IMG/VR virus record: IMGVR_UViG_3300028800_000081 | Coordinates: 9,133-73,132 of that record | DNA: 64,000 nt | From: a virus | Direction: 5' to 3' (one strand) | In this document: piece by piece, positions 1 through 64,000 of the stretch | How positions within the stretch are numbered: position 1 is the stretch's first letter | How the letters are laid out: each line of letters begins with the position of its first letter | Notes under the pieces: generated by a model | The model's database searches: none | The model's input: the letters and a program-made list of their open reading frames with translations, nothing else | What the model was told of the DNA's origin: nothing | Position numbers and translations under genes: made by a program

Positions 1-1227
1 ACGGGAGTTCTGGTTTTTGAAGCAAGCGGAACGGCGATCAAACAGTGGCTTCTAGCTGCGAATGGGGGATATGCAAACAACGACTCTCGCAATATCTGGG
101 TAGCGAATGCAATTGGCGGGAACGGCGGCGGAACATCATCCGGCGATCTCGCGGGGCTGAACAGCACGACGCTTCTGTATTCTACAGATTTTGAAGCTGC
201 GGTGTGGCAGCAGGGCGAGAACGATGTCGGAAGCGTGGTCTATGGCACGCAACTCGCGGCGCTGTTCGGACAGATTCAGTCTGTCAATGGCCGAAGCGGA
301 AACCAATTCAAATTCTGCGTCGTGCCGATCGGAACTCAGGTCATTGGGCCTAACGGTTATACGCCAGGCAGCAATTCCGGGTATGACTCGGTTCGGGAAG
401 CGCAGCAGACGTGGATTTCAAGCAATGTTGGAGCAGGGTCGATTTATGGAGGCTCCGTACAGGATGCGACCCACAATCCTTTTGATCCGGTTAGCGTCGG
501 TGACTATGTGCATTGGTGCTATTCAGACCGCGTTTCTATGGGCAAGCGATACACGCAGGCGTTGTTGCAGGCACTCGGAGCGCAGGCTTATGGCGCGGCT
601 GGGCCGGCCATCACCAGCGCCAGTATGTCCACTGGCTCAAGCACGATAATCGTTACGGTCACACAGGACCAAGGAACGCAGCTTCTCGACGCCAATGGCA
701 GCAACACAGGAGCCAACCTTCAGGGCTTCGTGGTCGTCATCAATGGGTCGCCTGTCGCAGTCACGAATGCGCAGATCACGGGTGCAAGTCAGATCACGCT
801 AACGACCGCTTCGCCTCGCGGCGCAGGCCAAACGGCAACGGTCTCGTACCAGAATGGCGCGAATCCTGACGCTATCGTCTACGGGCAATGGACCAATCTG
901 AGCTGCACGCACAATTCCCTGACGATCACGGACGCGAGCAATCTCGGCATCTTCAATTCCGTCATGGCCGGGGGAACGATTGTCATCAGCGCGGGAACGA
1001 ATTTCGTACCCGGAAGCTACACGATCAACACCATCCCTGATGCGAACACCTGCACCGTCACGGCTACTCCATGCCCATCTGCGAACGGTACTGCTGGGGC
1101 TGCGGGCGTCTCTGTGAACGGCACGCCTGACGTGATATACGACAATTTCGCTTGGGCCGGCACGCTTTACCCGGACACACGCGGAATGCCGCTGCAGCCG
1201 ACCAACGGAGCGATTTCGATACCATGA
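1..1227 (+). CDS. Tail fibre/tailspike with SGNH (sialate O-acetylesterase-like) domain, 5' partial
   Basis: Frame 1 is open from base 1. WQQGEND and DYVH match SASA/SGNH motifs. G/T/S-rich beta C-terminus; lies upstream of the lysis genes. Confidence 0.7.
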   Translation, partial: TGVLVFEASGTAIKQWLLAANGGYANNDSRNIWVANAIGGNGGGTSSGDLAGLNSTTLLYSTDFEAAVWQQGENDVGSVVYGTQLAALFGQIQSVNGRSGNQFKFCVVPIGTQVIGPNGYTPGSNSGYDSVREAQQTWISSNVGAGSIYGGSVQDATHNPFDPVSVGDYVHWCYSDRVSMGKRYTQALLQALGAQAYGAAGPAITSASMSTGSSTIIVTVTQDQGTQLLDANGSNTGANLQGFVVVINGSPVAVTNAQITGASQITLTTASPRGAGQTATVSYQNGANPDAIVYGQWTNLSCTHNSLTITDASNLGIFNSVMAGGTIVISAGTNFVPGSYTINTIPDANTCTVTATPCPSANGTAGAAGVSVNGTPDVIYDNFAWAGTLYPDTRGMPLQPTNGAISIP

Positions 1228-1634
1228 TGCGGCCCCGCTCGATTGTCCTTGCGCTTGCGCTGATCGTGCCGCAGCCGGTGCTTGCCGCCGGCGCCGCGAT
1301 CTTCCTCTCGACGCACATGGTAGCGCCGCCGAACGCGACGACGTTCCTGCAGGAAGACGCAGCACAAGGCTGCTCGCTCAGCGTTCCCGATAAGGCGCGT
1401 TACAGTCTGCTGTTCATGACGCTGAACCGGGACGCGGTTCCGTTGTCGCAGTTCGACCGCATGACGCTCCCTGGGCTGGCGCCGGATCAATGCAGCGCCA
1501 ACATCGTCGCGGCCACTCCGACCTTCGCGGGCTACTACCTGTTTCCATACGGAGCGGTGTTCGGCGGCGCGATCTCGCCTTGCCTCCAGACCGTTCAAAA
1601 GGTCGGAAATCTCAGCCGACTCCCAACATGCTGA
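1224..1634 (+). CDS. Hypothetical protein with signal peptide
   Basis: ATG overlaps the upstream stop; N-terminus MMRPRSIVLALALIVPQPVLA. Confidence 0.55.
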   Translation: MMRPRSIVLALALIVPQPVLAAGAAIFLSTHMVAPPNATTFLQEDAAQGCSLSVPDKARYSLLFMTLNRDAVPLSQFDRMTLPGLAPDQCSANIVAATPTFAGYYLFPYGAVFGGAISPCLQTVQKVGNLSRLPTC

Positions 1635-1650
1635 TCGGAGCTATCTTCTG

Positions 1651-4068
1651 ATGCGTCGTCCGGTGATTCTCTTCCTAGCGGCTCTTTATGCTCTTCTCGT
1701 TGGACACGTCTCCGATGTGGCGCTCGCGCAAGGGCAGGGTCCGGCAACAATCCTTTATCCGACGACGCCTGGAAATTGCATTCAGACCGACCCTACGATG
1801 GGCGCGGGGTACCTATCCAACTCTGGCGCCCCCTGTCCGGTACTTAAGGATGCTTTTTATTATGGCGCTAAATGCGACGCAGATGCGAACGACACTGCTG
1901 CCTTTCAGGCTTACATTGATGCGGCCGGTCCTGGAGTGGTGGAAGTTCCAGCCAAGCGTACATGCGTCGTCAGTTCTCTCAATTTGCCCTCTGGGACGTA
2001 TCTTCGTGGCGGCGGGATGGGGAGTTCTGTCCTTAAACTAGGATCGAACATCGGCAGTGGCGGCGCTGCTGGAATGCTGACTCTGGCGTCAGCCAGTCAC
2101 GTCACGATCAGCGATCTTACACTAGATGGCAACCGCTCGACTTTCTCTAGCACAAACAACAACGCCATCTATGGTCCGGCCTCCGGGTCCGGTCTTTCCG
2201 ATATCGCCATTGATCGCGTCGAGGTCAAATCTCCGGCTGGCGCATGCGCGCTCATTCTTGGCCCCAGTTCTGCCGTGCGAGACTCGCGCATCGCGGTGCG
2301 AAGCTCCTATCTTCATGACTGCGGATACCACGGCGTCATAACGCAAGGATATGTCGATCACGTCAGCTATTCGCACAATCAGGTTTTCAACTGGGGTGAG
2401 CTGGTAGCGAATTCCGTTGGCCTCGTTTGCGGCCGCTACGCGACGGACTGTCTTATCGACGGCAATCAGGTAAGCGGAGACCTCGTAAATGAAACGGGTC
2501 CCAGCAGCCACGGCATCAGCCTCGATAATTGCGCCAATGGCAACGTCATCAACAATTATGTGACTTCAACAATAGGCTACGGCATCGAGGTCGGCGAGTG
2601 CTCAGGCGTCACCGTTGGCCACAACGTCATCATTGGAACTACGCGCTCCGGAATTTCAGTCGACGGAAGCGGCACGGGGTCGTCTGTCGCCGATGGTGTG
2701 ACTACTGCAAACTCGACCGCCATCACGTCCGCGACGGCAAACTTCTTTCCCGGAATGAAGGGGAAGGGAATTGCGGCGTCTGGCTGTCAGGCCAATGGCG
2801 GCACAGAAGTGACATGGGTCACCGCCTTCAATAGCCCAACATCGATCAGCGTTTTTACGCCGTGTGCCAACTCTCAGACAGGCGTCACGCTGACGTGGCC
2901 GGCAACAAATTCGAATGTCACTGTGGTCGGGAATTCCTTGCAGTCCGCCGGAACGCTGGCGCCTTCTGCGGCAGTGTATTCCGTGATCAACGGCCCAGTC
3001 AGCAAGTATGTGAATGCGACCGACGTTACGTGCACCAGCGGATCGACAACGATCGCTTCGCCAACCGTCCCATTTGCCTCATGGATGGTGGGACAGGGTG
3101 GCACGTTCACCGGCTGCGCAGCCGGGCCGGGAACGCTAACCGCAGTCATAGCGGCGATCATCGACGCTCATGACGTAAGGATTTCAAAGGCCGCCACAGC
3201 GACGAACTCGGGCGGCTCGACCATGAACATCAGCACACCTTATAGTTTGAACAATCGAGTCTCAATTGTTGGGAATGTTGAAAGCGCCGCTGCTGGACTC
3301 GGGTACTTTATAAACAACGCCGAGTATGTGACACTGCAGGGCAACGTTGCGATGGACAACCCGCAATCTGGGATTGAATTGGCGAACTCCAACTATGTTT
3401 CCGTTGCCTCCAACACGGCGGAGTTGAACAACACATCCTTGACTGCCGGGCAAGCAGGCATTGTGGCGTTGATGACAACCTCCATCGGAAGCGTTTTGAC
3501 GGCGTATGGCAATCAATCTCTGGCGAACGGAGATGGGACTGGAGGAGCGGCGGACGAGATATACGATCTCGACAGTTTGCCTTCGAATTTCAACTTCGAC
3601 CCCATCCAGATCGCCAACTCCTTGATTCCTAATACGCCCAATACTGGCGCGTTGGGCACCACTAGCAATCCTTGGTCATTGGTTATCGCCGGCACGAATG
3701 CGAGTGCTGCAGTTCCGCAAGGCGCTCGCAGGGCGTCAACGATATTCGTGGACTCGGCACTTTCTCCGATCACGTTGGCAACGGCGAGCAACGCTTCGCT
3801 TGGCGCGTATGGAAGTCTCGTTCCTCTTGGAGAATTTGTTATCTACGACGTCAACGGGGCGTTCTGTAAATTCTTTCTTCGTGGTCCGTCAAACGCAACA
3901 ATCAAAGAGTATGATGCGGGCACCGACGGCGGGTGCTCTGTGACAAAAGGTAACGCGAGTACGACAAACGTCTATTATGATGCGGCCGGATCTTCTGGAG
4001 CGGGATATTACATCGAAAATCAAATCGGCTCGACGCGAACGTATTATGTCATCACGCAGGGGACCTGA
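1651..4068 (+). CDS. Right-handed beta-helix (pectate lyase-like) tailspike/depolymerase
   Basis: YGAKCDADANDTAAFQA motif typical of pectate_lyase_3 N-termini, followed by many parallel beta-helix repeats (ISDLTLDGN, VIGN); 805 aa. Confidence 0.8.
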   Translation: MRRPVILFLAALYALLVGHVSDVALAQGQGPATILYPTTPGNCIQTDPTMGAGYLSNSGAPCPVLKDAFYYGAKCDADANDTAAFQAYIDAAGPGVVEVPAKRTCVVSSLNLPSGTYLRGGGMGSSVLKLGSNIGSGGAAGMLTLASASHVTISDLTLDGNRSTFSSTNNNAIYGPASGSGLSDIAIDRVEVKSPAGACALILGPSSAVRDSRIAVRSSYLHDCGYHGVITQGYVDHVSYSHNQVFNWGELVANSVGLVCGRYATDCLIDGNQVSGDLVNETGPSSHGISLDNCANGNVINNYVTSTIGYGIEVGECSGVTVGHNVIIGTTRSGISVDGSGTGSSVADGVTTANSTAITSATANFFPGMKGKGIAASGCQANGGTEVTWVTAFNSPTSISVFTPCANSQTGVTLTWPATNSNVTVVGNSLQSAGTLAPSAAVYSVINGPVSKYVNATDVTCTSGSTTIASPTVPFASWMVGQGGTFTGCAAGPGTLTAVIAAIIDAHDVRISKAATATNSGGSTMNISTPYSLNNRVSIVGNVESAAAGLGYFINNAEYVTLQGNVAMDNPQSGIELANSNYVSVASNTAELNNTSLTAGQAGIVALMTTSIGSVLTAYGNQSLANGDGTGGAADEIYDLDSLPSNFNFDPIQIANSLIPNTPNTGALGTTSNPWSLVIAGTNASAAVPQGARRASTIFVDSALSPITLATASNASLGAYGSLVPLGEFVIYDVNGAFCKFFLRGPSNATIKEYDAGTDGGCSVTKGNASTTNVYYDAAGSSGAGYYIENQIGSTRTYYVITQGT

Positions 4069-4182
4069 TGATGCGGTCCAGTAAGGAGCGCAGAGAGACA
4101 TGAGGGGATGGTGGATTGTGCCGTGCGTTATTGGCGGCGCTGGAATGTGGGCGCTTGCAATCATGGCTGCGATGGGAGCGCT

Positions 4183-4818
4183 ATGATGGTCACAATGTTG
4201 AAGCCTATCACACCCGGCATTCTCTCCGTCTTGGTCAAGGGCGGCGACATCCATCTGCTCGCCGATCTCGCGCCGGAACTTGAAGCGCAGCTCGCGCCAG
4301 CCGGGATCGACACGCTGCTCCGCAAGGCTCACTTTCTGGCGCAAGCGGCTTACGAGAGCGGCTACTTTTCGCGACTTGACGAGAACCTCAATTATTCGGC
4401 TGCGCACATCGTCGAACTCTACGGCAAGACTCATCCCGACGTGGCACGGCGCGCGAATGTGCTGGCCCATGATCCAAAGGCGTTCGGAAGCGCCATCTAT
4501 GCCAACCGGTTCGGGAACGGCAATGAGGCGAGCGGAGACGGGTATCGGTTCCGCGGGCGCGGCATTCTGATGACAACTTTCCGCGACAACTATCGCGCGC
4601 AAGGCGTGGAGGACGACCCCGATTCCGTCGCCACGCCGGCGGGCGCGGTCAAGACGGCAATCGCCTACTGGAATTCGCGCAAGTGCAACGAGGCGGCCGA
4701 CGCCGACAACTGCCCGCGCGTGACGTTCCTGATCAACGGCGGGTCGAACGGCCTCTCGGATCGATCTATCCTGAAGGCGCGGGCGATGGAATTGCTTGCA
4801 GACGGACAGAGCACATGA
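4183..4818 (+). CDS. Endolysin, glycoside hydrolase family 19
   Basis: AHFLAQAAYESG, ENLNYS, YANRFGNG, GDGYRFRGRG and INGGSNGL motifs. Confidence 0.9.
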   Translation: MMVTMLKPITPGILSVLVKGGDIHLLADLAPELEAQLAPAGIDTLLRKAHFLAQAAYESGYFSRLDENLNYSAAHIVELYGKTHPDVARRANVLAHDPKAFGSAIYANRFGNGNEASGDGYRFRGRGILMTTFRDNYRAQGVEDDPDSVATPAGAVKTAIAYWNSRKCNEAADADNCPRVTFLINGGSNGLSDRSILKARAMELLADGQST

Positions 4819-4952
4819 AACGCACATTTGCCGCCCTATGCCTGGCGCTCACAGCCTGTACCGGTGCCGTCACGCCTTCGATTCGTGTCGGCGATGGTCG
4901 TGCATCGTGGCACGGCTTCTTGCGTCACGGCGAATGGGAAGTGTGCAAATGA
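4815..4952 (+). CDS. Small lipoprotein
   Basis: MKRTFAALCLALTAC lipobox; ATGA overlaps with neighbours. Confidence 0.55.
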   Translation: MKRTFAALCLALTACTGAVTPSIRVGDGRASWHGFLRHGEWEVCK

Positions 4953-5338
4953 CGCGCGCGCCCGCAATTTTCGCCGCCCTCACTCTCTCCGCATGCGCCA
5001 ACATCTCCACTGTAGTCCCCTACGCGCCCCAGCCAGAGATCAAGGACCAGGCGGCGTTCAATGCCGACCTTGCCACCTGCAGGGGATACGCGACAGGCTA
5101 TCAGCCGGGGTTCTCCGTATCGAGCATCGGAAACGCGGGGCTGCAGGGCGGGCTCGGCAATCTCGGCGGCGTTGCGATCAATCCGCTCGTGCCCGTGGCC
5201 GGGGCGGCGGGCGGAGGCGGGGCAGAGTTCATGCGCGAGCTCGGGCTGTTGAACGACGCTCAACGGAAAGTGTTGACGCTGTGCATGGACAAAAAAGGCA
5301 CTGCGAGCGGCAAATATATGATATTGGATCCCGGCTAG
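4949..5338 (+). CDS. Glycine-zipper lipoprotein
   Basis: LSAC lipobox, DLATC...C pair and Gly-rich hydrophobic hairpin. Confidence 0.65.
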   Translation: MTRAPAIFAALTLSACANISTVVPYAPQPEIKDQAAFNADLATCRGYATGYQPGFSVSSIGNAGLQGGLGNLGGVAINPLVPVAGAAGGGGAEFMRELGLLNDAQRKVLTLCMDKKGTASGKYMILDPG

Positions 5339-5531
5339 CGGGTCGGCGCGCGCTTCTCCAGTCGGTAGAAGATGGCTCGGCAAAGCGGGGCTCGCTGGCC
5401 GCCCCATCTGGGGCACGTTCGCAATCCGGCCATCGAGCAAGAATCCCTTTCCGGAGACTGCCCTTCGCCCAGGATTCGAACGTGCGCCACGTGCGGCGAT
5501 CTTGCCGCGCGAACCCGGAAAGGCTTTCACC

Positions 5532-5912
5532 ATGTCACAAGCAGGAACATCACCCCCGGCAGTCGTTACGCCGGACTTCTTCAGCCAGGTTTGGGCCGAC
5601 GCCGACGCGCTGGCCGTCAAGGTATGGGACGAGATCAAGACCGATGCGGTCGAGGTCGCGCAGGTCGCCTATGCGGACTTCAAGGACATTCTGAGCGTCG
5701 GGCTTCCGCTCGCCATTCAGGCGGTCGCGGCGCAGGTGCCTGGGATCATTGCAGGCACGGAAAAGTTCGGTAATGCCGCGACGAGCGTCGGACAGCAGCT
5801 CGAGGCGCAACTCGGCCCTGTCGCATGGAACGACGTGCAGACCGTGACCCAGCTCGCCTATAACAAGCTCATGGGCATTGCCGGCGGCGCGCCCGGTCCG
5901 GCACCGAAATAA
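5532..5912 (+). CDS. Hypothetical protein (lysis region)
   Basis: 126-aa ORF with phage-like codon usage. Confidence 0.6.
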   Translation: MSQAGTSPPAVVTPDFFSQVWADADALAVKVWDEIKTDAVEVAQVAYADFKDILSVGLPLAIQAVAAQVPGIIAGTEKFGNAATSVGQQLEAQLGPVAWNDVQTVTQLAYNKLMGIAGGAPGPAPK

Positions 5913-6017
5913 ACCCTATCGCGACGGTCCACCCCTGCCGATCGCGACGTGCCGGGCCGTGCGTAGTGCCCTCGGGTTTTAAATGCGTACGGCCCGGAAC
6001 CCTTAAGGAGAATGTGA

Positions 6018-6440
6018 ATGACCGGAATCGATCTTTCGCCTCTCGCTGGCGTCGCCAATCTGGCGATTACCACGTTCACAACCGTGGCAACGGCGGCAAT
6101 CCCCATCGCTGGATTCTATTGCATCCAATGGTTGAGAGCACATGCGGCGCAAACCAGGCAGGCAACGCAGGTCGCTGCGGCTCCGCAGGTCGACAACGCG
6201 ATCCAGAAGGGCTTTTCCTATTCTCAGCAGCAGGGCATTGACCCCATCGCCGGCGCGGTCGACTACGCGATCAAACAGGTGCCGCAACAGCTCAAGACGC
6301 TCGGCTTTGACCCGGCTACCGAAGACGGCAAAGCCGCTGTTACCCGCATGGTGACGGCGCGGCTTGTCCCGGCACCGACGCCGCCGGCAACGCTGGACCT
6401 GAATGTCACGACGGCGAAAGACACTTCGACCAAGAGGTAA
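6018..6440 (+). CDS. Putative holin
   Basis: RBS AAGGAG; N-terminal TM helix and VDNAIQKG/AVDYA segments like LL-H-type holins; near the endolysin. Confidence 0.5.
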   Translation: MTGIDLSPLAGVANLAITTFTTVATAAIPIAGFYCIQWLRAHAAQTRQATQVAAAPQVDNAIQKGFSYSQQQGIDPIAGAVDYAIKQVPQQLKTLGFDPATEDGKAAVTRMVTARLVPAPTPPATLDLNVTTAKDTSTKR

Positions 6441-6444
6441 GCCC

Positions 6445-7007
6445 ATGCGCACACTGATCGACGTTTGCAAACATTTGGCGATGCTGGCCGGATACGGCGA
6501 AGGCGATGCGGCGGACATTGCGGATAAGCTGCACAAGGCGGCGGCGCTCGAGCATCAGCAGAGGCACGCGGAATCAGAGGCGCATATTAAGGCGCTTGAA
6601 AGCAGCCTGACTGCGCACGTTGAAGTCTCAGAGCCCGTTACTGACGTTTACAAATCGCTCAACGTCAAGCGTCCGCGCAAGGCTAAGAAGAAGCCCGTCT
6701 CCAAACCCAAGCCCCGCGCCAAGCGTAAGAAGGCGAGGAAGTGATGGCAACAACCCGCACACAACTTCTCGGATGGATCGAACATTGCGAGCGAGAGCAT
6801 CCTGGAAAGGGGACGCATATTCCTGTCTGGCTTTGCTCTATGCACGCAGTACATGAGGCCGTCGCCGATGGCGATGTAAAGGAAATTGGAAAGCAACCGT
6901 TTCGCAGCACGGAATCGTTCGTTATTTACGGCCTTACGGAACAAGGGCGGTGCAAATTCTATGCGTCGCTTCCGGTCTTAACCGAACAAACCGCAAAGGT
7001 CGCGTGA
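6445..7007 (+). other. Two small hypothetical ORFs (6445-6744 with basic C-terminus; 6744-7007)
   Basis: Translationally coupled ORFs. Confidence 0.5.
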
Positions 7008-7008
7008 C

Positions 7009-7227
7009 GTGTCATGGCTCTCCTACATATGGGCTGCGATCAAGGCGATATTCAGCGGCTATGTCGGGGCGAAGCAGCAAGTCGGGGTGGATCAAGGCCG
7101 TGCCGAAGCCGAGCGTGACATGAGCGTAGCATCTGCAAAGACCGAATCGCGTGTCGCACAAGCCGAAGTAGACGCTCCCCATAGCATTACTGAGGCGGAG
7201 AGGAGGGCGGAAGATGGGACGCTGTGA
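7009..7227 (+). CDS. Putative i-spanin (Rz-like)
   Basis: N-terminal hydrophobic anchor, coiled coil, ends DGTL and overlaps a lipoprotein ORF. Confidence 0.5.
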   Translation: MSWLSYIWAAIKAIFSGYVGAKQQVGVDQGRAEAERDMSVASAKTESRVAQAEVDAPHSITEAERRAEDGTL

Positions 7228-7588
7228 GGAAATTTGCTGCGGGCCGGGCTCGAAACCGGCTGTCCCTTTTGGGGGTGAATTGGGTACTGGGTCTCCGCCA
7301 GCAAGGCGGTACATACGTTCCCCAACGGACGGCGACCATTTCCGTGCTTCCTTCAGCACCGCCGCAGCCCTCGCACTATGCGCCCTCACAGCCTGCTCTA
7401 CAAGCCCGCCAGTGCCTCCGGTTCAAACGGTATGCCTGCCAATGGCGACCTACTCCCAAGCCGCACAGACCGCCCTAGCGAAGGAATGGCGCGCTCTCGA
7501 CCCCAACAGTCTGACGGCGAGCCGGTTCATTCCTGATTCGATCGCATTGAGGGACAGCAACCGCGCCGCATGTGGGGCCAAACCGTGA
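7214..7588 (+). CDS. Putative o-spanin (Rz1-like lipoprotein) with extended/interrupted N-terminus
   Basis: LALCALTAC lipobox, Pro-rich segment and terminal Cys; AGGAGG at 7201. Confidence 0.55.
   Translation: MGRCEEICCGPGSKPAVPFGGELGTGSPPARRYIRSPTDGDHFRASFSTAAALALCALTACSTSPPVPPVQTVCLPMATYSQAAQTALAKEWRALDPNSLTASRFIPDSIALRDSNRAACGAKP
7235..7368 (-). ncRNA. tRNA-like RNA A (134 nt, expanded anticodon region)
   Basis: Minus strand: 7-bp acceptor GCTGCGG/CCGCAGC+A, D-like hairpin GTGCT-GAAGGA-AGCAC, T-like arm GCCGG-TTTCGAGC-CCGGC. Confidence 0.6.
7375..7403 (-). promoter_or_regulatory. Sigma70-like promoter for tRNA-like RNA A
   Basis: TTGTAG-N17-CATAGT, 6 nt before the acceptor-stem G. Confidence 0.45.
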
Positions 7589-9744
7589 CCGCTCGAAAAT
7601 CTCACAAAGCCTATGACGAGCCAGAGGCAGGGGAATGGGTACGCCCTATCCATAAAGGATACAAACTAGCGTGTTGCTCGTGCGGGCTCGTTCACAAGAT
7701 GGACTTTCGTATCGTTCGTGGAAGGGTGCAATTTCGAGTATTCAGCGCGCCTCGGGAAACGGCGGCGATACGCAGACGGCCCCACAAGTTCATCCCCAGA
7801 GATGTTGCTGAGCAACTGGCCAGCCAGATTCTTCTGATGGAAAAGCGGGCGGCGAAATCATGAAATGGCCCATGACTCCGAATATTTTCGTAGCCTCAGA
7901 CGATTTTTGTACGATCTCGAAGGCGACGACGCTCAGCGCAAGGTGCCGCGAAAGCCGAACGGTGAGCTTCTCTATCCGAGGCGGGAGAGGCTGATTCGCA
8001 TGTCGCTGGCTTGGCAGAAAAGATATGGGCGGGCGGTGTGACGTGGATAAGACGGCCACAGATTGGACGTTTGCCACGCTATTTCATCACGTCGATGAGC
8101 GGCTTAACGCGCTCAATGCCAAGATCGACGAACGCGACCGACTTTATTCCGATCTCCGCTCAGCCGACAAGGACGCCATCGAAACGGCCTTTCAGGCTCA
8201 GAAGGAAGCGATTGCCGCCGCTCTTGCTTCCGCAGATCGTGCCGTCGCCAAGTCTGAGAGCGCGAACGACAAGCGGTTCGACGGCGTTAACGAGTTTCGA
8301 TCCAGTCTCAGCGACGCGGCTTCCAGGATGATGCCGCGCACGGAAACCGAAGCATTGATCCGAGCCCTGACCGAGAAGATTGCGGAGACGAATTCGCGGC
8401 TTGACCGTTCCGAGGGGCACGGCGGCGGGGTGCGGGATACGTTCAACTGGCTCACGGCATTACCTTGGGTGGCGATAGCGGGGCTACTGCTTTGGATCGC
8501 TAGGGGGCACTGAATGAGCGAAGAAACCATAGACCATGAAGCCCGAGGAGGGATAGCCCGTCTGGAGCAAAAGATCGACGGCGTGCGTTCCTACTTCGAT
8601 GACAAGCTCAATACATGGACGCAGGGCTACGATGCGCGGCTTACCGGAGGGCTGGCTACCGTCCGGGACAATGACGTGCGCAACTCTGCCGGCATGATCG
8701 CCATGGAAGGGCGGCTCAATACGAAGATTTCCGAGACTGAAGGCCGCATGATAATCGCGATCAATGAAGTGAAAGCGGCTGTGTCTAGCGGAAGCACTCG
8801 CTTCTGGGATACGTCCACGAAGATTATTCTTTCCTTGGTCGCTGCTATTTTCTCCATTGCCATGCTATACGTGACGCTTGGGAGGCATCCGTGAGCGACA
8901 AGGGCATGACCGCAGAAGGGGCATCGGCCATTAGCAACGTCCAGCTTGTCTTGCCGCCTGAGAGCGCCAAGAGTCTATTCAACATGCTCATTGCGTCCAT
9001 GGTTTTCTCGGCTATGGCGTGCCTTCTGGCAGTTGGATCGATTACCTATTCGATAGCGAGAGTGAACGGACTGAGCGACGAAGTTGGCGCATACAAAACC
9101 GACGCAAAGCTGGCGCAATATGACGCGAGCGAGCTTCGCGATACGATCATCCAAGATGGTATCAAAGTGCCGCTTAGCGCGGCGGAACAGGCCGATGCGG
9201 CCAAACTCAGGAGAAAGCCATGACCAAGCACACTCACCCCCCCGATGGCGGTAGCGTTATAATCATAACTGGCCAGAAAGCACCGGGCGATCTCGTAAGC
9301 GAAAATCTCTCGTGCGCCGAACTCGGAACGATCATCAATTCGATCCCTGCCAATTCCGCGAACGCCGCGCTGATTGCGAAGCTGACCGCTGTGCAAAGTG
9401 CAGCAGGCTGCTAAATGCCTCCCGCTCTGAAACGTATCGGAGAGGTAGCGGCCACCGTCATGGCGATTGGTGGCCTGCTATCGGGCTTCGTGTGGATCAT
9501 GGGAGGCTCTGTCCCTCCGTGGGTGACTACCGCTGCAGGACAATCAATTCTCCAGCGGCTCGACCATGAGGACGCCTTCCAGAACTCGATTGCGCTGGAA
9601 GTTCTGGACGAGAAGCTCGACCACGCTTGGGAGCGTCACAGAGCGCACATAGACGATCCGGGAGCGGTGGACGATATCCGAAGGCTCAATCGCGAGATCA
9701 AAAAAATCGACCCGACAGAGACGCTCGCGCCGCCTCCTGATTAG
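7585..9744 (+). other. Run of small, mostly membrane/coiled-coil proteins (7585-7863, 8043-8513, 8514-8894, 8891-9223, 9220-9414, 9415-9744)
   Basis: Coupled ORFs; several have a coiled coil plus one TM helix (holin/XhlA-like architecture); 7585 has a CCSCG motif. Confidence 0.6.
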
Positions 9745-9786
9745 TCCGCCGTTCCGTATCTGCCTCAGGATGGACCATAATCACAC

Positions 9787-9815
9787 TTGCCACCGCCATG
9801 GCTGCGGGGTAGAGT
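9787..9815 (+). promoter_or_regulatory. Sigma70-like promoter for tRNA-like RNA B
   Basis: TTGCCA-N17-TAGAGT, 5 nt before the acceptor-stem G at 9821. Confidence 0.55.
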
Positions 9816-9820
9816 TGCGT

Positions 9821-10097
9821 GCTGCGGCGGCGTTGGAAGCCATCACACCGAGGGAAACTGTCGCGGGTGGCAACGGACGAAACGCTGGCCTTGATCCGCA
9901 AGTAGCCGAAGCCGCTGTAATGCGGCACCGTGAGGGTTATCGCTTCGAAGGCGCAAGTATCGGCTGTTAGGAAAGTCGCCTACGGCGTCGGATTGCCTCG
10001 AAGATGAAAGTCCCGCAGGCGAAGTCGGGTAGCGACAAACGGTGGAGCGGTCTAGAACGCCCTTCCGTCAGCCAGAGGTGGCGGCTGGCCCGCAGCG
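9821..10097 (+). ncRNA. tRNA-like RNA B (277 nt)
   Basis: Acceptor GCTGCGG (9821-27)/CCGCAGC (10090-96), D-like stem GCGTT/AACGC, T-like arm GCCAG/CTGGC and several internal hairpins. Confidence 0.6.
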
Positions 10098-10177
10098 TCG
10101 GGAAGTATCAGGTTGACGTAGCATGAGCGATTCGAATACTAAATCTGGTGACAGGCCGTCACCGCTAGAAATCGAAG

Positions 10178-10864
10178 TCACCCCCGAGATGATCGCCGCC
10201 GGGAGCGATGCCGTTTGGTCCCCGCTTGGCGGCTCTGACTTGCATCCTTCTTTTGACCCGGACGCTCTGGCCAAGCGGGTCTATCTGGCAATGGCTGCAG
10301 TTGCGTCCCTTTCCAAAACAAATCGACGACGCGGGCGATAGTCACGGCGTGCTTGTGCAGCGCGGCGGCACGCTCCCGATAAACGCGGAACTCTTTTAGG
10401 AGATTTGCCCTTTTTAAGGACTTCGCCAACGGATTGCCAAAAATGTCTTTCGCGACAAACTCTCCGGGGTCGCCAACCAAAAACGCAACTGGCGAGTGTG
10501 CCGCTGCATCGCGACGCGGCCCCAATTTGTCGGCGCTATCCACAAGCCAAAGAATATCGGCCCACAAAGCAGTCGCAAATTTGCTCGCGTTTGGGTTTTT
10601 TACGCCGCCCTCGTGGATTGAATGTTCCGGGTTGAACATGAAGGACGCCAACTCGCGCAACATATTCCGCTGAAACCTATCGTTCGGAATAGCGTGCCAG
10701 ATCGCGCGGCCCAAATCATGATTGCTATGGCAAACCAATGACGCGAAAAGAGAGCCAAGCCGCTCTTGAAGCTGATTCCATTCTCGAAGCAGAAACCCGA
10801 TTTCAAGCGCGTATGGCCGAAACGCCTTGTCCCATTCCTGCTCTGGCAGAATCTCGTCCGTCAC
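10178..10864 (-). CDS. IS cargo: hypothetical all-helical protein
   Basis: 228-aa ORF inside the IS; the 3' part overlaps an opposite-strand ORF at 10123-10341. Confidence 0.6.
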   Translation of the reverse strand: MTDEILPEQEWDKAFRPYALEIGFLLREWNQLQERLGSLFASLVCHSNHDLGRAIWHAIPNDRFQRNMLRELASFMFNPEHSIHEGGVKNPNASKFATALWADILWLVDSADKLGPRRDAAAHSPVAFLVGDPGEFVAKDIFGNPLAKSLKRANLLKEFRVYRERAAALHKHAVTIARVVDLFWKGTQLQPLPDRPAWPERPGQKKDASQSRQAGTKRHRSRRRSSRG

Positions 10865-10878
10865 GATACAATCCCCCC

Positions 10879-11052
10879 ATGAAGGCCAAAGAATCCGACG
10901 ATCAATTCACTCCCGCAGAGATCGCGCAACGCCGCGACACGCTGCTTTTCCAGCTTTTGAAAACGCCGCCGAAGCCACGGGCAGCCCCGAAGGCTAAGCG
11001 GAAACCGAGTCGGGCCAAGGGCGCGAGTCGCAAGGCGCGAACGGTTGCCTGA
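10879..11052 (+). CDS. IS cargo: small basic protein
   Basis: RRDTLLFQLLKTPPKP, resembling small peptides often seen in IS1595 elements. Confidence 0.45.
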   Translation: MKAKESDDQFTPAEIAQRRDTLLFQLLKTPPKPRAAPKAKRKPSRAKGASRKARTVA

Positions 11053-11089
11053 TATCCACAGATTCGCGCGGTCGAAACAGGGGGGAAAG

Positions 11090-11584
11090 ATGCGCGCATT
11101 CGGGATGATCGTCGCGGCAATTCTTGTTTTCAATGGCACGTCTGCAATCGCGCAAACGCCGCTATCTACCCAGCCTGTCGACAACGTGGATCCATGCGCG
11201 CCCGATGATGGGATGTGCTGGGCGTCGCATGATGACTCCCGGAATTACGTCAAAGCCAGGAAGGCGTTCGAACATCTTGCGGAACATGGTGACGCTATTG
11301 CCGCGCTGTGGCTCGGTGAATCGTACGATGAACCCGCATGGGTCCGCGTCCCCATAGACCATGTGCAGGCATACAAATGGTATGACATTGCCGCTGCATT
11401 GAAAGCGCGCGAAATAGCCAAGGATGGTCCTGCGCCAAACGGATCGCTGACGCCACCCGACGATAACAAAACAGAGATAAATTATCGCGATGAATGCATC
11501 CAGTATCTGAACAACGTGCAACTCATGCTCGCGCGGCACTGGTCACATGAGTGGCAATCGGAACATCCTGAGGCCATGAAATAA
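11090..11584 (+). CDS. IS cargo: secreted Sel1-like repeat protein
   Basis: Signal peptide; LAEHGDAIAALWLG and DHVQAYKWYDIAA Sel1 motifs. Confidence 0.7.
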   Translation: MRAFGMIVAAILVFNGTSAIAQTPLSTQPVDNVDPCAPDDGMCWASHDDSRNYVKARKAFEHLAEHGDAIAALWLGESYDEPAWVRVPIDHVQAYKWYDIAAALKAREIAKDGPAPNGSLTPPDDNKTEINYRDECIQYLNNVQLMLARHWSHEWQSEHPEAMK

Positions 11585-11799
11585 CGACCTATGACCTACC
11601 CGCTTCCGCAACGGCGTTCAGTGGAGTAGCATGAAAAAAATTGGGCCGAGGTGCTAGCCTCAGCCCGTTGGAATTCGATGCAGCGACGCGTCGTTATCCT
11701 CGAAAGAGGATATACGAAATGCTGTCGCACGCAACCGCTCATTTCACAGATATAAAATCCGTCGCATCGGCGGACGTAGCGCAACAAATTTTGAGCGTC

Positions 11800-12114
11800 T
11801 TACCAATCACCCCCGGCATTTCGCTGTTCCTTGATTGCGATGTCAGCGGCGAACTTCTGCCGGGCTTCGGCGTTGATCCTATAACCCTTGCTCGCGCACC
11901 ATTGCGGGAATGTACGCGGATTGATGTAGATGCGTCTGACGGCCTTACCGCCGCTCTTAAAGTCATTCTCAGCGCGCTCAAATGTGCGGACAAAATCTTT
12001 CCAGAGCGGCGGCAGTTCGTTGGCGTCTTCGCAGATAGCGAGGAAGGCGTCGTAATCTTCCTCCCGACACCACGGAAGGCCGAGGGGAATTAGCTTTGGA
12101 TCAAATGCTGGCAT
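11800..12114 (-). CDS. IS cargo: hypothetical protein
   Basis: RBS AGGAG; 104-aa ORF; 11-bp hairpin upstream at 12159-12188. Confidence 0.6.
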   Translation of the reverse strand: MPAFDPKLIPLGLPWCREEDYDAFLAICEDANELPPLWKDFVRTFERAENDFKSGGKAVRRIYINPRTFPQWCASKGYRINAEARQKFAADIAIKEQRNAGGDW

Positions 12115-12227
12115 TGTTTTGGAACTCCTAGGCGTTTGGCGATTCCTAGGATAACGGCGAAGCCCACCGGAGTCATTCGGTGGGCTTCTGCCTCTTCTGC
12201 CAGCGCAGGAACGCTTTCGCGTGCTGC

Positions 12228-13178
12228 TTAGGCGTTCGCGGTTTTGTTAGTCTGATGATATTGCAGGCGCTTGCCCTTCGCTCCCGCCAATAAGGCGTCG
12301 GCGCGCGCTGCATCCGTCATGTGACGGCCATTATATCGGAAATCGAACTCGGCAAGATAACGTGGCAAATGTTGCTCGCTGATGCTGTGGAACGTGCCGT
12401 AAACGCCGCGCTTCAGGATCGCAAAATAGCTTTCAATCGTGTTGGTATGCATGAAGCCGCCAAGGCGCACATATTCGTCCGCCGAATGATTGACCGTGCC
12501 GTGACCGGAGAACTCCGCACCGATTGACGGATAAACCGTGCTTTCGTCCGTCATCAGGTACGACTTGCGGCTTGCGTGCTTCACGATGATAGGGCGAAGC
12601 GTCTTGGAGTTCACGTTCGCAACATGGAAGGAGCGGACATGTCCGCCGTCACGCTCGACAAGGGCGAACACGGGAGACTTTTTCGGGATCGGGCCAAACG
12701 CCTTATTCTTCGCCTTGCCTCCGATATACGTTTCGTCACCTTCAACGACCTTGTTCTTACCGCCTAAAGGGCGCGGCTTCTTCGCAATCGGGCATTCCCG
12801 CAAACGATGCGCGAGGAACCAAGCCGCCTCGTAACTGATATCCAGCATCCGATGCAGTTGAAGGGCGCTAATGCCTTTCTTGCTCGCCATCATCAGGTGC
12901 GAGGCCATGACCCATTTTGTCAGCGGGATATGGCTGCGCTCCATGACGGTTCCGACCGTGACGCTGAAGGGCTTGCGGCAATCTTTGCAGTTGTAAACGC
13001 CCGGGCGGGTGCTCTTCCCGGCAAGCTTTGTGATCCGGCCCCCGAACTGGCCACAACGCGGGCACGTAGCCCCGGCGTCCTTCCACAGGACGCTTTCCAG
13101 ATGTTCCCGCGCCTTGTCCTCATCATTGAAAATGGGGTTGCGGATATCGAACGATTGCTTGGGGAATTTCTTGGACAC
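12228..13178 (-). CDS. IS1595-family DDE transposase
   Basis: Zn ribbon CPRC/CKDC, HTH, and VEGDETY, MTDE, HTNTIESYF, YLAEFDFRYN motifs. Confidence 0.95.
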   Translation of the reverse strand: MSKKFPKQSFDIRNPIFNDEDKAREHLESVLWKDAGATCPRCGQFGGRITKLAGKSTRPGVYNCKDCRKPFSVTVGTVMERSHIPLTKWVMASHLMMASKKGISALQLHRMLDISYEAAWFLAHRLRECPIAKKPRPLGGKNKVVEGDETYIGGKAKNKAFGPIPKKSPVFALVERDGGHVRSFHVANVNSKTLRPIIVKHASRKSYLMTDESTVYPSIGAEFSGHGTVNHSADEYVRLGGFMHTNTIESYFAILKRGVYGTFHSISEQHLPRYLAEFDFRYNGRHMTDAARADALLAGAKGKRLQYHQTNKTANA

Positions 13179-13309
13179 GGGCAGAACCTCGATTTGTGAG
13201 GCGATTCTAGCCCTAGTTTCGTGTTACGTCAAGCCGATACTTCCCGCAGCGTCTTTCCCGCCCCATGCGCGTTCTCTCAAAGAGGCAGTCCGCCTCACGG
13301 AGAACTTCC

Positions 13310-13417
13310 ATGACAAACACCCCCAAGCCTGATCCGAAGCCACAGCCCAATCCGCAGCCTGTCCAGAACCCAAATCCGGGCCAAGGACGGCCAAACCCGA
13401 ACTACCCGAACAAATAG
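13310..13417 (+). CDS. 35-aa Pro/Asn/Gln-rich peptide
   Basis: RBS GGAGA; MTNTPKPDPKPQPNPQPVQNPNPGQGRPNPNYPNK (below the ORF-track size cutoff). Confidence 0.45.
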   Translation: MTNTPKPDPKPQPNPQPVQNPNPGQGRPNPNYPNK

Positions 13418-13472
13418 ACCGCTCAGACGGGGGCTCGCCTCGTGCGGGCTCCCTGTCGCTTTGGAGGCCACA

Positions 13473-13688
13473 ATGGTAGGCTTGCTTATAACGCTTCTGG
13501 TGATTTGCCTCATCGCCTCTGTGGTGTGGTGGATTCTGACGATGATCCCGATTCCGCCGCCATTCGTGTGGATCGTGCGGGTTATTTTCGCGGTCATATT
13601 CCTGATCGTTTTGCTAGATTTGCTGCTCGGCGGTGGATTCGGCAATCTGAGCCTTGGCGGTGGCAATCTCTTCGCGAGGCGCTGTTGA
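13473..13688 (+). CDS. Small two-TM membrane protein
   Basis: RBS GGAGG; two hydrophobic helices flanking IPIPPPF. Confidence 0.7.
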   Translation: MVGLLITLLVICLIASVVWWILTMIPIPPPFVWIVRVIFAVIFLIVLLDLLLGGGFGNLSLGGGNLFARRC

Positions 13689-13717
13689 ATTGTCACACGG
13701 GCGGAGTATTGTGCCCC

Positions 13718-14026
13718 ATGTTCCGAAACCCCTTCCGCAGCATCGGCGAGAAGCTCGATAGGCTGCTCAGACAACAGGAGTGCATTATGACCCTCGCAAC
13801 CGATCTCGCCACCGCTGTTGCCGCCGTAGACGCGAAGCAACAGGCCCTCCAAGCCTCAGCAGACCAGATTGTGGCCGACATTGCCGCCTTGAAGGCTGCA
13901 ATCAATTCGGGCGACGAACAGGCCATGCAGGACGCTGTAGCGGACCTCACGGCAACGGCTGGCAAGCTCGACTCCACGAATACCGAGCTCCAGGCTGCGC
14001 TGCCCACGCCTCCCGCAGGCCCCTAA
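13718..14026 (+). CDS. Ala-rich coiled-coil protein
   Basis: Heptad pattern; possible second start at 13787 after AGGAG. Confidence 0.6.
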   Translation: MFRNPFRSIGEKLDRLLRQQECIMTLATDLATAVAAVDAKQQALQASADQIVADIAALKAAINSGDEQAMQDAVADLTATAGKLDSTNTELQAALPTPPAGP

Positions 14027-14056
14027 CCGCCCGCTACCCCCAACGGTGTGCGTAAC

Positions 14057-14090
14057 TTGGCCTCGCGGGCGACTGCAGGGCCACATTTTT
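14057..14090 (+). terminator. Probable terminator between converging operons
   Basis: TGGCC...GGCCA stem followed by CATTTTT. Confidence 0.4.
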
Positions 14091-14808
14091 ATGCGCGGCA
14101 AACACGACATTGGAGCGCGGCCATTGGGTCGCGGCGCGTCTCTCGCGGAACGCGGCCCTTCTCAAATTCGGCCCGCAACAGCCGAAGCGATGCAGGCCAT
14201 GTGTCCCGTTGAGGCGAGCGAAACGTGAAGCCAGTCAATTCCTCATAAGCCTCGCCTTCGAGGTATGCGGGCAGATTGTCCCTCCAAAGCTCAAACCACT
14301 GAATGAGTCGCTGGAAAAAACACAACATGCAATCCGTCCGGGCCGGAATTATGATCCCGCGTTGAGCGTTGAAAGACAGAACTTCGGCCAGCCCCATTCC
14401 AGCTTCCCGGAGCGGGAAAAGCATCTCGACGTTTGGCACATTCTGATAGTCTCCGCCCTCGCGCGCCGGTTCATCCGCGCGCAAGCCAACATAGAACTTT
14501 GCTGGCGAATGCTGCATCAGATAGGCGGCAAACGGCTCAATCTTCAGGACGCGCGTGCACCAACGCTGTCGCCAATTGGGAAGCGCCTTCCATTGGCGAA
14601 TGAGCCCGTCCAGTCCGCCAGGGTACATCAGAGGCAGAATAGGGCCGATACGGTCCCGCAAGACCTTCATGTGAGAGAACCACTCCGGCGGCTCATTGCC
14701 GGTCGGCGTGCAGACCCATTGAAAATCAATTTCAGGGTGCGTTTCTTTGAGCAACACAGCCATCGCAACGCTGTCCTTGCCGCCTGAGATCGCGCCAATA
14801 TGGTTCAT
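14089..14808 (-). CDS. PAPS reductase / PP-loop family protein
   Basis: ISGGKDS PP-loop, RWCTRVLKIEP, VGLRADE and CxxC motifs. Confidence 0.85.
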   Translation of the reverse strand: MNHIGAISGGKDSVAMAVLLKETHPEIDFQWVCTPTGNEPPEWFSHMKVLRDRIGPILPLMYPGGLDGLIRQWKALPNWRQRWCTRVLKIEPFAAYLMQHSPAKFYVGLRADEPAREGGDYQNVPNVEMLFPLREAGMGLAEVLSFNAQRGIIIPARTDCMLCFFQRLIQWFELWRDNLPAYLEGEAYEELTGFTFRSPQRDTWPASLRLLRAEFEKGRVPRETRRDPMAALQCRVCRA

Positions 14809-15199
14809 CTCTCTCCGTCCTTTGCCCGCTGACGACCTTCGTCAACGCGCTCCCAATATCGCTGTTCTTCGTCATACTGGCGCTGACGCTCTGTCTCGTT
14901 CGCAAGCTGTACCGCCTTCAGATACCAGCGATGTCCGCACATGCCGCACGTCGCCCTGCCGGTGAGAATGTCGGTCTCGTATTCATCGTGGTCGCAGTCC
15001 TCGGCGTCGTCAAAATCGTTGCTCATCTCACGCCGCCCGGCGCGGAGAGGGGCGCATATCGTCTAGGCCACCAATCGCAGGATGTGAACCCGCGCCTGAC
15101 CGCCCCGAACAGCTTGTCGCATGCTGGCCCGTTACGGCAATCCGCGCACGTCTTGCCGGGCGGCAATTTCATTTCGGCGGCGTAGTCTGGCTCGCCCAT
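14805..15199 (-). other. Two small Cys-rich ORFs (14805-15026; 15023-15199)
   Basis: CxxC motifs and coupled starts/stops. Confidence 0.5.
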
Positions 15200-15212
15200 C
15201 ACACACCCTCCC

Positions 15213-16118
15213 CGCGCTCTGGCTTGTCCATGGTTATCCGGTTAGCGGACAGGGGGGATAGTCGTTGACGCTAGCAGTTCGGCGCGAATCTCCATCCAGA
15301 GCTTGCCGAGCATGTTCTGGCCTTCACGATACGGACCCCAACCCCAGAAGTTGTCGCGCCACGAATTTTCGATCAGTGTCCGCTCGCCCGTCGCCAATAG
15401 CTTGCGCCTAACATATTCGTGTTGAATGGTTTTGGCACGAAGGATGTCGCGCATGACGCCAATCTTCACCGTATCCCAATCACGGCGCTGGAAGCTCTTG
15501 TTTTCCTGTGCAAGCTTGAACGCCTCATGGGCGGAAGCGGCGAAGCGGATATTGTCGGCAATGAGCCACGCTTGCGCCCCGATGGCTGGGCTTTGTCCTT
15601 CCTGTCCGGTAGCGAACCTTTCCCAATGATATGCCGCCTCTGATGTATCGAAATCCCTTCCGCGCCACTGAATGCGGAAAGCTGAGAAATTCGATAGGAC
15701 ATAGAAATCCTGTTCGTAGAAAAACACCTGCGTCTCATTGTCGAGTCCGTGAATTTCCATCACCTACTCTCCTTCTGTGTCATCGTATCGGTATCAGCGC
15801 GCTCTGGCTTGGGCTCGACCGTGGAGCGTGGCGTGGCGGTATATCATGGCAAGCCGCTCCGCAATTTTGCGAAATCCATTGTCGCAAAAAGCATCGCTTC
15901 GTCGAGTTGCTTGATAACGGATAACATCATGGCAACGTCGTCATATAGTAGTTTTGGCCCGGACCAACGCCCCGTTGCTTTCCATTGCTGAACAGAGATT
16001 TCTAGCTGTTGAAGTCGTTCGCGCTGGCGATCTCTCGCGTCATCCATTGTTGCGATGTTTGCTCCCATCACCCCTCTCCCGTTGCGGAATGCTCGACGCG
16101 CTCTGGCTTGGGCTCGAC
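15213..16118. repeat. Dispersed direct repeat CGCGCTCTGGCTTG(GGCTCGAC)
   Basis: Exact 22-bp copies at 15798-15819 and 16097-16118; 14-bp copy at 15213-15226. Confidence 0.8.
15242..15763 (-). CDS. NADAR (YbiA-like) family protein
   Basis: LSNFS, TSEAAY, RRDWDTVKIGVM, LLATGERTLIENSWRDNFWG and GQNMLGKLWMEIR motifs. Confidence 0.92.
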   Translation of the reverse strand: MMEIHGLDNETQVFFYEQDFYVLSNFSAFRIQWRGRDFDTSEAAYHWERFATGQEGQSPAIGAQAWLIADNIRFAASAHEAFKLAQENKSFQRRDWDTVKIGVMRDILRAKTIQHEYVRRKLLATGERTLIENSWRDNFWGWGPYREGQNMLGKLWMEIRAELLASTTIPPVR

Positions 16119-17734
16119 TGTACGGGCTCGGATGGCGGCGGCGATACCATCAGCAATGGCGTACCCTCGCAGGAAAATTGGGCCTTCGCGCTTTGGAAAG
16201 TCAGGCTTTTCCATTTCGGCATTCTCGGCTGCTGCCCACTCGTCCGCAATCTTCGCTGCTTCCTCGAATGCCTCCGCTCTGATACGCGCACTCTCTCCCC
16301 CTGCCCCGTCTGCGCCGTGTGGCCGTACCTTTTCGAGCCAGAATTGAACGTGGCCGAACGCTTTTTTGTCGTATCCCTGCGCACACTCCGCAGGATGATC
16401 GTGAGCGTAGCCCCATGCCAGATGAAATTCCGATATGCCTGCCCCGTCTGCGGTGGGCTGGAGGCGGGAGAGGGCGGCGAATTCGCAAAGCAAATCGACA
16501 ACCGCGACCGACGATATTGAGGCCGCGTCTCTGTAGCCTTTCGAAACAAGGAATTGTGCGGCCTTGGATACCTGTTCAGTCAGCGCAACGTCGCCGGGCG
16601 GACGGTCGGTCATGGGTTCACCTTTAGTAACTGGAAACGCGGGCATACGTGGTCTGAGCGCACAGGCATATAGCCGTAAAAGTCGCTCTCCAGATCGCAC
16701 GTCATTTGACGCTTGTTCATTGTGTATCCTTTGTGGGCGCAGTAACCGCAACAGGCACCATCGGAACGTAACTGCGCAACCATGGCGTCTCGGAGAGTTT
16801 TTGTAATTTTCGCTCGCAAGCGAAGACGCGCCTTTCTAGCGGGGCTCAGTTTACTCATTCTCCATCTCGCTTGGTGACAGCGGCGGCGCGGATCGCGTCT
16901 CTAGTCTTTTCGACGCCAAGCCAAAAAGCGTGCGTGGATTCTTCGGAGCCGCTTTCTTCATCGGGATATTTCGGCATGGCCCTATCAACCGCCCGCTCAA
17001 GCCTCTCCACCTTATCAAGGAGCGATTCTACTGTCGCGTCGCCGTTGAACATCTTGCGGATTGTAGTGGTGTCTGGGGGCGTGGTCATAGTCCTAAATCC
17101 TTGGCATCTTCATTCGCGACGAAGCCGTTGCAGCGGTCGCAGATGCGGCCTTCATCGCCCATGGTATCCGTATATGGTCGCCAATCATGGACGCAGGCGT
17201 CGAAATGTGCGCGCCACTCCTTCACGCAAGCCTCGCAGAACCAGCAATCCTCCATCATCGTCATTGTTTCTATGGGAAACGCTTTCTCGCAATGCTCACA
17301 TTGCTGCATGTCTGCCAGCGTCACGGGTTTGGTCGGGTGGGTCATTGGGCGGCCTCATAGAATTTTGACTTCGGGGTCTTGCCGTCCTGGTCGCTTTCCC
17401 AAGCGGCAAACATGCGTTCAACATCGGCACTCGGCAGAAATTCGACAAGCGCGTCGCATTCGGTGCACATGCCGTCCCACATCAAATCGTAGGCGCGCTG
17501 GAGCATAGCGTCCCTCAGTTCGTCCGTAGACCGGCTACTCGGAAGCATATTGAACTTGGTACGCTGCCGGCCGATCCGCCGCTCTTCGTCATCAAGGAAC
17601 CGGCCCTCCGCTTTCGTTGATGCTTTCCATTTTGCGTTCTCGCGCAGATCCGCAATCAGCTTTGGATTGCCGCCTTCCTGCTCAAGCCGCGCGGCAGCGA
17701 CCATGAGCATGTGAATGCGAGAGCGCGGCGTCAT
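15844..17734 (-). other. Six small hypothetical early genes (15844-16071, 16068-16613, 16610-16858, 16855-17088, 17085-17345, 17342-17734)
   Basis: Head-to-tail ORFs with 4-bp overlaps. Confidence 0.6.
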
Positions 17735-18096
17735 CGTTTCCTCATCTTCCTACTGCCGAAATGCTTGAAGCCTTCCGGCGCCTTGGCGAACTTGCGCGTC
17801 GGGATCTTGCGCTTCGGCCCCTGCTTCGTGACGCCGGTAATGCGATCGATCTTCGCGAGGGCTTGGACGTCGCGCTTCGATTTCGGCTTGTGCGCCGCCT
17901 TCAGAACCGGCCGGAAGTTCCTATACTCGTGCTTGCCTCCGAGCGCGTCGGCATGGATGTGATCGATCTCCACCGGATCACCTGGGCGCATAGGTTCGCC
18001 GGAGATCGCACACTTCAGCGGCTCACCAAACTGCATCTCGACGCGATACAGGAGCGTGTCGATTATCTCGCGCTTGGTGAAGGGCTTGCGGCTCAT
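17731..18096 (-). CDS. HNH-family endonuclease
   Basis: EIDHIHADALGG...NFRPVLKAAHKPKSKRD. Confidence 0.75.
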   Translation of the reverse strand: MSRKPFTKREIIDTLLYRVEMQFGEPLKCAISGEPMRPGDPVEIDHIHADALGGKHEYRNFRPVLKAAHKPKSKRDVQALAKIDRITGVTKQGPKRKIPTRKFAKAPEGFKHFGSRKMRKR

Positions 18097-18298
18097 GGCT
18101 TCACCTTGTGCTTTTCGTTCCACGCCTTGCTGCCGGCAAAGAATTCGGAATCGCGCCACGGGCATTCGAATTCGCACCATTCCGAACCGGCCATCATGCA
18201 TTGACCGTCCGCCATGAGCATGCACTCGTCATCGCCGAATTCATCTTCTGGCTCTTCGTCGTCGTCCAGATAGTTTTCGTCGTCGGATGGATTGCCCA

Positions 18299-18550
18299 TC
18301 ACCCGTCTCCCACCAAATAGCTCAGCGTCGTGCCGAGCGCGTCCGCAAGCAGTCTTAACATCCACATCTGCGGCACCATCGTCTTTTCGTAGCGGCTGAT
18401 TTGCGACCCCACGGCGCCGACTCTGCGCCCGAGCTCGCCCTGGCTCATGCCGGCCATTGTGCGGAGATGATAGAGCCGCGGGCCGATCTTGCGGTCTTCG
18501 GCTCGTGCAGCGGCGCGTTTCGCGGCTTGGGCTTTGCTGATCGTGGACAT
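18299..18550 (-). CDS. XRE-family HTH regulator
   Basis: GMSQGELGRRVG...QISRYEK...LADALGTTLSYL. Confidence 0.85.
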   Translation of the reverse strand: MSTISKAQAAKRAAARAEDRKIGPRLYHLRTMAGMSQGELGRRVGAVGSQISRYEKTMVPQMWMLRLLADALGTTLSYLVGDG

Positions 18551-18551
18551 G

Positions 18552-18950
18552 CTATTTCTTCTCTGCCAAGAATCTGCTGGCTTCCAAGATCGGTAGGTTT
18601 GCCTCGGTCGGGACGTAGATCGTCTCGTCGCCGTCGCGCTCTTCCATCATCTTGATCCACTGCCAGCGCAGATAGAGGTCATGCTGTTTCAGACCTTCGC
18701 CGATCTCTTTGATCTGGGCGGCGACGGCCTGCGCTTCGATGATCGCTGCCTGCTTATTCAATTCGGCGGCGTTCAAACGCCCTTGTGCTTCGGCAACTTG
18801 GATCGTTTGCTCATTACGGGCCTGCGCGAGGTCAGCGAGCCCCCGTTGATGCGCTGCCCATACGCGCCAGAGCGGGTAAAGCCACAGGATCCAAATCAGA
18901 ATGATCGCGAAAGCCGCAAGAACGACCAACAAAATGTTCTCCACGTCCAT
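18552..18950 (-). CDS. Membrane-anchored SPFH/prohibitin C-terminal-like protein
   Basis: N-terminal TM; AIIEAQAVA...YLRWQWI...IYVPTEANLPILEA. Confidence 0.6.
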   Translation of the reverse strand: MDVENILLVVLAAFAIILIWILWLYPLWRVWAAHQRGLADLAQARNEQTIQVAEAQGRLNAAELNKQAAIIEAQAVAAQIKEIGEGLKQHDLYLRWQWIKMMEERDGDETIYVPTEANLPILEASRFLAEKK

Positions 18951-19009
18951 CTCCTATTTCCCCGCCTTCGCCTTGGCGCGTTGAGCCGCGACGATTTCCT
19001 TTTGCTGTT

Positions 19010-19525
19010 TCATGACGGTCTATTCTCCTCCAGTTGTTTCCGCGCGACGCCGATCAGGTCAGACACCCAATCGAGTGTCGCCTGTTTCGAAGCCTGAAAG
19101 TCCTGTTTTCCCATTGCGCGCATCGACTGGCTCTTCGCCGTGTAGCGCGTCACCGTAGCCTCTCGAACCGTCACGACCCCGAATTCGTCTGTCGGCCGGA
19201 TGAATGCCGCAACGCGCTTCGCCTCGGCCTTGGATGCGCAGACAAGGGTTTGCGTGTCGCAGTAGCCGGTCTGGATCAGTGCGCGCTTGCGGAGATGTTC
19301 CGGCGAGGGATACATCCCGGCGATCGTCTCAGGCAAATTCATCCAAGAATCTTTGAGCATCGCGAAATAATGCCTTCTCGACGCTTCCGAGGCCGGATGA
19401 ACGACGCTGACGAGATACCTCTCGCCAATGACAAGTTCAGCGTCGCAATCCCGTTGCCAGCGCTGCGACGCGGGGCGAAGTAGATCGCCCTCCCACACGA
19501 ACAGGATTTGCTTGTCGTCGCTCAC
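19010..19525 (-). CDS. NinB/DUF1367-like recombination accessory protein
   Basis: SRRHYFAML, EHLRKRALIQTGY and SQSMRAMGKQDF; adjacent to the recombinase. Confidence 0.55.
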   Translation of the reverse strand: MSDDKQILFVWEGDLLRPASQRWQRDCDAELVIGERYLVSVVHPASEASRRHYFAMLKDSWMNLPETIAGMYPSPEHLRKRALIQTGYCDTQTLVCASKAEAKRVAAFIRPTDEFGVVTVREATVTRYTAKSQSMRAMGKQDFQASKQATLDWVSDLIGVARKQLEENRPS

Positions 19526-19528
19526 TGC

Positions 19529-20650
19529 CTACGCCTTCGCGCCTTTCAGCCGATCGCGGTTTGTCTTATAGGTCGCGTTCCACTTCGGCCGGAGATCGTC
19601 TTCGCGGTTCTTCTGTGCCAGTTCGCGGCACACCTGATCGTCGATATGATCGAGGTCCGACATGGCGTCGCAGGAATCGGCGAGATCGGATTGCTTGCCA
19701 AGCCAGTCCGCCGTCTCGTCGGGCTCGCGTTGCTGCTCGGGCGCGGGCTTCTGATCCGCCGCTTGTTCTGGCGCATTGATGGGTTCGGGCTTCACTTCCG
19801 CCTTTGGCTTCGTCTCAGGCTCGATGGGGGCCTTGGCAGACGTTTCCTGCGGCACTTCGATCGCCGGCTTGCCGAGATAGTCCTCGCGCCGTGGGCGCTC
19901 TGTGGGCCGCGTTGCTGGCGCTCCCCCGTGGTCTACAACGCGGCCGGCCATTTCCTCGGCGGCGTATTCGCCCCCAAGCTCTTCCGGGTAGGCGCGACGC
20001 AGGGCCGCCGCTTCGGCACATTTCTCGAGCTGCCCGCGCGGCCTGCCTTCCCACATCGAATTTGGCAGTTCAGAAAAGTGGCTCTTCGTCGCGTAGGTTT
20101 CCTCCCAATAAACGCGCGGCCCAGGGAACGGCACGCGGTTCCCCTGTAGCATCCGGTAAAGCGTAATCTGCGCCCATTCCGGGAACGTGACGGTGGCCTG
20201 CTCTTCCTTGTGATCCCTGTTCTCGCCGAAGAAGGTTTTCTCGATGTCGTCGCCGAACACACATGGATCGCAACCAGCATAGGAGCCGGTTCGCATCGCC
20301 GTGGTGCGCAGTTCCGATATGCTCGGCCAAACGGTTTCAACGGTTTTCCGCAGCGCCGAATTGTAGACGGGCACGATGTGCACCGGCCTCTTGAACGGAT
20401 CGAGTTGGCGGGCGCGGCAATACGAAAGCGCCATGATGACGGATTCGAGGCTTTGAGCGCCGGGCCAAATGGATTCGACCAGTACGCGCCAGCCAGCACG
20501 ATCGACGCCGAAGCGTTCCTCGATCAGCGGGTGGTATGGAAGCCTCTCGGCCGCCAGGCGGACGACTTCCTGCCCCTTGGTGGGCTGCTCCGGCGGCAAT
20601 GTCTGCGCCTGCGTCTTGTCCTTCGTGGTGGTGGATTTCGCCATTGTCAT
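19529..20650 (-). CDS. bet: ssDNA-annealing recombinase, Bet/RecT family
   Basis: YCRARQLDPFKRPVHIVP, LRTTAMRTGSYAG and MW..RPRGQLEKCAEAAALRRAYPE motifs. Confidence 0.88.
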   Translation of the reverse strand: MTMAKSTTTKDKTQAQTLPPEQPTKGQEVVRLAAERLPYHPLIEERFGVDRAGWRVLVESIWPGAQSLESVIMALSYCRARQLDPFKRPVHIVPVYNSALRKTVETVWPSISELRTTAMRTGSYAGCDPCVFGDDIEKTFFGENRDHKEEQATVTFPEWAQITLYRMLQGNRVPFPGPRVYWEETYATKSHFSELPNSMWEGRPRGQLEKCAEAAALRRAYPEELGGEYAAEEMAGRVVDHGGAPATRPTERPRREDYLGKPAIEVPQETSAKAPIEPETKPKAEVKPEPINAPEQAADQKPAPEQQREPDETADWLGKQSDLADSCDAMSDLDHIDDQVCRELAQKNREDDLRPKWNATYKTNRDRLKGAKA

Positions 20651-20926
20651 GTTCCTACTTGTCGACGTCGTCGAAGATTGATCGGTTGCCGTTTTCGTCC
20701 AACATGGTGCCGTCCAGAGCGAACATCGGCCGTTCGTTCGGATGAAGCTTTACCTCCCAGTCTCCGCAGAATTCTTCGGCCTGCGTTGGCGGGAAGGCGG
20801 ATCGCGTTTCGAACACGCGGCCGGTCTCGTGGTCCCAGGATGTGTCTATGACGGCTGGCGACCGATGGTGGCATTCGCCGTTCGCCCACCACCGGCACGT
20901 CCCGCACGTCAGCCCCTGGATCGCGC

Positions 20927-21805
20927 TCATGCGCCCCTCGTGCTGGCTTCTTCGAAAATGACGGCGCCGCGGATTTCACGTCCGCCCGATTTCACGAAAG
21001 CCCTGACTGCCTGCTCGAGCCCAGCCAGCGGGATGTGCTGACGAAGCTTCTCAAGGTCCAGCGTGGCGCGGTCCAAATCACGGAACGTCCACTCCGTCTT
21101 GAGGCTCGAAACGCCTCCATGACCTCCGCGCGCGCGGGAAAGGTCCGCAAGATTGGCCGATGCCGACTTGTCCGCGGCCGCGCGGGCCTCGGCTGCGACC
21201 CGTTCCGCCGCCGCCGCTTCGTCGGCCCGCGCCTTCGCTAGCGCGGCCGCTCGGTCAGCCTTCTCGCGCTCTTCGACGTTCCGCTTGCGCGCCGCCGCAC
21301 GCGCCGCCTCGTCGGCCGCCTGCTGTGCCCTGAGGGCTTCAGCACGCCGCTTGTCTTCCTCGGCTCTGGCCTTCGCTGCCTCGGCTTCGCGAATGTGCCG
21401 CTCTTCCTCGGCAATCTTCAGCTTGTACCGGGTCTGGGCCGACTGGACGCGCTCCTTCACGCCGGGGGGGGCGTTCTTCGTCGGGGCCGTTAGCTTGTCC
21501 ATCGGCCCGCGAAAGAAGGCGTGCACGCGGCTCGCCTCGGTATCGTAGGGCTCCTTCTCGCCCTCGCGGGCAGCATCGAGCGCCTTCACGCAAGCCTGTA
21601 TCTGCTTGACGAATTCGGTCGCCTTGCTGTCCGCTTCCGGGCTGTCGATCTCCGGCATACGCGATTCCGCGGCGATCAGATCCTCGGCGCGCTTCGTCAG
21701 TTCTAGGTGCGTCAGGGTCAGATGGTCGTCTAGCTCGGCTCCCTTGCGGAGACCGGCGAGAATGTTGTGGCCGAGGCCGGTATCGGCTGCGGTGGCGTCG
21801 TTCAT
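20927..21805 (-). CDS. Coiled-coil phage protein (Gp157/Gam-like C-terminus)
   Basis: Long Ala/Arg/Glu coil; AVRAFVKSGGREIRGAVIFEE C-terminus. Confidence 0.55.
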   Translation of the reverse strand: MNDATAADTGLGHNILAGLRKGAELDDHLTLTHLELTKRAEDLIAAESRMPEIDSPEADSKATEFVKQIQACVKALDAAREGEKEPYDTEASRVHAFFRGPMDKLTAPTKNAPPGVKERVQSAQTRYKLKIAEEERHIREAEAAKARAEEDKRRAEALRAQQAADEAARAAARKRNVEEREKADRAAALAKARADEAAAAERVAAEARAAADKSASANLADLSRARGGHGGVSSLKTEWTFRDLDRATLDLEKLRQHIPLAGLEQAVRAFVKSGGREIRGAVIFEEASTRGA

Positions 21806-21814
21806 GAATTCCTC

Positions 21815-23086
21815 CTAGAACGGGGTTGGTAGCTTGTTGAAGTCGATAGGGCGCTCCGGTTGAGACACAGGATCGTTCGGATCGTTCTGCTCGCACCACC
21901 GCTGGTTATCCATCATGTAGTCGTATTCCTCGCGCGGGATCGGGTGCGAAGCGAGATAGGTCCACTGATCGGCTGGATCGCGCGCTTTGCCGCCGACTTC
22001 GCATTTGAGAACTTCGTCCGATGCCAGCGAGCCGTCTTCATCGGTCTCCGCTTCAAGCCAGATGCGCGCCGCGACCCACGGCCCATTGCGGACAAGGCGG
22101 CGGCGGTAGAATCCTGGCTGCGGCTCGTCTGTAATCCGCACCCCTGCCGCATCGCACCCCCGCATGGAGCCGTTGCGCTCATGGTATTCGAGCGCGCGCG
22201 TCCACCATGCGAGGGATTGCGACTCGGGGGTTGGGCTACGCACTCGGGGCTGGTTCCTTCATCAGATTACGGAACGCGGCCACGAGCGCGGCAATGTCCT
22301 CGTCCGACTTGCCGTAGAAAAACAGCACCACGTCCGATCCGTCCTTGTCCTCGATGCGGACAGAATGCGCCTGCGTGCTAATGTGGCTGTAGTGACTGAC
22401 CTTGGCGGGCCAGTGTATTGAAGCGTTCATGCTCATTTCGCCACCACATAGAACACGATCACGATCACAAATATTGCCAGCGCTGCCATGACGGCCGCTG
22501 CGTCTTCCAGTGCGGAAGGCTTGGGCGGGAGAGGTTCGTAGGTCATGTCAGGAACCCTTTGCCTTGGAGATGGCGGCATGCATCTCTTCGGTCAGCGCGG
22601 CGATTGCTTCGGTAGAATTCCCGCCCAATCTGGCGCACGCTTCGAGCTTGCGGACCGCGATATCCAGCGCCCAAAGCAATTCCGGCGCGGCTGAGCACAG
22701 GCGGGCATTCTCTCGCGCATCCGGCCCGTGAAACGTCGCAATGATGAATCCGCCGTTGTCGTTTGCGGAATGATTGAGCCGTTTGGCGCGCACCGTCGGC
22801 TCGTGGCTGACGTTGTGGGCGTCGACCCACGGTCCGGGTGTCACGCTCATGCCAGCACCAGCCGCACCTTGGCCCGCTTGGCTTCAAACCATTCGCCGAG
22901 CACCCTCAGATGGTGCGCACGCTTGCCTTCACGGGCGTCGTCATCCACAGCCATGTCGCAGAGCAGCGAGCCGATTTCCTGCGCCGGGACGCCGACCGAT
23001 TCGCCGTCGCCCCGCTCGATCGTCGCCTGGCTGAAGTCGCGACCTATGCGGCAGGAAAGCGCGTAGATATGGGCATTTTCTGGCAT
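21815..23086 (-). other. Small early-left genes (21815-22243, 22236-22436, 22548-22850, 22847-23086)
   Basis: Coupled ORFs; 22548 has the phage TPGPW...NARLCSAAPELL motif. Confidence 0.6.
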
Positions 23087-23133
23087 TGCGTGTCCCTTCG
23101 AGAAAGGCGCTTCGAACTCGCCCTTGCTGGAAT

Positions 23134-23198
23134 AGCATAGGGGGCCCTTGCTCGCCATGCAAGGGGGTATTGCACAAAGCAATAGATTGCCTCAATGT
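23134..23198. promoter_or_regulatory. Back-to-back early promoters with inverted repeats
   Basis: Minus strand TTGCAT-N17-TATGCT (23162-23134); plus strand TTGCAC-N17-CAATGT (23170-98); inverted repeats CCCTTGC/GCAAGGG and GCAAT/ATTGC. Confidence 0.5.
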
Positions 23199-23390
23199 GA
23201 TTCGACCCAAAGAAGCCCCGATGGATTGTGGGTTTCCTGCCAATGATAACGATGGAGGCGGAAATGAGCGGGATGCAAGAGGCGAGGAAAAGCCCTTGAA
23301 AGCCGCGATACACTCTCAGAAGTGCTCGATATCCTAGAGCGGGGCGCGGCGATTGGATGCCGCGCCCGCGCATTTCGTGAAAGATCGTAA

Positions 23391-23579
23391 ATGACACCCA
23401 AGCAGCTCCTATCCCAGATTAACGCTCACCTGAAAAAGACGAAGGAGAGCCCTTCGGCATTCGGCAAGCGCGTTCTGAACGATCCAGCGTTCGTGCTGAA
23501 GCTAAAGCGGAAACCCGCTCGGAAGCCATTCCCGCACACCGTCGACAAGGTGCTTGCGGCGATAACCCCAACCCAATGA
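23391..23579 (+). CDS. Cro-like HTH protein
   Basis: SPSAFGKRVLNDPAFVLKL, typical of alphaproteobacterial phage Cro-like proteins; first rightward gene. Confidence 0.7.
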   Translation: MTPKQLLSQINAHLKKTKESPSAFGKRVLNDPAFVLKLKRKPARKPFPHTVDKVLAAITPTQ

Positions 23580-23583
23580 AGGA

Positions 23584-24210
23584 TTGAACCACATGGCAGC
23601 AAAACGAGGAACGCGCGCTAAGACGCCCGCGAAGGGCAAAGCAAAGCGCGGAGGCAAAAAATCACGCGCGGAATCCATGACCGGCAAGAAAGCCGCCGAA
23701 GTCGAGGGCCGCACGGGCGAACTGGAACTCAAGGAAGTTGAGATCGACGACGGCGACTTTGACATGCATTTCCGGGCACTGAAGGGCGCAACGGATCGCA
23801 TGAAAACTGCGAAAAACTTGTTCGATGGCTGCTGCAAAGCCGCGAAGAAGGTCAGCCCGGAACTGCTCGACGCCGTGAAGCGCGCGATCAAGTTCGAAGG
23901 CATGGACACCGAGGACATCAAGCGGCAGTTGCAGATCGACGGCTATGTGCTGCGGAAGACCGGGGCCCCGATCCAAATTACGTTGCATGACACGCTTCTC
24001 GGGGACGTTGATGACGCCGCCGAGGCGCGCGGGCGCAAGGATGCGGAAGGCGGGAAGTTTGCCAGTAATCCATACCCGGCCGGCTCCTCGCTGCACGAGC
24101 GCTATAAGATCGGCTGGGGCAAAGTGTCGGCCGAGCGGATCGCCGGCGCCGACGAGCATCCCAACAATGGTGCCATCGAACTCCGCGAAGAAGCCGAGGC
24201 TGCGGAGTGA
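23584..24210 (+). CDS. Hypothetical protein with basic N-terminus and Rmf-like C-terminal motif
   Basis: GRKDAEGGKFASNPY...YKIGW. Confidence 0.55.
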   Translation: MNHMAAKRGTRAKTPAKGKAKRGGKKSRAESMTGKKAAEVEGRTGELELKEVEIDDGDFDMHFRALKGATDRMKTAKNLFDGCCKAAKKVSPELLDAVKRAIKFEGMDTEDIKRQLQIDGYVLRKTGAPIQITLHDTLLGDVDDAAEARGRKDAEGGKFASNPYPAGSSLHERYKIGWGKVSAERIAGADEHPNNGAIELREEAEAAE

Positions 24211-24728
24211 TCCTGGCCTTGGACCTGTCGACCGTCAAAACCGGGTTTTCCTTCGGCGGCCAGAATGACGGCGCGCCGAAGGGGGGCGTGTGGCGCATGC
24301 CAGGCGCTGGGGCCGACGTGTTCGATCGCACGCTTGGTGGCATTTACGAGTCCGTCCTGATGATGGCGCGCGCGATCAAGGCCGAGCGCGTCTGCATCGA
24401 AGCCCCGCTCCTGCTCAATGACAGCGAGCACGGGGCGGCGATCACCATGGCGCTGGTCCAGCTTACCGGGGCGGCGCGCGCGGGGGCGCACAATGCCGGG
24501 TGCCTCGTGAAATGCGTTGCCGTCTCGACGGTTCGAAAGCATTTTATCGGGATAGGCAACCTTCCGAGCAAGAAGGCAAAGCAGGCCGTCATGGACCGGT
24601 GCACGCTGTTCGGATGGCCCTACGAGGACGACAACCAAGCCGACAGCAACGCGGTCTGGAGTTGGGGTATGTCGACCTACTATCCAAAGTGGAGTCCGCG
24701 CTCGACGCCTCTCTTCGCCAAGCGATAG
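24207..24728 (+). CDS. RuvC-like Holliday junction resolvase
   Basis: ILALDLSTVKTG, VCIEAP, VRKHFIG...KQAV and DDNQADS. Confidence 0.8.
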   Translation: MILALDLSTVKTGFSFGGQNDGAPKGGVWRMPGAGADVFDRTLGGIYESVLMMARAIKAERVCIEAPLLLNDSEHGAAITMALVQLTGAARAGAHNAGCLVKCVAVSTVRKHFIGIGNLPSKKAKQAVMDRCTLFGWPYEDDNQADSNAVWSWGMSTYYPKWSPRSTPLFAKR

Positions 24729-24736
24729 GAGATCAA

Positions 24737-24792
24737 ATGCCAGCCTCCCGAAACGACCAATGGTCCGAAGAGGACAAGGAAACGCTCCGGAA
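24737..24792 (+). pseudogene. 5' fragment of a small gene (GcrA-like start) interrupted by the TnpB1 cassette
   Basis: RBS AGGAG; MPASRNDQWSEEDKETLR; continues as LRNYWP at 26094. Confidence 0.5.
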
Positions 24793-24817
24793 GAAAAGTG
24801 CGCCGTTAACTATCTGT

Positions 24818-24898
24818 TTGACATTTCTTCGCCGCCGCCCGATAAAGTTCGGGCTGATCCGACGTTTCCGCGTCGCCCAGCCCTGACCTTGACGGAGA
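24818..24898 (+). promoter_or_regulatory. tnpB1 promoter and hairpin leader
   Basis: TTGACA-N17-GATAAA; GGGCTG...CAGCCC-TGACC hairpin; GGAGA RBS. Confidence 0.65.
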
Positions 24899-24906
24899 GT
24901 AAGTCC

Positions 24907-26070
24907 GTGTCGGCTGACACCAACATAGCCACCCAATTTTTGACGTACAAGACGCGTCTGTTGCCCTCGCGCGGCCAGCACGACAAGATGCGCGCGGCCT
25001 TGGATCACACTCGCGATTTGTACAACGCAGCTCTCGCCGAGAGGATTGACTGCTATCGCAAGACTGGCAAAGGCCGAAGCTGGCCAGACCAATGTAAGGG
25101 CCTGACCGAATTACGCGCTGAGTCGGCTTGGACAATTTATCCTGTTTCTCTGCAACGATGGCCGCTGAAACAACTCGATTTGGCTTTTGCGGCATTCTTC
25201 CGGCGAGTCAAATCTCGTAACGGTCGGCCCGGCTTTCCGCGTTTTCGTGGCCGCGAATGGTTCAAGACATTCGGCTTCTCGGATCGTTTGGGCTGGGCAG
25301 TGAAAGGCTCTCGCCTTCGTATGAAGGGCATCGGGTCCGTTCGGTTGCATTTGCACCGCCCGCTGCCATCAAAACCAGTCGCCTGCAAGGTGAAGCGCGA
25401 AGGCCAAAACTGGTACGCGCTGTTGACTGTCGAAATTCCGTGCGTTGCTGAACATCGCGGCCCCGCAGTCGGGATCGACGTTGGTATCACTACGTTGGCA
25501 GCGCTTTCGACCGGTGAATTGATTGCCAATTCTAGGCCGTCCCGCCTGGCGCAGGCAGAAATTCGGCGTCGTCAACGCGCGCTCGCGAGGTGCAAGCGTG
25601 GGTCCAATCGGAGACGCAAGATTAAGGCGAGGCTGGCGGATCAGCATGCGAAAATCGCTCGCTCTCGCGAGACCTATTTGCATCAGATTACGGCCTCTAT
25701 TGCCGCGCGGTTCAGTTTGATTGCGGTAGAGAAACTGAATCTCAAGGGCCTCGCTGGCGGAATGCTGGCGAAGGAAGTTCACGATGTTGCATGGGGGCGC
25801 TTCAATCAATTTCTCCGCTACAAGGCCGCAAGAGCCGGTGGCAGTGTGATCGAAGTTGATCCAAATTACACTTCGCAGATATGTCCAGAATGCGGCGTCA
25901 TCAAGCGGAAGGAACTCTCTGAGCGGGCGCACTCGTGCCCGTGCGGTTGTGTGCTTGACCGCGATGTTGCTGCCGCAAAGGTCATTCTGCAGCGGGCCGG
26001 GAATGGTCCGTGGACACATAACGTGCCGGATGCGGCGCGTGTGTCCAGAAAGGTGCGGAGGGCTGCCTGA
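24907..26070 (+). CDS. tnpB: RNA-guided endonuclease TnpB (IS200/IS605 family), copy 1
   Basis: TYKTRLLP N-terminus, GFPRFRG, RuvC D (GIDVG), E (AVEKL), D (DRD), Zn finger CPEC/CPC. Confidence 0.95.
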   Translation: MSADTNIATQFLTYKTRLLPSRGQHDKMRAALDHTRDLYNAALAERIDCYRKTGKGRSWPDQCKGLTELRAESAWTIYPVSLQRWPLKQLDLAFAAFFRRVKSRNGRPGFPRFRGREWFKTFGFSDRLGWAVKGSRLRMKGIGSVRLHLHRPLPSKPVACKVKREGQNWYALLTVEIPCVAEHRGPAVGIDVGITTLAALSTGELIANSRPSRLAQAEIRRRQRALARCKRGSNRRRKIKARLADQHAKIARSRETYLHQITASIAARFSLIAVEKLNLKGLAGGMLAKEVHDVAWGRFNQFLRYKAARAGGSVIEVDPNYTSQICPECGVIKRKELSERAHSCPCGCVLDRDVAAAKVILQRAGNGPWTHNVPDAARVSRKVRRAA

Positions 26071-26113
26071 TGTCAGTCAACCGTATAATTCCCCTCCGGA
26101 ACTACTGGCCATT
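25992..26113 (+). ncRNA. omegaRNA 3' scaffold plus guide of TnpB1
   Basis: Stem with loop GGGAAT (25999-26004) pairs ATTCCC (26088-93); hairpin TGGACACA/TGTGTCCA followed by GAAA. Confidence 0.7.
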
Positions 26114-26128
26114 TCTCCGGCATTGACC

Positions 26129-28170
26129 ATGAGCGCCTCCCGGAAAGGTCTGAAGCGTCTCGGGCTTCGCCGGTATATCGTGGAAGGCCCGCGTCCGATG
26201 GTCATAGAGCGGGACCGCCCCTGGCGCTGGTTTGTTAGGCCGGCGTCCTATCCCAACGCGCCCGGCGGGTTCTTCTCGCAGACATTCCGGCGCCTTCGGT
26301 GCGCGCGGGCCTATGCGGAAGCGCAGGCGGGGATCGAACCATACCCCTATCTTGATATTCCTGTCTGTCTTCGCCGCTGGAAGCCGGGAGCGCGGACTTG
26401 ACGAATCTCGCGGGACAGTCATTAACTATTCGCGTCGGGGCGACGGTCTCGGCAAATGCGGCTGTCAGCCAGTCTCAGAGCGTGAATGCTGCAAAGCACT
26501 CCCTTCGAGGCTGAGACTGGCGGCAGTTCCTTGAAGGGGAAACGACATGCCTCAATCACTCAAAGACGCACTTGAACGCCTAGCGGTTGCGGGCCGGTAT
26601 CGTCCGCCTGGCGACATTCTGGCTGGCCCGCGCCGTCCAGAGCCGTTCCGCTGGTGGGTCGATAGGGCGAACTGATGGGCAAACAATCCTCGGTCAATTT
26701 CAGTGACAAGGCGAAGCGCGCGCGCGGCATTGAGCCGAGCGATGCGCTGAAGGAAAACGAGCGGCTGCATCTCGAGCTGATGGCGGCACAGCGGGCCGTG
26801 ACGGCCAAGGAGGCCCTGATGCGGGGCCGGCTCGAACGCATCCGTTCCGACGTCCGCGCGGCCGTTGAGGCTATGGACGCCGGACGTCGCGGCGAAGGCA
26901 TGCAGATCCTCCGCGCGCTTGTGCGGCCCAAGGACGGCAAGCTTTCCAGCGGTGAGCCCGCAGAGCCGGACGCGGCATGAGCGAAGATCAACCAAAATTC
27001 GAATATCGGTACATCCAGACTCGTCCGTGCGAGTGGTCCGTTTTTTTGATTTTCGACGACGAGTCGAACGTCTGGCGCCGCGTCGCCGTCTTTGTGAGTG
27101 AGGCGCGCGCGAAAAGCTACGCCGAAATCGAGCAGATGCGCGACGAGTGGGAAGGTGACAAGGGCGGCGAGGAAGGCGAACTGCTGTGCCAGATAACGGC
27201 GCGCGAACTCCCGGCCTCCCGCGTCACGCCTGATCGCATGATCCGCCGCGAGAGCATCGCGCACACCAGGATCGAACGTACCGAGGAAATCAGCCGAGCC
27301 GCTGTTGCGCTATTAACGCGCGAGGATCTCGCTGAGCTTCCCGCCGCGGTCATTGCGGAATTGAGCCCTGCCGCGCAGGCAGTTGCACTTTCACCCCCGG
27401 AACCTGCAATTGAGGCCACGCCTGTTGCTGTTAAAGGCAACACTCCAGAGCCGCCCGACGACGGCGCCGAGGAATATCCGCCCCTGCCAGAAGCGATCGA
27501 CTGCGCGACGCTTGAGCCGCTGACGGCGCTTCAGTTCAAGGTGCTTTCCGCCGTCCTCATGACGCGCGGCGCGGAAACATCCGGCGTCGCCTTGGACAAG
27601 GCGTCGGGCGTCATTGGCGCGTCGACACACACTCTTTCGCTCGCGAAAAAAGGCTACATCAGAATCCGCAAGCTTGGAAAGCATCGCTACGCCTATGACG
27701 GCCTGACGTTCGGGGCCCCGCGCGTAGGCGTGTACGATTCGAAAGCTGGGAAATGCGTCGGAAAATATGACGCGCCAGCCTCATTGCCTTCCAAAGCCGT
27801 TGAGCACCGACCTGCAGAGGTTGCAGCGGCTACCAAACCAGCGCAGAAATCAGAACCGGCGCGGGTCGCACCTATAAGTATCAGCCCCTCACCTGCAAGT
27901 AAGCCGTCTCACGCCCGCCCGACGCCTCCCAACGGCACACGCTTCCCCATCGCTGGCGACCCCGAGCATGGCCGCAGCGCGCTCGACGCCGACGATGGCC
28001 GCATCCATGTCATCTCCTACCTGACGCGCAAGGGTCACACGGTGTCGCTGGCTGAAGGTGGCTGGCGGGTGGATGGGCGGATCAAGCGCGTCGACGAAGC
28101 ACTGGAGTTGATCAACAGCTACCGCGCCAAGGCGGAACTTCCGCCCGCGCTCGCGAGCATGCTGGCATGA
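26129..28170 (+). other. Hypothetical ORFs (26129-26401, 26675-26980, 26977-28170 with possible winged HTH)
   Basis: Coupled ORFs leading into dnaB. Confidence 0.5.
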
Positions 28171-29672
28171 ACAAGCCGGAGAAAGACTTCAGACGATCGC
28201 TGCCCTGTTCGATCGAGCTTGAACAGGCCGCCATCGGGGCCTGTTTGGTCGACAACCGGCTGATCGAAGTCCTCGCCGCCGACCTTGAGCCCGAAGCTTT
28301 GTTCGACCCGCTTCACCAGCGCATCTATGGGCTCATCCTCGCGCTCTCGGCCGAAGGCAAAGTCGACCCGCTGATCCTCAATTCCGTGATGGCGCACGAT
28401 GACGGCCTCAAGATCGTCGGAGGCATCGGCTACCTCGCGAATCTCGCCCAGGCGGCACCGGCTCGCCCGAACGTCACGGAATACGCGCGCGCGCTCAAGG
28501 AACTCGCCCAACGCCGCCGGCTGATCGAGATAGGCGAATCGCTTCTTGACGACGCCTATGCGGCGACGGGCGATCGGTCCTCGGATGAACTCGTGACCCG
28601 CCACGCCGACGCGCTGCTCCGAATCGGGGAGGGGCGAAAGACCGGGACGAAGCACCTTGCCGACGTTGTCACGGCCAGCCTCACGCAAGCCGAGAAGCAT
28701 CTGGCGGGCGAGAAGATTGCGGCCGTCGAGACAGGTATCGGCCCGTTTGATCGCGCCATAGGCGGCCTACAGCCGGGCGACCGGGTAGCGATCGCGGCTC
28801 GCACCGGAATGGGCAAGAGTTTGACCGCCTCGGCAATCGCCAACGGACTGGCGCGGAATGGTGCACCGGTCTTCATCGCAAGCGGTGACATGCGGGCGAA
28901 GCAATGGGGCGATCGCGCGGCGTGCGACGTTGAGTCGTTCCTGCATCCAGGAGAGCCCTACATTTCGTATTCGAAGTTCCGGGCCGGCCTGCTCTCTAAC
29001 AAGGAAATCTATCGCCTGGCGCTCGCGCAACACGAGATGCAGGCATGGGCGATCGACATAGACGACAATCCGACGATCAACGTGGCGACGTTCCGCGGCC
29101 GGGTGCGCGAGATGGCGCGGCGGTATCCGGGCCAGCAAGGCGTTGCGATCCTGGACTTCATCCAGAAGGTCAAGCCCGAGAAGGGCGGAAAGCGCGACCA
29201 GCGGCGCGACGAAGACCTGACGGAGATATCCTACGACCTCGGCGATATCTGTGGAGAACTCGGCTGGTCGCTGATTGCCTTGGTGCAGCTCAAGAACAAG
29301 GCGACCGACGCCAAGGGACAGCTTTCCGAGGCGCCGCCCAGCGTTGCCGATATCCGCGAATCGGGCGGGATCGAGATGGCCTTCGACATCATCGTCAGCC
29401 CGTTCCGCAAGGCGTTTTTCATCGAGCGCCGTGAGCCTGAAGGCAAGCACAACGCCGGCGGCCCGCCGCCTGAATGGATCTCGTGGAACGCCGAAATGGC
29501 GGAGCATCGGAACAAGCTTCGCCTGCTCGGGTGGAAGAATCGGGACGGCAACGCGGCGGTGCTCAATCTCGATCTGTGGTGCAACCCCGCGACCGCGACG
29601 GTCTGCGAATACGCGCCGGAACGCAGCACGCAACAGACAGCCGACCTTCTGGCGTTCGGAGCGCCGGGGTGA
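28167..29672 (+). CDS. dnaB: Replicative helicase, DnaB family
   Basis: N-domain ELEQAAIGACL/HQRIY; Walker A ARTGMGKS; ILDFIQ; DIRESGGIE; KNRDG. Confidence 0.92.
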   Translation: MNKPEKDFRRSLPCSIELEQAAIGACLVDNRLIEVLAADLEPEALFDPLHQRIYGLILALSAEGKVDPLILNSVMAHDDGLKIVGGIGYLANLAQAAPARPNVTEYARALKELAQRRRLIEIGESLLDDAYAATGDRSSDELVTRHADALLRIGEGRKTGTKHLADVVTASLTQAEKHLAGEKIAAVETGIGPFDRAIGGLQPGDRVAIAARTGMGKSLTASAIANGLARNGAPVFIASGDMRAKQWGDRAACDVESFLHPGEPYISYSKFRAGLLSNKEIYRLALAQHEMQAWAIDIDDNPTINVATFRGRVREMARRYPGQQGVAILDFIQKVKPEKGGKRDQRRDEDLTEISYDLGDICGELGWSLIALVQLKNKATDAKGQLSEAPPSVADIRESGGIEMAFDIIVSPFRKAFFIERREPEGKHNAGGPPPEWISWNAEMAEHRNKLRLLGWKNRDGNAAVLNLDLWCNPATATVCEYAPERSTQQTADLLAFGAPG

Positions 29673-30709
29673 GCGCCTACTACAATGAAATCGACCCCTA
29701 TGCAGCACAATGGCTGCGCAACCTTATTGCTGCGGGACACATTGCCGATGGTGAAGTTGACGAACGATCAATCATCGACGTTCCCGCCGCCGATCTCCGC
29801 GACTTCACGCAATGCCATTTCTTCGCTGGAATCGGCGGGTGGTCTGTCGCACTCAGGCTCGCAGGATGGCCCGATGATCGACCTGTTTGGACAGGAAGTT
29901 GCCCCTGCCAGCCCTTTAGCGCCGCCGGAGCGGGCAAGGCGGCCGATGACAGCCGTCACCTGTGGCCTGCGTGGTTTTCTCTCATCTCCGTCGCACGCCC
30001 TGCAATCGTCTTTGGAGAGCAGGTTGAAGCGGCAATTGGATGGGGTTGGCTCGACGCTGTTTTCGCTGACATGGAAGGCGCGGGCTACGCCTGCGGGGCG
30101 TCCGTACTTCCAGCTTGTGGCATCGGCGCGCCGCACATCAGACAGCGAACTTGGTTCGTGGCCGACGCCAATGGCGGGGACGCCGGCGCAGCGGGGCTAC
30201 AACGAAGCGGGGAACACGGACAGCGGGCGCAAGACGGTCGCGCTGGTGAGTTCCTGGCCGACTCCGCGCGCGGAAGACAGCGAGAGTTCGGGAATGCGTC
30301 ACGGCCGCGGAGTGGCGGACACTCTGACGGCGGTATCGAGCCTAGCGGCTTGGACAACCCCGCAAGCGCACGACACGCACAAGCGCGGCGCGGGGAATCG
30401 CCTCAATCCGAAGGGCGGCGGGGGATGTTTGGCGTCGGAAGCGATCCTCGCGAGTTGGGCGACACCAACGGCGGACGACGCGGACAATGTGACGAGGGCG
30501 AGCGGCCAATATCAATCGCTAACGCGACAGGCGATGACGCTTGGTCAAATCTCGAATGGCTCGCCTGCACAGACGGAAGATCGCGGCCAGTTGAGCCCGG
30601 GACATTCCCGCTGGCTCATGGGATACAGCGTCGAACATCTAAGCTGCGCGCCTACGGCAATGCCATCGTCCCGCAAGTCGCGGCGGAGTTCATAAAGGCG
30701 TTCGCGTGA
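29669..30709 (+). CDS. C5-cytosine DNA methyltransferase, alpha chain
   Basis: Motifs I FFAGIGG, IV PCQPFS, VI EQV, VIII HIRQRTW and X YGNAIVPQVA; no motif IX. Confidence 0.9.
   Translation: MSAYYNEIDPYAAQWLRNLIAAGHIADGEVDERSIIDVPAADLRDFTQCHFFAGIGGWSVALRLAGWPDDRPVWTGSCPCQPFSAAGAGKAADDSRHLWPAWFSLISVARPAIVFGEQVEAAIGWGWLDAVFADMEGAGYACGASVLPACGIGAPHIRQRTWFVADANGGDAGAAGLQRSGEHGQRAQDGRAGEFLADSARGRQREFGNASRPRSGGHSDGGIEPSGLDNPASARHAQARRGESPQSEGRRGMFGVGSDPRELGDTNGGRRGQCDEGERPISIANATGDDAWSNLEWLACTDGRSRPVEPGTFPLAHGIQRRTSKLRAYGNAIVPQVAAEFIKAFA
29874..30695 (+). CDS. Probable methyltransferase beta chain in overlapping frame
   Basis: Open >270 codons inside the alpha gene; WPTP repeats; motif IX-like GQLSPGHSRWLMGY. 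Confidence 0.7.
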   Translation: MIDLFGQEVAPASPLAPPERARRPMTAVTCGLRGFLSSPSHALQSSLESRLKRQLDGVGSTLFSLTWKARATPAGRPYFQLVASARRTSDSELGSWPTPMAGTPAQRGYNEAGNTDSGRKTVALVSSWPTPRAEDSESSGMRHGRGVADTLTAVSSLAAWTTPQAHDTHKRGAGNRLNPKGGGGCLASEAILASWATPTADDADNVTRASGQYQSLTRQAMTLGQISNGSPAQTEDRGQLSPGHSRWLMGYSVEHLSCAPTAMPSSRKSRRSS

Positions 30710-30938
30710 CGTTCCCTCTTGCATCGCGCCCGTTGTGATTCGTCTCGCGGAGGCACAAGACATAGCGGCTTGCGATTTTCCGAATCTGGGCCAATCGTGA
30801 GGGGCTTGACGGGCGCGGTCGACTTGCCGCACATTCCGTCCGCTTGATGGCCCTAAGCAAGCCATCTGTTCGCGGTTGTCGGCCGGGCCTGGGCGTTCCA
30901 GGTCAGGCTCGGCGGCAGCTCCCTGGAACCGTAGGAAC

Positions 30939-31400
30939 ATGAACTCAGTCACAAATACGCCCAGAAGCAATCAGCACGATCCAGCCAGAGACGCGCGGAT
31001 CGTTGCTCACTATCTGACGCCGCACTCAATGGAAGAGACGGGCGCGGAATTTGGCATCTCGAAGCAGCGCGTTCATCAAATTTTGGACCGCGTTGGGGTA
31101 GCTATTAGGCACGGCATCGGCGCCACAATGGCTGCGAGAATCGCTTCAGGGCAAGTCGCTCGCGCAGAGGCTGAAGCTAAGACAAAGGTCAAACGGGATC
31201 GCCAATTGCGGCAAAAAACCATTGCCGCGCTTGCTTTTGGCGATGGATATAGATTGCGCGAAATCGCTCGGTTTCTTGATTTTAATAGTCCGCAGCATGT
31301 GAATTCGTTGCTTCGAAAGATTGGCGCCCCTTTCCGAAAGCCAGAGGCGCACGAGCATATGAAACGCCGATGGGAAATGCGGCGCGAGTTAGCGAAATGA
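30939..31400 (+). CDS. Sigma70 region-4-like double-HTH protein
   Basis: SMEETGAEFGISKQRVHQIL and YRLREIARFL. Confidence 0.7.
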   Translation: MNSVTNTPRSNQHDPARDARIVAHYLTPHSMEETGAEFGISKQRVHQILDRVGVAIRHGIGATMAARIASGQVARAEAEAKTKVKRDRQLRQKTIAALAFGDGYRLREIARFLDFNSPQHVNSLLRKIGAPFRKPEAHEHMKRRWEMRRELAK

Positions 31401-31552
31401 AAATTACGCCTTCCACATTCACGCAAAGCCGCCCGGCATTATGCCGTCTGAGCGGTCAGCATGGCTATGGAAAGCGAAACGGCCCGGTGCCTTTGAGGGC
31501 GTTCCGGGCCGCTTGCGTAGGGAGGAAAAGCCTTCCGAGGGGCGCGCTTGAT

Positions 31553-31888
31553 ATAGCGTTTCCCCACTCCCCGCGCAAGCCGATCCGTCCTCAACGGCCC
31601 GGCGGTCGCCTAGACCGTCACAAATCGCTGGCTCTGCTCCCCACGGCACCCAGCGGCCCAAACGGAGCGCGCGCGAGCGCGAACGTATGAGATGGTGACG
31701 GTCGGGAAACCCCAAGTCCAAAGCCTCGTAGGGTTTTCCAGGAGGGCGGCCATAACAACGCTCTCAGGCGGACGGCCTTAAGGACAGGGCCGGGGCGAAA
31801 GCCCGAGTGACGAGTACGCGGGGGAGGAATCCTCTTGGCCATAGGCGGCCTCCACCATACTCCGGTGGGCGGAAAGTGGGGAAGCTAT
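31553..31888 (+). ncRNA. Large structured non-coding element (RNA or ssDNA origin)
   Basis: Nested long-range helices and a GNRA hairpin; no convincing ORF; strand assumed. Confidence 0.6.
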
Positions 31889-31899
31889 GGAGAGGCGCG

Positions 31900-32349
31900 A
31901 TGAAGGCGACGGTCGGAAGCAAAAAGTGGCACAAGCGCCACAAGCGAAAGATGCACAAACGCAGAGGCGCTTCGTGGTGCCTCGTGTACGGGCTCTATGA
32001 CCCGCGCGACGAAGCAAAGGCGATCCGGTATGTCGGGCAAACGAGGAATTCTAAAGTTCGCCTCGCCTATCATCTGAAAAACGCGCGCGACGGGAAAGCC
32101 GGCCGCGTTCTCGCTTGGATACGCGAACTATTGGACGCTGGCGTTGCTCCCGTGCTGGCGGTCCTCGACGGCGATGGCGCGTGGGACGTCTCAGAGATTA
32201 TCTGGATCGAACGGCTGCGCGTCGGCGAAGCCGATCTTCTGAATGTGCTTCGCGGTGGCTGCGATCAAACGCAACGCCGCGGACGGATCGAACGACATCC
32301 TGACGCAATCGCGCTGAACGAAGAATTTCGCGCGGTGATCGGCCCGTGA
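31900..32349 (+). CDS. GIY-YIG-like nuclease
   Basis: VYGLYDPRD...IRYVGQT...RLAYH...E..WI...LLN. Confidence 0.7.
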   Translation: MKATVGSKKWHKRHKRKMHKRRGASWCLVYGLYDPRDEAKAIRYVGQTRNSKVRLAYHLKNARDGKAGRVLAWIRELLDAGVAPVLAVLDGDGAWDVSEIIWIERLRVGEADLLNVLRGGCDQTQRRGRIERHPDAIALNEEFRAVIGP

Positions 32350-32386
32350 ACCACATCAACCCGAGCGAATGGAAAGGCGAACTGCC

Positions 32387-33118
32387 ATGAGGGAAATTGA
32401 CAAGACTGCGATGTCGTACTGGTTCCCGAAGATTGAGGCGGCTGGGCTTCCTGTCCCTCGCACGACGATGGTGCCAATGCCGACTGATGCACAGCGCGAC
32501 TTATTCCGAAGCTTTGACCAAGAACAGATGCATGGCGAATACGCTGCGTTCGTCAAGACACTTGAGCCGATAGCCGAATCCCTTGGATATCCATGTTTTG
32601 TGCGGACGGAATTCACATCCGCGAAACACGATTGGGAATTAGCATGTTACGTCAAGGCGTACGCGGAATTGGCCGACCATATTTCGCACATCGTATATTT
32701 CAGCGAGTGCTGCGCTCCCGGAGGAGAGTTAGGTTACAACTTTTGGGCAATCCGAGAGTTCCTTCCTACGATGCCCATCGGCGTCTGCCGCGGATACAGC
32801 AACATGCCGATTTGCCGAGAGTTTCGGTTTTTCGTCGAAGACGATAAAGTTGTGTGCTGGCATCCCTACTGGCCTCGTCACGCGCTTGACGATGGCAACC
32901 CGGTATATTCCGGACCCCCTATGAGTTACGAAGAATTCTGCACGCCGCCAGACTTGGCCGCGCTAGAAAAGATCGCATCTGATGCAGGGCGCGCTGTTGG
33001 CGGAGCTTGGTCGGTCGACCTTCTCGAAACGAAGCGCGGATGGTTCCTGACTGACATGGCAGAAGCGCACAGGTCTTTCCATTGGGAAGGTTGCCAAGTT
33101 CACGGAAAGCAACGCTGA
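32387..33118 (+). CDS. ATP-grasp domain protein (R2K-like)
   Basis: GYPCFVRT..SAKHDW, IREFL, REFRFFV, WSVDLL and WFLTD. Confidence 0.7.
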   Translation: MREIDKTAMSYWFPKIEAAGLPVPRTTMVPMPTDAQRDLFRSFDQEQMHGEYAAFVKTLEPIAESLGYPCFVRTEFTSAKHDWELACYVKAYAELADHISHIVYFSECCAPGGELGYNFWAIREFLPTMPIGVCRGYSNMPICREFRFFVEDDKVVCWHPYWPRHALDDGNPVYSGPPMSYEEFCTPPDLAALEKIASDAGRAVGGAWSVDLLETKRGWFLTDMAEAHRSFHWEGCQVHGKQR

Positions 33119-33702
33119 TGGACGACACGCAATTCGCCAACGGCCTGCTCGAATTGTGGACGGCTCACGACACAGCCGGGTCACGAACCTACATCGCATC
33201 GAACGGCGGCATGTCTCGTGTCATTGCCCTCGCTGTCCGCGGCGCCGTGCGGGCAAAGCGTGATGCGACCAAGACCGCGAAGGGCACGCCGCTGTCTGCG
33301 GACTTCCCGGACCGAATCGCCCTCGACAACGCCCTCGAATACTGGCGCAAGCACAAGCGGCCCGACATCTGCCTGAAGATCGAAGAGGTCTCGGATCACT
33401 TCCGCCGTCACCACGCGGAGCACAAGGCGCTGAGCTGGCCCCGCACCTGGGCGACGTGGTACTGCAATCAGATCAATTTTATCCGCGCGCCGGCGTCGAT
33501 GCAGACCGCAACCGTCATTCCCATCAACGGCACGCCGCAAGAGTGGGCGAATCGGGTGCGGATTTGGGACGGCACGAGCGGCGACGCTGACCTTCCGCCC
33601 GGCACATGGTCGGACAAATGGGGCCCGAAGCCCGGCGAGCCCGGTTGCCGAGTCCCGGACGAAGCGTATGGTCTGGCGAGACCGAAAGCAGCGAGGGCGT
33701 GA
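33118..33702 (+). CDS. Replication protein C-terminal-type (DnaT-like) domain protein
   Basis: FRRHH...SWPRTWATWYCN and WGPKPGEPGCRVP, typical of C-termini of alphaproteobacterial phage initiators. Confidence 0.55.
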   Translation: MDDTQFANGLLELWTAHDTAGSRTYIASNGGMSRVIALAVRGAVRAKRDATKTAKGTPLSADFPDRIALDNALEYWRKHKRPDICLKIEEVSDHFRRHHAEHKALSWPRTWATWYCNQINFIRAPASMQTATVIPINGTPQEWANRVRIWDGTSGDADLPPGTWSDKWGPKPGEPGCRVPDEAYGLARPKAARA

Positions 33703-34496
33703 TGGGTGAGAGAACCGAAATTTCATGGGCGGACAGCACGTTCAATCCGGTCGTGGGATGCACGAAGGTGAGCGCGGCATGCGATCATTGCTACGCGGAA
33801 TCTTGGGCCAAGCGGGCCGGTCAGCCGGAGTTGTGGCAGGGCGAACGCCGCCGCACGACGCCTGAGAACTGGCGCAAGCCTCTGAAGTGGGATCGCGATG
33901 CCGCGCTGTCGGGGCGCCGACCGCGCGTGTTCTGCGCTTCGCTGTCGGATGTGTTCGACAATCAGTGGGAACCAGAATGGCGTAGAGACCTGTGGCAACT
34001 GATAGCCGAGACACCGCATCTCGATTGGCTGTTGTTGACGAAGCGGCCGCAGAACATCGCGAAAATGCTTCCGAGCGGCGACCTCGCAAAATTCCTCCCG
34101 TGGCCGTGGCCGAATGTTTGGCTCGGCACGACGGCAGAAAATCAGACTGAGGCTAACAGGCGGGTGCCGCACCTCGTCGCAGTTCCTGCGGCCGTCCGGT
34201 TCCTCTCATGCGAGCCGCTGCTCGGACCGATCAATCTCGCACTGGCGGGATTGGAGGTATGCTTGAACGACTTCGACACGCCATGCACGACGAACATTTC
34301 GTGGGTGATTTCAGGCGGGGAGAGTGGGTCGCATCATCGCCAAACGGACCCCGCGTGGATCCGGTCGTTGCGCGATCAGTGCTACGCTGTGGACATTGCG
34401 TTCCATCACAAACAGAACGGCGGCAAACGGCCGAAAGATGGCGGATGTTTGCTCGACGGTCGCGAGCACAAAGAGTTTCCGAGGATGGCAGCGTAA
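33702..34496 (+). CDS. Phage Gp37/Gp68 (DUF5131) family protein
   Basis: TEISWADSTFNPVVGCTKVSAACDHCYAE, LLLTKRP, FLSCEPLLG and WVISGGESG. Confidence 0.92.
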   Translation: MGERTEISWADSTFNPVVGCTKVSAACDHCYAESWAKRAGQPELWQGERRRTTPENWRKPLKWDRDAALSGRRPRVFCASLSDVFDNQWEPEWRRDLWQLIAETPHLDWLLLTKRPQNIAKMLPSGDLAKFLPWPWPNVWLGTTAENQTEANRRVPHLVAVPAAVRFLSCEPLLGPINLALAGLEVCLNDFDTPCTTNISWVISGGESGSHHRQTDPAWIRSLRDQCYAVDIAFHHKQNGGKRPKDGGCLLDGREHKEFPRMAA

Positions 34497-35875
34497 TGGC
34501 AAAGGTTGGAACACGAGCGGCCCCGAAGCTCCCCGCGCAGGCGAACGGCAAGCCGCTCGAGATCGTGTACCGCGATCCGAAGGAACTGAAGCCGGATGCG
34601 AGAAATTCTCGTGTCCATAGTCCCGAGCAAATTGAACAACTCAGGGCCTCGTATCGACGCTTCGGATGGACGTCGCCGGTCTTGCTTCGTCCTGACGGTT
34701 CAATCGGTGCCGGTCACGCTCGCGTGCGCATGGCGATCCTCGAAAAGATCAAATCCGTCCCCACCGTCACGATCGACCTCACCGAGAAGCAATGGCGCGC
34801 GTACGCAATTGTGGACAACCAGTCCGCACTCAATGCTTCTTACGATCTCGACATTCTCCGCACCGAACTCGACGAGCTAAACGGCGACTTCAACCTAATC
34901 GAGGAAATGGGCTTTTCACTCGACGAACTCGCGGACCTCGAAGTCCCAGGATTCACGCTCGACGAAACAAACGAGCGCGCCGAAGAGACGCCGCCTGTTC
35001 CTGCAAATCCGGTCGTGAAGCGCGGCGAGCTTTGGCTGCTCGGGAAGCATCGTGTGCTATGCGGCGACTCGACGAAGGCTGACGACGTGGCGCGGCCTCT
35101 CAACGGCGCGAAGCCGCATCTGATGGTCACCGATCCGCCGTATGGCGTGAACTACGATGCCGACTGGCGCAATCGCGCCGACAGAGCAAACGGGCGTCCC
35201 TACGGCGCTCGCGCGGTAGGGAAAGTGACGAACGACAACCGATCCGATTGGCGCGAAGCGTGGGCGCTCTGCCCTTCCGACGTAATTTATGTTTGGCACC
35301 CGGCGGGTGCCAAACAGGTGGAATTTTTCCACAGCATCGTCGATTCTGCATTCGAATTTCGAATGCAGATCATCTGGGCGAAGCAACAATTCCCAATCGG
35401 CAGAGGCGACTATCACGTCAAGCACGAACCTTGCTGGTACGCGGTGCGCAAAGGCAAGACCGCGCACTGGAACGGGAGTCGCACAGAGTCGACGCTGTGG
35501 GAGATCGACAAGCCGCACAAATCAGAAACGGGGCACTCGACACAGAAACCGATTGAGTGCATGCGCAAGCCCATCCTAAACAATTCGAAGCCCGGAGATT
35601 CCGTCTACGACCCGTTCCTCGGCTCTGGAACAACGCTCATCGCAGCCGAGATGGAGAAGCGCATCTGTCTAGGAATTGAGATCGCGCCAGAATATGTCGA
35701 GGTCATCATCCGACGCTGGGAAAAGTTCACATCCAAAACTGCGAAACGCGAAGACGGCGCAACGCTTGAAGACCTTCTCGACGCCAGAACGGCTGGTAAG
35801 GCTGTGGCTGGCATCGCGACCGGCAAGACGAAGCTCGTCCGTGGCAAGCGGCTCGCCAAGGCTCTGGCGACGTGA
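34496..35875 (+). CDS. ParB-N domain fused to N6A/N4C DNA methyltransferase
   Basis: RNSRVHSPEQI/AGHAR ParB-like domain; TDPPY, HSTQKP and DPFLGSG. Confidence 0.92.
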   Translation: MAKVGTRAAPKLPAQANGKPLEIVYRDPKELKPDARNSRVHSPEQIEQLRASYRRFGWTSPVLLRPDGSIGAGHARVRMAILEKIKSVPTVTIDLTEKQWRAYAIVDNQSALNASYDLDILRTELDELNGDFNLIEEMGFSLDELADLEVPGFTLDETNERAEETPPVPANPVVKRGELWLLGKHRVLCGDSTKADDVARPLNGAKPHLMVTDPPYGVNYDADWRNRADRANGRPYGARAVGKVTNDNRSDWREAWALCPSDVIYVWHPAGAKQVEFFHSIVDSAFEFRMQIIWAKQQFPIGRGDYHVKHEPCWYAVRKGKTAHWNGSRTESTLWEIDKPHKSETGHSTQKPIECMRKPILNNSKPGDSVYDPFLGSGTTLIAAEMEKRICLGIEIAPEYVEVIIRRWEKFTSKTAKREDGATLEDLLDARTAGKAVAGIATGKTKLVRGKRLAKALAT

Positions 35876-36057
35876 CCCGCGTCCTGCAATGGGCACGCAC
35901 GGAAGCCGAGGCGAAGCGCATGCAGGCCGAGGGCTGGATCGTGCCCGAGCAGGCCGTGACGCATCACACGCGCTGGTCGATCCTGCTCGAATGGCCCGGC
36001 CCCGGCGATCCTCCCGGACTTGACGCCGCCCCGCCACAGGCCGCAGATGGCTGAGAT

Positions 36058-36143
36058 TTGACTTATGCGCGCGCCTGGGGGTAAAAAGTTCGGGCCGATG
36101 GGCGTGTCACCGCCGAATCGACCCTGACCGTAGCGACTGGAGA
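36058..36143 (+). promoter_or_regulatory. tnpB2 promoter and hairpin leader
   Basis: TTGACT-N17-GTAAAA, AAGTTCGGGCCGAT...ATCGACCC-TGACC and GGAGA; same layout as tnpB1. Confidence 0.65.
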
Positions 36144-36148
36144 TCGCC

Positions 36149-37291
36149 TTGGCTAAGCAAGCCGTACCAAAACTCATCCGAACGTACAAGTTCCGATTGC
36201 TGCCGCGCAAGGCGCAGCACGTCCGTTTGCGCGCTGCGCTTGATCACACACGAGATATTTACAACTCCGCGCTGGAGTCCCGCATCTCTGCCTACCAGAA
36301 GCTCGGCAAGACGATGGGCTATGTGCGCCAGTGTCGTGAGCTTACGGAATTGCGCGGCGATCCCGGTTACACGGAATTTCCAGTCGCTCTCCAGCGCTGG
36401 CCGTTGAAGCGGCTTGACGACGCGTTCGCCGCATTCTTCCGCCGTGTGAAAGCAGGCGATAGCCCTGGCTTTCCTCGCTTCAAGGGCCGCGACTGGTTCA
36501 AGAGCTTCGGCTTTTCTGATCGCTATGGCTGGAAGCTAGACGGCTCGCGCCTCTACATGAAAGGTATCGGTCGCGTGAAGGTGCATATGCATCGTGCGTT
36601 GCCATCCGCGCCGATTTTGTGCCAGATCAAACGCGATGCGAATGGTTGGGCTGTTCTACTCGTCTGCGAGGTAAGTGCCGAGCCATTGCAGGAAACTGGC
36701 AGAAACATCGGCATCGACCTCGGCATAACGTCGTTCATCGCCACGTCGGACGGCGAGACGGTGCCAGGGTTTCACGCGGCGAGGCGTGCGCAAGCGCAGA
36801 TGCGCAGGCGTTCGAGGGCGCTTGAAAGATGCAAGCGGGGTTCGCGCAACAGGCGGAAGGCGAAGACTTGCGTTACGGCGGCGCATGAAAGCATCGCCAA
36901 CGAGCGCCGAACGTTCCTGCATCAAGTGGCAGCGAAACTTGTGCGCGAAAATGACATGATCGCCGTCGAAAATCTAAACGTCAAAGGTCTTGCGCGCGCC
37001 ATGCTTGCCCGCGATGTCAACGATGCTGGATGGTCCACCTTCACACGCCTCCTAATCGAAAAGGCTGAGAGAGCCGGTCGGTTGGTCGTAAAAGTCGATC
37101 CTAGATACACGAGCCAAGCCTGTTCCGGCTGTGGGGTTATCGTGCCGAAGGCGCTAGGCGTCCGCGTGCACGATTGCCCAGATTGCGGATTGCGTTTGGA
37201 TCGTGACGTAAACGCAGCAAAAAATGTGCTGCACAGGGCGGTAACGCGCCCTGACGCGCTTCAATGCCGGGAGTCACTGGTATGCGCGTAG
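36149..37291 (+). CDS. tnpB: RNA-guided endonuclease TnpB, copy 2
   Basis: TYKFRLLP, GIDLG, AVENL, CSGC/CPDC and DRDVNAAKN; catalytic triad intact. Confidence 0.95.
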   Translation: MAKQAVPKLIRTYKFRLLPRKAQHVRLRAALDHTRDIYNSALESRISAYQKLGKTMGYVRQCRELTELRGDPGYTEFPVALQRWPLKRLDDAFAAFFRRVKAGDSPGFPRFKGRDWFKSFGFSDRYGWKLDGSRLYMKGIGRVKVHMHRALPSAPILCQIKRDANGWAVLLVCEVSAEPLQETGRNIGIDLGITSFIATSDGETVPGFHAARRAQAQMRRRSRALERCKRGSRNRRKAKTCVTAAHESIANERRTFLHQVAAKLVRENDMIAVENLNVKGLARAMLARDVNDAGWSTFTRLLIEKAERAGRLVVKVDPRYTSQACSGCGVIVPKALGVRVHDCPDCGLRLDRDVNAAKNVLHRAVTRPDALQCRESLVCA

Positions 37292-37336
37292 AAATGTCGG
37301 GCAACCGATTCGTTACCGTATGTCTCGCGTTGCGCT
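37234..37336 (+). ncRNA. omegaRNA 3' scaffold plus guide of TnpB2
   Basis: CAGGGCG/CGCCCTG stem with loop GTAACG pairs CGTTAC (37311-16); ACGCGC/GCGCGT hairpin then AGAAA; TCGG-GCAA-CCGA tetraloop. Confidence 0.72.
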
Positions 37337-37466
37337 TCGCACGCCTTCTCGCCATGGCAGAGCGCGCACGCAAACAGCCACGCATAGCGACATTCCTCCG
37401 CGCATGTGCGGATCGCGCGCAAGGCGAAGGCGAGTTCTATCAAGGCGCACCGGGAGGTAGACTGCG

Positions 37467-40221
37467 ATGAGCGATAACAAGATAACCGAAGCGTTTGAAA
37501 CGTACCTGCGCGATCCTGTCGTGCAACGCGCGTTGGAAATGCGGATGACAAGCGGCAAGTTATCGGTCGACCTGCTCCGCGATTGTTTCATGAACGGCGC
37601 GAAGTGCGCAGCCGATCTCCTTGTAAAGCAGAAAACCGAGGCAAGACGCTCATGAGATACGAACCGAGGAACTACACGCTCGACGCGGAGCACGGGCTCG
37701 CGCCTGACTGGCTTGAGAAGTTCCCGATGGTTACGCCGTTCGCGCGGAACTGCATCGTCGGCCTCGCAATCGCGCTGGCTTTAATCGCTTTCGCAATCAT
37801 TCATTGACCACTCGGAGGGAAACAACATGCGCGACAGAGAACAACAGAGTAGCGTGCTGATGGGCGCGCTGGACGAGGCTGAAATCTGGCAGCGTTCCCC
37901 GGTGAGACGCTGGAACTATCTGATCCTGGCCGCGACGTATCTCTGCGGCATGGCGATATTCGCAGCGTTTATGACAGCGATCGTTGCCGGCGTCTGGCTG
38001 GTGATCGGATTCGTGCAATCGCTTTTCGGAGGATGACATGGCATTGGACAGAGTTCTACACGGCGGAGAGAAGCCGCGCTCCCACGCTGCGGCGATGGTC
38101 GACGGGCTGAAGTGGGATTCTGGCAATAACGCTTGCCTGAGCTTCCACGCGCTTGCGGAGCTGGCGCGCCGCGGCGATCTGACGATCGAGCACGCAACCG
38201 GCGAGTCTGGCGCGATACATCTCAGGATTGACCCGCGATGAGCGACGAAACAACGTGGATGAAGTTTCATGTCGGCCAGCGCGTGTGGTGTGTGAACGAC
38301 AAACCGCACAATCCAAATCGGATACAAGCCCCTCATCGCCCCGCGAGAGCGTGAGGCTCTCATCTCGGCAATGTGCGGCTTGTGACCCCACCCAACCCGA
38401 AAGGTGAGAGATGAGCTATCGGATGTTCCGGCAGCAATGCAGCGACTGCAAAGCGGTCTGGAACGCGGCGTTTGGGATCGTCGGCATGACGAAGATCGCC
38501 GAGCCTCCGTCGAAGTGCCCGAAGTGCGCCTCGCCGAAAATTGCCTTCTTCGATCACGGGTGGGCAATGGATGACGGCTCGATATATCCCAAGCCTGTTG
38601 TAACGCACGTTGGCGATGCGGTTGTGCATGGCGACCGTGCTATGTCCGACAGCGAGATTGAAGCGATTGCGCTGATCGTCGAGGCTGCGAAGCAGAAGTT
38701 CGCATCCCCCACCCCACCAAAGGAGAAGACGTGATCTGCTCTGTCTGTGAAGGCGCGGGCAACATCATAGCTCGCAGCGATAGCGGCTCAGACTGGCGCG
38801 GGCGGTATGCGTCATGCCCTTGCTGCCGTGGTCGCGGCGCTCTGGATGGTGAAGGTGCCGCGCTAGACGACGCCACCCGCCGAATGCTGTATCCCATGCC
38901 GTCGCGATATAGGAGAGGCAACCGTGACTAGCTTCCTGACAGTATCTTCGACTGCGGGCTTCGAAAAAGGTGACATAATAGCCTTCCCTCCGGAGTGGAG
39001 GCCTGCCAAAGACCCCTGGTGGATTAGGGCATGGCGCTTGATCGTGCTGATGACCGTACGATACGAAGAAACTACAAGTATGATGGCCATTACCGACGTA
39101 TGTAATGGAACCACGCTCAAAATATGTCCAGCGCCATGATGCCCGCTCTCGCCCTCTCCGCCTTACTAGCCGCGCAGCCGGTGGTGAAGCCGTGTGCGGG
39201 CAATCATTTTTGCTACGTCAAATTCCCGGACGACGATTTAGTATGGACCAAAGGGGTTGGCCCTGAATATCTCTACATCCCAGATTGGTGCACGCAAGTC
39301 GCGCCGCACGTGTTCGCATGTGAGCATACAATCACGCTCCCCTCCCCACACAAGGACAAACCATGACCGATACCGCGCCACTTCCAAACTGCAAGGGCTC
39401 GTGGGCGATTGGCACGGCGTGCAAGAAATGCGACCGCTGCATTCAAGAAGCGCTAGCGACGCATCAAGGACTGCTCGATAGCCTGAAGGCTGCACGCGCC
39501 GCTACGGAATTCACGTTGAGGTTGCTGCCAGAAAAAACTGACGGCCACGATGTCGGTGATCAATTCAAGATCGCATGCTTTGACGAACTGAGGCGCATGA
39601 TGTGGGGAGCGAAGAAATAATGCCTGACCTGAGCCTCGCCGATTCCGCAGTTCTGCTCGCTGGAGCGATTGCGGCCGGCATTCTGTTCGCATGGGTTCGG
39701 CCGTTGACGGCGCGTAGGGGCTACACGCCTCATCATGGCGGCGACAAATCTCGACCTCCAAAAGGATCTGCGGTATGGACCAGTCGCACAACTCGCCACT
39801 TTTGACCTACTCCGACAAATCGAACGAAGAGCTAGCCGACGCGCTGACCGGCATGCTTGCCACGGCGGCACAGCTCAAACGCGACGGCGACATCGAGATC
39901 GCGGATTCGATCTGGGATGGACAGATTGCGCCGCTGCTCACAGAATGCGCGAGGCGGTTGCGCGTGACGAAAAGCGCGCCGCGCCCATACGTAGACCTCC
40001 GCGCGGTACCTGGCTCCGTATACTTTCGCGATTGCCACGGCGCGTTTTACCACTTGCGTCAATGCCAGTTCCCAATTGACGTTCTGGACGCCGCCCATTA
40101 CCCAAATTCTTTCGGTCGTGCGGTCAACGAATCGGACGCGCAGCAATTGATCAGCGACATATTCTACAAAACTCCGCCCGGCACCGTAATCGCCATTTCC
40201 GATCGGGTTCTCGATCTATGA
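37467..40221 (+). other. nin-like cluster of more than 10 small hypothetical ORFs
   Basis: Short coupled ORFs, several with CxxC motifs or TM helices. Confidence 0.55.
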
Positions 40222-40763
40222 CAGTCACGCACGCCAACGGGTCCAAGCCCAAAAAGCCGCAAGACCATCTCCGCTGGTACGTGGTGCGCACGGAATCCCG
40301 CCGGGAGAAGCGCGCGGCGCTCGAGATCGAAGCCATGGGCGTCACGGTCTTTCTCCCTCTGCACTACGAATTCGTGAAAGACGGCAAGTGGTACAAGCCG
40401 GAGGCGCGAGGCCCGCTGTTCCCCAGATATATCTTCATCATGGCCCGGCAGCGATCGCCCTGGGGAAAGATCCGCGACGCCCGCGGCGTCGAGCGCGTGA
40501 TCTGCAAGACAGACGGCACGCCGGTCCCCGTACCCTACCGGCAAATGCGCTTCATCCGCACCCGTCACAAGCGAGGCGAGAAGAAACGCATCGAGCCTAA
40601 ATTCAAGCAGGGCCAGCGGGTCCGCGTGACAAACGGCCCATTCGAAAGCTTCGAAGGCACATTCGACGGCTCGGCACAGAACCGCGTCAAGGTGCTGCTC
40701 AGCATCTTCGGACGCGAGACTGAGGTCCAGATACCCGAAACAGATTTGCGAGGCGTGGCGTGA
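40218..40763 (+). CDS. nusG: NusG-family transcription antiterminator
   Basis: WYVVRT, PLFPRYIF and KOW GQRVRVTNGPFESFEG...LSIFGRET. Confidence 0.9.
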   Translation: MTVTHANGSKPKKPQDHLRWYVVRTESRREKRAALEIEAMGVTVFLPLHYEFVKDGKWYKPEARGPLFPRYIFIMARQRSPWGKIRDARGVERVICKTDGTPVPVPYRQMRFIRTRHKRGEKKRIEPKFKQGQRVRVTNGPFESFEGTFDGSAQNRVKVLLSIFGRETEVQIPETDLRGVA

Positions 40764-40794
40764 GGAACAAGGAACGCGCTGCAAAGGTGAACGC

Positions 40795-42461
40795 ATGAGC
40801 GAGAAGACGACATGGAAGCGATGGCACGAGGGAGCCAATCCGCAGCTTGACGCGATAGTGTTGCGGCGGTTCGGGAGCGACCATGACAAGCCGTGCCACA
40901 ATCCAGAAATGCTCACATGCGCGCTATGGTCCTGCCAAGTCCATGATCGCTGCCGTTTGTCCCCCACCCCCGACCAGAAGGCGGCACAATGAGCGAGAAA
41001 ACATTTATGTGCCCAGATTGTCGCAAGCCCAATGCGATAACGGCCAGACAGAAAGCCGCTCATAATCATTGCGACGAATGCACGGAATCGTGCCGACGCA
41101 TGATGGAGCCTGCATCTCACGTCGTTCTGACCTTCACTGGCATGCCCGTGTTCCGGCGTGAATTTCCGACATCGCCATGACCCAATCGACCACAGAGAAA
41201 TGCGCCAGAGCGTTGGCTGAGGCTGATGTCCGAAGCAAGGTTCCGGCTTTGTGGGATGATGCTGTGCGCCGCCATGTCGATGCAAATTGGCGCGACTACA
41301 TCCCCCAGGTTCGGACGGTTTTCCAGAACGCGCGGGAGCCTACGGAGGCGATGTGGGGCGGGCTCGCGCGGCAAATCGTATTCTGGCAACGCGGAGGGCC
41401 GGGACAGACTGGGGCGTCTCTCTATCGCTTCCTAGAGCCTGTCGGGTTCGAAGCGCCGGAATGGCTCAGAAAGGAAATTCCAGACGACAATCGCGTCCCG
41501 CCAAAAGGTACGATTGCCGCCGTAATCTGGCAAGCCATGCTAGACGAGATCATGAAGGAGGAGCCATGACCGACATGGTGGAGCGAGCTATGCGCGCGGC
41601 CCTTGATGCTTCGGGATACACCTCAGAAGGAGATAGGGCAGCGATTCTTTCTGGAAAACTTCACGGCATTTTCAGCCTTCCAGTCATCATTCGCGCCGCA
41701 ATCCAAGCCATGCGCGAGCCGACCCATGAAATGTGTAGAGCCGGAGAGCGCCAAGCCTTCAATTCGGCGGGACCAGATGTTCATTCCGGGGAGGCTGGCG
41801 ACATTTGGCGCGATATGCTCGACGCCGCCCTCTCCACCCCACCTATTGACAAGGACACAAAATCGTAGGATTTCTCCTGCGTCGAACCGCTGGGGGCGTT
41901 CCGCCACCCACTCCGTAGGGGTCTCCAAAACCGGAGCAGTTCTGCCCCTCGAAAACCCAATAAAATCAGCACTTTCTGAGCAATAAAGGGTCAAGCGGTT
42001 ACGACCGCGACACCCGGCCCGAATCCCCTGCAATCCGTAGCACCTTGGCCGGGCAGTTTGACGACCGCGTATACACTCCTTGCCATCGCCTCGGCAGTCC
42101 GCGTATACAGATCGGCATGAAGGCCGTGAAGTGCAAAACGTGTGGCAAAGAGGAATGGCGGCATACTTGCGGCCCTGGCGCTCCGCCTCTCGCAACGCTC
42201 GCCCTCGGAACGCCTATTGCCTTCATCGCGTCTGCTACGAACACCGGCCCCTCAACGACCCAAGGCCGAGGCGGAAAAGCCGTCACGCTCAAACACCCTG
42301 ACGGCTCGGCACTGAAAGCCGGAGACATCGCGCAAGGTGATATCATGACGGTCGATAAGGCGACCGGCATCGTCAAATCCAGTCTGAGCCGCAAGGAATA
42401 CCTGAAGCTCAAAGCCCGTGACCGTCGCGCTCGCGTGAAAGCGCAGAAGCAGACGGCTTAA
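40795..42461 (+). other. Small ORFs before the terminase (40795, 40989, paralog pair 41177-41569/41566-41868, 42117-42461)
   Basis: The pair shares REPT..M and IW.xML motifs. Confidence 0.55.
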
Positions 42462-42482
42462 CCCACCACAAAGGTCAATCGT

Positions 42483-43055
42483 ATGGCGCGTGCCGCCAAG
42501 CCGAAGAAGGCCGCGCGCTCACTTCCCCCAGCCGGCCCACCGCGGAAACGTGGAAGACCATCTGGCTACAGGGCCGAATTCGCCGCTCAAGCGCGAGAGA
42601 TGTGCGAAGGAGGCGCCACCGATTTCGAGGTCGCGCGCGCACTCGGCACAACGGATCGAAACCTCTATCGCTGGGCGATTGAATATCCAGAATTTCGTCA
42701 GGCCCTAAAACTTGGCAAGGACGGCCCCGACGATCGCGTGGTGCGCAGCCTGTTCGAGAAGGCCACTGGCTACCGGATCATCACCGAGAAAATCTTCCTT
42801 CAGGCCGGCTCACGTGAGCCCATCCGCGTCCCATTCATCGAGCATGTTGCGCCTGACACAACGGCTTGCATCTTTTGGCTCAAGAATCGTCGCGTCTTGG
42901 AGTGGCGCGACAGACAGGCGACCACGACGGAAGACGGCGACGAAACGGTGACGATCAAGGTCGAGGGTGGATTGCCGGCAGAGATCGAGGCGCCTGTAGC
43001 CCCTACGGTGCCGGCGGATGTAGACCCTACACCGGACGACAATGCCGGTTCTTAG
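42483..43055 (+). CDS. terS: Terminase small subunit
   Basis: GRPSGY, HTH, EYPEFRQAL and PDTTACIFWLKNR. Confidence 0.88.
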   Translation: MARAAKPKKAARSLPPAGPPRKRGRPSGYRAEFAAQAREMCEGGATDFEVARALGTTDRNLYRWAIEYPEFRQALKLGKDGPDDRVVRSLFEKATGYRIITEKIFLQAGSREPIRVPFIEHVAPDTTACIFWLKNRRVLEWRDRQATTTEDGDETVTIKVEGGLPAEIEAPVAPTVPADVDPTPDDNAGS

Positions 43056-44367
43056 GGTCACGCTTCCGACGCTGCACGCCGATCAGGTACGGGCGTGGCG
43101 GTTGCCCGGAAAGCGCAAGGCCGTCAGATGCGGGCGTCGTTGGGGTAAGTCTCTCCTCGGAGAAACGATTGCCGGAGACGGCGCGGTCAAGGGTGAGCTC
43201 GTCGGATGGTTTGCTCCGACGTATCGCTATCTCTCCGAGCCCTACAACGACCTCGTCGAGATTCTTCAGGGCGTGCTGCAACGATCATCGAAAAACGAGG
43301 GCGTGATTCGCACGCTGACAAAGGGCCAGATTGATTTCTGGACCATGGACGACGAGCGCTGCGGGCGCGGCCGCAAGTATCACAAGATCATCATCGACGA
43401 GGCGGCGTTCAACAAACCGAACGCACGGCAAATCTGGGAGCAGTCTATCGAGCCAACGTTGCTCGACTATTCCGGCACCGCCTATGTGCTGAGCAACACG
43501 AAAGGCAATTCGCCGGAGAACTTCTTCTGGCAGGTCTGCAACGATCCAAGCCTGCACTTCCTCGAGCACCACGCCCCCACGATGAGTAACCCGCTTGTGC
43601 CGCTACGGCTCAAGGGCGAAGACGAGATCACCTACCAGGAACGCCGTCTAACGGTGTTTGAGAAGCTCAAGGCCGACAATCATCCGCTGGTGTATCAGCA
43701 GGAATATCTTGCCGAGTTCGTCGACTTCTCCGGCGAGGCATTCTTCGCGTTGGACAAATTGCTGATCGACGGCAAGCCGGCACCGAAGCCGAGATACTGC
43801 GACACCGTCTTTGCCGTATTGGACACGGCGGTCAAAACAGGAACTGCAAACGACGGAACGGCCGTCACGTATTGCGCGGTCATCCGCCACGTTCTGCCAT
43901 ACGAACTCATCATCCTCGATTGGGACATCGTCCAGATTGAGGGCGCGATGCTCGAAACGTGGCTCCCCAGCGTCTTCAAACGGCTCGAGGAATTGTCCGC
44001 AGAGTATGGCGCGCGCCGGGGTTCCATGGGCGCCTTCATTGAAGACGCGGCAAGCGGGACGATCTTGCTCCAGCAATCGGCGCGACACGGATGGCCGGCG
44101 CGCGCGATCGATTCCGAACTCACTGCGGCCGGCAAGGATGGGCGCGGAATTTCGGTCTCGGGCTACGTGTATCGCGGCCTCGTGAAGTTTTCCGAGCACG
44201 CCTACAACAAGACCAAGGCCTACAAGGGCGTGACGCGCAATCATCTCGTGAGCCAGGTTGTCGAGTTCCGGGTTGGCGACAAGGACGCGGCGAAGCGCGC
44301 GGACGATTTATTAGACGCGTTCGTCTATAGTGTGGCGCTGTCACTCGGAAACGCTGAAGGCTACTGA
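43042..44367 (+). CDS. terL: Terminase large subunit
   Basis: Walker A CGRRWGKS, Walker B IIIDEAA, YQQEYLAEF and nuclease DTAVKTG/DDLLD. Confidence 0.93.
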   Translation: MPVLRVTLPTLHADQVRAWRLPGKRKAVRCGRRWGKSLLGETIAGDGAVKGELVGWFAPTYRYLSEPYNDLVEILQGVLQRSSKNEGVIRTLTKGQIDFWTMDDERCGRGRKYHKIIIDEAAFNKPNARQIWEQSIEPTLLDYSGTAYVLSNTKGNSPENFFWQVCNDPSLHFLEHHAPTMSNPLVPLRLKGEDEITYQERRLTVFEKLKADNHPLVYQQEYLAEFVDFSGEAFFALDKLLIDGKPAPKPRYCDTVFAVLDTAVKTGTANDGTAVTYCAVIRHVLPYELIILDWDIVQIEGAMLETWLPSVFKRLEELSAEYGARRGSMGAFIEDAASGTILLQQSARHGWPARAIDSELTAAGKDGRGISVSGYVYRGLVKFSEHAYNKTKAYKGVTRNHLVSQVVEFRVGDKDAAKRADDLLDAFVYSVALSLGNAEGY

Positions 44368-45912
44368 ATGGGCCAGGTGACGGTTTACAGTGCGGACAAC
44401 GGGCCGCTCCCGGGCTCATGCCTTGGAACGCCGTTGACGCAAATCCTCAACAGCGAGGATGCGCTTCCGGGCAGTGATGCGTCGTACGAGCTCGCAAAAT
44501 TGCTCTACGTCTATCATCCGCTGGGCGACAAGATTGCGCGAAAGCCTATCGAACTCGCGCAGTCGCAATCCCGGGAAATCACCATCCCGGATTCTCCCGA
44601 GGAGCACGTCAAGAAGGCGTTCATCGACCAGTGGACGGCGGACAAGGTCGACGAGGTCATTTCGAACCTGATGACGCTTGCCCGCGTCTATGGGCTTGCG
44701 ACAGTTGGCGTGCTGACCCGGGGCGACAACGCCAACACGGCGCTCGACTACAAGACGCTCTGGGAAAAGGAAATCGCGTACAACGTTTGGGATCCGTTGA
44801 ACACGGCTGGCAGCATTGTGCTCAACCAGGATCCGAACGCCATGGATTTCCTGAAGCCGCAAAGCGTCACGGTGTCGGGCACCGCGTATCACCGCTCTCG
44901 CACCTGCGTGGCGATGAACGAGAAGCCGATCTACATCCAGTACACGACGTCCGCCTACGGGTATGTCGGCCGCTCCGCGTATCAGCGCTGCCTCTTCCCG
45001 CTGAAATCCTTCATCCAGTCTATGCAAACCGACGATCTCGTGACGCTGAAGGCCGGCGTGCTGGTCGCAAAGCTCAAGCCAGCGGGATCGATCGTCGACA
45101 ACATCATGGCGTATTTCGCCGGGCAGAAGCGCCAGCTCATCCGTGAAGCGCAGAATTACAACGTCATCTCCATCAATGCGCCGGACGAAGCGATTGAGTC
45201 GCTCAACCTGCAGAACCTGGACGGCGCATCGAAGAACGCGCGCGACAACATCCTGAAGAACATCGCCATGGGCGCCGACATGCCGGCGCTGGTGCTGAAC
45301 GAGGAAACCTTTGTCGACGGCTTCGGCGAGGGCACGGAAGACGCCAACAAGATCGCCCGCTTCGTCGATCGCATCCGCCTCCAGATGTCAGGCGTCTATG
45401 CGTTTCACGACAACATCACCCAGTATCGGGCGTGGAACCCGGATTTCTATGCAGGGCTGCAGAACGAGTTCCCGGCTTGGCGCAGCGTCCCTTTCGACGT
45501 GGCGTTCAATCGCTTCCGCAATTCCTTTGCAGCCGTGTGGCCGAACTTCCTGCAAGAGCCGGATAGCGAAAAGGTCAAGATCGAGGACGTAAAGCTCAAA
45601 GCCGTGATCGCCATCGTGGAAATCCTCACCCCGGCGCTGGACCCGAACAATAAAGCCGCCCTGTTCCAGTGGGCGTGCGACTGCTTCAACGAAAACAAGC
45701 TGCTCTTTCCCTCTCCACTCGACCTCGAATTCGACGACGAGTTCATGGCGTTTGCCGAGGAATCGGCTGCGCAACTCAAGGAACCGGAACCGTCCAAGCC
45801 CTTCGCCGCCAATGACGCGCAGCGGATGCTGAGCGAGGCTGTAGCCCGGCTACCTGATCGTGATCCCAGGCGCCGGCGCGTGGCGGACCTCGTCAAGCTC
45901 GTGAATGCATGA
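44368..45912 (+). CDS. Portal protein (DUF1073-like)
   Basis: 514 aa directly after terL; ARVYG and GFGEGTED motifs. Confidence 0.85.
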   Translation: MGQVTVYSADNGPLPGSCLGTPLTQILNSEDALPGSDASYELAKLLYVYHPLGDKIARKPIELAQSQSREITIPDSPEEHVKKAFIDQWTADKVDEVISNLMTLARVYGLATVGVLTRGDNANTALDYKTLWEKEIAYNVWDPLNTAGSIVLNQDPNAMDFLKPQSVTVSGTAYHRSRTCVAMNEKPIYIQYTTSAYGYVGRSAYQRCLFPLKSFIQSMQTDDLVTLKAGVLVAKLKPAGSIVDNIMAYFAGQKRQLIREAQNYNVISINAPDEAIESLNLQNLDGASKNARDNILKNIAMGADMPALVLNEETFVDGFGEGTEDANKIARFVDRIRLQMSGVYAFHDNITQYRAWNPDFYAGLQNEFPAWRSVPFDVAFNRFRNSFAAVWPNFLQEPDSEKVKIEDVKLKAVIAIVEILTPALDPNNKAALFQWACDCFNENKLLFPSPLDLEFDDEFMAFAEESAAQLKEPEPSKPFAANDAQRMLSEAVARLPDRDPRRRRVADLVKLVNA

Positions 45913-46132
45913 GCCACCTTGACCGCGACATGGAGGCATCAGTCCGCGCCATGGATGCGGGCCGCCTGCGATACGGCGCGCTGTCCGAGCAATTCCAGGC
46001 CGAGTGCATGGCTGGCAACTGGCCGGCAACGGAGCGCCTGCGGTTCGAAGTCGTAACGGCCGTTGAAGGATATCTGGACGCCATGGCCGCCGCGTATCGC
46101 AGGATGGAGATCGCCAAAGCGACGCAGGGCCG

Positions 46133-46954
46133 ATGACCACCCGGGCCTACAACGACATCCTGTCCGAAGCGATCGAGGACATTTCGCTCAACGGGTATGA
46201 CACCCCAGACCGTATCGCCTACTGGACCGAACGCCTCCGGATCGCTGCCGAAGAGCAGGCCCGCAAGCCGGACGAAATGGAGCGGATGCTTCAGGAGGCG
46301 ATGCGGGCCATCTACACGCGCCTCGTCGAAAAGGGCAAAGCGCTTCAGTATCACCAAGGCATTGCGCGCTTCACGCTTGAGAAGGTGCGGCCGGAACTCA
46401 GGGGCGAACTTGATCGCCGTATACTGGCTGCCGCTGACCTCATCAGGCTCAACCGCACCGAGGCCATTCGCAATACCCTGCACAGGTTTCAAGGATGGGC
46501 AACGAGCATACCGCGTGGAGGATTGGCGGACGTTGACCGGGGCAAGGTGAAATCCGACCTCAAAAAGCCTATGCAGCGCCTCCCCTACTCGGAGAGATTC
46601 GTACTTACGGATCAGGCCCACAAACTCAGGGCGTCCATTTCGGAAGTCTTGGCTCAGGACGGTGGAGCGCTAGGAGGCATCTGGCACTCGAACTGGCGCC
46701 AGAGTGGATACCAGGCGCGCATCACGCACAAGGAACGCGACCTCAACTTCTACACGATGCGAGACAACTGGGCGATCCGCGCAGGGCTGATGAAAGTTGG
46801 GCCATACGGGTACTACGACGATATCACGCCGGTCGCATTCGAGCCCAATTGCAGATGCTTCATGCAGTGGCGCTACTCACTTCGGGCTATCCCGCCGGAG
46901 CAATTGACGGTAAAAGGAAGGGCCGAACTTGATCGCGTGCGAGTCGCAGCTTGA
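46133..46954 (+). CDS. Head morphogenesis protein (Mu gpF/SPP1 gp7-like)
   Basis: TDQAHK, W.S.W...R.TH and EPNCRC. Confidence 0.8.
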   Translation: MTTRAYNDILSEAIEDISLNGYDTPDRIAYWTERLRIAAEEQARKPDEMERMLQEAMRAIYTRLVEKGKALQYHQGIARFTLEKVRPELRGELDRRILAAADLIRLNRTEAIRNTLHRFQGWATSIPRGGLADVDRGKVKSDLKKPMQRLPYSERFVLTDQAHKLRASISEVLAQDGGALGGIWHSNWRQSGYQARITHKERDLNFYTMRDNWAIRAGLMKVGPYGYYDDITPVAFEPNCRCFMQWRYSLRAIPPEQLTVKGRAELDRVRVAA

Positions 46955-47730
46955 TCGAAAAGACAGATTTCTACGTCTACGTCTATTTCAGATTGGATGG
47001 GTCTCCCTGCTATGTGGGGAAGGGGCGCGGAGAGCGGTGGCTCGTTCATGAACGGCAAGAGTCGCACAACCAGCATTTTAACCGCATCATTTCAAAGGCC
47101 GGCGCGTCTCTGCCTAAAGTAAAGACCCGCGAAGGCCTGACAAACGCCGCAGCGATCGAAACGGAAATAGCTCTTATAGCCGCGATTGGGCGAGCCGACC
47201 TCGGGTCCGGTCCGCTGGTAAATCACACCATTGGTGGCGATGGATCGCGGGGCCATATTCACACTATGTCAGCATCTTCCCGCAGGAAGCTAAGTGCTGC
47301 AAAAATGGGCCACGCGGTATCCAAAGAAACTCGGGAAAAGATATCGCGCGCCCTTCGCGGTAGATCACTCTCGTCAGAGCACAAGGAAAAAGTCAGCGCC
47401 GGCATAAAAGCGTCCGGCAAGGCTGCGGCGCATATCCTTGATCTTGCAAATCAGTGTCGCGGCAAGCGTTTGTCGCAAGAGCACTGCGAGAAAGTGCGGC
47501 TAGCTAATATCGGAAAGAATCGGTCTCCAGAAGCGCGCGCGGCAATGAGTGAGGCTCAGCGCCGCAGAAAGCATGGTCCGATGTCTCCTGAGGCGCTCGC
47601 GCGGCGTCGCGAAAAGACGAAGCATCACACCAAGAGCCCTGAGACGAGAGCGCGAATAAGTGCGGCAGCAAAGGCGCAGCACGCTAGAGCGAGGGCCGAA
47701 CGTGAACGCGACCGACCAACTCTCCTCTGA
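46951..47730 (+). CDS. Free-standing homing endonuclease, GIY-YIG-like with NUMOD3 repeats
   Basis: FYVYVY...CYVGKG..R, LVNHTIGGDG and repeated S.E.R.K.S.A units. Confidence 0.85.
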   Translation: MIEKTDFYVYVYFRLDGSPCYVGKGRGERWLVHERQESHNQHFNRIISKAGASLPKVKTREGLTNAAAIETEIALIAAIGRADLGSGPLVNHTIGGDGSRGHIHTMSASSRRKLSAAKMGHAVSKETREKISRALRGRSLSSEHKEKVSAGIKASGKAAAHILDLANQCRGKRLSQEHCEKVRLANIGKNRSPEARAAMSEAQRRRKHGPMSPEALARRREKTKHHTKSPETRARISAAAKAQHARARAERERDRPTLL

Positions 47731-48090
47731 TATTCAGGCCGTTTACGACAGCGTCGTTTCGGAGATGCGCGTTGCTCTCGGGCGAGAACTTACGATCCCT
47801 GAAACAGTAGAAGCATTTCAAGCCAGCCGGGAGCGCATCGCGCGCACCATCCAGTGCGCGACGATCGAAACGGCAGGGCCTCGAAACTGAGGACCGCATG
47901 AGCAACCATCCGACCGTCAAACCCTTCACCGGAACATCCGAAGCAGCACTGTCGATCCTGTGCCGCGTTGAGTGCGTGGACGGCAAGATCGTGCGCTGCA
48001 TCCCGATCCACGACGTGAGGATCATGGAGCAGGAAGTCGCGGGCCGCAAAACCGTGTTCGCCTCGTCAAAGTCGCAGAGTTGAGGGCAGC

Positions 48091-48288
48091 ATGAACGCGA
48101 GCAAGCTCGACGCTGCACTGGCGAAGTGCGATGCGATTGTGAGCCGCTCTGATGCCAGCAAAAGCGTTGCGCTACTGTCACCAGAGGAATTGCGCCGCCT
48201 GAAATACGATCCCCTGACGACGCACGTCGGGGCTACATCGTCAAAAAAGTACTGGCACCCGCAATACGGTTATTTTGAAATCCCATGA
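48091..48288 (+). CDS. Small putative internal head protein
   Basis: N-terminus KLDAALAKCDAIVSRSDA resembles a scaffold segment. Confidence 0.5.
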   Translation: MNASKLDAALAKCDAIVSRSDASKSVALLSPEELRRLKYDPLTTHVGATSSKKYWHPQYGYFEIP

Positions 48289-49370
48289 TCCGAGCCGCAG
48301 GCATTCTCTTCCTCACCCCGGACAATAAATGCCTCTTCCTGCAGCGCGGACCCGGCGGCGATCACCCAAACGAATGGTGCTTCCCCGGCGGGCAGACGGA
48401 AGCGGAAGAGACCGCGGAGCAAACCGCAACCCGTGAGGCGCTTGAAGAAGTCGGCGTGATGCCGCAAGGCTCGCGCACGCTGTTGACGCGCTCGGTATCG
48501 CAGCCCGTGGTGGGCATGGAGCCGGCGCAGGAACCCGTAGACTTCTCCACGTTCCTGCAAAAGATCGACGCGCGTTTCGAGCCGACAATCTCCGATGAAA
48601 GCGTGGGCTTCGCCTGGGCGCCGGTGGATCAACCACCTGAACCGCTTCACCCGGGATGCAGAATTGCGCTGAAGAGATTGAATTGGCATGAGCTCGATGT
48701 GGCCCGCGCCATGGCGGCCGGAGAACTCACCAGCCCGCAGCGGTACATCAACGTCACGCTGTTCGACATTCGCATCACCGGGACCGGCGTTGCCTACCGC
48801 GGAGCATTCCGAAAAGACGGCAAGATTGTTCGTCGCGAAGAGTATGTGTTTCGCGACCCCGCGATATTTCTCAACGACGATTTTGTACAGCGCTGCAACG
48901 GCCTCACGGTTATCCTCATTCACCCCGAGAAGGCGCTGCTCGATTCCAAGGAATTCGGCGACCGCACGATAGGCTCCATCCTGCTGCCCTATGTCAAAGG
49001 CGACGAAGTGTGGGGCATTGCGAAGATTTACGACGACGACGCAATCAATCTCATGACCTACGGAGAGTCGTCTACCTCGCCGGGCGTGTTGATCGGAAGC
49101 GAAGCCGACCAGCGCATCACTCTCGCGGACGGCAAACCGGTTTTGATCGAAGGTTCTCCGAAACTCATCGACCACCTCGCAGTCCTGCCAAACGCTCCGG
49201 GCGTATGGGATAAAAAATTGGGCCTCAAAGGTGTTGTTTCTTCTGAAGTGCGCGCAGACAAAGAGATATGCGAAGTTTGTGTTGTAGTACCCAACAAATT
49301 GGATATTGCAATCGGGAAGATGCGAGACATGCAATTCAGGAATCGCATCGCCGAACTTATAGCGCGCTAA
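48285..49370 (+). CDS. NUDIX hydrolase fused to DUF2213-type prohead protease
   Basis: Intact Nudix box G-QTEAE-E-TAEQTAT-REALEEVG; then RITGTG..YR, LIHP, STSPG and IDHLAV. Confidence 0.82.
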   Translation: MIRAAGILFLTPDNKCLFLQRGPGGDHPNEWCFPGGQTEAEETAEQTATREALEEVGVMPQGSRTLLTRSVSQPVVGMEPAQEPVDFSTFLQKIDARFEPTISDESVGFAWAPVDQPPEPLHPGCRIALKRLNWHELDVARAMAAGELTSPQRYINVTLFDIRITGTGVAYRGAFRKDGKIVRREEYVFRDPAIFLNDDFVQRCNGLTVILIHPEKALLDSKEFGDRTIGSILLPYVKGDEVWGIAKIYDDDAINLMTYGESSTSPGVLIGSEADQRITLADGKPVLIEGSPKLIDHLAVLPNAPGVWDKKLGLKGVVSSEVRADKEICEVCVVVPNKLDIAIGKMRDMQFRNRIAELIAR

Positions 49371-49509
49371 CAATCTTCCTGTTTTTGATCAAATTATCTT
49401 TGGCCCACAGTGTTTGGGACTTCATTCCTAGCCGCCTCTCCAGCCGCTCCCGCAAGGCCTGGATCTTTCAAGGCATGTCCAACTGCGGGTTTCCCCGATA
49501 GGAGCCACC

Positions 49510-50415
49510 ATGGCCGCCGAAACTGAAGAAGAGAAGAAGGCTCGCGAGGACGCCGCGAAGGCCGATGCAGCGCGTGCTGACGAAAAGCTGGACCTTCTGT
49601 TGAAGGGCCTCGATAGCGTGAAGTCGATGTGCGATGCGGTGACGCAACGCATGGACGCCGTCGAAGCCAAGGCCGATGCAGCGGTGAAAGCCGATGCGGC
49701 GCGCAAGGACGCGGAATCCGAGAAGGAAAAGGAAGCCGAGGCCGAGAAAGAGAAGGCCAAGGCGGATCGCGCCAAGAAGGACGGCGAGTCCGAAGAGGCC
49801 TATGCCGACCGTATCGACTCGATGCGCAAGGACGGCGAATCCGAGGAAGGCTTCAAGGAGCGCATGGCGGCCAAGGCGGACAAAAAGAAGAAGGCCGACG
49901 CGGAAGAGGAAGATGCCAAAAAGAAGGCCGATGCCGATCTCGCGTCCCTCACCAGCCAGGTGAACGATCTCGCGTCCCGCATGCCGGTCGTGCGCACCGA
50001 CGAAGACCTCGCGACCCTGGCGGACATTCAGTCCCGCGCCGATCATGTCGCACTCGCCTTTGGAGAACGCGCTCGCCCGCCGATGATTGGCGAGACCCCG
50101 CAGGCCTACCGCCGCGCCATGGCGACGAAGTTCAAGTCCCACAGCACGAAATGGAAAGATTTCGATCTTGCCAAGGCGGATTCTGGCTTGCTCGAGATCA
50201 TCGAGGCGGACGTCTACAAGGACGCGGCCGCGGCTGCTTCCAGCCCTGCAGCGCTTCCCGCCAATACCATTCGGGCGCGCGAGCGCACGTCCGCGGGCGG
50301 ACACAAGATCACGGAGTTCGTTGGCAATACGTCCTTCGTGCGCCAGTTCTCCCGGCCATCCCGCCGGCTGATCGGCATGCCGGGGCTCGAACAGCGCGCC
50401 GGTCGCGCGCGCTAA
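49510..50415 (+). CDS. Capsid scaffolding protein
   Basis: Charged KADA-rich coiled coil between protease and capsid genes. Confidence 0.75.
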   Translation: MAAETEEEKKAREDAAKADAARADEKLDLLLKGLDSVKSMCDAVTQRMDAVEAKADAAVKADAARKDAESEKEKEAEAEKEKAKADRAKKDGESEEAYADRIDSMRKDGESEEGFKERMAAKADKKKKADAEEEDAKKKADADLASLTSQVNDLASRMPVVRTDEDLATLADIQSRADHVALAFGERARPPMIGETPQAYRRAMATKFKSHSTKWKDFDLAKADSGLLEIIEADVYKDAAAAASSPAALPANTIRARERTSAGGHKITEFVGNTSFVRQFSRPSRRLIGMPGLEQRAGRAR

Positions 50416-50466
50416 TCCGCGCACGCTGTTCCACCCCACCCCTAGACCAAACGAGGAATCACCCAA

Positions 50467-51327
50467 ATGGTCGCGACTGTCCCCTTCAATCCGAACCTCA
50501 CGACCAACGGTCTGGGGTCTTTCAATGTGTCGTCCACCGGGCTCGTACAGGGCACGGCCTTTGACGATCCCTCGGCTCGCTTCCGCCTGCGTGGCGGCTG
50601 GCTGTCCAACTCCGAAACCATCCCGATGTGGGGCGGCGTCGGCATTTATGAGAATATCCCGGGCGTTGCCGGACAGCCGGGCAATGTCCTCGGCCCGGCA
50701 GTCGGTCGCGCCACGACGCTGACATCCGGCGTTGCGGGATCTCTCGCGGGATTCGCGGTGTTCGATCAGAACTATTCCGCGCTGATCACGACATCTTCGC
50801 CGGTGCCGCTCACTCCGTCCTACGGGCGGGTCCAGTATTACCCGCTCGGCTCCAAGGCGCGCATCGCCGTGGCTGTCGATCCTGCCATTGCCGCACTGGC
50901 AGGCGATCCGTCATCGCAGGCAGTATCGTGGGACTTCGTCAATCAGCAGCTCGTCGACTATGCGAGCGCAACGGCGGCGAGCCAGACCTACAACAACACG
51001 ACCGGCGCGGTTGTCCTGACGTTCTCGCCGTCGGCTCCGGCCAATGTCGGCGTGGGCGACATCGTCATCGTGTCCGGCGCGACCGGCACGGCGGCTGCTT
51101 CAGTCAACGGCGAGCATGTCGTGACAGCCGTCACGGGCACGACCGTCACCTATGTGATCGCTTCCGGCCTGTCCGCAGCGGTGACCGGCACCATCGCAAT
51201 CGCGACGGGCGGTATCCTCCCCTGCACAATCCTGCTGCTCGAGATCGGCAATTCCATGACGGTCAACTACGACGGCACGAACGCCACGTGGAATCGCACG
51301 GGTAGTGCGGCAATAATTTCCATATAG
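50467..51327 (+). CDS. Head decoration/cement protein
   Basis: Position; PMWGGVGIYE; inserted beta domain. Confidence 0.65.
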   Translation: MVATVPFNPNLTTNGLGSFNVSSTGLVQGTAFDDPSARFRLRGGWLSNSETIPMWGGVGIYENIPGVAGQPGNVLGPAVGRATTLTSGVAGSLAGFAVFDQNYSALITTSSPVPLTPSYGRVQYYPLGSKARIAVAVDPAIAALAGDPSSQAVSWDFVNQQLVDYASATAASQTYNNTTGAVVLTFSPSAPANVGVGDIVIVSGATGTAAASVNGEHVVTAVTGTTVTYVIASGLSAAVTGTIAIATGGILPCTILLLEIGNSMTVNYDGTNATWNRTGSAAIISI

Positions 51328-51375
51328 CCCCCGCTTCAGACGACTGACGCGATCCACAACTAGGAGAACCTTCTC

Positions 51376-52398
51376 ATGCCCAACATTGCCCCGGCCCGCG
51401 TAGTCGTCGAGCCGTCCTACTGGATGCCGGAAATCCTGCTTCCATACAGCCAGGCCTCCGGCGCCTTCGAGCTTCTGCCCACCGGTCAGCCGCTTACCCG
51501 ACTCTCGGAAGGCGACCTCTACGCCTACATCAAGCGCGCGGACATCCGCACCAAGCTTGCGACGGGCCAGAGCGCTGCGAACGAGTTGCCCAGCGTTTCG
51601 ATCGTCATGGGCTACATGAGCACGCCGACCTATCTGCAGCGCGTCCGTGCGGAATACGATCACCACGACACGGCCGCGATGGGGCGATGGGACGTCTCGA
51701 TCGTCGCCGCGCAACGCCTCGGCATGCGGCAGGGCCACAATCAGCTCCTCCGCTCCGCGCTGCTCTACGGGCTCAACCCGCAGAACGGCGAGGGCTTGCT
51801 GAATTCCAACGGCGCGACAGCGATCAACCTGCCGCCCGATCCGTTCGGCAACACGACGTTCTCGACCTATGACAACGGCTCGATGGCGTTTTTCCTCCTC
51901 AGTGTCATTTCGGCGCTGAAGTCACGCACCAATCAACTCGGGATCGGACGCAAGTTCACCATCCTGGGACCGCAGCGGGACCTGTCGATCTTCGAATATC
52001 AGGGGATCGTCCAGGTGACGCAGTTCCAGCGCATCGGCGCAGGTGCGTCATCGGTGGCCGGCGTGGTCAAGGAAGTGCTGGACTGGAACGGCGACGAGTT
52101 CATCTGGGCGTATGACGACACGCTGATCGGCAAGGGCGCCGGCGGCACGGACGCCATCGTTGTCGTCATGCCGGAGGTCGAGAACCCGCAAGCGGAAGGC
52201 GCGATCGACACCAACGCATTCGCCAAGCTGGCGCCCGGGCTCGACGCCTGCACGCTGATGCTGAACGACATGGTGGCGCCGCGTGAAATCACGGCTCCGT
52301 TGGCCGGCGGCGCGGTTGACATCGTGTCCGAGTTGCGCACGACTTCCGGCTGGGGCGTTCGTCCGGAGGCCATCACCATCATATCCGGCGCGAACTAA
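51376..52398 (+). CDS. Major capsid protein (HK97 fold, DUF2184-like)
   Basis: 340 aa, position, LLYG...EGLLN and SGWGVRPEAI C-terminus. Confidence 0.8.
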   Translation: MPNIAPARVVVEPSYWMPEILLPYSQASGAFELLPTGQPLTRLSEGDLYAYIKRADIRTKLATGQSAANELPSVSIVMGYMSTPTYLQRVRAEYDHHDTAAMGRWDVSIVAAQRLGMRQGHNQLLRSALLYGLNPQNGEGLLNSNGATAINLPPDPFGNTTFSTYDNGSMAFFLLSVISALKSRTNQLGIGRKFTILGPQRDLSIFEYQGIVQVTQFQRIGAGASSVAGVVKEVLDWNGDEFIWAYDDTLIGKGAGGTDAIVVVMPEVENPQAEGAIDTNAFAKLAPGLDACTLMLNDMVAPREITAPLAGGAVDIVSELRTTSGWGVRPEAITIISGAN

Positions 52399-52435
52399 GC
52401 GCCCGGCCCGGCTCACTGAAAAAGGGAGGCTTTCC

Positions 52436-55400
52436 TTGCAGCTTTTTGTTGCCAACACGACGAAGCAGATCCAGGCGTTCGCCTGTGCGGTTCCGGAAAT
52501 GACCGGGATCAAGATCGCGATGATTCCCATCGGCCAGCAAATCCCGGTATTCGGCGATTTGAACCGACCGCAGATCGACGCGATCATCGAGCAGCACCGC
52601 AGGTACGGAATGGTCAGTGCGGACGAAGTGGACCGCACCAAGCCCTTCATCGGCATGTGCTATTCGGAGGGCAAGAAAATCCCTCTCGGCAAGCTCATGC
52701 ACGCCTTCGATCACAACCGGGAAGTCCTCGAAGCGCGGGGTGCGGAACTCCGCAAGCTCGCGGCCATCCAGGTCAGCAATCAGATCGAGGGCGAACTCGG
52801 CCGCGTCGTGCAGGATCCGACTCTGAAAGCCTTCGACGTCACGTTGACGGAAGAGGACAGCAAGGAAGGCAACGCGGATCACAAGCTGCTGAGCGAGAAG
52901 ATCGTGCTGGACCACACGGGCGATCGCGATAGAGGCGGCGCCCCAAGGCCGCGACGCCGCGGGAAGTAATGCCTTCCCTGGCCCCGACCGTCACCGGCTA
53001 TCTGGCGTTCATTCGCAACCAGGCGCAGATACCGACCTCCGCGCTGCCGGACGCCTCGCCCTACATCCAGGGCACGTTCAACATGGCGCTGACGAACGCG
53101 AACGTCCAACTGGCCTGCATGCCGGTGTTCGGGGATAGAACGGGACCGACGCCGTACCAGTTGGCCGTCTACAATCTAGGCGTGAGCAACCTCATCAACT
53201 TCGCGCCGGACCAGCCCGGTGCACCGGCGGTCCCGGGAAGCCAGCCGCCGGAGCAGTATTTCACCTACTGGCGCAACAAGTGGAACCTGCTCGCGCCGAT
53301 CTCCGGTGTTGTCTCATCCTCTGCGGATGAAAGCACGTCGGTCTCGCTCGAAGTCATCGACCAGTTGAAATACCTGACGCTGGCTGACCTCGCGCTGATG
53401 AAAGACCCGTACGGCCGCGCGTACCTCAATCTCGCCTCGCGTTCCGGGTATCTGTTGGGGCTGTCATGAAACTGATCCTCGGCGCGGTCGACATACCGTA
53501 CGCCTTCGAGCCGAAGGAAATCCGCGCCACGAAGCGCCGCATCGGCAAGGCCCGCAAGGCTCCGAAATCTGCGAACCCGAACAACACGATCACCACGGGA
53601 GATGTGGCGGAAATCCTTGAGGCGAAATATCACGTCATGGAGAACTTTTTCGAGCTGCACAAAGCCGATATTGCGCACGATCTCGAAGAGGCAATTGGTG
53701 GCCGTCTTGAAAACATCTTGGCCGGAGCGCCCATTTCAAATTCTGCCTCGGCGTTTGCAGAGGCGGAATCGGCAATAGAAACGCGCTTTCGGAACATGCT
53801 CGCGACAAAAGAGCTGGATCAGTTAGGATACCCAGGGATACCAACACGCGCGTCACTCGAAGGCGTGTCGCATCGTTTCAAACACCCATACGCAAAAAGA
53901 GCCCCGAGACCCAGTTTTGTGGACACAGGACTCTTCAGCAGTGCATTCGCGGCCGAAATTAAGGACGACTAAATGCCCAGCGTCGATGAAGCAGCGGAGA
54001 CGCAATCACCGATCCGCGCGGCGCTCGACCAGGGCATTCAGACGGTATCGCTTTCGCAGGTCGTCCGGTTCACGCTCTACATTCGGCTCGTGCTGCCGAT
54101 CGACGGCTTCGTCTTCTGGGTCCGCGCCGATCATGTGACGAAGAAGGCGGCCTTCAACGCCTTCGCCTACAACCAGTCGTACTACAACGAGGGACCGGTC
54201 CAGACCTTCCCCGTGCTGTCAGGCGGCATCGGTGACTTCATCATCGGGGTCACGCCCATAGGGGGCTACGAAGCGTATGTCGGGGAGCCGGATAGCCCGG
54301 CTACATTCCTCGACGCACAGGGCTCGCTTCACTACGCGAGCACGCGCCATCAGGACGAAGACGCGGAGTTCATCCAGAACAGCGTGATTTTCACGTCCGA
54401 GCAGATCGTCAACGACTTCGAGGCCGTGGGGCCCGAGGCCATGTATGTCGGGGAGTTCGAGGGGCTGAAGTTCGCCTGGTCGGCCCGCCGGCAGAATTAT
54501 CAGCAGGCCGGAATCTTCCACTACGTCGGCGATGCGATCAACGCCTATGCGGCGACGCAGCTTGTAGATGATCCCCGGACGCTGGACACGAAGAACGTCA
54601 TCGTTTCGAACAGCCTGCCGTTCTGGCTCGCGATGAAGGGCTACCAGACGCAGCCTTGGGAACCGATCCCCGCGCCGTCGTTTCCCATCTATCCGTCGTT
54701 CCTCCTGCCGTTCAATCTGAAGCCGCCCTACGGCGTGGTGCACATTCCGGAAGAAAACACGGAATCTCTCGCCCTGGCGCCGACGCTCGGACCCACCCTG
54801 TCCCATAACCAGCTTGTGAGCGAAGACGTCGAGATCACGCTGTACGGAACGCGGAACTTCAACGCGATCGACTTCATGGACTTCGTCAACCAGTATTCGC
54901 TCAACACCGAGAATTTCGGATTGATGAACAGTCCGGTGATCCGGGACGCGAAGCGCACGACGGTGGAATTCGGCATCATCGCGCAGAAGAAAACCGCGAA
55001 GTTCAAGATCGACTATTACCAGACGCGCGCACGAGACATTGCGCGGCAACTCATCGAGCATGCGCTCGTGAGCTACCCCACTCCGCCTTAACCAGAAGGA
55101 CTCACGACCATGCCGCAATATCCCTCTGCAGTTTATTCCGTACAGAAGCCCTCAAAGGCTTTTGCCCCGCTGGTCGGAGACGCGGCAGGCGCCGCCGAAT
55201 ACGCGCAGCGTCATGGGGCCAACTATGCCTCCACCTACGCGGGGTTCAACGGCTCCGCGGCATGCGTGGGCGTCACGACATCCGCCGGACTGGCGACGAC
55301 CTACACGGGTCTGTGCCTTTCGAACCCGGCAGGATCGGGCAAGAACCTGTCGATCCTGCGCGTCTCCGGCGTTATCGACGTTGCCCCAGCCGCGCTCACC

Positions 55401-55718
55401 GCAATCGGCCTCATCACCGGTTTCCTCGCGGCTGGCATCACGGCCCACACCACGCCCTTGACGCCGCTGAATAACCTTGTCGGCGGCGGCGGAACACTTG
55501 TCGGCCTCGCCGATGCGGCATGCACGCTGGTCGGGACACCGGCATGGCAGCGCTGGCTCGCGGAATCCATCGCGGCAACCGGCATTGCAGCATTCGATGA
55601 ATCGACGGCCGGCGAACTTCTCATCCCGCCGGGCGGCTATCTGGCGATCGGCACGTCCATCGCCGGCCCGACGAACGGCCTCTATGCCTCGATTTCTTGG
55701 GAGGAAAACCCTCAATAA
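52436..55718 (+). other. Head completion/neck genes (52436-52969, 52969-53469 DUF4054-like adaptor, 53466-53972, 53973-55091, 55110-55718)
   Basis: Synteny; DPYGRAYL in the adaptor; RPSFVDTG in the neck protein. Confidence 0.65.
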
Positions 55719-55759
55719 CGCGCGGGTTTCCTTCCACTCCAATTTAAGGATTGCGGCAT

Positions 55760-57142
55760 ATGCCCAGTATCGTCACGCTCGCGGCCTCCCAGCGAATCGC
55801 GCCGACGCCTCCGACGTTACAGAAGACCGGCGCATTCATCTCGCAGGGCGCGACCAATATCCCCGTCGGCACCTATGCGCTGCTCACGCAACTCTCCGAC
55901 GTCACGCCAATTCTCGTCAACGCGCCGCTCGCCATCACGTCACTGTCGTGGTCGGGCGGCGTTGTCACCGGCACCACGACGGCACCGCATGGGTTCACGA
56001 ACGGCGACACGGTGTTCCTGTCGATCATCGGGGCGTCTCCGGCCGGCTATAACGGCGAGCATCCATGCCTCATCACAGGCGCATCGACCTTCACCTATCC
56101 GCACTCCGGGACGCTCTCATCTCCCGCGACGGGCACAATCACCTATGTCGATGCGGACGCGCCGCAGCTCCTCGCTCAAGCCACGACGTTCTTCGGGCAA
56201 GGTTCGAAGCAGGGCGTCTATGTGCTGGAACTCGGACCTGGAACGGTTCAGGAAGGCGTCACGGCGCTGACGACCTTCATCAACGCGCAGGCGCAGTTTT
56301 TTTACTCCTATCTCGTGCCGCGCGAATGGGACAATGCCGCGCCGTTTCTTGCCTATCTGGCGAGTTTCGAGGCCCAGACGGCAAAGACCTATTTTTGGAT
56401 CACGACGACGATTTCGACCTACACGAATTATACGCCTCTGCAGAAGTGCGTGTTTTGGCAGGTCGAGGCTCCCGGCATTCCGACGCTGGAGTTCTCTCTC
56501 GCGGCAGACTTCTGGCGCTGGCTGCAATACTCGCCGTCCACCACGAGCAAGATCACGCCGTTCGATTTCGGGTTTGTCTTCGGAGTTACGCCTTACCCGA
56601 CCATCGGGAACGGCGCGCTTCTCGCCGCGATCTCCGCTGCAAACGGCAGCTATATTGGAACCGGAGCGGAGGGTGGAATCTCGAACACCATCATCGTCGG
56701 CGGCACGATGGCGGACGGAAACGACGCGACCTACTGGTATTCGACGGACTGGCTACAGATCAATCTGGACGAAGCCATTTCGAATGCCGTCATCAACGGC
56801 TCAAACGACCCCCTGAACCCGCTCTACTACAATCAGGACGGCATCAACCGCCTGCAGGAAGTCGGCGTCGATGTGCTGAATTCCGGCATCACGTTTGGCA
56901 TGGTGCTCGGCTCTGTGGCGCAGACGGAATTAGACGGGCCAGAGTTCGATCAGAATCTCGACAACGGCGACTATGACGGCCAGGCGGTCATCAATGCCGT
57001 TCCGTTCCTCATCTACAGCAAAGAAAACCCGGGGGACTACAAGATCGGCGAATACGATGGGCTGGCCGCTGCCGCGATTCCGCAGCGCGGGTTCAAGCAC
57101 TTGGTATTTAACCTCAATATTTCAAATTTCGTTTCGCAGTGA
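55760..57142 (+). CDS. Contractile tail sheath protein
   Basis: ~460 aa; YSTDWLQIN and PLYYNQDGINRL as in DUF3383-like sheaths. Confidence 0.8.
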   Translation: MPSIVTLAASQRIAPTPPTLQKTGAFISQGATNIPVGTYALLTQLSDVTPILVNAPLAITSLSWSGGVVTGTTTAPHGFTNGDTVFLSIIGASPAGYNGEHPCLITGASTFTYPHSGTLSSPATGTITYVDADAPQLLAQATTFFGQGSKQGVYVLELGPGTVQEGVTALTTFINAQAQFFYSYLVPREWDNAAPFLAYLASFEAQTAKTYFWITTTISTYTNYTPLQKCVFWQVEAPGIPTLEFSLAADFWRWLQYSPSTTSKITPFDFGFVFGVTPYPTIGNGALLAAISAANGSYIGTGAEGGISNTIIVGGTMADGNDATYWYSTDWLQINLDEAISNAVINGSNDPLNPLYYNQDGINRLQEVGVDVLNSGITFGMVLGSVAQTELDGPEFDQNLDNGDYDGQAVINAVPFLIYSKENPGDYKIGEYDGLAAAAIPQRGFKHLVFNLNISNFVSQ

Positions 57143-57153
57143 GGCCCTGACAG

Positions 57154-57600
57154 ATGGCAAATCCCAATGTCCCGCTGGGCCAACTTAATCGGCTCAAGGC
57201 AAGTGTGGTGTGGCGCGACTTCCCGGCGCTCAACATCACGGCGTCGTTTCTCGGCAAGGGCGGCATTCGCCCCTCTCCGGCAAGTGAGGCCACGACCTAC
57301 ATCCTCACCATGACGGGTGGCGTGCCTTCGCCGGAGCCCTATCAGGTGTTCAATCTCTCCATCGCGCTGCTGAAAACGCAGGCGCTCGCCGATGCGTACA
57401 AGAAACAGCTTGAGTTCAACGCCCTGCTCGGCAACTGCACGCTGCGTCCCGACATCCAGGGCAATGGCGGACTGTCGCCGTATCTGCTCAAGAATTGCTC
57501 GATCGTGAACGTTGGCGCGATGGCGTGGGATGGCTCGGAGGCCGTGTATCCGATCGATATCCGCGGCTTCTATGCTATCAACGCCGGGTTGTGGGGATAA
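57154..57600 (+). CDS. Tail tube protein
   Basis: 148 aa directly after the sheath. Confidence 0.7.
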   Translation: MANPNVPLGQLNRLKASVVWRDFPALNITASFLGKGGIRPSPASEATTYILTMTGGVPSPEPYQVFNLSIALLKTQALADAYKKQLEFNALLGNCTLRPDIQGNGGLSPYLLKNCSIVNVGAMAWDGSEAVYPIDIRGFYAINAGLWG

Positions 57601-57602
57601 TC

Positions 57603-58288
57603 TTGAAGATCGACCAGAATCTGTTCCTCATCATCCCGGTCGACGTCGATACCGGAACGCTTTACGTCCATGCTGCTGCTCCGGGGCGCGAAGTGTTCGA
57701 GCGATACTTCCGCGTCGTGGCGCGCGCGTTTGGCGAAATTCAGGAAATGACCGGCTCCATGACAGGGCCGCGTGTCGCAATGCTGACCATCCGCGCCTGT
57801 GCGGCCGAGATGGGGCCCGGAGTTGTCAAGGAGGTTGAGGATGGTCTCATCGGCGAGATAAAGCGCCTCGCCAATGTCGCGGTCCCAGACAAAGGTCGAT
57901 GGGATCAGGTGCCGCTCGAAGAAGCGGTGGCCCGAGGTCTCATCGACGAAACGGACGCCAGCGAGGTCGAAAATGCCCTCGCTTTTTTTATGTTGGGCTG
58001 CTCGATGTACCCCAAGGCGCTGAAGCGGGGAGCGCTGACGGCGGTGATGCAAACCTGGGGCGCGCGGATCGAGTCGTCCGACTTTACGGCGTTCGTCGAT
58101 TCCTTGCCGACGTCGACCGCTCCCGCGAGTTCTGGCGTGAAGGTGGTATCGTCGGCGAGATCCTAGATTGGGCCGCGACTGAAGGCTTCCCGGCCCTGAT
58201 GGACCGCTACGGCGTGAAATATTCGAACGTCCACCAATTCCGCCAGCGCTTCATCTTGGCCGCGCTGGCTGCGCGGAGCCCGCTATGA
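57603..58288 (+). CDS. Tail assembly chaperone (57603-58166) with probable -1 frameshift extension to 58288
   Basis: T TTT TTT at 57983-89; the -1 frame stays open up to the tape-measure start. Confidence 0.55.
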
Positions 58289-60087
58289 CGATCCGCACCG
58301 TTCTGGAAATCCCGGTCGACGACACGGAATTCAAGGCTTTTCAGGAGAAGTTCCAGAAGTACCAGGACGAGCTCGCCAAGCAGCCCGGCGCCTGGGGGGC
58401 GATCAACAAGGAAACCCGGCAGGCGCTGCAGTCCATCACGGCCGCGCTCCTCGCCCAGAACGAACTCCACAAGCGCCTCAAGGACGACGCTGAGGAGTTG
58501 AACGACACGACGAACAAGAGCGCCGACGCATGGCGGCGCATGACGGACGATGCTTCGTCCTTCGCGACCAGGATCAAGGACGCGACTTCCTCGCTGCTCA
58601 AGTGGGTCGGCATTGGAAGCGTGTTTTCCGGGCTTGTGGGGGCCGGTGGGCTCTGGGGCCTCGACAGTCTGGCCGATACGGTCAACTCGACCCGCAGGCG
58701 CGCGCTGGGGCTTGGAATAGGCTACGGCGAGCAGAAGGCCTTCGACCTCAATTTCGGCCGGTTCGTCGATCCCGGCTTCCTTGGCAACGTCAACCAAGCG
58801 CTGACGGACGTGACGAAGCGTCAGGCGCTGTTCGGCGCCGGCTTGAGCCCGGGCGAGATCAACGGCCGGGATGCGGCCCAGGTGGGCGCGGCGCTTCTGC
58901 CTCACCTCAAGGCGCTGGCTGATCGCACGCCCACGGCCCTTCTCGGGCAGGTGCTGGCCGCCCGCGGGCTGGACCAGTTCGTATCGGCCGAAGACCTGCA
59001 GCGCCTCAAGAACACGTCCCCGGGCGAGATAGCCGGGCTACAGCGGCAGTTCGAGCAGGACCGCGGGTCGTTTGGCCTCAAGCCTGCGGATCAGCTTGCG
59101 TGGGCCAATTTCTCGCGCCAGATGCGCGCGGCGGGGCAGAGTGTAGAAAACACCCTTGTCGTCGGCCTATCGCGACTGACTACGCCATTGACCGACCTCT
59201 CCAAAGGCGTCACGGACGCCATAGCGGCGCTCCTCAAAAGCCCGACGGTCAGCCACTGGATCGATGAGATGGCGGTCGGGCTGGAGCATTTTGCCGCCTA
59301 TGTCGGTACCCCGAAGTTCAAGAGCGACGTTGAAGGATTTGTCGCCAATGTTGGCGCGCTGTCGGACTCGATCATCGCCGGTCTGAAGGCATTGGGGATC
59401 ATCCCCGGCGCTCCGAAGCCCGCGACAAGCGGCGCTCCATACGCGCCCGGCGTTGTCGGCTTCGCGCAGCACGTCAAAGAGCAGGCCCAGGCGAACGGGC
59501 TTGACGACTACATCGAATGGGATGCGCAGCTCGGAACGTATACGTGGCATAGCTGGAAGAGCAAGGCGAACGCGCGGGCGGGTGTTGGGGTCGCGCAGGA
59601 CTATATCAAGCTCGGGCTGACACCAATGCAGGCCGCAGGAATGGCGGCGAACGTCGCCGCGGAAAGCGGCGGCAACCCCGATATCTGGAATCCCGATCGC
59701 ATCCATTACGGACTGCTGCAATGGGATCCTGCCCGGCGCGCAAAATTCAAAGCCATGTTCGGCCACGACATGGTCGGCTCTTCTCGCGAGGAACAAGAAA
59801 AGTTCTCGCTCTGGGAGATAACGAAGGGAGATTACACTGACGCTGGCGTTGCGCTATCTGAGGCGAAGAGCGCGGCTTCGGCAGCGGCCGGGATTTCGCA
59901 TCTCGATATCAAGCCAGATCACGACGCGGCCAATCAGCTTAGCAGAGCGTCAACCGCTGAGGCGATAATGAAGGCGCTTTACGCCAAGCCAAAGACGCCG
60001 CCTTCAAACCGCACCACGGTGCAGATCAATAACAACACGGGCGGTAATGCAGTGGTGACCGCGCAGTCCGCCATGGGGCCGCCGTGA
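58285..60087 (+). CDS. Tape measure protein with C-terminal tail lysozyme domain
   Basis: Helical N-terminal part; AANVAAESGGNP...YGLLQW..RR lysozyme motif. Confidence 0.8.
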   Translation: MTIRTVLEIPVDDTEFKAFQEKFQKYQDELAKQPGAWGAINKETRQALQSITAALLAQNELHKRLKDDAEELNDTTNKSADAWRRMTDDASSFATRIKDATSSLLKWVGIGSVFSGLVGAGGLWGLDSLADTVNSTRRRALGLGIGYGEQKAFDLNFGRFVDPGFLGNVNQALTDVTKRQALFGAGLSPGEINGRDAAQVGAALLPHLKALADRTPTALLGQVLAARGLDQFVSAEDLQRLKNTSPGEIAGLQRQFEQDRGSFGLKPADQLAWANFSRQMRAAGQSVENTLVVGLSRLTTPLTDLSKGVTDAIAALLKSPTVSHWIDEMAVGLEHFAAYVGTPKFKSDVEGFVANVGALSDSIIAGLKALGIIPGAPKPATSGAPYAPGVVGFAQHVKEQAQANGLDDYIEWDAQLGTYTWHSWKSKANARAGVGVAQDYIKLGLTPMQAAGMAANVAAESGGNPDIWNPDRIHYGLLQWDPARRAKFKAMFGHDMVGSSREEQEKFSLWEITKGDYTDAGVALSEAKSAASAAAGISHLDIKPDHDAANQLSRASTAEAIMKALYAKPKTPPSNRTTVQINNNTGGNAVVTAQSAMGPP

Positions 60088-62381
60088 ATCCCGGATACGC
60101 CTCGTTTGCCCTCTCGTTTGAAATTTCTCCCATCACTTTGGTCGGAGGACTGGCGCAGTCTGTTCCGGGCGGCATGCTGCCCATCATCTCACTCACGCAA
60201 CCCGGAGCATTTCCTGACGGTGTGACGGCCGGCGGCGACGTGCAAAGCCTGAACGACTATTTTGCCCACTTCAAACCGGCGGCGGGCTCGGAACTCATCG
60301 CCATTCAACTCGGCAAATATCCGTTTGCCAATCAGTTCGTCGCTGCGAACGCCATCATCGTCGAGCCGCTGCGGTTTTCTATGATGATGATCTGCCCGGT
60401 GAAGGGCGACGGATCGTATTCGCAGAAGCTGTCCATCATTTCGTCGCTCCAGCAATCCTTGGCCCAACACGCGATCTCGGGCGGGACCTACAATGTGGCG
60501 TTTCCGTTCTTTTTTTACACGAACGCCATCCTGCTCAAGATGTTCGATGCATCGGACGGATCGAGCGAACAGACCTCCGTCACGTACCAGATGGACTTCG
60601 AGCAGCCACTCCTGACGCTCGAGCAGGCCCAGGCGGCAGAGAACACGATGATGAGCCAGTTCTCCAACGGCTCGCAGATCGACGGTCAGCCGGCATGGTC
60701 GAATCTGTCCAACGCCGTGGGACAGCCGCAAAGCCTTGCCGGGCCGCCGATAATCCCGGGACAGCAGGGCCTCGTGTCGTCAGGCATCTCGGGACCGCAG
60801 TGATATGCCGGCACCCCCGCCCGTCCCGGCGCCGCCCGCGCAACAGAATCCCTTCGGCAGTTCCGGATCGTCCGGAGCGACCGTCTATCCCTTCACGCCT
60901 TCGCGCAACGGCTACCCGCCGTTCCAGTTCCAGCCGACTCTTGACGGCAACGTCTACACGGCGATCACGACCTGGAACGCCGCGGCGCAGCGCTGGTATC
61001 TCAACCTCTATGCGCTGGACGGCACGCTTGTCGTCGCAATCCCGGTCATCGGGTCACCTGCCGCCCTGCCGCTGCAATCCCTCAATTGGGCATTTGGCAC
61101 CGTCACGGCGACGATCGAGAACCCGCACAATATCCCGCTCGGCGCACAGGCAAAGCTGACCGTTGCCGGGTGCGCGCCGGCCGCGTTCAACGGCACATTC
61201 ATCGTCAGCGCCACGGGGCCGACAAGCTTCAGCTACAAGGTTCCGGCCAATCCCGGGCAGGCTTCTCGGCTCGGCATTGCGGCGTTCAACGTCAATCTCG
61301 TAGCCGGCTACTTCACCACATCGCTTCTCGTGTTCCGCGAGTCCGCGAACCAATTTGAAGTAAGCCCGTGAGATACTTTCGCATCGTGATCACCAACCCG
61401 CAAACCGGCGCCGTCGTGGTGCCGAGTTCTCTGGCTTCGATCGACCCGACGTCCTCCTACACGAGCTTCGTCAACGGCAAGACGCTCCCCGGCGCGCTCA
61501 ACGTCGAGTTCGACATTCCCGTCACCGTCTATGCCGTGCCGTTCGGCGAGGCCTTCGTGCGCATCTGGGGCGTGTCGCTCGCGGAAATCTCGCAGGCGAA
61601 CGACCTCAACAATCTCAATATCGCGGTCTATGGCGGGTTCCAGAAAGGCCTGCCGCTCGCTGATCCATCGCAAGCCGGCCTGCTGGTGCAGGGCTACATC
61701 TATCAGGCGCTCGGCAACTGGATCGGCAACTCCATGACGCTGGACCTCTACATCCGGCCCGGCAATTCGGCGACAGATTCGACGCCGACGAAACCGAAGA
61801 ACATCACGCTCAACTGGAAAAAGGGAACGCCTCTTTCCGGAGCGCTGCAGCAGACACTATCAGCCGCTTATCCCGGCTTTACCTCGACGATCAACATCAG
61901 CTCCAAGGTCGTCGCGACGGAAGATCAGATCGGCTACTACTCCGGCATGGAGCAACTCGGCGCCTATGTGAAGGCTATGAGCAAACAGATCGTCGGCGGG
62001 TCCTATCAGGGCGTCGACATCCTGCTCACCGGCACAACCTTCAAGGTAGACGACGGCACGGTCCAGAACACGCCGAAGCAGATCGCCTTCAAGGACATGA
62101 TCGGTCAGCCGACATGGCTGGACAGCGTGACGATCCAGACGAAGTTCGCCATGCGGGCGGACATCGCCGTCATGGATTACCTGCAGTTCCCGCCGGCCAT
62201 CACGACACAGAGCGGTAATGCGAACTCACCATTCGTCAATCCCAAGGCGACCTTTCAGGGAACTTTTCAGGTCAAACAAATTCGCCACGTTGGCAATTAT
62301 CGCCAGGCTGACGGCAATTCGTGGGTCACGGTCGTCGATACCTATTCGACGGCACCGGTTGCGGCACAACAGGCTGCGTGA
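60084..62381 (+). other. Baseplate genes: tube initiator (60084-60803), plug-like (60805-61371), hub (61368-62381)
   Basis: Synteny; WNAAAQRWYLNL; DMIGQPTW and RHVGNYR..DG.SW. Confidence 0.7.
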
Positions 62382-62977
62382 TGGATAGCAGCAACGCACA
62401 GAAGACGCCGCTCGCGCGCGCGCTCAACGCCACGGCGCAGCGCCGAGCCCTCGATGCGATCGCAGTAACGGGCAGGGCGCTTCCGGCTCATGTCGTCGCG
62501 GTCTCGGGATCGATCGTCACGGTTGCGTTCGACGTCTCGGGGCCATGGACGATCCCGAACGTCACCTGCCCGATCCAGGGTCCGGAATACATCCGCATGC
62601 CGACGCGGGTTGGGGACAAGGGATGCGTGTTCCCCGCCGATGCGTCGCTGGGCGGAAATTCCGGTCTCGGCTCCGGTCTCGCGACAATCCCATCGCTGCC
62701 GGCAAACCTCTCGGCCGTCGTGTTCTTCCCGTTCGGCAATTCGACATGGACCGCAACCGACGATCCGAACGCCGTGGTGATCTATGGTCCGAACGGCGCG
62801 ATCATCCGCGACACCGGCGGCAATTCGAAGGTCACAGTCACGCCGTCGCTCATCACCCTCGAGGCGACAACGATCAATCTCAACGGAACCGTGATGATCA
62901 ACGGCCACGCCTATCTGATGCACGAGCACACACTGGTGCAGAGCGGGACGGACGTGTCGGGACCGGTGTCGCCGTGA
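62381..62977 (+). CDS. Baseplate spike (gpV/Gp138-like)
   Basis: OB-fold N-terminus, PTRVGDKG and C-terminal HEH iron-binding motif. Confidence 0.8.
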   Translation: MDSSNAQKTPLARALNATAQRRALDAIAVTGRALPAHVVAVSGSIVTVAFDVSGPWTIPNVTCPIQGPEYIRMPTRVGDKGCVFPADASLGGNSGLGSGLATIPSLPANLSAVVFFPFGNSTWTATDDPNAVVIYGPNGAIIRDTGGNSKVTVTPSLITLEATTINLNGTVMINGHAYLMHEHTLVQSGTDVSGPVSP

Positions 62978-63333
62978 GAACCTATGGCCGCGTGACGGAC
63001 GAATATGGAAATAAAACTTGGGTGACCGTGGAGTCGAATCCGCAGCAGGGTGACGATTACGTCTTTTGCACCGCGCTCTGTCAGGTGCTGAAGCTGAACC
63101 TCAACGAGTCGCCCTTCTATGCCAATTACGGCATCCCGGCGCATCCTTCGGTCATCCAGCAGATCGCGCCGGACTACAACGTGGCGCTGACGCAGAAGCA
63201 GTTCTCGCAGTATTTCGCAAACCTCAGCATCTCGAAGCTGCCTCCACTTCCCAATGATCCGACGCCGCAATACAATGTGAGCATCACGACCCATCAGGGC
63301 GTGCAGCCCGACATGGGGCAGATCCCGCAATGA
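62974..63333 (+). CDS. Baseplate wedge (gpW/gp25-like)
   Basis: LKLNLNESPFYANYGIP; between spike and J. Confidence 0.7.
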   Translation: MRTYGRVTDEYGNKTWVTVESNPQQGDDYVFCTALCQVLKLNLNESPFYANYGIPAHPSVIQQIAPDYNVALTQKQFSQYFANLSISKLPPLPNDPTPQYNVSITTHQGVQPDMGQIPQ

Positions 63334-64000
63334 GCAATCTTCCCCCTCTCGTCATCACCGCTGCGGGGCCGCAACCCACGCCGCCGGCGACGCTTTACCA
63401 GCGGCTGATTGCTCTCGTTGCTGCTGCTGTCCCGGGCTACACGGCCAATCTCCCCGGCTCGCTGATTGACGATGTGGCGGGCACGGACGTCGGCGCTCTG
63501 GTGATCTGCGACCAGGCGCGCATCGACCTCATCAATTCGCTCGATCCCTACACGGCAAATCCTCAGCTTCTCATCAGCCTCGGCAACATGCTGGGCGTGC
63601 CACAAGGTCTCGGATCGAATACCAGCGTCTACGTGGTTTTCACCGGCACGGTCGGCTTCGTGATCGGCAAGGGCTTTGTCGTCTCGGACGGCGCGCATCA
63701 ATACGCGGTCCAGGATGGCGGGATCGTCAATTCGACAGGTTCATCGCTGCCGCTGTTCTGCCTCGCGACGGCGGCTGGCACATGGGCTGTTCCGGCCGGG
63801 ACCGTGACGTCCATCGTCACCTCAGTGCCGGGCAGCATCACGCTCAGCGTGACAAACCCCGCGGACGGCCTGCCGGGCGTCGGGGAGCAGAGCGAAGAGG
63901 ACTATCGCGCCCAGGTGCTCACCGCGAACCTCGCGGCCTCGCAGGGCATGACGAGCTATTTGCGGACGCTTCTGAGCAATGTCTCGGGCGTTCAGCCGCG
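63330..64000 (+). CDS. Baseplate J-like protein, 3' partial
   Basis: Open to the window end; ANLPGSLIDD...VTNPADG.PG.GEQSEEDYRAQV. Confidence 0.8.
   Translation, partial: MSNLPPLVITAAGPQPTPPATLYQRLIALVAAAVPGYTANLPGSLIDDVAGTDVGALVICDQARIDLINSLDPYTANPQLLISLGNMLGVPQGLGSNTSVYVVFTGTVGFVIGKGFVVSDGAHQYAVQDGGIVNSTGSSLPLFCLATAAGTWAVPAGTVTSIVTSVPGSITLSVTNPADGLPGVGEQSEEDYRAQVLTANLAASQGMTSYLRTLLSNVSGVQP

What the first reader, a model, noticed from the sequence alone, without database searches (positions are those of the whole stretch)
24737..26125. TnpB1 guide reconstitutes the interrupted gene, with an 8-bp duplication of the seed
Seen: the predicted guide begins right after the pseudoknot at 26094 (CTCCGGAACTACTGGCC). 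Its first 8 nt, CTCCGGAA, also occur at 24785-92 just left of the cassette, in frame in MPASRNDQWSEEDKETLR. Joining the two gives ...WSEEDKETLRNYWP, a GcrA-like helix. The empty allele would read GAAACG|CTCCGGAACTACTGG, predicting a TAM like AAACG. Known: Y1 TnpA insertion makes no duplication. Inference: a different insertion route, and the retained TAM+8-nt seed 25 bp upstream of the -35 box could allow non-cleaving autorepression.
Basis: partly seen in the sequence, partly recalled or inferred. Interest (0 to 1): 0.75.

Follow-up and report, generated by a model that had tools for sequence, protein, structure and literature searches.

The report
TnpB cassette with IS1595 transposon ends
The 8-base repeat flanking this phage's TnpB gene is the ordinary insertion footprint of an IS1595-type cut-and-paste transposon that carries the RNA-guided nuclease as a passenger, a design already described in outline.

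Summary
CTCCGGAA lies at 24785-92 and at 26094-101, on either side of a 1,301-bp tnpB-only element.

It is a target-site duplication. Three of seven related elements from other contigs carry their own, different 8-9-bp repeats abutting both ends. The ends are inverted repeats of IS1595-family transposons. The same 17-mer bounds elements in more than 120 viral contigs, and 44 of 65 end pairs have perfect 8-bp duplications. Many of these encode IS1595 DDE transposases.

The same phage carries an autonomous IS1595 element (10100-13245) with its own 8-bp duplication. It has no Y1 or serine transposase. TnpB1 is therefore a passenger cassette, probably moved in trans, and its left end is now degenerate.

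The covariation-supported guide-RNA scaffold ends exactly at 26093, so the duplication would be the first 8 nt of the guide.

- **Gene reconstitution:** joining the flanks restores only a 26-codon ORF. The downstream gene is independent, and nothing GcrA-like was detected.
- **TAM:** "CG" lies 5' of the left repeat in 4 of 4 cases, which is suggestive only.
- **Autorepression:** untested.

TnpB inside DDE transposons was published in 2023, and this scan has found IS1595-type cases before on other DNA.

The parts
24737..24792 (+). 5' part of a small phage ORF (ATG 24737, AGGAG 5 nt upstream), interrupted by the insertion; in the present allele it reads on into the element to a stop at 24884-24886
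   Evidence: Shine-Dalgarno read by eye
24785..24792 (.). left copy of the 8-bp target-site duplication CTCCGGAA; preceded by ...AAACG
   Evidence: family repeats
24793..24822 (+). degenerate left inverted repeat: tip GAA, 12 extra bases, then GTTAACTATCTGTTTGAC (24805-24822), 12 of 18 to the family consensus; contains TTGACA 24818-24823
   Evidence: alignment; mismatch count by eye; not found at <=5 substitutions
24907..26070 (+). tnpB1, 387 aa, GTG start; RuvC D-E-D motifs and zinc-finger cysteines present
   Evidence: Pfam OrfB_IS605, Cas12f1-like TNB, HTH_OrfB; ISDra2 TnpB 8H1J E 3.4e-43 with catalytic motifs aligned; phrog_506
25992..26093 (+). well-supported 3' part of the omegaRNA scaffold: three helices plus a pseudoknot GGGAAT (25999-26004) with ATTCCC (26088-26093); the 5' limit is not mapped and may reach about 25881
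   Evidence: 38 pairs, 98% of cells paired, 18 pairs with compensatory change, 0 of 500 shuffles as high
26076..26093 (-). right inverted repeat (IS1595 type), read on the - strand GGGAATTATACGGTTGAC; 15 of 18 to the family consensus and 15 of 18 to the resident IS1595 left repeat
26094..26101 (.). right copy of the 8-bp target-site duplication; inferred first 8 nt of the guide
26094..26113 (+). predicted guide (16-20 nt of right flank); length and 3' end are inferred, not mapped
   Evidence: position directly 3' of the scaffold; guide length from published TnpB work (passages)
26102..26126 (+). remainder of the interrupted small ORF: eight codons and TGA 26124-26126
   Evidence: read by eye
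26129..26401 (+). independent 90-aa gene of unknown function; not part of the interrupted ORF
10100..13245 (.). autonomous IS1595-family element in the same phage: 24-bp inverted repeats (21 of 24), 8-bp duplication GCAGCGTC at 10092-10099 and 13246-13253, plus cargo ORFs of unknown function
12228..13178 (-). IS1595-family DDE transposase, 316 aa; candidate mobiliser in trans
   Evidence: PF12762 E 7.5e-36 and PF12760 E 6.9e-08

Best explanation
Window 24793-26093 is a 1,301-bp non-autonomous member of the IS1595 family of DDE transposons. It keeps the family's inverted ends but carries tnpB and its omegaRNA in place of a transposase. An IS1595 transposase supplied in trans inserted it into a short ORF between a RuvC-like resolvase gene and a 90-aa gene. 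One such transposase is encoded 12 kb away in the same phage. Staggered DDE cutting and repair duplicated 8 bp of target (CTCCGGAA).

The right inverted repeat doubles as the 3' end of the omegaRNA scaffold, and its tip forms the pseudoknot. The transcript therefore runs into the right flank, and the duplicated 8 nt are the TAM-proximal start of the guide. The guide matches the uninterrupted allele.

Inferred: TnpB1, whose catalytic motifs are intact, cuts empty alleles in co-infecting genomes so that recombination copies the cassette in (homing). The occupied allele would be spared, because the right junction has TTCCC where the TAM should be and the left junction matches only 8 nt.

Shown: the ends, the duplication, the family, the resident transposase and the RNA structure. 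Inferred: trans-mobilisation, guide start and length, TAM and homing. The window's left end is degenerate, so this copy is probably no longer mobile.
For: 1. Repeats abutting both ends: window CTCCGGAA, L004 CTCCCTAA(G), L006 AACGAAAG(G), L016 AAATGATA. That is 4 of 8 elements with both ends on the contig.
2. Inverted ends.
I found 65 inward-facing end pairs; 44 have perfect 8-bp duplications and 2 more have 1-2 mismatches. Sixty of the 120 loci have a tblastn hit to an IS1595 transposase.
4. Three of 3 tested ORFs from such elements are DDE_Tnp_IS1595 plus Zn_ribbon_IS1595.
5. A Pfam-profile search, which does not depend on the end motif, found an IS1595 transposase in the same phage. Its element has related inverted repeats and an 8-bp duplication.
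6. No Y1 transposase and no serine recombinase in the 73-kb phage record, rated 100% complete by CheckV.
7. Family homology ends at 26093. The RNA structure shows covariation.
8. TnpB1 aligns with ISDra2 TnpB with its catalytic motifs kept.
9. CG lies 5' of the left repeat in 4 of 4 elements. It does so in 2 of 41 other IS1595-type elements, and lies 3' of the right repeat in 3 of 41 of them. By eye, it lies 3' of the right repeat in 0 of 4 TnpB elements. Background CG frequency is 0.10-0.12.
10. Altae-Tran et al. 2023 report inverted terminal repeats for DDE-associated TnpBs, and solo TnpBs with the same ends that are probably moved in trans (passages).
Against: - The window's left inverted repeat is poor (12 of 18) and sits 12 bp inside the repeat copy. 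The window's own duplication is therefore less clean than in L004, L006 and L016.
- Two relatives with good ends have no duplication (L013, which is the same locus as L017, and L015). Two more are ambiguous. In L012 the 8-mer lies 57 bp upstream, in a segment that resembles the right flank. L014 has a truncated left end.
- No empty allele was found: none among related phages, and no joint in contigs of 4 metagenome runs.
- The resident transposase's repeats differ from TnpB1's right repeat at 3 of 18 positions, and cross-mobilisation is untested.
- L004's phage (92% complete) has no IS1595 transposase.
- TAM, guide length and nuclease activity are not measured. The TAM inference rests on n = 4.
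- No Rfam family matches.
Confidence: 0.82

Rival explanations
1. First reader's added function. The TAM plus 8-nt seed left at the left junction is a non-cleaving binding site. TnpB1-omegaRNA sits on it and represses the cassette's own promoter, or blocks transposase access to the left repeat.
For: Every insertion of such an element next to a TAM creates this half-site on the left repeat. In typical members the repeat holds a TTGAC at positions 14-18, followed about 17 bp later by a -10-like hexamer (by eye). TnpB relatives bind DNA with 9-11-nt guides (TldR, passages). A TnpB with a 10-nt guide engages DNA without cutting (abstract).
Against: Eight nt is shorter than any guide shown to work. 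In the window the site ends 25 bp upstream of TTGACA, and no promoter passes the scan. The half-site follows automatically from DDE insertion, so its presence is not evidence of selection. TnpB1 keeps its catalytic triad, unlike dedicated repressors.
Confidence: 0.08
2. Fanzor-like solution. The 3' duplication is not part of the guide but a spacer or scaffold extension. The guide then starts at 26102, and the 5' duplication serves as, or contains, the TAM.
For: In eukaryotic Fanzor elements with inverted ends, the 3' duplication is built into the scaffold and the 5' duplication is read as part of the TAM (passages).
Against: Here the duplications differ completely between copies (CTCCGGAA, CTCCCTAA, AACGAAAG, AAATGATA), so they can be neither a fixed scaffold part nor a fixed TAM. 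Their 3' ends share no motif. The conserved signal (CG) lies 5' of the duplication. The pseudoknot ends at the repeat tip, as in IS200/IS605 omegaRNAs.
Confidence: 0.1
3. Ordinary IS200/IS605 (IS1341-type) tnpB-only element, inserted by a Y1 transposase; the 8-bp repeat is chance.
For: TnpB1's closest solved relative is ISDra2 TnpB of an IS200/IS605 element. A second tnpB in the window (36149-37291) shows no inverted ends and no duplication.
Against: Four independent elements have different repeats abutting both ends. The ends are inverted repeats shared with IS1595 transposase-bearing elements. There is no Y1 transposase in the phage.
Confidence: 0.02

Closest known systems
DDE-transposase-associated TnpB branches and solo TnpBs with the same ends (Altae-Tran et al. 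2023, PNAS, PMC10691335; passages read)
   Same: tnpB lies inside inverted terminal repeats. The tnpB 3' end is within 250 bp of the transposon end (here 23 bp). Solo copies share ends with transposase-bearing elements, which implies mobilisation in trans.
   Different: The DDE families named in the text I could read are IS630 (that paper) and ISL2, IS630 and IS1031 (2026 review, PMC13565253). IS1595 is not named, and the paper's supplements, which may list it, were closed. That main text does not mention target duplications or their relation to guide and TAM.
IS1595 family insertion sequences (Pfam DDE_Tnp_IS1595 / ISXO2-like; that an 8-bp duplication is the family's rule is recalled, not looked up)
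   Same: Inverted ends GGGAATTATATACTTGAC-like. 8-bp duplications (44 of 65 pairs perfect). An autonomous member sits in the same phage.
   Different: This copy has no transposase. It carries tnpB plus omegaRNA, and its left repeat is degenerate with 12 extra bases.
Fanzor1 and Fanzor2* in eukaryotic transposons with inverted ends and target duplications (Yoon et al. 2023, PMC10711439; review PMC13565253; passages read)
   Same: A TnpB-family nuclease rides a cut-and-paste transposon, and the inverted repeat forms part of the guide-RNA scaffold.
   Different: In those elements the 3' duplication is absorbed into the scaffold, the 5' duplication is read as TAM, and Fanzor1 has lost the pseudoknot. 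Here the duplication is variable, the pseudoknot is kept and uses the repeat tip, and the duplication most likely starts the guide.
IS200/IS605 family, IS1341 group (tnpB only)
   Same: TnpB protein family. The omegaRNA overlaps the tnpB 3' end, with the guide taken from the right flank.
   Different: That family has no inverted repeats and no target duplication, and moves by a Y1 transposase (review passage). All three points fail here.
TldR and short-guide TnpB binding (Wiegand et al. preprint 10.1101/2023.11.30.569447; Oh et al. 2026, PMC13507860)
   Same: Partial or short complementarity next to a TAM can give binding without cutting.
   Different: Those cases use guides of 9-16 nt, and TldRs are nuclease-dead. 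TnpB1 is predicted to be active and the half-site has 8 nt.

Membership tests
IS1595 family (as a non-autonomous derivative) | terminal inverted repeats of the family | tested here: met
   The right repeat matches the family 17-mer with 2 mismatches. The same 17-mer bounds IS1595 transposase-bearing elements. The left repeat is degenerate (12 of 18).
IS1595 family (as a non-autonomous derivative) | 8-bp target-site duplication | tested here: met
   Window 8 bp. L004, L006 and L016 have 8-9 bp. 44 of 65 end pairs in other elements are perfect.
IS1595 family (as a non-autonomous derivative) | DDE transposase with N-terminal zinc ribbon, in cis or available in trans | tested here: met
   Absent from the cassette. 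Present in the same phage at 12228-13178. Actual mobilisation cannot be tested here.
IS200/IS605 family (IS1341 group) | no target-site duplication, no inverted repeats, Y1 HUH transposase as the mobilising enzyme | tested here: not met
   Duplication and inverted repeats are present. There is no Y1_Tnp match in the phage.
IS607 family | serine recombinase TnpA; no duplication and no inverted repeats | tested here: not met
   No Resolvase-domain match in the phage. Duplication and inverted repeats are present.
TnpB / OMEGA RNA-guided nuclease | RuvC-like D-E-D triad, zinc finger, OrfB_IS605 and TNB domains | tested here: met
TnpB / OMEGA RNA-guided nuclease | structured omegaRNA overlapping the tnpB 3' end and ending at the element boundary | tested here: met
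   Covariation in 18 of 38 pairs and a pseudoknot paired in 8 of 8 sequences. The boundary is at 26093. No Rfam model matches.
TnpB / OMEGA RNA-guided nuclease | TAM-dependent, guide-dependent DNA cleavage | not testable with these tools
   Only indirect evidence: CG 5' of the duplication in 4 of 4 elements.
DDE-associated TnpB (Altae-Tran 2023) | inverted terminal repeats, and tnpB 3' end within 250 bp of the end | tested here: met
   23 bp from the stop codon to the element end. Inverted repeats. Placement in their tree branches DDE-1 to DDE-6 was not tested.
GcrA (for the interrupted ORF) | match to the GcrA profile PF07750 | tested here: not met
   No Pfam hit for the 49-aa ORF. No PF07750 match in the phage at E <= 10. 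An 18-26-aa piece is too short for a fair test.
TldR-type RNA-guided repressor | loss of the RuvC catalytic residues | tested here: not met
   The catalytic motifs are kept.

The most novel reading that the evidence does not exclude
In IS1595-borne TnpB cassettes the variable 8-bp target duplication is the TAM-proximal seed of the guide. Insertions then persist and spread by homing only where the duplicated 8 bp happen to follow a short TAM ending in CG. Every such insertion also leaves a TAM plus 8-nt half-site directly on the left inverted repeat and promoter. TnpB-omegaRNA would bind that half-site without cutting, to throttle tnpB expression or to block transposase access. This would be a prokaryotic answer to the duplication problem, and a different one from the answer Fanzors use.
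Probability: 0.12. Interest if true: 0.6.

Novelty: new member of a known kind. Interest (0 to 1): 0.38.

Why it matters
The finding corrects the annotation. This is not an IS605-type element with an odd duplication. It is a tnpB cargo cassette of a DDE (IS1595) transposon, sitting in a phage that also carries the matching kind of transposase.

It also gives a natural, compact case for asking how an RNA-guided nuclease copes with a transposase that duplicates 8 variable bases. Here the duplication seems to become the start of the guide, and the TAM would then have to lie by chance in the left flank. That question can be tested directly with a TAM screen and RNA end mapping.

The general design (TnpB within DDE transposons, solo copies moved in trans) is published, and this scan has met IS1595-type examples before. 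The surprise for a specialist is therefore modest.

Tried and rejected
- **Rfam:** no family at gathering score in the whole window.
- **Empty allele, related phages:** the RuvC-like protein found no relatives in viral contigs. Relatives of the downstream gene have other neighbours. L025 has a RuvC-like gene directly followed by the homologue with no small ORF between, so none is a true empty site.
- **Empty allele, reads:** four rhizosphere metagenome runs, held as low-depth Logan contigs, bridge the left junction (3 runs) and the right junction (1 run) and show no joint. Contigs drop rare variants, so this says nothing about absence.
- **More family members:**
  - The genome-contig scan gave one close fragment (L011) and distant relatives only.
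  - A sample of 401 genomes of L011's class gave 2 hits, at 37-43% identity.
  - A right-end DNA pattern found only known loci.
- **Promoter:** the scan found none in 24600-26300.
- **Downstream ORF as C-terminal half of the interrupted gene:** rejected. All five homologues found start at its own Met, and the reading frames differ.
- **Y1 or serine recombinase route:** rejected.
- **L012 and L014 as extra duplication cases:** set aside as ambiguous. An 8-mer anywhere in my 550-nt search space is not rare, and L012's flank resembles a nearby coding segment.
- **TnpB2:** no inverted ends and no duplication found.
- **Literature:** the IS1595 + TnpB search returned 9 papers. None links the two by title or abstract; I saw the listing only.
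- **Earlier scan notes:** look-ups by place and by sequence found nothing for this genome.

Full report
**The observation**

The octamer CTCCGGAA is at 24785-24792 and again at 26094-26101. The left copy is in frame in an ORF that starts at ATG 24737. That start lies 5 nt after an AGGAG that overlaps the stop of the preceding gene (by eye).

Between the copies lies a tnpB gene (24907-26070, 387 aa). It has the OrfB_IS605, Cas12f1-like TNB and HTH_OrfB domains. It matches ISDra2 TnpB with E 3.4e-43, and the GIDVG, AVEKL and LDRD catalytic motifs are aligned.

The octamer occurs 5 times in the window on both strands, against a shuffle mean of 2.9. A copy that close to the element's left end is unlikely by chance, though one case alone would not prove a duplication.

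**Is the repeat a duplication?**

I collected relatives of TnpB1:
- 3 in viral contigs;
- 11 in metagenome contigs;
- one close fragment and four distant relatives in genome contigs.

Seven distinct relatives have both ends on their contig: L004, L006, L012, L013 (same locus as L017), L014, L015 and L016. Their flanks read as follows.

| Locus | Flanking repeat |
|---|---|
| L004 | CTCCCTAA(G), abutting both ends |
| L006 | AACGAAAG(G), abutting both ends |
| L016 | AAATGATA, abutting both ends |
| L013, L015 | none |
| L012 | ambiguous: an 8-mer 57 bp upstream, in a segment that resembles the right flank |
| L014 | ambiguous: the left end is truncated |

With the window, 4 of 8 elements carry a clean repeat, each of a different sequence. 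The repeats therefore come from the target. They are target-site duplications.

**Whose ends are these?**

The left ends read GG(G)AATTATATA(C/G)TTGA. The right ends are the inverse of that.

In those loci I found 65 inward-facing end pairs, 253-3,509 bp apart. Of these, 44 have perfect 8-bp duplications and 2 more have 1-2 mismatches. Sixty of the 120 loci have a tblastn hit (E < 1e-10) to the transposase ORF of one such element. Three of 3 such ORFs tested are DDE_Tnp_IS1595 plus Zn_ribbon_IS1595, with E from 5e-38 to 7e-47.

Two further loci among the 120 hold distant tnpB genes (34-37% identity). One of them, L111, has an 8-bp duplication.

The cassette's ends are therefore those of the IS1595 family of DDE transposons.

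**A partner in the same phage**

A profile search of the whole 73-kb virus record, which does not depend on the end motif, found one IS1595 transposase. In window coordinates it is 12228-13178 on the minus strand, 316 aa.

Its element runs from 10100 to 13245:
- inverted repeats GGGAAGTATCAGGTTGACGTAGCA and its partner, 21 of 24 alike by eye;
- an 8-bp duplication GCAGCGTC on both sides.

TnpB1's right repeat matches this element's left repeat at 15 of 18 positions (by eye).

The record has no Y1 transposase and no serine recombinase. L006's phage also has an IS1595 transposase. L004's phage, 92% complete, does not.

**The window's own copy**

The right repeat (26076-26093) is good: 2 mismatches to the 17-mer. 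The left end is degenerate. After the duplication come GAA, 12 extra bases, and then GTTAACTATCTGTTTGAC, which matches the consensus at 12 of 18 positions. This copy is probably no longer mobile, although tnpB and the RNA look intact.

**The guide RNA**

In an alignment of eight family right ends, conservation stops at window 26093.

I tested a structure of three helices plus a pseudoknot:
- 98% of cells are paired;
- 18 of 38 pairs show compensatory change;
- 0 of 500 shuffles reach the observed values;
- slid controls give 31-46% paired.

The pseudoknot pairs GGGAAT (25999-26004) with the tip of the right repeat, ATTCCC (26088-26093). It is paired in 8 of 8 sequences. One of its pairs switches from A-U to U-A in 3 of 8 sequences.

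It follows by inference from how IS200/IS605 omegaRNAs work that the guide starts with the 8 duplicated bases. No Rfam family matches.

**TAM**

The two bases 5' of the left duplication are CG in 4 of 4 elements: GAAACG, CCCCCG, TTGACG, CGACG. Three controls bear on this.
- Among 41 other distinct IS1595-type elements with perfect duplications, CG holds that place in 2. It holds the mirror place in 3.
- In the four TnpB elements the mirror place is never CG (by eye).
- CG frequency in these loci is 0.10-0.12.

By my arithmetic the chance is about 1e-4 before allowing for the motifs and positions I could have noticed.

The asymmetry points to a constraint tied to tnpB, not to the transposase. 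It fits a short TAM next to the duplication. With n = 4 this is suggestive only.

**The interrupted gene**

Removing one repeat copy gives a 26-codon ORF: 18 codons before the element, then eight more, then TGA at 26124-26126. That stop lies 2 nt before ATG 26129 of the next gene.

The next gene (90 aa) is independent. All five homologues found (69-91 aa) start at the same Met. In relatives its start overlaps the stop of whatever gene precedes it (by eye). This fits translational coupling and makes the restored small ORF plausible.

Nothing supports the 'GcrA-like' label. There is no Pfam hit, and no GcrA-profile match anywhere in the phage at E <= 10. The piece is too short for a fair test.

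**Autorepression**

This was not tested. Four points count against it.
- The half-site follows automatically from DDE insertion.
- It has 8 nt, whereas published binding without cutting used 9-11 nt (TldR preprint, passages) or 10 nt (abstract).
- It ends 25 bp upstream of TTGACA.
- No promoter passes the simple scan.

In typical family members the half-site abuts the repeat that holds the TTGAC, so the idea is more attractive there than in this copy.

**What is known**

- Altae-Tran et al. 2023 (passages) describe six DDE-associated TnpB branches with inverted terminal repeats. They also describe solo TnpBs with the same ends, probably moved in trans. Their main text names only IS630.
- A 2026 review (section 6.2 read) lists ISL2, IS630 and IS1031.
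- IS1595 is named in neither. A search for IS1595 with TnpB gave 9 papers, none linking them by title or abstract (listing only).
- Fanzor work (passages) shows a different handling of duplications.
- Earlier notes of this scan report tnpB cassettes with IS1595-type ends in other genomes. I used them as a lead and tested the claim on my own loci.

**Verdict**

The mechanism is ordinary DDE transposition of a passenger cassette. The gene-reconstitution and GcrA readings are mostly not borne out. The TAM reading is weakly supported, and autorepression remains speculation.

Noticed in passing
window 36149-37291: Second tnpB (380 aa, 55% identical to TnpB1), downstream of a large ORF (34208-35875) that I did not check with any tool. 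I found no IS1595-type inverted ends and no flanking duplication. By eye, its right end has GGTAAC (about 37240) facing GTTACC (37313-37318), a possible pseudoknot like that of TnpB1.
   Followed up: partly
window 10100-13245: The resident IS1595 element is 3.1 kb and carries several ORFs besides the transposase (for example 10178-10864 on the minus strand, 11045-11584, and 11800-12114 on the minus strand). The three tested have no Pfam match; 10178-10864 was not tested.
   Followed up: partly
loci L029-L148 (viral contigs): IS1595-type elements with the same 17-mer ends are very common in viral contigs (more than 120 loci; the scan hit its limit). They range from 253-500-bp transposase-less miniatures to elements of 2-3.5 kb. 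By eye, their extra ORFs include DNA-methyltransferase-like sequences; this was not checked with a tool.
   Followed up: partly
L018 about 1-30 and 1230-1260; L019, L021 left ends: TnpB relatives at 57-60% identity have a different pair of inverted ends (GGTGGTGC..CAGTTTGAA). This wider TnpB clade may ride more than one kind of inverted-repeat transposon. Their flanks are cut off by contig ends.
   Followed up: no
L012 155-230 and 1511-1532: The right flank of this element resembles a segment 57 bp upstream of its left end. By eye, that segment encodes the hydrophobic tail of a PEP-CTERM-like protein. It could be a longer diverged duplication or a paralogous target. Unexplained.
   Followed up: no
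L014 1460-1500 and 2690-2705: This copy lacks about 110 bp of the left end, including the inverted repeat. Even so, an 8-mer (CTCGCGAC) that also follows its right end abuts the truncation point. This may be chance or an aberrant transposition.
   Followed up: no
window 26129-26401; L024, L026-L028: The 90-aa gene family beginning MSASRKGL has no known function. In relatives its ATG overlaps the stop of the upstream gene (ATGA), which suggests translational coupling.
   Followed up: partly
G001 contig 28, 29217-32484 (L149, L151): An alphaproteobacterial MAG holds a 3,268-bp IS1595-type element with the same ends and an 8-bp duplication TTTTGATT. Its transposase reading frame has 2 TGA stops. 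The same MAG has a truncated copy of the TnpB1-type cassette (L011/L150).
   Followed up: partly

Follow-up and report, generated by a model that had tools for sequence, protein, structure and literature searches.

The usual account of TnpB is that it assists the scarless, single-strand transposition of IS605 and IS607 elements. The described system closest to the cassettes considered here is the ISDra2-type TnpB, which has the same protein family and domain order and whose omegaRNA likewise overlaps its gene at the 3′ end, is closed by a pseudoknot, ends at the element boundary and uses the flank as guide. The rule that the guide RNA scaffold ends at the element end has been published for IS200/605. 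A second body of work places TnpB on transposons with inverted terminal repeats, within which Altae-Tran et al. (2023, PNAS, PMC10691335) describe DDE-associated TnpB branches whose TnpB 3′ end lies at most 250 bp from the transposon end; there, the ends of solo TnpB copies hardly differ from those of copies with a transposase, implying mobilization in trans. The main text of that paper names only IS630 as DDE partner, six branches being listed in its supplements, and a 2026 review gives ISL2, IS630 and IS1031 as the TnpB-linked DDE elements, TnpB being, by the review's account, of little use to DDE cut-and-paste elements. Among eukaryotes, Fanzor is described as a TnpB-like cargo of transposons with terminal inverted repeats (Yoon et al., 2023, NAR, PMC10711439).

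The locus studied here belongs to a phage from soil (IMGVR_UViG_3300028800_000081, a record of 73,132 bp), of which the window, a stretch of 64,000 nucleotides, was analyzed. It holds two tnpB cassettes, T1 and T2. Our preferred reading, which we consider probable, is that both descend from a TnpB–omegaRNA lineage that left IS200/IS605 and now resides on an IS1595-family transposon, T1 having been moved in trans. Judged by sequence, both are TnpB–omegaRNA modules, with guided cleavage predicted from homology. Their genes are as follows.

24907–26070, + strand: tnpB-1, 387 aa, GTG start, motifs GIDVG, AVEKLN and DRD
36149–37291, + strand: tnpB-2, 380 aa, TTG start, motifs GIDLG, AVENLN and DRD

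The two related TnpBs with intact D-E-D triads named in the original prediction are real: GID.G, AVE.LN and DRD occur in both, the domains PF12323 (HTH_OrfB), PF01385 (OrfB_IS605 RuvC) and PF07282 (zinc-ribbon/TNB) score above cut-off in both, and the two share 55% identity across 358 residues. Residues 14–361 of the T1 protein, nearly its full length, align with the solved ISDra2 TnpB chains 8h1j and 8bf8 (E 3e-43), and its D-E-D motifs line up in the alignment to 9yyg, a designed ISDra2-like nuclease. A longer tnpB-1 frame starting at 24760 was judged unlikely.

Each gene is preceded by a promoter-like sequence and a structured leader and followed by a structured RNA.

24818–24846, + strand: T1 promoter-like TTGACA-N17-GATAAA, read from sequence, at a position kept in relatives
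24847–24906, + strand: T1 leader, with a bipartite hairpin, CCCTGACC and a second hairpin whose loop carries GGAG, ahead of the GTG start
36058–36086, + strand: T2 promoter-like TTGACT-N17-GTAAAA, read from sequence
36087–36148, + strand: T2 leader, laid out as in T1
25990–26093, + strand: omegaRNA-1 scaffold, with P1 loop GGGAAT (25999–26004), P2, GAAA, long-range helix and ATTCCC (26088–26093)
37232–37316, + strand: omegaRNA-2 scaffold, with loop GTAACG (37241–37246) and pseudoknot strand CGTTAC (37311–37316)

A TTGAC-N17 promoter had been proposed for each cassette; both sequences are present, but neither is called by a promoter scan of the T1 and T2 upstream regions, position 6 of the −10 being other than T. 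In relatives of T1 the −10 boxes at the same position are better. The proposed common leader is found in both cassettes as AAAGTTCGGGCYGAT, a hairpin and then CCCTGACC, with compensatory change at 11 of 16 pairs, although its fold z-scores are weak (−2.15 for T1, −0.43 for T2). The 3′ RNA layout, namely a stem with a 6-nt loop, a long hairpin, GAAA, a third helix and 6 nt complementary to the loop, is borne out in both (fold z-scores −5.08 for T1 and −4.12 for T2), as is the covarying pseudoknot. Across 16 relatives, 94.2% of cells are paired, against 63.6% in shuffles and 29–47% in slid controls, and the pseudoknot helix reaches 98.9%, with compensatory changes at five of its six pairs.

The original prediction also held that no IS200/IS605 end hairpins could be recognized, and indeed none common to both ends was found; T1 nevertheless ends in a terminal inverted repeat (TIR), with a decayed candidate partner near its 5′ end, and is flanked by an 8-bp duplication, features of another type than IS200/IS605 ends and overlooked for that reason.

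24793–26093, + strand: T1, a non-autonomous IS1595-type TIR element of 1301 bp with tnpB and omegaRNA inside
24785–24792 and 26094–26101: target-site duplication CTCCGGAA, 5′ and 3′ copies, exact 8/8
24805–24822, + strand: decayed 5′ TIR GTTAACTATCTGTTTGAC, 12/18 to the family consensus in a TIR scan
26076–26093, − strand: 3′ TIR GGGAATTATACGGTTGAC, 18 nt, 15/18 to the family consensus

The length of T1 fits that of TnpB elements with the same ends on other contigs (1293–1312 bp). At its 3′ end the G+C-rich duplication adjoins the TIR directly; at its 5′ end the TIR, which contains the TTGAC of the putative −35 box, is offset 12 nt inward, and the three nucleotides upstream of the duplication are ACG. 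The same 5′ position in relatives has one to four mismatches to the repeat. The 3′ TIR is the sole family-repeat site of such a match in the window, where 0.01 would be expected, and its three departures from the consensus are compensated in the omegaRNA helix GUGCGG/CCGUAU. A chance 8-mer duplication would arise about once in 1000 for a search space of some 60 nt, a rough estimate rather than a computed value. The nearest relatives of T1 form a five-row clade with support 99, the TIR being present in every row; of its four nearest relatives, three (L008, L171 and L009) lie at unrelated sites with 8/8 duplications and IS1595-type repeats, and the fourth (L010) has inverted repeats with duplication positions matching at only 1 of 8. 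On these features T1, like its nearest relatives, appears to be a cargo-bearing, non-autonomous member of an IS1595-type TIR and target-duplication family. Since its 5′ repeat is decayed, T1 itself is probably past being mobilized.

A matching transposase is carried by the phage itself, in a complete transposon.

10100–13245, no strand assigned: autonomous IS1595-type transposon with cargo, 3146 bp, complete
10100–10117 and 13228–13245: its TIRs, 16/18
10092–10099 and 13246–13253: its target-site duplication GCAGCGTC
12228–13178, − strand: IS1595/ISXO2-like DDE transposase inside it, 316 aa, N-terminal zinc ribbon

The transposase is intact (PF12762, E 7.5e-36; PF12760, E 6.9e-8), and the pair of cassettes is thus not "transposase-free," as had been claimed. 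The 3′ TIR of T1 matches this transposon at 14/18 (right TIR, by scan) and 15/18 (left TIR, letter by letter). The enzyme may be one candidate source in trans for T1, at only 37–43% identity to the transposases of elements bearing the consensus repeat. Those elements form a family in viral contigs, where the pattern GGRAWTTATATASTTGAY matches at least 120 stretches and at least 61 distinct elements have the repeat GGGAATTATATACTTGAC at their ends. Among the matches listed there are 61 inverted pairs, 0.33–3.5 kb apart; of these, 40 are flanked by 8/8 duplications (82% A+T) and 19, including the TnpB elements L010, L090 and L387, lack a clean duplication, while 30 contain a full IS1595-type transposase (Pfam confirmed five of five tested) and seven carry TnpB. 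The likeness to IS1595 insertion sequences extends to the ISXO2-like DDE transposase with its N-terminal zinc ribbon, the TIRs and the A/T-rich 8-bp repeats, the last two of which are reported for ISApl4 of that family (PMC12561309). T1 departs from them in its missing transposase, its RNA-guided nuclease cargo and its G+C-rich duplication, and the viral family in being found largely in viral contigs and often carrying methylases.

The point at which transposon and guide RNA meet is the 3′ end. The long-range helix of omegaRNA-1 uses the TIR, the covariation extends to this helix, and the 3′ strand of the pseudoknot is the final six bases of the inverted repeat. Of ten elements whose end is fixed independently by repeat and duplication, eight have a 6-nt loop that complements the terminal hexamer at every position. 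Since the scaffold closes with the pseudoknot exactly at the element end, the flank becomes the guide, and in T1 that guide would begin with the target duplication; a variable 8-bp duplication is in this sense read, we infer, as the start of the guide.

26094–26113, + strand: T1 predicted guide, the 3′ copy of CTCCGGAA plus flank, directly after the pseudoknot strand
37317–37336, + strand: T2 predicted guide, directly after the pseudoknot strand

Unlike ISDra2 and IS200/IS605 generally, the close clade has no adjacent Y1 TnpA and no subterminal hairpin motif found at both ends, T1 has a 3′ TIR with a decayed putative 5′ partner and an 8-bp duplication, and its predicted guide starts with duplicated target. 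The DDE-associated branches are alike in having TnpB inside inverted-repeat transposons and near the transposon end, so TnpBs linked to DDE transposases and inverted ends have been reported before; the link to IS1595 we did not find in print, IS1595 and ISXO2 being absent from the main text of PMC10691335, with overlap possible in the branches listed in its supplements. Nor did we find described in that paper the fusion of repeat terminus and pseudoknot strand, or a methylase-carrying phage family. Fanzor, as described, is like the TnpB of T1 the cargo of a cut-and-paste transposon, the inverted repeat entering into the scaffold of the guide RNA; Fanzor1, however, has the duplication in its scaffold and no pseudoknot, whereas T1 keeps the pseudoknot and its duplication appears to open the guide.

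How might such an element have arrived and persisted? Its carrier would be of the IS1595-family (ISXO2-like DDE) type common in phages. A DDE transposase supplied in trans would have pasted T1 into the intergenic space past the resolvase gene, duplicating 8 bp. The 5′ inverted repeat would supply the −35 box. The 3′ inverted repeat is part of the omegaRNA: its middle pairs with a strand further upstream, and the six terminal bases close a pseudoknot whose partner loop sits inside the tnpB coding sequence; the scaffold end is then the transposon end, and the guide would be the target duplication plus flank. If a suitable motif precedes the target, TnpB–omegaRNA may cut insertion-free copies of the locus, and the RecT pathway of the phage may copy the element into the cut. 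Cleavage and homing at T1 are inferred from ISDra2-type TnpB biology. A motif (A/C)CG may serve, being found ahead of the target in each of the four closest elements: CG stands there in four of four elements of the T1 subclade against 4 of 72 control flanks, and ACG in three of four against none of 72, a pattern from four elements that was noticed post hoc; the four TnpB copies of one bacterial metagenome-assembled genome (MAG) have no common motif before their targets. Repair-based copying is feasible, given the following two genes and an ORF with weak similarity to exonucleases (PHROG E 1.6e-4; nothing in Pfam).

19529–20650, − strand: RecT-family recombinase, previously called Bet, PF03837 E 2.2e-18
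24207–24728, + strand: RuvC-like Holliday junction resolvase, directly upstream of T1, phrog_159 E 8e-13

T2 would, in the preferred reading, be a further-decayed or differently acquired relative of T1, its terminal hexamer and pseudoknot loop having changed together away from the transposase-type end. A bolder extension, tentative and rather doubtful, is that the carrier switched from IS605 to the phage IS1595 type, that the (A/C)CG-favored insertions are nuclease-driven, and that T1 and T2 are successive stages toward a homing endonuclease. If true, a single hexamer would act as transposase-bound terminus, pseudoknot strand and, via the partner loop, coding sequence, and the target duplication would serve as guide seed; insertions would persist mainly where (A/C)CG precedes the target, the nuclease spreading them through co-infecting genomes; and T1, its repeat half-decayed, and T2, its repeat gone and its pseudoknot re-coded, would show the passage from cargo to free-standing homing endonuclease.

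Of the competing explanations, the one that survives best, though we think it improbable, is that both cassettes are transposase-independent, phage-adapted homing units whose only means of spread is to cut alleles without the insertion in co-infecting relatives, recombination then repairing the break. The record without TnpA and the phage's RecT, resolvase and exonuclease-like ORF would suit such a life, and a 2026 review considers that "transposon non-restorative homing" could occur among co-infecting phages or plasmids. In T1 the 5′ repeat has decayed and the 3′ repeat is kept by RNA pairing, which suggests selection for the nuclease over transposition. T2, which keeps its promoter-like sequence, leader, intact gene and omegaRNA, suits it too: neither inverted repeat nor target duplication was found on searching, the last 18 nt of omegaRNA-2 match the TIR of the 10100–13245 transposon at only 10/18 (letter by letter), and three members of a nine-row clade (L004, L176 and L012) likewise have intact genes and omegaRNAs with none of these transposon ends found. 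With neither ends nor an empty site found, T2 may live by homing only. As the route by which T1 arrived, however, free-standing homing, as originally proposed, does not hold up against the TIR, the exact 8-bp duplications that T1 and three relatives share at unrelated sites, a mark of transposition, and the autonomous member with its matching transposase in the same phage; moreover, a search for contigs skipping T1 or T2 showed no uninterrupted allele.

A good deal less probable is that these are domesticated TnpBs serving the phage, for example by repressing or attacking the DNA of host or competitors under RNA guidance, the flank guides being incidental. Exapted TnpBs are known from the literature, and one phage here retains two intact, diverged copies with promoter-like sequences of their own, T2 without detected transposon ends. 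Yet both proteins keep their catalytic motifs, whereas the exapted forms that have been published are inactivated, T1 bears fresh transposon marks, and the guides have no close match elsewhere in the window (none for T1 at up to three mismatches; only two for T2, at three mismatches each).

Very unlikely, in our estimation, is that the cassettes are plain IS1341-type members of IS200/IS605 which a Y1 TnpA of the host mobilizes in trans. The T1 protein does share homology with ISDra2 TnpB, and more distant relatives are classical tnpA–tnpB units, a Y1 gene (one confirmed as PF01797) being adjacent in 68 of 245 loci overall. The adjacent genes are confined to 68 of the 217 other loci: in the close clade (at least 47% identity) all 28 loci are without one, as the predicted clade context would have it, and the absence of TnpA holds across the whole 73,132-bp record, in which neither a Y1 transposase (PF01797) nor a serine recombinase (PF00239), the criterion for IS607, is encoded. 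Inverted repeats and target duplications are, according to the review cited above for the TnpB-linked DDE elements, absent from IS200/IS605. Multi-copy relatives mobilized by host TnpA had been named as grounds for refutation; distant relatives are indeed multi-copy in the MAG, where four TnpB elements (duplications 8/8, 7/8, 8/8 and 8/8) accompany one transposase element with the same ends throughout, but the transposase is DDE instead of TnpA, which speaks for mobilization in trans on the IS1595 reading. The close clade is scarce in species-representative genomes (best match 51% identical). That the repeat and duplication of T1 are coincidental, its omegaRNA tail only resembling an IS1595 repeat, is scarcely credible: the 5′ repeat is weak and offset, but against this stand the rarity of the 3′ match and the recurrence of these ends, together with duplications, in elements that bear a transposase as well as in the nearest relatives.

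The IS1595 reading offers a tractable natural test system: the 22-bp end is conserved, the 8-bp duplication is clean, the guide RNA contains the transposase site, and autonomous elements coexist with TnpB-only ones both in a single phage and in a single bacterial genome. It makes testable by what means a guide nuclease earns its place on a DDE transposon, in what way target duplications of varying sequence function as guide, and whether the TnpBs of phages serve as devices for gene drive or competition. The omegaRNAs are compact (about 85–105 nt) with interchangeable pseudoknots and may interest tool developers. Beyond TnpB, DNA methylases are frequent cargo of the GGGAATTATATACTTGAC-bounded elements, a widespread phage transposon family whose movement of methylases bears on the spread of anti-restriction functions.

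We read T1, the first of the two TnpB–omegaRNA cassettes of the window, as brought in by transposition, retained for its RNA and protein, and probably no longer mobile. The final 18 nt of its omegaRNA coincide with 26076–26093 (minus strand). With up to three mismatches allowed, this stretch is the window's sole match to the consensus terminal inverted repeat (TIR) of an IS1595-type transposon family, versus 0.01 expected. The 8-bp target-site duplication (TSD) CTCCGGAA follows at 26094–26101 and has an exact second copy at 24785–24792. The 1301 bp between the two copies compare with 1293–1312 bp for four related TnpB elements at other loci (L008, L171, L009, and L010), three of which, in unrelated surroundings, carry 8/8 duplications. 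The 5′ repeat of T1 is weak, its best match (24805–24822, 12/18) lying 12 nt inside the duplication. The 3′ repeat departs from the consensus at three positions, each matched by a change in the upstream omegaRNA strand, the helix pairing being GUGCGG/CCGUAU in T1 versus AUAUGC/GUAUAU in relatives. The original prediction had presented both cassettes as transposase-free, a label that fails, as T1 has a 3′ TIR and an 8-bp TSD and the window contains an IS1595-type transposase. Reading TTGAC as the TAM at the left end of an IS605-like element is ruled out because conservation covers the 13 nt 5′ of TTGAC, these 13 nt recur inverted at the opposite end, and the repeat extends past TTGAC; an 11-nt direct repeat near T1 (24743 and 26135) was judged to be due to chance.

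The same ends delimit a widespread family in viral contigs. When the flanks of T1 and its viral relatives are aligned, similarity begins and ends at a TIR of ~19–25 bp (5′ GGGRAWTTATATACTTGAC on one side, GTCAAGTATATAAWTCCC 3′ on the opposite side), which is perfect across 25 bp in L010. A degenerate TIR pattern matches at least 120 IMG/VR stretches. Among the matches listed, 66 inverted pairs were found with three mismatches allowed (61 distinct; spacing 0.33–3.5 kb); the flanking 8-bp direct repeat is exact in 40 of the 61, 7/8 in one, and 6/8 or less in 19, some of these clearly one-base offsets or mispairings, while one pair at a contig edge could not be scored. The duplications of these listed pairs are 82% A+T. 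By tblastn, the same 61 listed elements carry a full-length transposase (30), a partial transposase (5), TnpB (7), or only a methylase, of a kind similar to the two methylase queries (5); a further 10 are shorter than 700 bp and 4 are larger, both groups lacking a match. All five transposases tested against Pfam are DDE_Tnp_IS1595 with Zn_ribbon_IS1595, and N6/N4 and C5 methylase cargo was confirmed by Pfam, with further methylases found through PHROGs. TIRs and A/T-rich 8-bp duplications are likewise features of the IS1595-family member described in a passage of PMC12561309, and the viral elements share both. The family, represented by IMG/VR loci L272–L391 (e.g., L283:1681–2583, L313:11437–13065, and L322:5962–9470), has a conserved TIR of ~22 bp, GGGAATTATATACTTGACTCCC, with A/T-rich 8-bp TSDs, sizes from 0.33-kb MITE-like forms up to 3.5 kb, and frequent orphan DNA methylases (N6/N4, C5, phrog_757, and phrog_116).

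The window itself harbors a member of this transposon type. A PF12762 search of the record returned one gene, and a scan with the transposase-proximal repeat located a partner repeat at 10100–10117 (16/18). The TIRs are 18 bp long, and GCAGCGTC stands outside both ends as a perfect 8-bp TSD. Given the transposase, the partner repeat, and the TSD, 10100–13245 is a complete 3146-bp IS1595-type transposon with the following genes:

10178–10864, minus strand, cargo ORF, no Pfam family
11045–11584, plus strand, cargo ORF, no Pfam family; weakly similar (E 1.6e-4) to a PHROG without assigned function
11641–12093, plus strand, cargo ORF, no Pfam family
12228–13178, minus strand, intact IS1595-type transposase of 316 aa (PF12762, with the IS1595 zinc ribbon)

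The T1 3′ repeat agrees with the right repeat of this transposon at 14/18 positions and, compared letter by letter, with the left at 15/18. The window transposase is just 37–43% identical to the transposases of consensus-repeat elements; cross-mobilization is plausible.

T1 and T2 hold the only TnpB genes in the whole record:

24907–26070, tnpB-1, GTG as the most likely start
36149–37291, tnpB-2

In the longer ORF, the HTH domain starts at residue 62, hence the preference for the GTG at 24907. Identity between the two proteins is 55%, and both contain the GID.G, AVE.LN, and DRD motifs; solved ISDra2 TnpB chains align with T1 residues 14–361. Each gene had been credited with its own promoter and a shared leader, and the boxes and common leader are indeed as described, but a promoter scan calls neither promoter and thermodynamic support for the leader folds is weak. 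The leaders at 24847–24906 and 36087–36148, like those of L011, L007, L014, and L089, comprise a bipartite hairpin, the sequence CCCTGACC/CTCTAACC, and another hairpin, in whose loop the ribosome-binding site is displayed. The T1, T2, and L011 leaders have AAAGTTCGGGC in common despite protein identity of just 49–55%, and the leader is absent from TnpB elements such as L090.

The omegaRNA was analyzed from the region 3′ of the DRD codons in 20 relatives, 16 of which were aligned, by finding the first stem-loop in each and then its downstream complement. RNAalifold on the 16 sequences returned P1, a long P2, and a long-range helix 3′ of the conserved GAAA, with compensatory changes at 21 of 23 pairs. 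With the pseudoknot included, 94.2% of 449 cells are paired versus 63.6% after shuffling (0/500 shuffles reach 94.2%) and 29–47% in partner-sliding controls. Pairing in the pseudoknot helix itself reaches 98.9%, five of its six pairs show double changes, and a complement is present for each of nine loop types (GGGAAT, GGGATT, GTGTCT, GTGCAA, GTTCGT, GTAGTG, GTGCTG, GTACTG, and GTAACG). Since the 3′ ends in this alignment had been picked by complementarity, and perfect sites are common by chance (22 found versus 11.7 expected), an independent set was assembled from ten elements in which inverted repeat and target duplication define the 3′ end. In eight of the ten, the terminal hexamer is fully complementary to a 6-nt loop whose closing stem has 5 bp or more; L359 and L418 fail. 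The 3′ RNA layout with its covarying pseudoknot, as seen in the original prediction, therefore stands, being borne out both by covariation and by the recurrence of the pairing on independently fixed ends. A T1-type omegaRNA pattern occurs in 26 viral stretches, with TnpB in just three, all previously known.

The T2 omegaRNA ends at 37316, and the final 18 nt match the window transposon repeat at 10/18 positions in a letter-by-letter comparison. Local alignments of the surroundings of T2 disclosed no 5′ repeat, duplication, or larger composite structure, just a weak 19-nt inverted match (35902–35920 with 37331–37348) and chance-level 8-mers, and the 8-mer of its 3′ flank has no second copy adjoining repeat-like sequence. 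Elsewhere in viral contigs, a T2-type omegaRNA motif was found in L011 only. L011 has an 11/14 inverted repeat of its own, positioned like the consensus repeat 13 nt 5′ of TTGAC, and lacks a duplication. The closest homologues of the T2 protein (P0002, P0003, and others) reach 75% identity, and 53 homologues of T1 stand at 70% identity or above. T2 may be an old insertion with decayed ends, in which CGTTAC/GTAACG would have arisen by joint change of terminal hexamer and loop, or it may have been gained as a cassette by recombination.

How far the association of TnpB with these ends extends can be gauged from cellular genomes. The MAG that holds L096 contains the TIR pattern five times: four sites bound TnpB elements of 1189–1213 bp (duplications 8/8, 7/8, 8/8, and 8/8), their proteins 39–44% identical to those of T1/T2, and the fifth bounds an IS1595-type transposase. 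The same ends occur in L090 (a Steroidobacteraceae MAG) and L094 (a Gammaproteobacteria MAG). The association is therefore neither phage-only nor single-copy. Neither a Y1 transposase (the HUH transposase TnpA of IS200/IS605) nor a serine recombinase was found in the full 73,132-bp record, in agreement with the absence of TnpA reported for the window. Across 245 TnpB-match loci, a Y1 gene adjoins TnpB in 68, mostly directly upstream (one confirmed as PF01797), versus none of the 28 loci at least 47% identical to T1 or T2. In a quick FastTree of 240 TnpBs, unevenly sampled across collections, the T1 clade comprises five rows, all with the repeat (support 99), and the clade joining T1 and T2 comprises 27 (support 99; 9 repeat-bearing, 18 unlabeled, and 0 Y1). 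Fifteen of 17 repeat-bearing rows fall inside one 70-row clade, which includes six Y1 rows, and the repeat label requires 6 changes on the tree versus 16.7 when shuffled. When the tree is rooted at its midpoint, the sister of T2 comprises the T1 group together with L004, L176, and L012, the last three without the repeat.

L359:2157–3334 and L387:3023–4213 are TnpBs just 34–39% identical to T1/T2 inside the same TIR type, which reflects either repeated TnpB capture or else an old association. Diverged direct repeats of ~80 nt, both starting TATGTCC and unlike the 8-bp TSD pattern, border the TnpB at L172:3830, which has ~47% identity to T1/T2. A Bryobacterales TnpB element has an 11-nt direct repeat, GTAATTCAAAT, near both ends (L089:3355–3470 and 4620–4646); its 3′ copy lies within the omegaRNA tail, and the arrangement is thus not an inverted repeat.

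As for function, the guide-RNA scaffold ends by rule at the transposon boundary, according to a passage of Yoon et al. (2023; PMC10711439). By analogy with ISDra2-type TnpB biology, the pseudoknot strand would be the end of the scaffold and the ~16–20 nt after it would act as guide, which for T1 would consist of the target duplication plus flank. The occupied T1 locus would be safe, as its 5′ junction matches the guide over 8 nt only and the target at its 3′ junction is preceded by ATTCCC, and an allele lacking the insertion would be cleaved provided that the right motif stands before the target. In the T1 subclade, four elements have clean duplications, and the triplets directly preceding their targets are ACG, ACG, CCG, and ACG (a post-hoc observation on four cases); among 72 control flanks from 36 non-TnpB elements, CG occurs in 4 and ACG in 0. 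The TnpB copies of the L096 MAG have no common pre-target motif. Repair by the phage RecT pathway would then copy the element into the cut allele, a route that a 2026 review names “non-restorative homing.”

The T1/T2 finding is best classed with DDE-transposon-borne TnpB, and the earlier observation is largely right; homing, as first proposed, may still apply, above all to T2. This is a known kind, given the precedents of Altae-Tran et al. (2023; PMC10691335), whose text describes inverted terminal repeats in six TnpB branches associated with DDE transposases, as well as solo TnpBs with the same ends, taken as mobilized in trans, and of Yoon et al. (2023). The DDE family named in the main text of PMC10691335 is IS630; IS1595 and ISXO2 are absent from that main text, and its supplementary files may bear on this. 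ISL2, IS630, and IS1031 are named in a 2026 review. The titles and abstract openings of the papers listed for TnpB with IS1595 disclosed no such link, and TnpB–ISXO2 had no literature match. The Fanzor guide-RNA scaffold, as a section of PMC10711439 has it, includes the inverted repeat and duplication, whereas in T1 the duplication is read as the start of the guide. What appear to be new are the IS1595 carrier, the fusion of repeat terminus and pseudoknot strand, the phage-borne methylase-cargo family, and the T1/T2 decay series.

The source record of 73,132 bp is rated complete by CheckV; the window spans its bases 9133–73132, has ~60% G+C, and includes genes for a portal protein, DnaB, several DNA methylases, RecT, and a RuvC-like resolvase. 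No close phage relative was found in GenBank phages (blastn) or IMG/VR, DnaB patterns matched nothing in the viral contigs queried for phage relatives, relatives of the phage methylases have no flanking genes in common with the window, and Rfam and tRNA searches gave no match. Parts of the window are present in contigs of four rhizosphere metagenome runs, in which, at thin coverage, no joint bypassing T1 or T2 was seen. Contigs from three runs (X2–X4) track the window to 26455 and then diverge, and other contigs match from 37563 only, which suggests a variant phage with an 11-kb replication/methylase module, T2 included, replaced. Just past the 26455 breakpoint, in the 445-nt non-coding gap between T1 and the next gene, lies a perfect 11-bp inverted repeat (26468–26525), GCCAGTCTCAG ... 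CTGAGACTGGC, with a loop of ~30 nt.

Follow-up and report, generated by a model that had tools for sequence, protein, structure and literature searches.

Hairpins that sequester the ribosome-binding site, together with 5' terminators, lead I-TevI, segB and mobE in T4-like phages, and phage selfish nuclease genes are usually thought to carry short regulatory hairpins only. Free-standing homing endonuclease genes settle beside conserved genes, which they use as targets, and the presence or absence of a nuclease gene beside a conserved gene is their hallmark. Phages commonly contain group I introns with GIY-YIG genes; introns and endonuclease genes also occur separately. T4 endonuclease II degrades DNA rather than homing, and acts without RNA. 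GOLLD and ROOL are large, ornate, phage-borne RNAs of unknown function. The Ssn proteins are single-domain GIY-YIG nucleases of single-stranded DNA, 94 aa long (family cd10448), whose gene is flanked by a conserved motif; the SRM motifs are short, dispersed and present in many copies (PMC11893778).

The locus described here lies in the window, a 64-kb stretch of DNA from an uncultured soil phage that has rhizosphere and freshwater among its habitats. Judged by sequence, it holds a member of a small, previously undescribed RNA family that moves between unrelated phages, and whose members usually stand directly 5' of a small nuclease gene, yet are able to persist without that gene. The window copy (W) has two relatives, both in otherwise unrelated uncultured phages: A, at locus L006, and B, at locus L009.

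31553..31888, + strand: structured element of about 335 nt with closing helix 31553-31569 / 31875-31888 (fold z -4.40)
31889..31895, + strand: Shine-Dalgarno-like GGAGAGG, immediately 3' of the closing helix
31900..32349, + strand: small GIY-YIG nuclease gene, 149 aa (Pfam, alignment A1, PDB match)
L006, about 2100-2425, + strand: copy A, 12 nt 5' of a homologous small GIY-YIG gene
L009, about 1390-1686: copy B, facing a convergent HTH gene and without a nuclease gene

With the T4-like nuclease leaders the element shares its nature as folded RNA on the strand of the gene, between promoter and start codon (it ends 11 nt from the ORF in W and 12 nt in A, with a promoter found in A only), a closing helix at the ribosome site, and mobility with the nuclease gene as one cassette. 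It differs from them in length, three to five times theirs, in its invariant 9-10-nt blocks and its closed domain of several hairpins; in persisting without the nuclease, both in B and in a variant from sequencing run X8; and in that the nuclease is endonuclease II-like, without a DNA-binding domain. Type III toxin-antitoxin modules of the ToxIN kind likewise place RNA, then nuclease, in one small mobile unit, and RNA-only copies would match orphan antitoxins; but the element has no tandem repeats and no terminator before the ORF, and its neighbour is of the GIY-YIG DNA-nuclease type, not a ToxN-type endoribonuclease. HEARO and the omega-RNAs (IscB, IsrB, TnpB) are also long structured RNAs that reach up to a nuclease ORF in a mobile element, whereas here there is no Rfam match, the neighbouring protein has only GIY-YIG and neither RuvC nor HNH, RNA and nuclease are separable, and a guide segment was not recognised; the window's TnpB gene (36149-37291) lies 4.3 kb downstream with five genes between. 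Like GOLLD and ROOL, the element is a large, phage-encoded, multi-helix non-coding RNA that moves horizontally, but it matches no Rfam model, is smaller and much rarer, and is linked to a nuclease gene rather than to tRNA genes. Group I introns with GIY-YIG genes offer the same pairing of structured RNA and gene, together or apart, but here an intron core was not detected, the element interrupts no host gene, and the ORF lies 3' of the fold, not in a loop. Ssn (PMC11893778) has in common a single-domain GIY-YIG gene flanked by a specific conserved nucleic-acid motif, and differs from the present case of a 149-aa protein closest to T4 endonuclease II and one 300-nt element per genome. The nuclease gene here is accompanied by an RNA of 300 nt whose blocks are invariant, and which outlives the nuclease and matches no described RNA family.

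Structure of the element in the window phage

The initial annotation had described a highly structured, non-coding element, and both properties hold: the + strand of 31540-31900 folds as RNA to -177.9 kcal/mol, against -153.6 +/- 5.5 for shuffled sequences (z -4.40, with 0 of 100 shuffles as good), and no shared ORF spans the element. The same strand folded as DNA gives a weaker z, -2.61. GC across the element is 0.64-0.65. Read directly in the sequence, the helices that the annotation listed are correctly placed: the closing helix sets ATAGC (31553-57) and TTCCCCACT (about 31561-69) against AGTGGGGAAGCTAT (31875-88), and a 9-bp helix joins GACCGTCAC (31613-21) to GTGACGGTC (31695-703). Both are present in the minimum-energy RNA fold of 31540-31900, as are GGGAAACCC/GGGTTTTCC, GAGGGCG/CGCTCTC, GGGC-GAAA-GCCC and CCACC/GGTGG. 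For the proposed CCCCGCG/CGCGGGG helix only the letters are borne out: CGCGGGG is present at 31817-23, but the pairing is absent from the minimum-energy fold. A separate hairpin, also claimed at the outset, is present upstream, and a strong hairpin lies shortly 5' of the element in A (L006 2002-2029) and B (L009 about 1354-1384) too. Apart from the closing helix, the structural features are these (a1 to a3 being the conserved blocks given below):

31480..31511, + strand: separate upstream hairpin of 8 + 4 pairs, 42 nt 5' of the element (sequence, fold)
31590..31660, + strand: variable hairpin domain inside a1/a2, Y-shaped in W (GGCGGUC/GACCGUC and CGCUGG/CCAGCG)
31668..31681, + strand: predicted hairpin CGCGC-GCGA-GCGCG, directly 3' of a2
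31704..31739, + strand: predicted hairpin GGGAAACCC / GGGUUUUCC, overlapping block a3

The minimum energy of the + strand is 8-11 kcal/mol below that of the - strand in all three copies, and z for the + and - strands is -4.4 and -2.15 in W, -2.5 and -1.4 in A, and -1.1 and -0.4 in B, whose fold is not better than shuffles. Natural variation also favours the + strand: contigs of two sequencing runs (X6 and X8) carry G31706A and A31707G, which turn G.U into A-U and A-U into G.U opposite U31737 and U31736 and preserve the pairs of the 31704-31739 hairpin; block a3 begins with G in these variants.

Two further candidates were tried. A proposed pseudoknot that would pair an inner hairpin loop with the stretch preceding the 3' closing strand (UGGUGG/UCACCA in A, UCCCCAC/GUGGGGA in W) was weakened because the loop sequence of B sits in a far stabler hairpin (-24.2 vs -10.1 kcal/mol). 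A hammerhead-like UAUGAG...AAAC was rejected: core bases differ and Rfam gave no match.

Conserved blocks in three copies

L006 was recovered via the nuclease protein alone, and blocks matching those of W in order and spacing were then seen 5' of its gene.

31555..31563, + strand: block a0, AGCGY-UUC, including the 5' strand of the closing helix (read by eye)
31584..31589, + strand: block a1, UCCGUC, common to W, A and B
31661..31669, + strand: block a2, AACGGAGCG, the same in W, A and B
31707..31716, + strand: block a3, AAACCCCAAG, the same in W, A and B

Distances in W, A and B respectively are 30, 35 and 38 nt from a0 to a1, 77, 76 and 71 nt from a1 to a2, and 46, 51 and 52 nt from a2 to a3. 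Blocks a1, a2 and a3 are the only collinear words of at least 6 nt common to the three copies; about 30 nt are conserved in all, the 3' half has no common word of that length, and outside the blocks the copies are only 47-58% alike. The three phages range from 46 to 60% GC, and the four blocks are nonetheless kept in order and spacing. They co-occur once per genome, that is, there is one element per genome. Invariant 9-10-nt blocks within 300 nt far exceed what is known of phage nuclease hairpin leaders, an observation that goes against a leader.

UCCGU of a1 can pair with ACGGA of a2, closing the variable hairpin domain; in the isolated a1-a2 segment this helix belongs to the minimum-energy structure in W and B, and in A lies 0.6 kcal/mol above the minimum. 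The domain it encloses is a 13-pair hairpin plus tail in A and one long 20-pair hairpin in B. The hairpin directly 3' of a2 recurs in B (L009 1507-1524) and is ambiguous in A (GUCG/CGAC). At the base of the element the closing pairs are UAGC/GCUA in W, UAGCGU/AUGCUA in A and CAGC/GC(C)UG in B, taken from a manual alignment. The a1/a2 helix never varies and so shows no covariation, in a family that at three members is too small for covariation statistics. A covariance model made from B alone scores only 3.8 bits on W and 2.3 bits on A, and a helix-clustering script run on the copies returned noise only. At the level of structure, the thin evidence for a leader (bits of the B model, z of B, unvarying a1/a2, unlike 3' halves) likewise speaks against one.

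Searches of the whole 64-kb window with Rfam 15 (4227 models) gave 0 matches at gathering score; relaxing to E up to 10 gave three noise matches in W (E 3-8, 31300-32000), one in A and none in B, none of them common to the copies. The annotation's remark that no group I or II intron core is visible agrees with this, and its companion remark on the lack of a nearby reverse transcriptase was borne out among the 59 ORF translations scanned with Pfam (59 of 73 from a crude gene call). Neither the W nor the A element had a BLASTN match in 50,697 phage records, and for 28100-36000 the BLASTN matches, at 60-80% identity, were confined to methylase and other genes. Viral contigs scanned for exact 18-mers gave one match, inside a lysozyme-like gene and put down to chance. 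Scanning viral sequence for a2 plus a3 returned seven loci, one being A, two B and four chance (on reading, three of these represent a single coding sequence and the fourth a methylase gene); with three blocks there were nine, of which one is A, two are B and six look coding and were judged chance by reading. The three-block pattern occurs in 117 stretches of 596 Gb of prokaryote genomes, all treated as chance; both full blocks are found in none of them, and an nhmmer profile of the three copies matched none.

Genomic setting and expression signals

Placement of the element between helicase and replication genes, as first annotated, is half right: DnaB is upstream (28167-29672), but the other neighbours differ. 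Between DnaB and the element, and after it, lie genes for a C5 methylase, a sigma-70 region-4 HTH protein, the GIY-YIG protein and an ATP-grasp protein, and beyond these an unknown protein, DUF5131 and a ParB-methylase. The HTH ORF 5' of the element ends at 31400 with its own stop.

32369..33118, + strand: ATP-grasp (R2K clade) gene, a variable passenger beside the nuclease (Pfam)

Within a single ORF, the ATP-grasp match spans positions 8-145 of the 169 in the profile; relatives of this protein are only 24-25% identical, and a search for DnaB relatives found none. W and A sit in replication/recombination modules, B among tail-fibre-like genes, where it is flanked by a complete-looking 76-aa ORF and the convergent HTH ORF. 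The L006 cassette is an independent + strand unit between minus-strand operons, with a sigma-70-like promoter (10 of 12 positions, L006 1992-2021) about 75 nt 5' of the element; no promoter-like site was found 5' of W or for B, and no terminator-like site on the + strand of 31300-32450. B is followed by hairpins with a U-run and then by the convergent HTH gene, an arrangement that goes against a leader and fits an RNA with its own job.

That a GIY-YIG gene abuts the element, as annotated, is confirmed by an ORF start at 31900, 11 nt past the closing helix, which itself adjoins the Shine-Dalgarno sequence. In the predicted fold of 31470-31910, parts of that sequence and bases just past the AUG pair with 31530-31549; in the extended fold of A the predicted partner of the ribosome site differs from that in W. 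ORF bases 31902-31916 repeat 31691-31705 at 13 of 15 positions and are therefore able to compete for GACCGUCAC at 31613-21. The first 10 codons of both nuclease ORFs hold a stretch complementary to a1 (GACGG in W, ACGGAA in A, read by eye).

The GIY-YIG nuclease

PF01541 matches the 149-aa protein at E 7.9e-4 and 20.1 bits, below the 22.6-bit gathering cut-off. In alignment A1 (11 sequences) Y30, G46, E99 and N115 are invariant and Y44 nearly so, with R54 between; the succession of GIY and YIG motifs and then conserved Arg, Glu and Asn marks the protein, by its sequence features, as a member of the GIY-YIG superfamily. Its closest solved relative is T4 endonuclease II (PDB 2wsh, E 0.005). The N-terminus is rich in Arg and Lys throughout alignment A1, and Pfam detected no extra DNA-binding domain, only GIY-YIG.

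All-versus-all BLASTP of ORFs of at least 50 aa in the three virus records showed the nuclease to be the sole protein common to any pair. In a profile search, 33 cluster representatives reached E<=1e-30 and 940 reached E<=1e-10. In viral contigs, a nuclease search gave one weak 36-residue match (L002), and searches with alignment A1 and with a back-translated nuclease pattern each found A only; A1 also found L007 and L008 in metagenomes. Tblastn against the phage records gave two weak matches, in 640-kb uncultured phages. Distant homologues occur in two of 401 Alphaproteobacteria genomes, with coding sequence and no RNA upstream; 401 genomes from the class of a Flavobacterium gave 0 matches.

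RNA and nuclease together and apart

On the same strand and 11 or 12 nt from a homologous GIY-YIG ORF, the RNA accompanies the nuclease gene in two of three distinct copies (W and A). B's 28-kb record, 43% complete, contains no nuclease gene, and B still keeps all conserved blocks and the domain closed by a1/a2. Counted from the other side, among the nuclease loci whose upstream sequence runs to at least 130 nt (W, A and L007), two of three have the RNA: L007, a 43%-identical homologue, has upstream only about 130 nt and a hairpin, no such RNA, and shares the Arg-rich tail nevertheless. L008, with only 90 nt upstream, stands outside this count.

A freshwater relative of the window phage has the RNA, 97-98% identical, and lacks the nuclease and ATP-grasp genes.

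31931..33114, + strand: stretch missing in the freshwater relative and replaced by 33 other letters (X8 contig)

The missing stretch comprises most of the GIY-YIG gene and the whole ATP-grasp gene; its absence is seen in one 151-nt contig of run X8, at depth 3.2, whose RNA end is 97% identical. Eight sequencing runs were compared, none listed as RNA, over the contig-covered parts of the stretch. In contigs of relatives the RNA has 7 differences in 368 aligned nt and the next gene 4 in 55, small numbers both. With a freshwater contig that has the RNA and not the nuclease, the two can be said to travel together but to be able to separate. Linkage of the element to the GIY-YIG gene is upheld, L006 having a homologous element in the same place. 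The RNA may be a partner of the nuclease, as suggested at the outset; RNA without nuclease (B, freshwater) and nuclease without RNA (L007) therefore make an obligatory partnership unlikely. What these comparisons establish is the existence of the family, its + strand, its placement, and the separability of RNA and nuclease.

A possible role in nuclease control, and alternatives

The explanation we tentatively prefer, quite possibly the right one, is that the element is an RNA which controls the endonuclease-II-like nuclease from the 5' part of its mRNA. Small mobile cassettes in unrelated phages would have it as their constant part: an RNA of about 300-335 nt, transcribed from the + strand, that in the full cassette forms the 5' part of the nuclease message and keeps a potentially self-damaging nuclease in check. 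We envisage an RNA domain whose closing helix stops at the ribosome-binding site and in which UCCGU may pair either with the ACGGA block in the RNA or with the ACGG look-alikes where the nuclease ORF begins; whether the nuclease is translated would then depend on the fold. More speculatively, single-stranded conserved blocks might bind the Arg-rich N-terminus, for autoregulation or inhibition in trans. Nuclease-less copies (B, freshwater) would be remnants after gene loss, or nuclease-neutralising copies kept for their own sake. If the RNA only gates translation, it would be an unusually elaborate way for a phage to restrain a dangerous enzyme; a trans-acting RNA, whether antidote, cofactor or independent, would represent a new kind of RNA-nuclease module and a compact candidate RNA for the binding or control of a DNA nuclease. 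The family is a small one and lends itself to experiment; copy A, with its own sigma-70-like promoter (cassette at about L006 1990-2840), measures about 800 bp.

The main rival, less likely but possible, is that the element is an independent trans-acting gene for a structured RNA (such as an RNP scaffold, decoy or ribozyme) that spreads horizontally among phages and beside which the GIY-YIG gene has settled as a selfish passenger. RNA-only copies in two lineages (B and the X8 contig), the downstream hairpins with U-run and opposing convergent gene that B has of its own, invariant 9- and 10-nt blocks amid sequences otherwise 47-58% alike, and the 7/368 against 4/55 differences, small as these numbers are, would all suit such a gene; but W and A have no terminator, promoter or spacer in the 11-12 nt between RNA and ORF, RNA and ORF have evidently moved jointly, the nuclease has no DNA-binding domain of the sort seen in known homing endonucleases, no protein partner is common to the three phages, and no promoter was found for W or B. 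Rather unlikely is a trans-acting inhibitor or immunity factor of the endonuclease-II-like nuclease in a weapon-plus-antidote module exchanged by phages: this would resemble type III, except that the RNA is 300 nt long and non-repetitive and the enzyme a DNA nuclease, the conserved blocks docking the Arg-rich tail and the RNA-only copies (B, freshwater) protecting against competitors that carry the nuclease.

The guide-RNA, origin and intron readings find no support. That the RNA is a cofactor or guide which gives the nuclease its target specificity, by analogy with omega-RNA and IscB or TnpB, seems improbable: the geometry is IscB/HEARO-like, a long structured RNA ending just 5' of a nuclease ORF with an Arg-rich N-terminus and no DNA-binding domain detected, but RNA and nuclease occur apart, the Arg-rich tail is found also in RNA-less L007, no variable guide-like segment was found, Rfam HEARO and other guide-RNA families are unmatched, and T4 endonuclease II needs no RNA for its action. 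A self-splicing intron, degenerate or atypical, or another ribozyme that carries a homing endonuclease gene is the least probable of all. GIY-YIG group I introns are common in phages, and GACCGUCAC-AAAU-CGCUGG resembles what we take to be a P3-J3/4-P4 segment; but no Rfam intron or ribozyme matched the three copies at E up to 10, no gene is interrupted (upstream ORFs stop well before the element and downstream genes are complete), and the gap between inner hairpins and the enclosing 3' strand (0 nt in A, 4 in B, 6 in W, read by eye) seems too short for a P7 strand. An element acting as DNA (replication origin, primer, R-loop site, or folded single-stranded nuclease target of the kind that SRM repeats are for Ssn) is quite improbable as well. 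W and A lie within replication/recombination modules, the + strand folds as DNA better than shuffles (z -2.6), and Ssn-type single-domain GIY-YIG nucleases recognise motifs beside their own gene (PMC11893778); but the DNA fold z is weaker than that of RNA, the element is single-copy in each genome and not a dispersed repeat, and the origin or primer that the annotation had proposed has against it the lack of iterons or tandem repeats (0 of the latter in 31000-32400), of an AT-rich dip and of a skew switch, and the position of B outside replication genes, among tail-fibre-like ones. Direct repeats near the element amount to three two-copy repeats of 10-15 nt. Very improbable, finally, is the absence of any function, with the fold a by-product of GC-rich intergenic DNA and the blocks remnants of cassette recombination, as the shuffle-like fold of B, the near failure of the B model to recognise W and A, and the mere 30 or so conserved nt might suggest; against it stand the z of -4.4 in W, the four blocks kept in order and spacing across three phages of 46-60% GC, and an RNA 97-98% identical in relatives whose neighbouring genes differ.

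Relatives of the element and what they share

The folded non-coding stretch at 31553..31888 on the plus strand lies in a 73-kb virus record of about 60% GC, of which the window covers bases 9133-73132, among the following genes:

28167-29672, +, DnaB helicase
29474-30709, +, C5 cytosine methylase (Pfam C-5 methylase match)
30876-31400, +, sigma-70 region-4 HTH protein, followed by the element
31900-32349, +, GIY-YIG protein of 149 aa, directly after the element
32369-33118, +, ATP-grasp (R2K) protein
about 33118-33702, +, protein without family match
33606-34496, +, DUF5131
34208-35875, +, ParB-methylase fusion

It is a member of a real and rare family of structured elements associated with a mobile nuclease cassette. 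The RNA has relatives and is able to stand alone. A word-indexed search with the GIY-YIG nuclease gave 10 cluster relatives, and a profile search of 1.84 billion representatives, in protein-only libraries that carry no DNA context, gave 33 matches at E<=1e-30, rising to 940 at E<=1e-10; the nuclease subfamily is thus not tiny. Viral contigs searched with the nuclease protein alignment yielded a single locus, L006, in which the 330 nt directly 5' of the homologous ORF (start 2438) bear AACGGAGCG and AAACCCCAAG, spaced as they are in the window; we term this copy A, and that of the window W. Scanning for the two-block pattern produced, among a handful of matches, copy B (locus L009; the identical sequence from a second sample is L014). 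B is not a chance match, since it has UCCGUC at the expected distance and has UAUUCCGUC, CUUGAUG and AGCGYAUUC in common with A. Another match of the pattern, a single coding sequence present in three different IMG/VR samples (L010, L013, L015), is judged to be due to chance. No further members were found in a second viral-contig pattern scan, in a scan of prokaryote genomes, by BLAST of phage records or by protein-guided searches, and neither A nor B matched an Rfam family.

All-against-all BLASTP of ORFs of at least 50 aa from the three phage records gave one cross-genome match, the nucleases of W and A (45% identity); the phage of copy B has no protein in common with the other two, and by this comparison the three host phages are unrelated. 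With the nuclease as sole match, the element overlaps no conserved protein gene; the ORFs that do cross it (106 aa on the plus strand; 100, 74 and 79 aa on the minus) have no Pfam match at E up to 0.1.

Aligned globally, the elements are 47-58% identical, and the only collinear words of at least 6 nt common to all three are UCCGUC (block a1), AACGGAGCG (a2) and AAACCCCAAG (a3); a fourth block, a0, AGCGY-UUC, lies at the element's 5' end. Spacings between successive blocks are nearly constant, at 30/35/38, 77/76/71 and 46/51/52 nt in W/A/B. Block a1 contains UCCGU, the complement of ACGGA in a2. When the a1-a2 segment is folded by itself, the form closed by this helix has the minimum energy in W and B; in A it is 0.6 kcal/mol less stable than the minimum. 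What lies inside the helix differs between copies: W has two hairpins forming a Y, A a 13-pair hairpin with a tail, and B a single hairpin of 20 pairs; a hairpin directly 3' of a2 is present in W and B, less clear in A. For the outer closing helix, manual alignment gives UAGC/GCUA in both W and A, while B has CAGC/GC(C)UG. After a3 the copies have no block in common, and this 3' half may be lineage-specific.

Folding and strand

The helices listed in the initial annotation were present, at the coordinates it gave, when the sequence was read directly, and the minimum-energy RNA fold of 31540-31900 (+) is built from most of them. Its energy is -177.9 kcal/mol, against -153.6 +/- 5.5 for shuffled sequences (z -4.40); z is -2.15 for the minus strand as RNA and -2.61 for the plus strand folded as DNA. 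In all three copies the plus strand is the more stable, by 8-11 kcal/mol, and has the more negative z-score, that of the B fold (-1.1) not being significant. The window's element recurs at 97-98% identity in contigs of two sequencing runs, one from a pond and one from freshwater, with two adjacent substitutions within GGGAAACCC/GGGUUUUCC: G31706A turns a G.U pair into A-U and A31707G an A-U pair into G.U, so that pairing is retained on the plus strand only. Other results speak against the fold: a covariance model built from B and its fold gives W only 3.8 bits and A only 2.3 (filters off); the a1/a2 helix, being invariant, offers no covariation, and the three copies, which MAFFT did not align, are too few for a statistical covariation test. 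Weighing these data together, we take the family and the layout of its core to be established and the plus strand to be likely; the detailed fold, especially in the 3' half, is a predicted structure.

Three two-copy direct repeats bracket or recur in the element: 31464-31474/31884-31894 (10/11 matches), flanking a 420-nt unit of upstream hairpin plus element; 31478-31487/31593-31602 (10/10); and 31691-31705/31902-31916 (13/15), which connects the element with the opening codons of the nuclease ORF. Each singly is, by our estimate, just borderline above chance.

The element with and without the nuclease

Only 11-12 nt lie between the element and the start codon in W and A, the Shine-Dalgarno sequence directly following the closing helix. 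The unit in A is a plus-strand insertion between minus-strand operons and has the look of a mobile cassette:

L006, +, promoter-like site (1992-2021), element, then ORF, whose end is 4 nt from the stop of a NinB-like gene

An 11-pair hairpin at L006 2002-2029 forms a terminator-like site for the minus strand, overlapping the cassette's plus-strand promoter-like site; this sharing suggests that the cassette inserted between the NinB-like gene and its terminator. The nuclease is absent from the 28-kb record of copy B (43% complete); downstream of the element in that record come two hairpins and a convergent HTH ORF. In one contig of a freshwater run (X8), from a relative of the window phage, 33 other letters link 31930 directly to 33115: the element's end, ribosome site and first ten nuclease codons are retained, and what remains of the nuclease gene, together with all of the ATP-grasp gene, is missing. 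The retained codons point to deletion as the probable cause of the loss of the nuclease, the junction being seen in a single 151-nt contig of depth 3.2. About 130 nt, bearing a hairpin, is all that precedes a nuclease homologue in another locus (L007; 43% identical).

In 11/11 aligned members the nuclease shows the catalytic GIY-YIG residues together with an Arg/Lys-rich N-terminus, and no other domain was detected; its closest solved relative is T4 endonuclease II (E 0.005).

Possible functions

We tentatively favour an RNA that controls the nuclease. In the extended fold of W, part of the Shine-Dalgarno sequence and bases following the AUG are paired with 31530-31549. ORF bases 31902-31916, repeating 31691-31705, could replace the latter as partner of GACCGUCAC (31613-21), for which GGCGGUC is an alternative local hairpin partner; early codons of both nuclease ORFs, W and A, hold a short complement of block a1, as read by eye. 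Competing pairings around the translation start of W would then control the nuclease, steps that we infer from the modelled folds. The main alternative, less likely, is an RNA with its own function in trans, the nuclease gene being just a neighbour. The RNA-only copies speak for it; against it, the RNA runs into the ORF with no boundary of any kind in two phages that are unrelated.

The other explanations carry little weight. A guide or cofactor RNA is improbable, and the element is not an omega-RNA. The initial annotation had offered a replication origin; this reading found no support, and a DNA-level role, as origin or single-stranded DNA target, is slightly less probable again. Absence of any function is very unlikely, and an intron or ribozyme the least likely of all. 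Since it interrupts no gene and no intron core was found in it, we do not class the element as a group I intron. The initial annotation had likewise seen no group I/II core and no reverse transcriptase nearby, and we agree: Rfam 15 has no gathering-score match over the entire window (around the element only noise, E 3-8), and the reverse transcriptase domain is absent from the 59 ORFs scanned.

Among known systems, the element would most resemble in its working the structured leaders that precede nuclease genes in phages, but it is far larger, and it fails an expected property of such leaders because it occurs without the nuclease gene. It belongs to no Rfam family and, lacking repeats and a terminator, is not a type III antitoxin. 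PMC11893778 concerns the Ssn single-stranded-DNA nucleases, GIY-YIG proteins whose genes are flanked by conserved motifs. A limited search of the literature on GIY-YIG nucleases and structured phage RNA found no such element described, which is no proof that it is unpublished; the family is apparently undescribed.

Other features of the window

More distant genes include RecT, portal and tail genes. A TnpB-type gene (OrfB_IS605; Cas12f1-like TNB and HTH domains) lies at 36149-37291 (+), 4.3 kb 3' of the element; the guide-type RNA of a TnpB gene is expected at the gene's 3' end. An IS1595-family transposase (DDE_Tnp_IS1595 and zinc ribbon) is at 12228-13178 (-), followed by PAPS-reductase-like (14089-14808, -) and NADAR-domain (15242-15763, -) proteins, and a phage-encoded NusG-like protein is at 40218-40763 (+). 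The methylase region holds two long overlapping plus-strand ORFs in different frames, 29474-30709 and 29685-30695, both matching methyltransferase PHROG families (phrog_363 at 2.3e-81 and phrog_1008 at 2.3e-33), only the first matching the Pfam C-5 methylase; this could be a wrong-frame PHROG family or a true overlapping or frameshifted gene.
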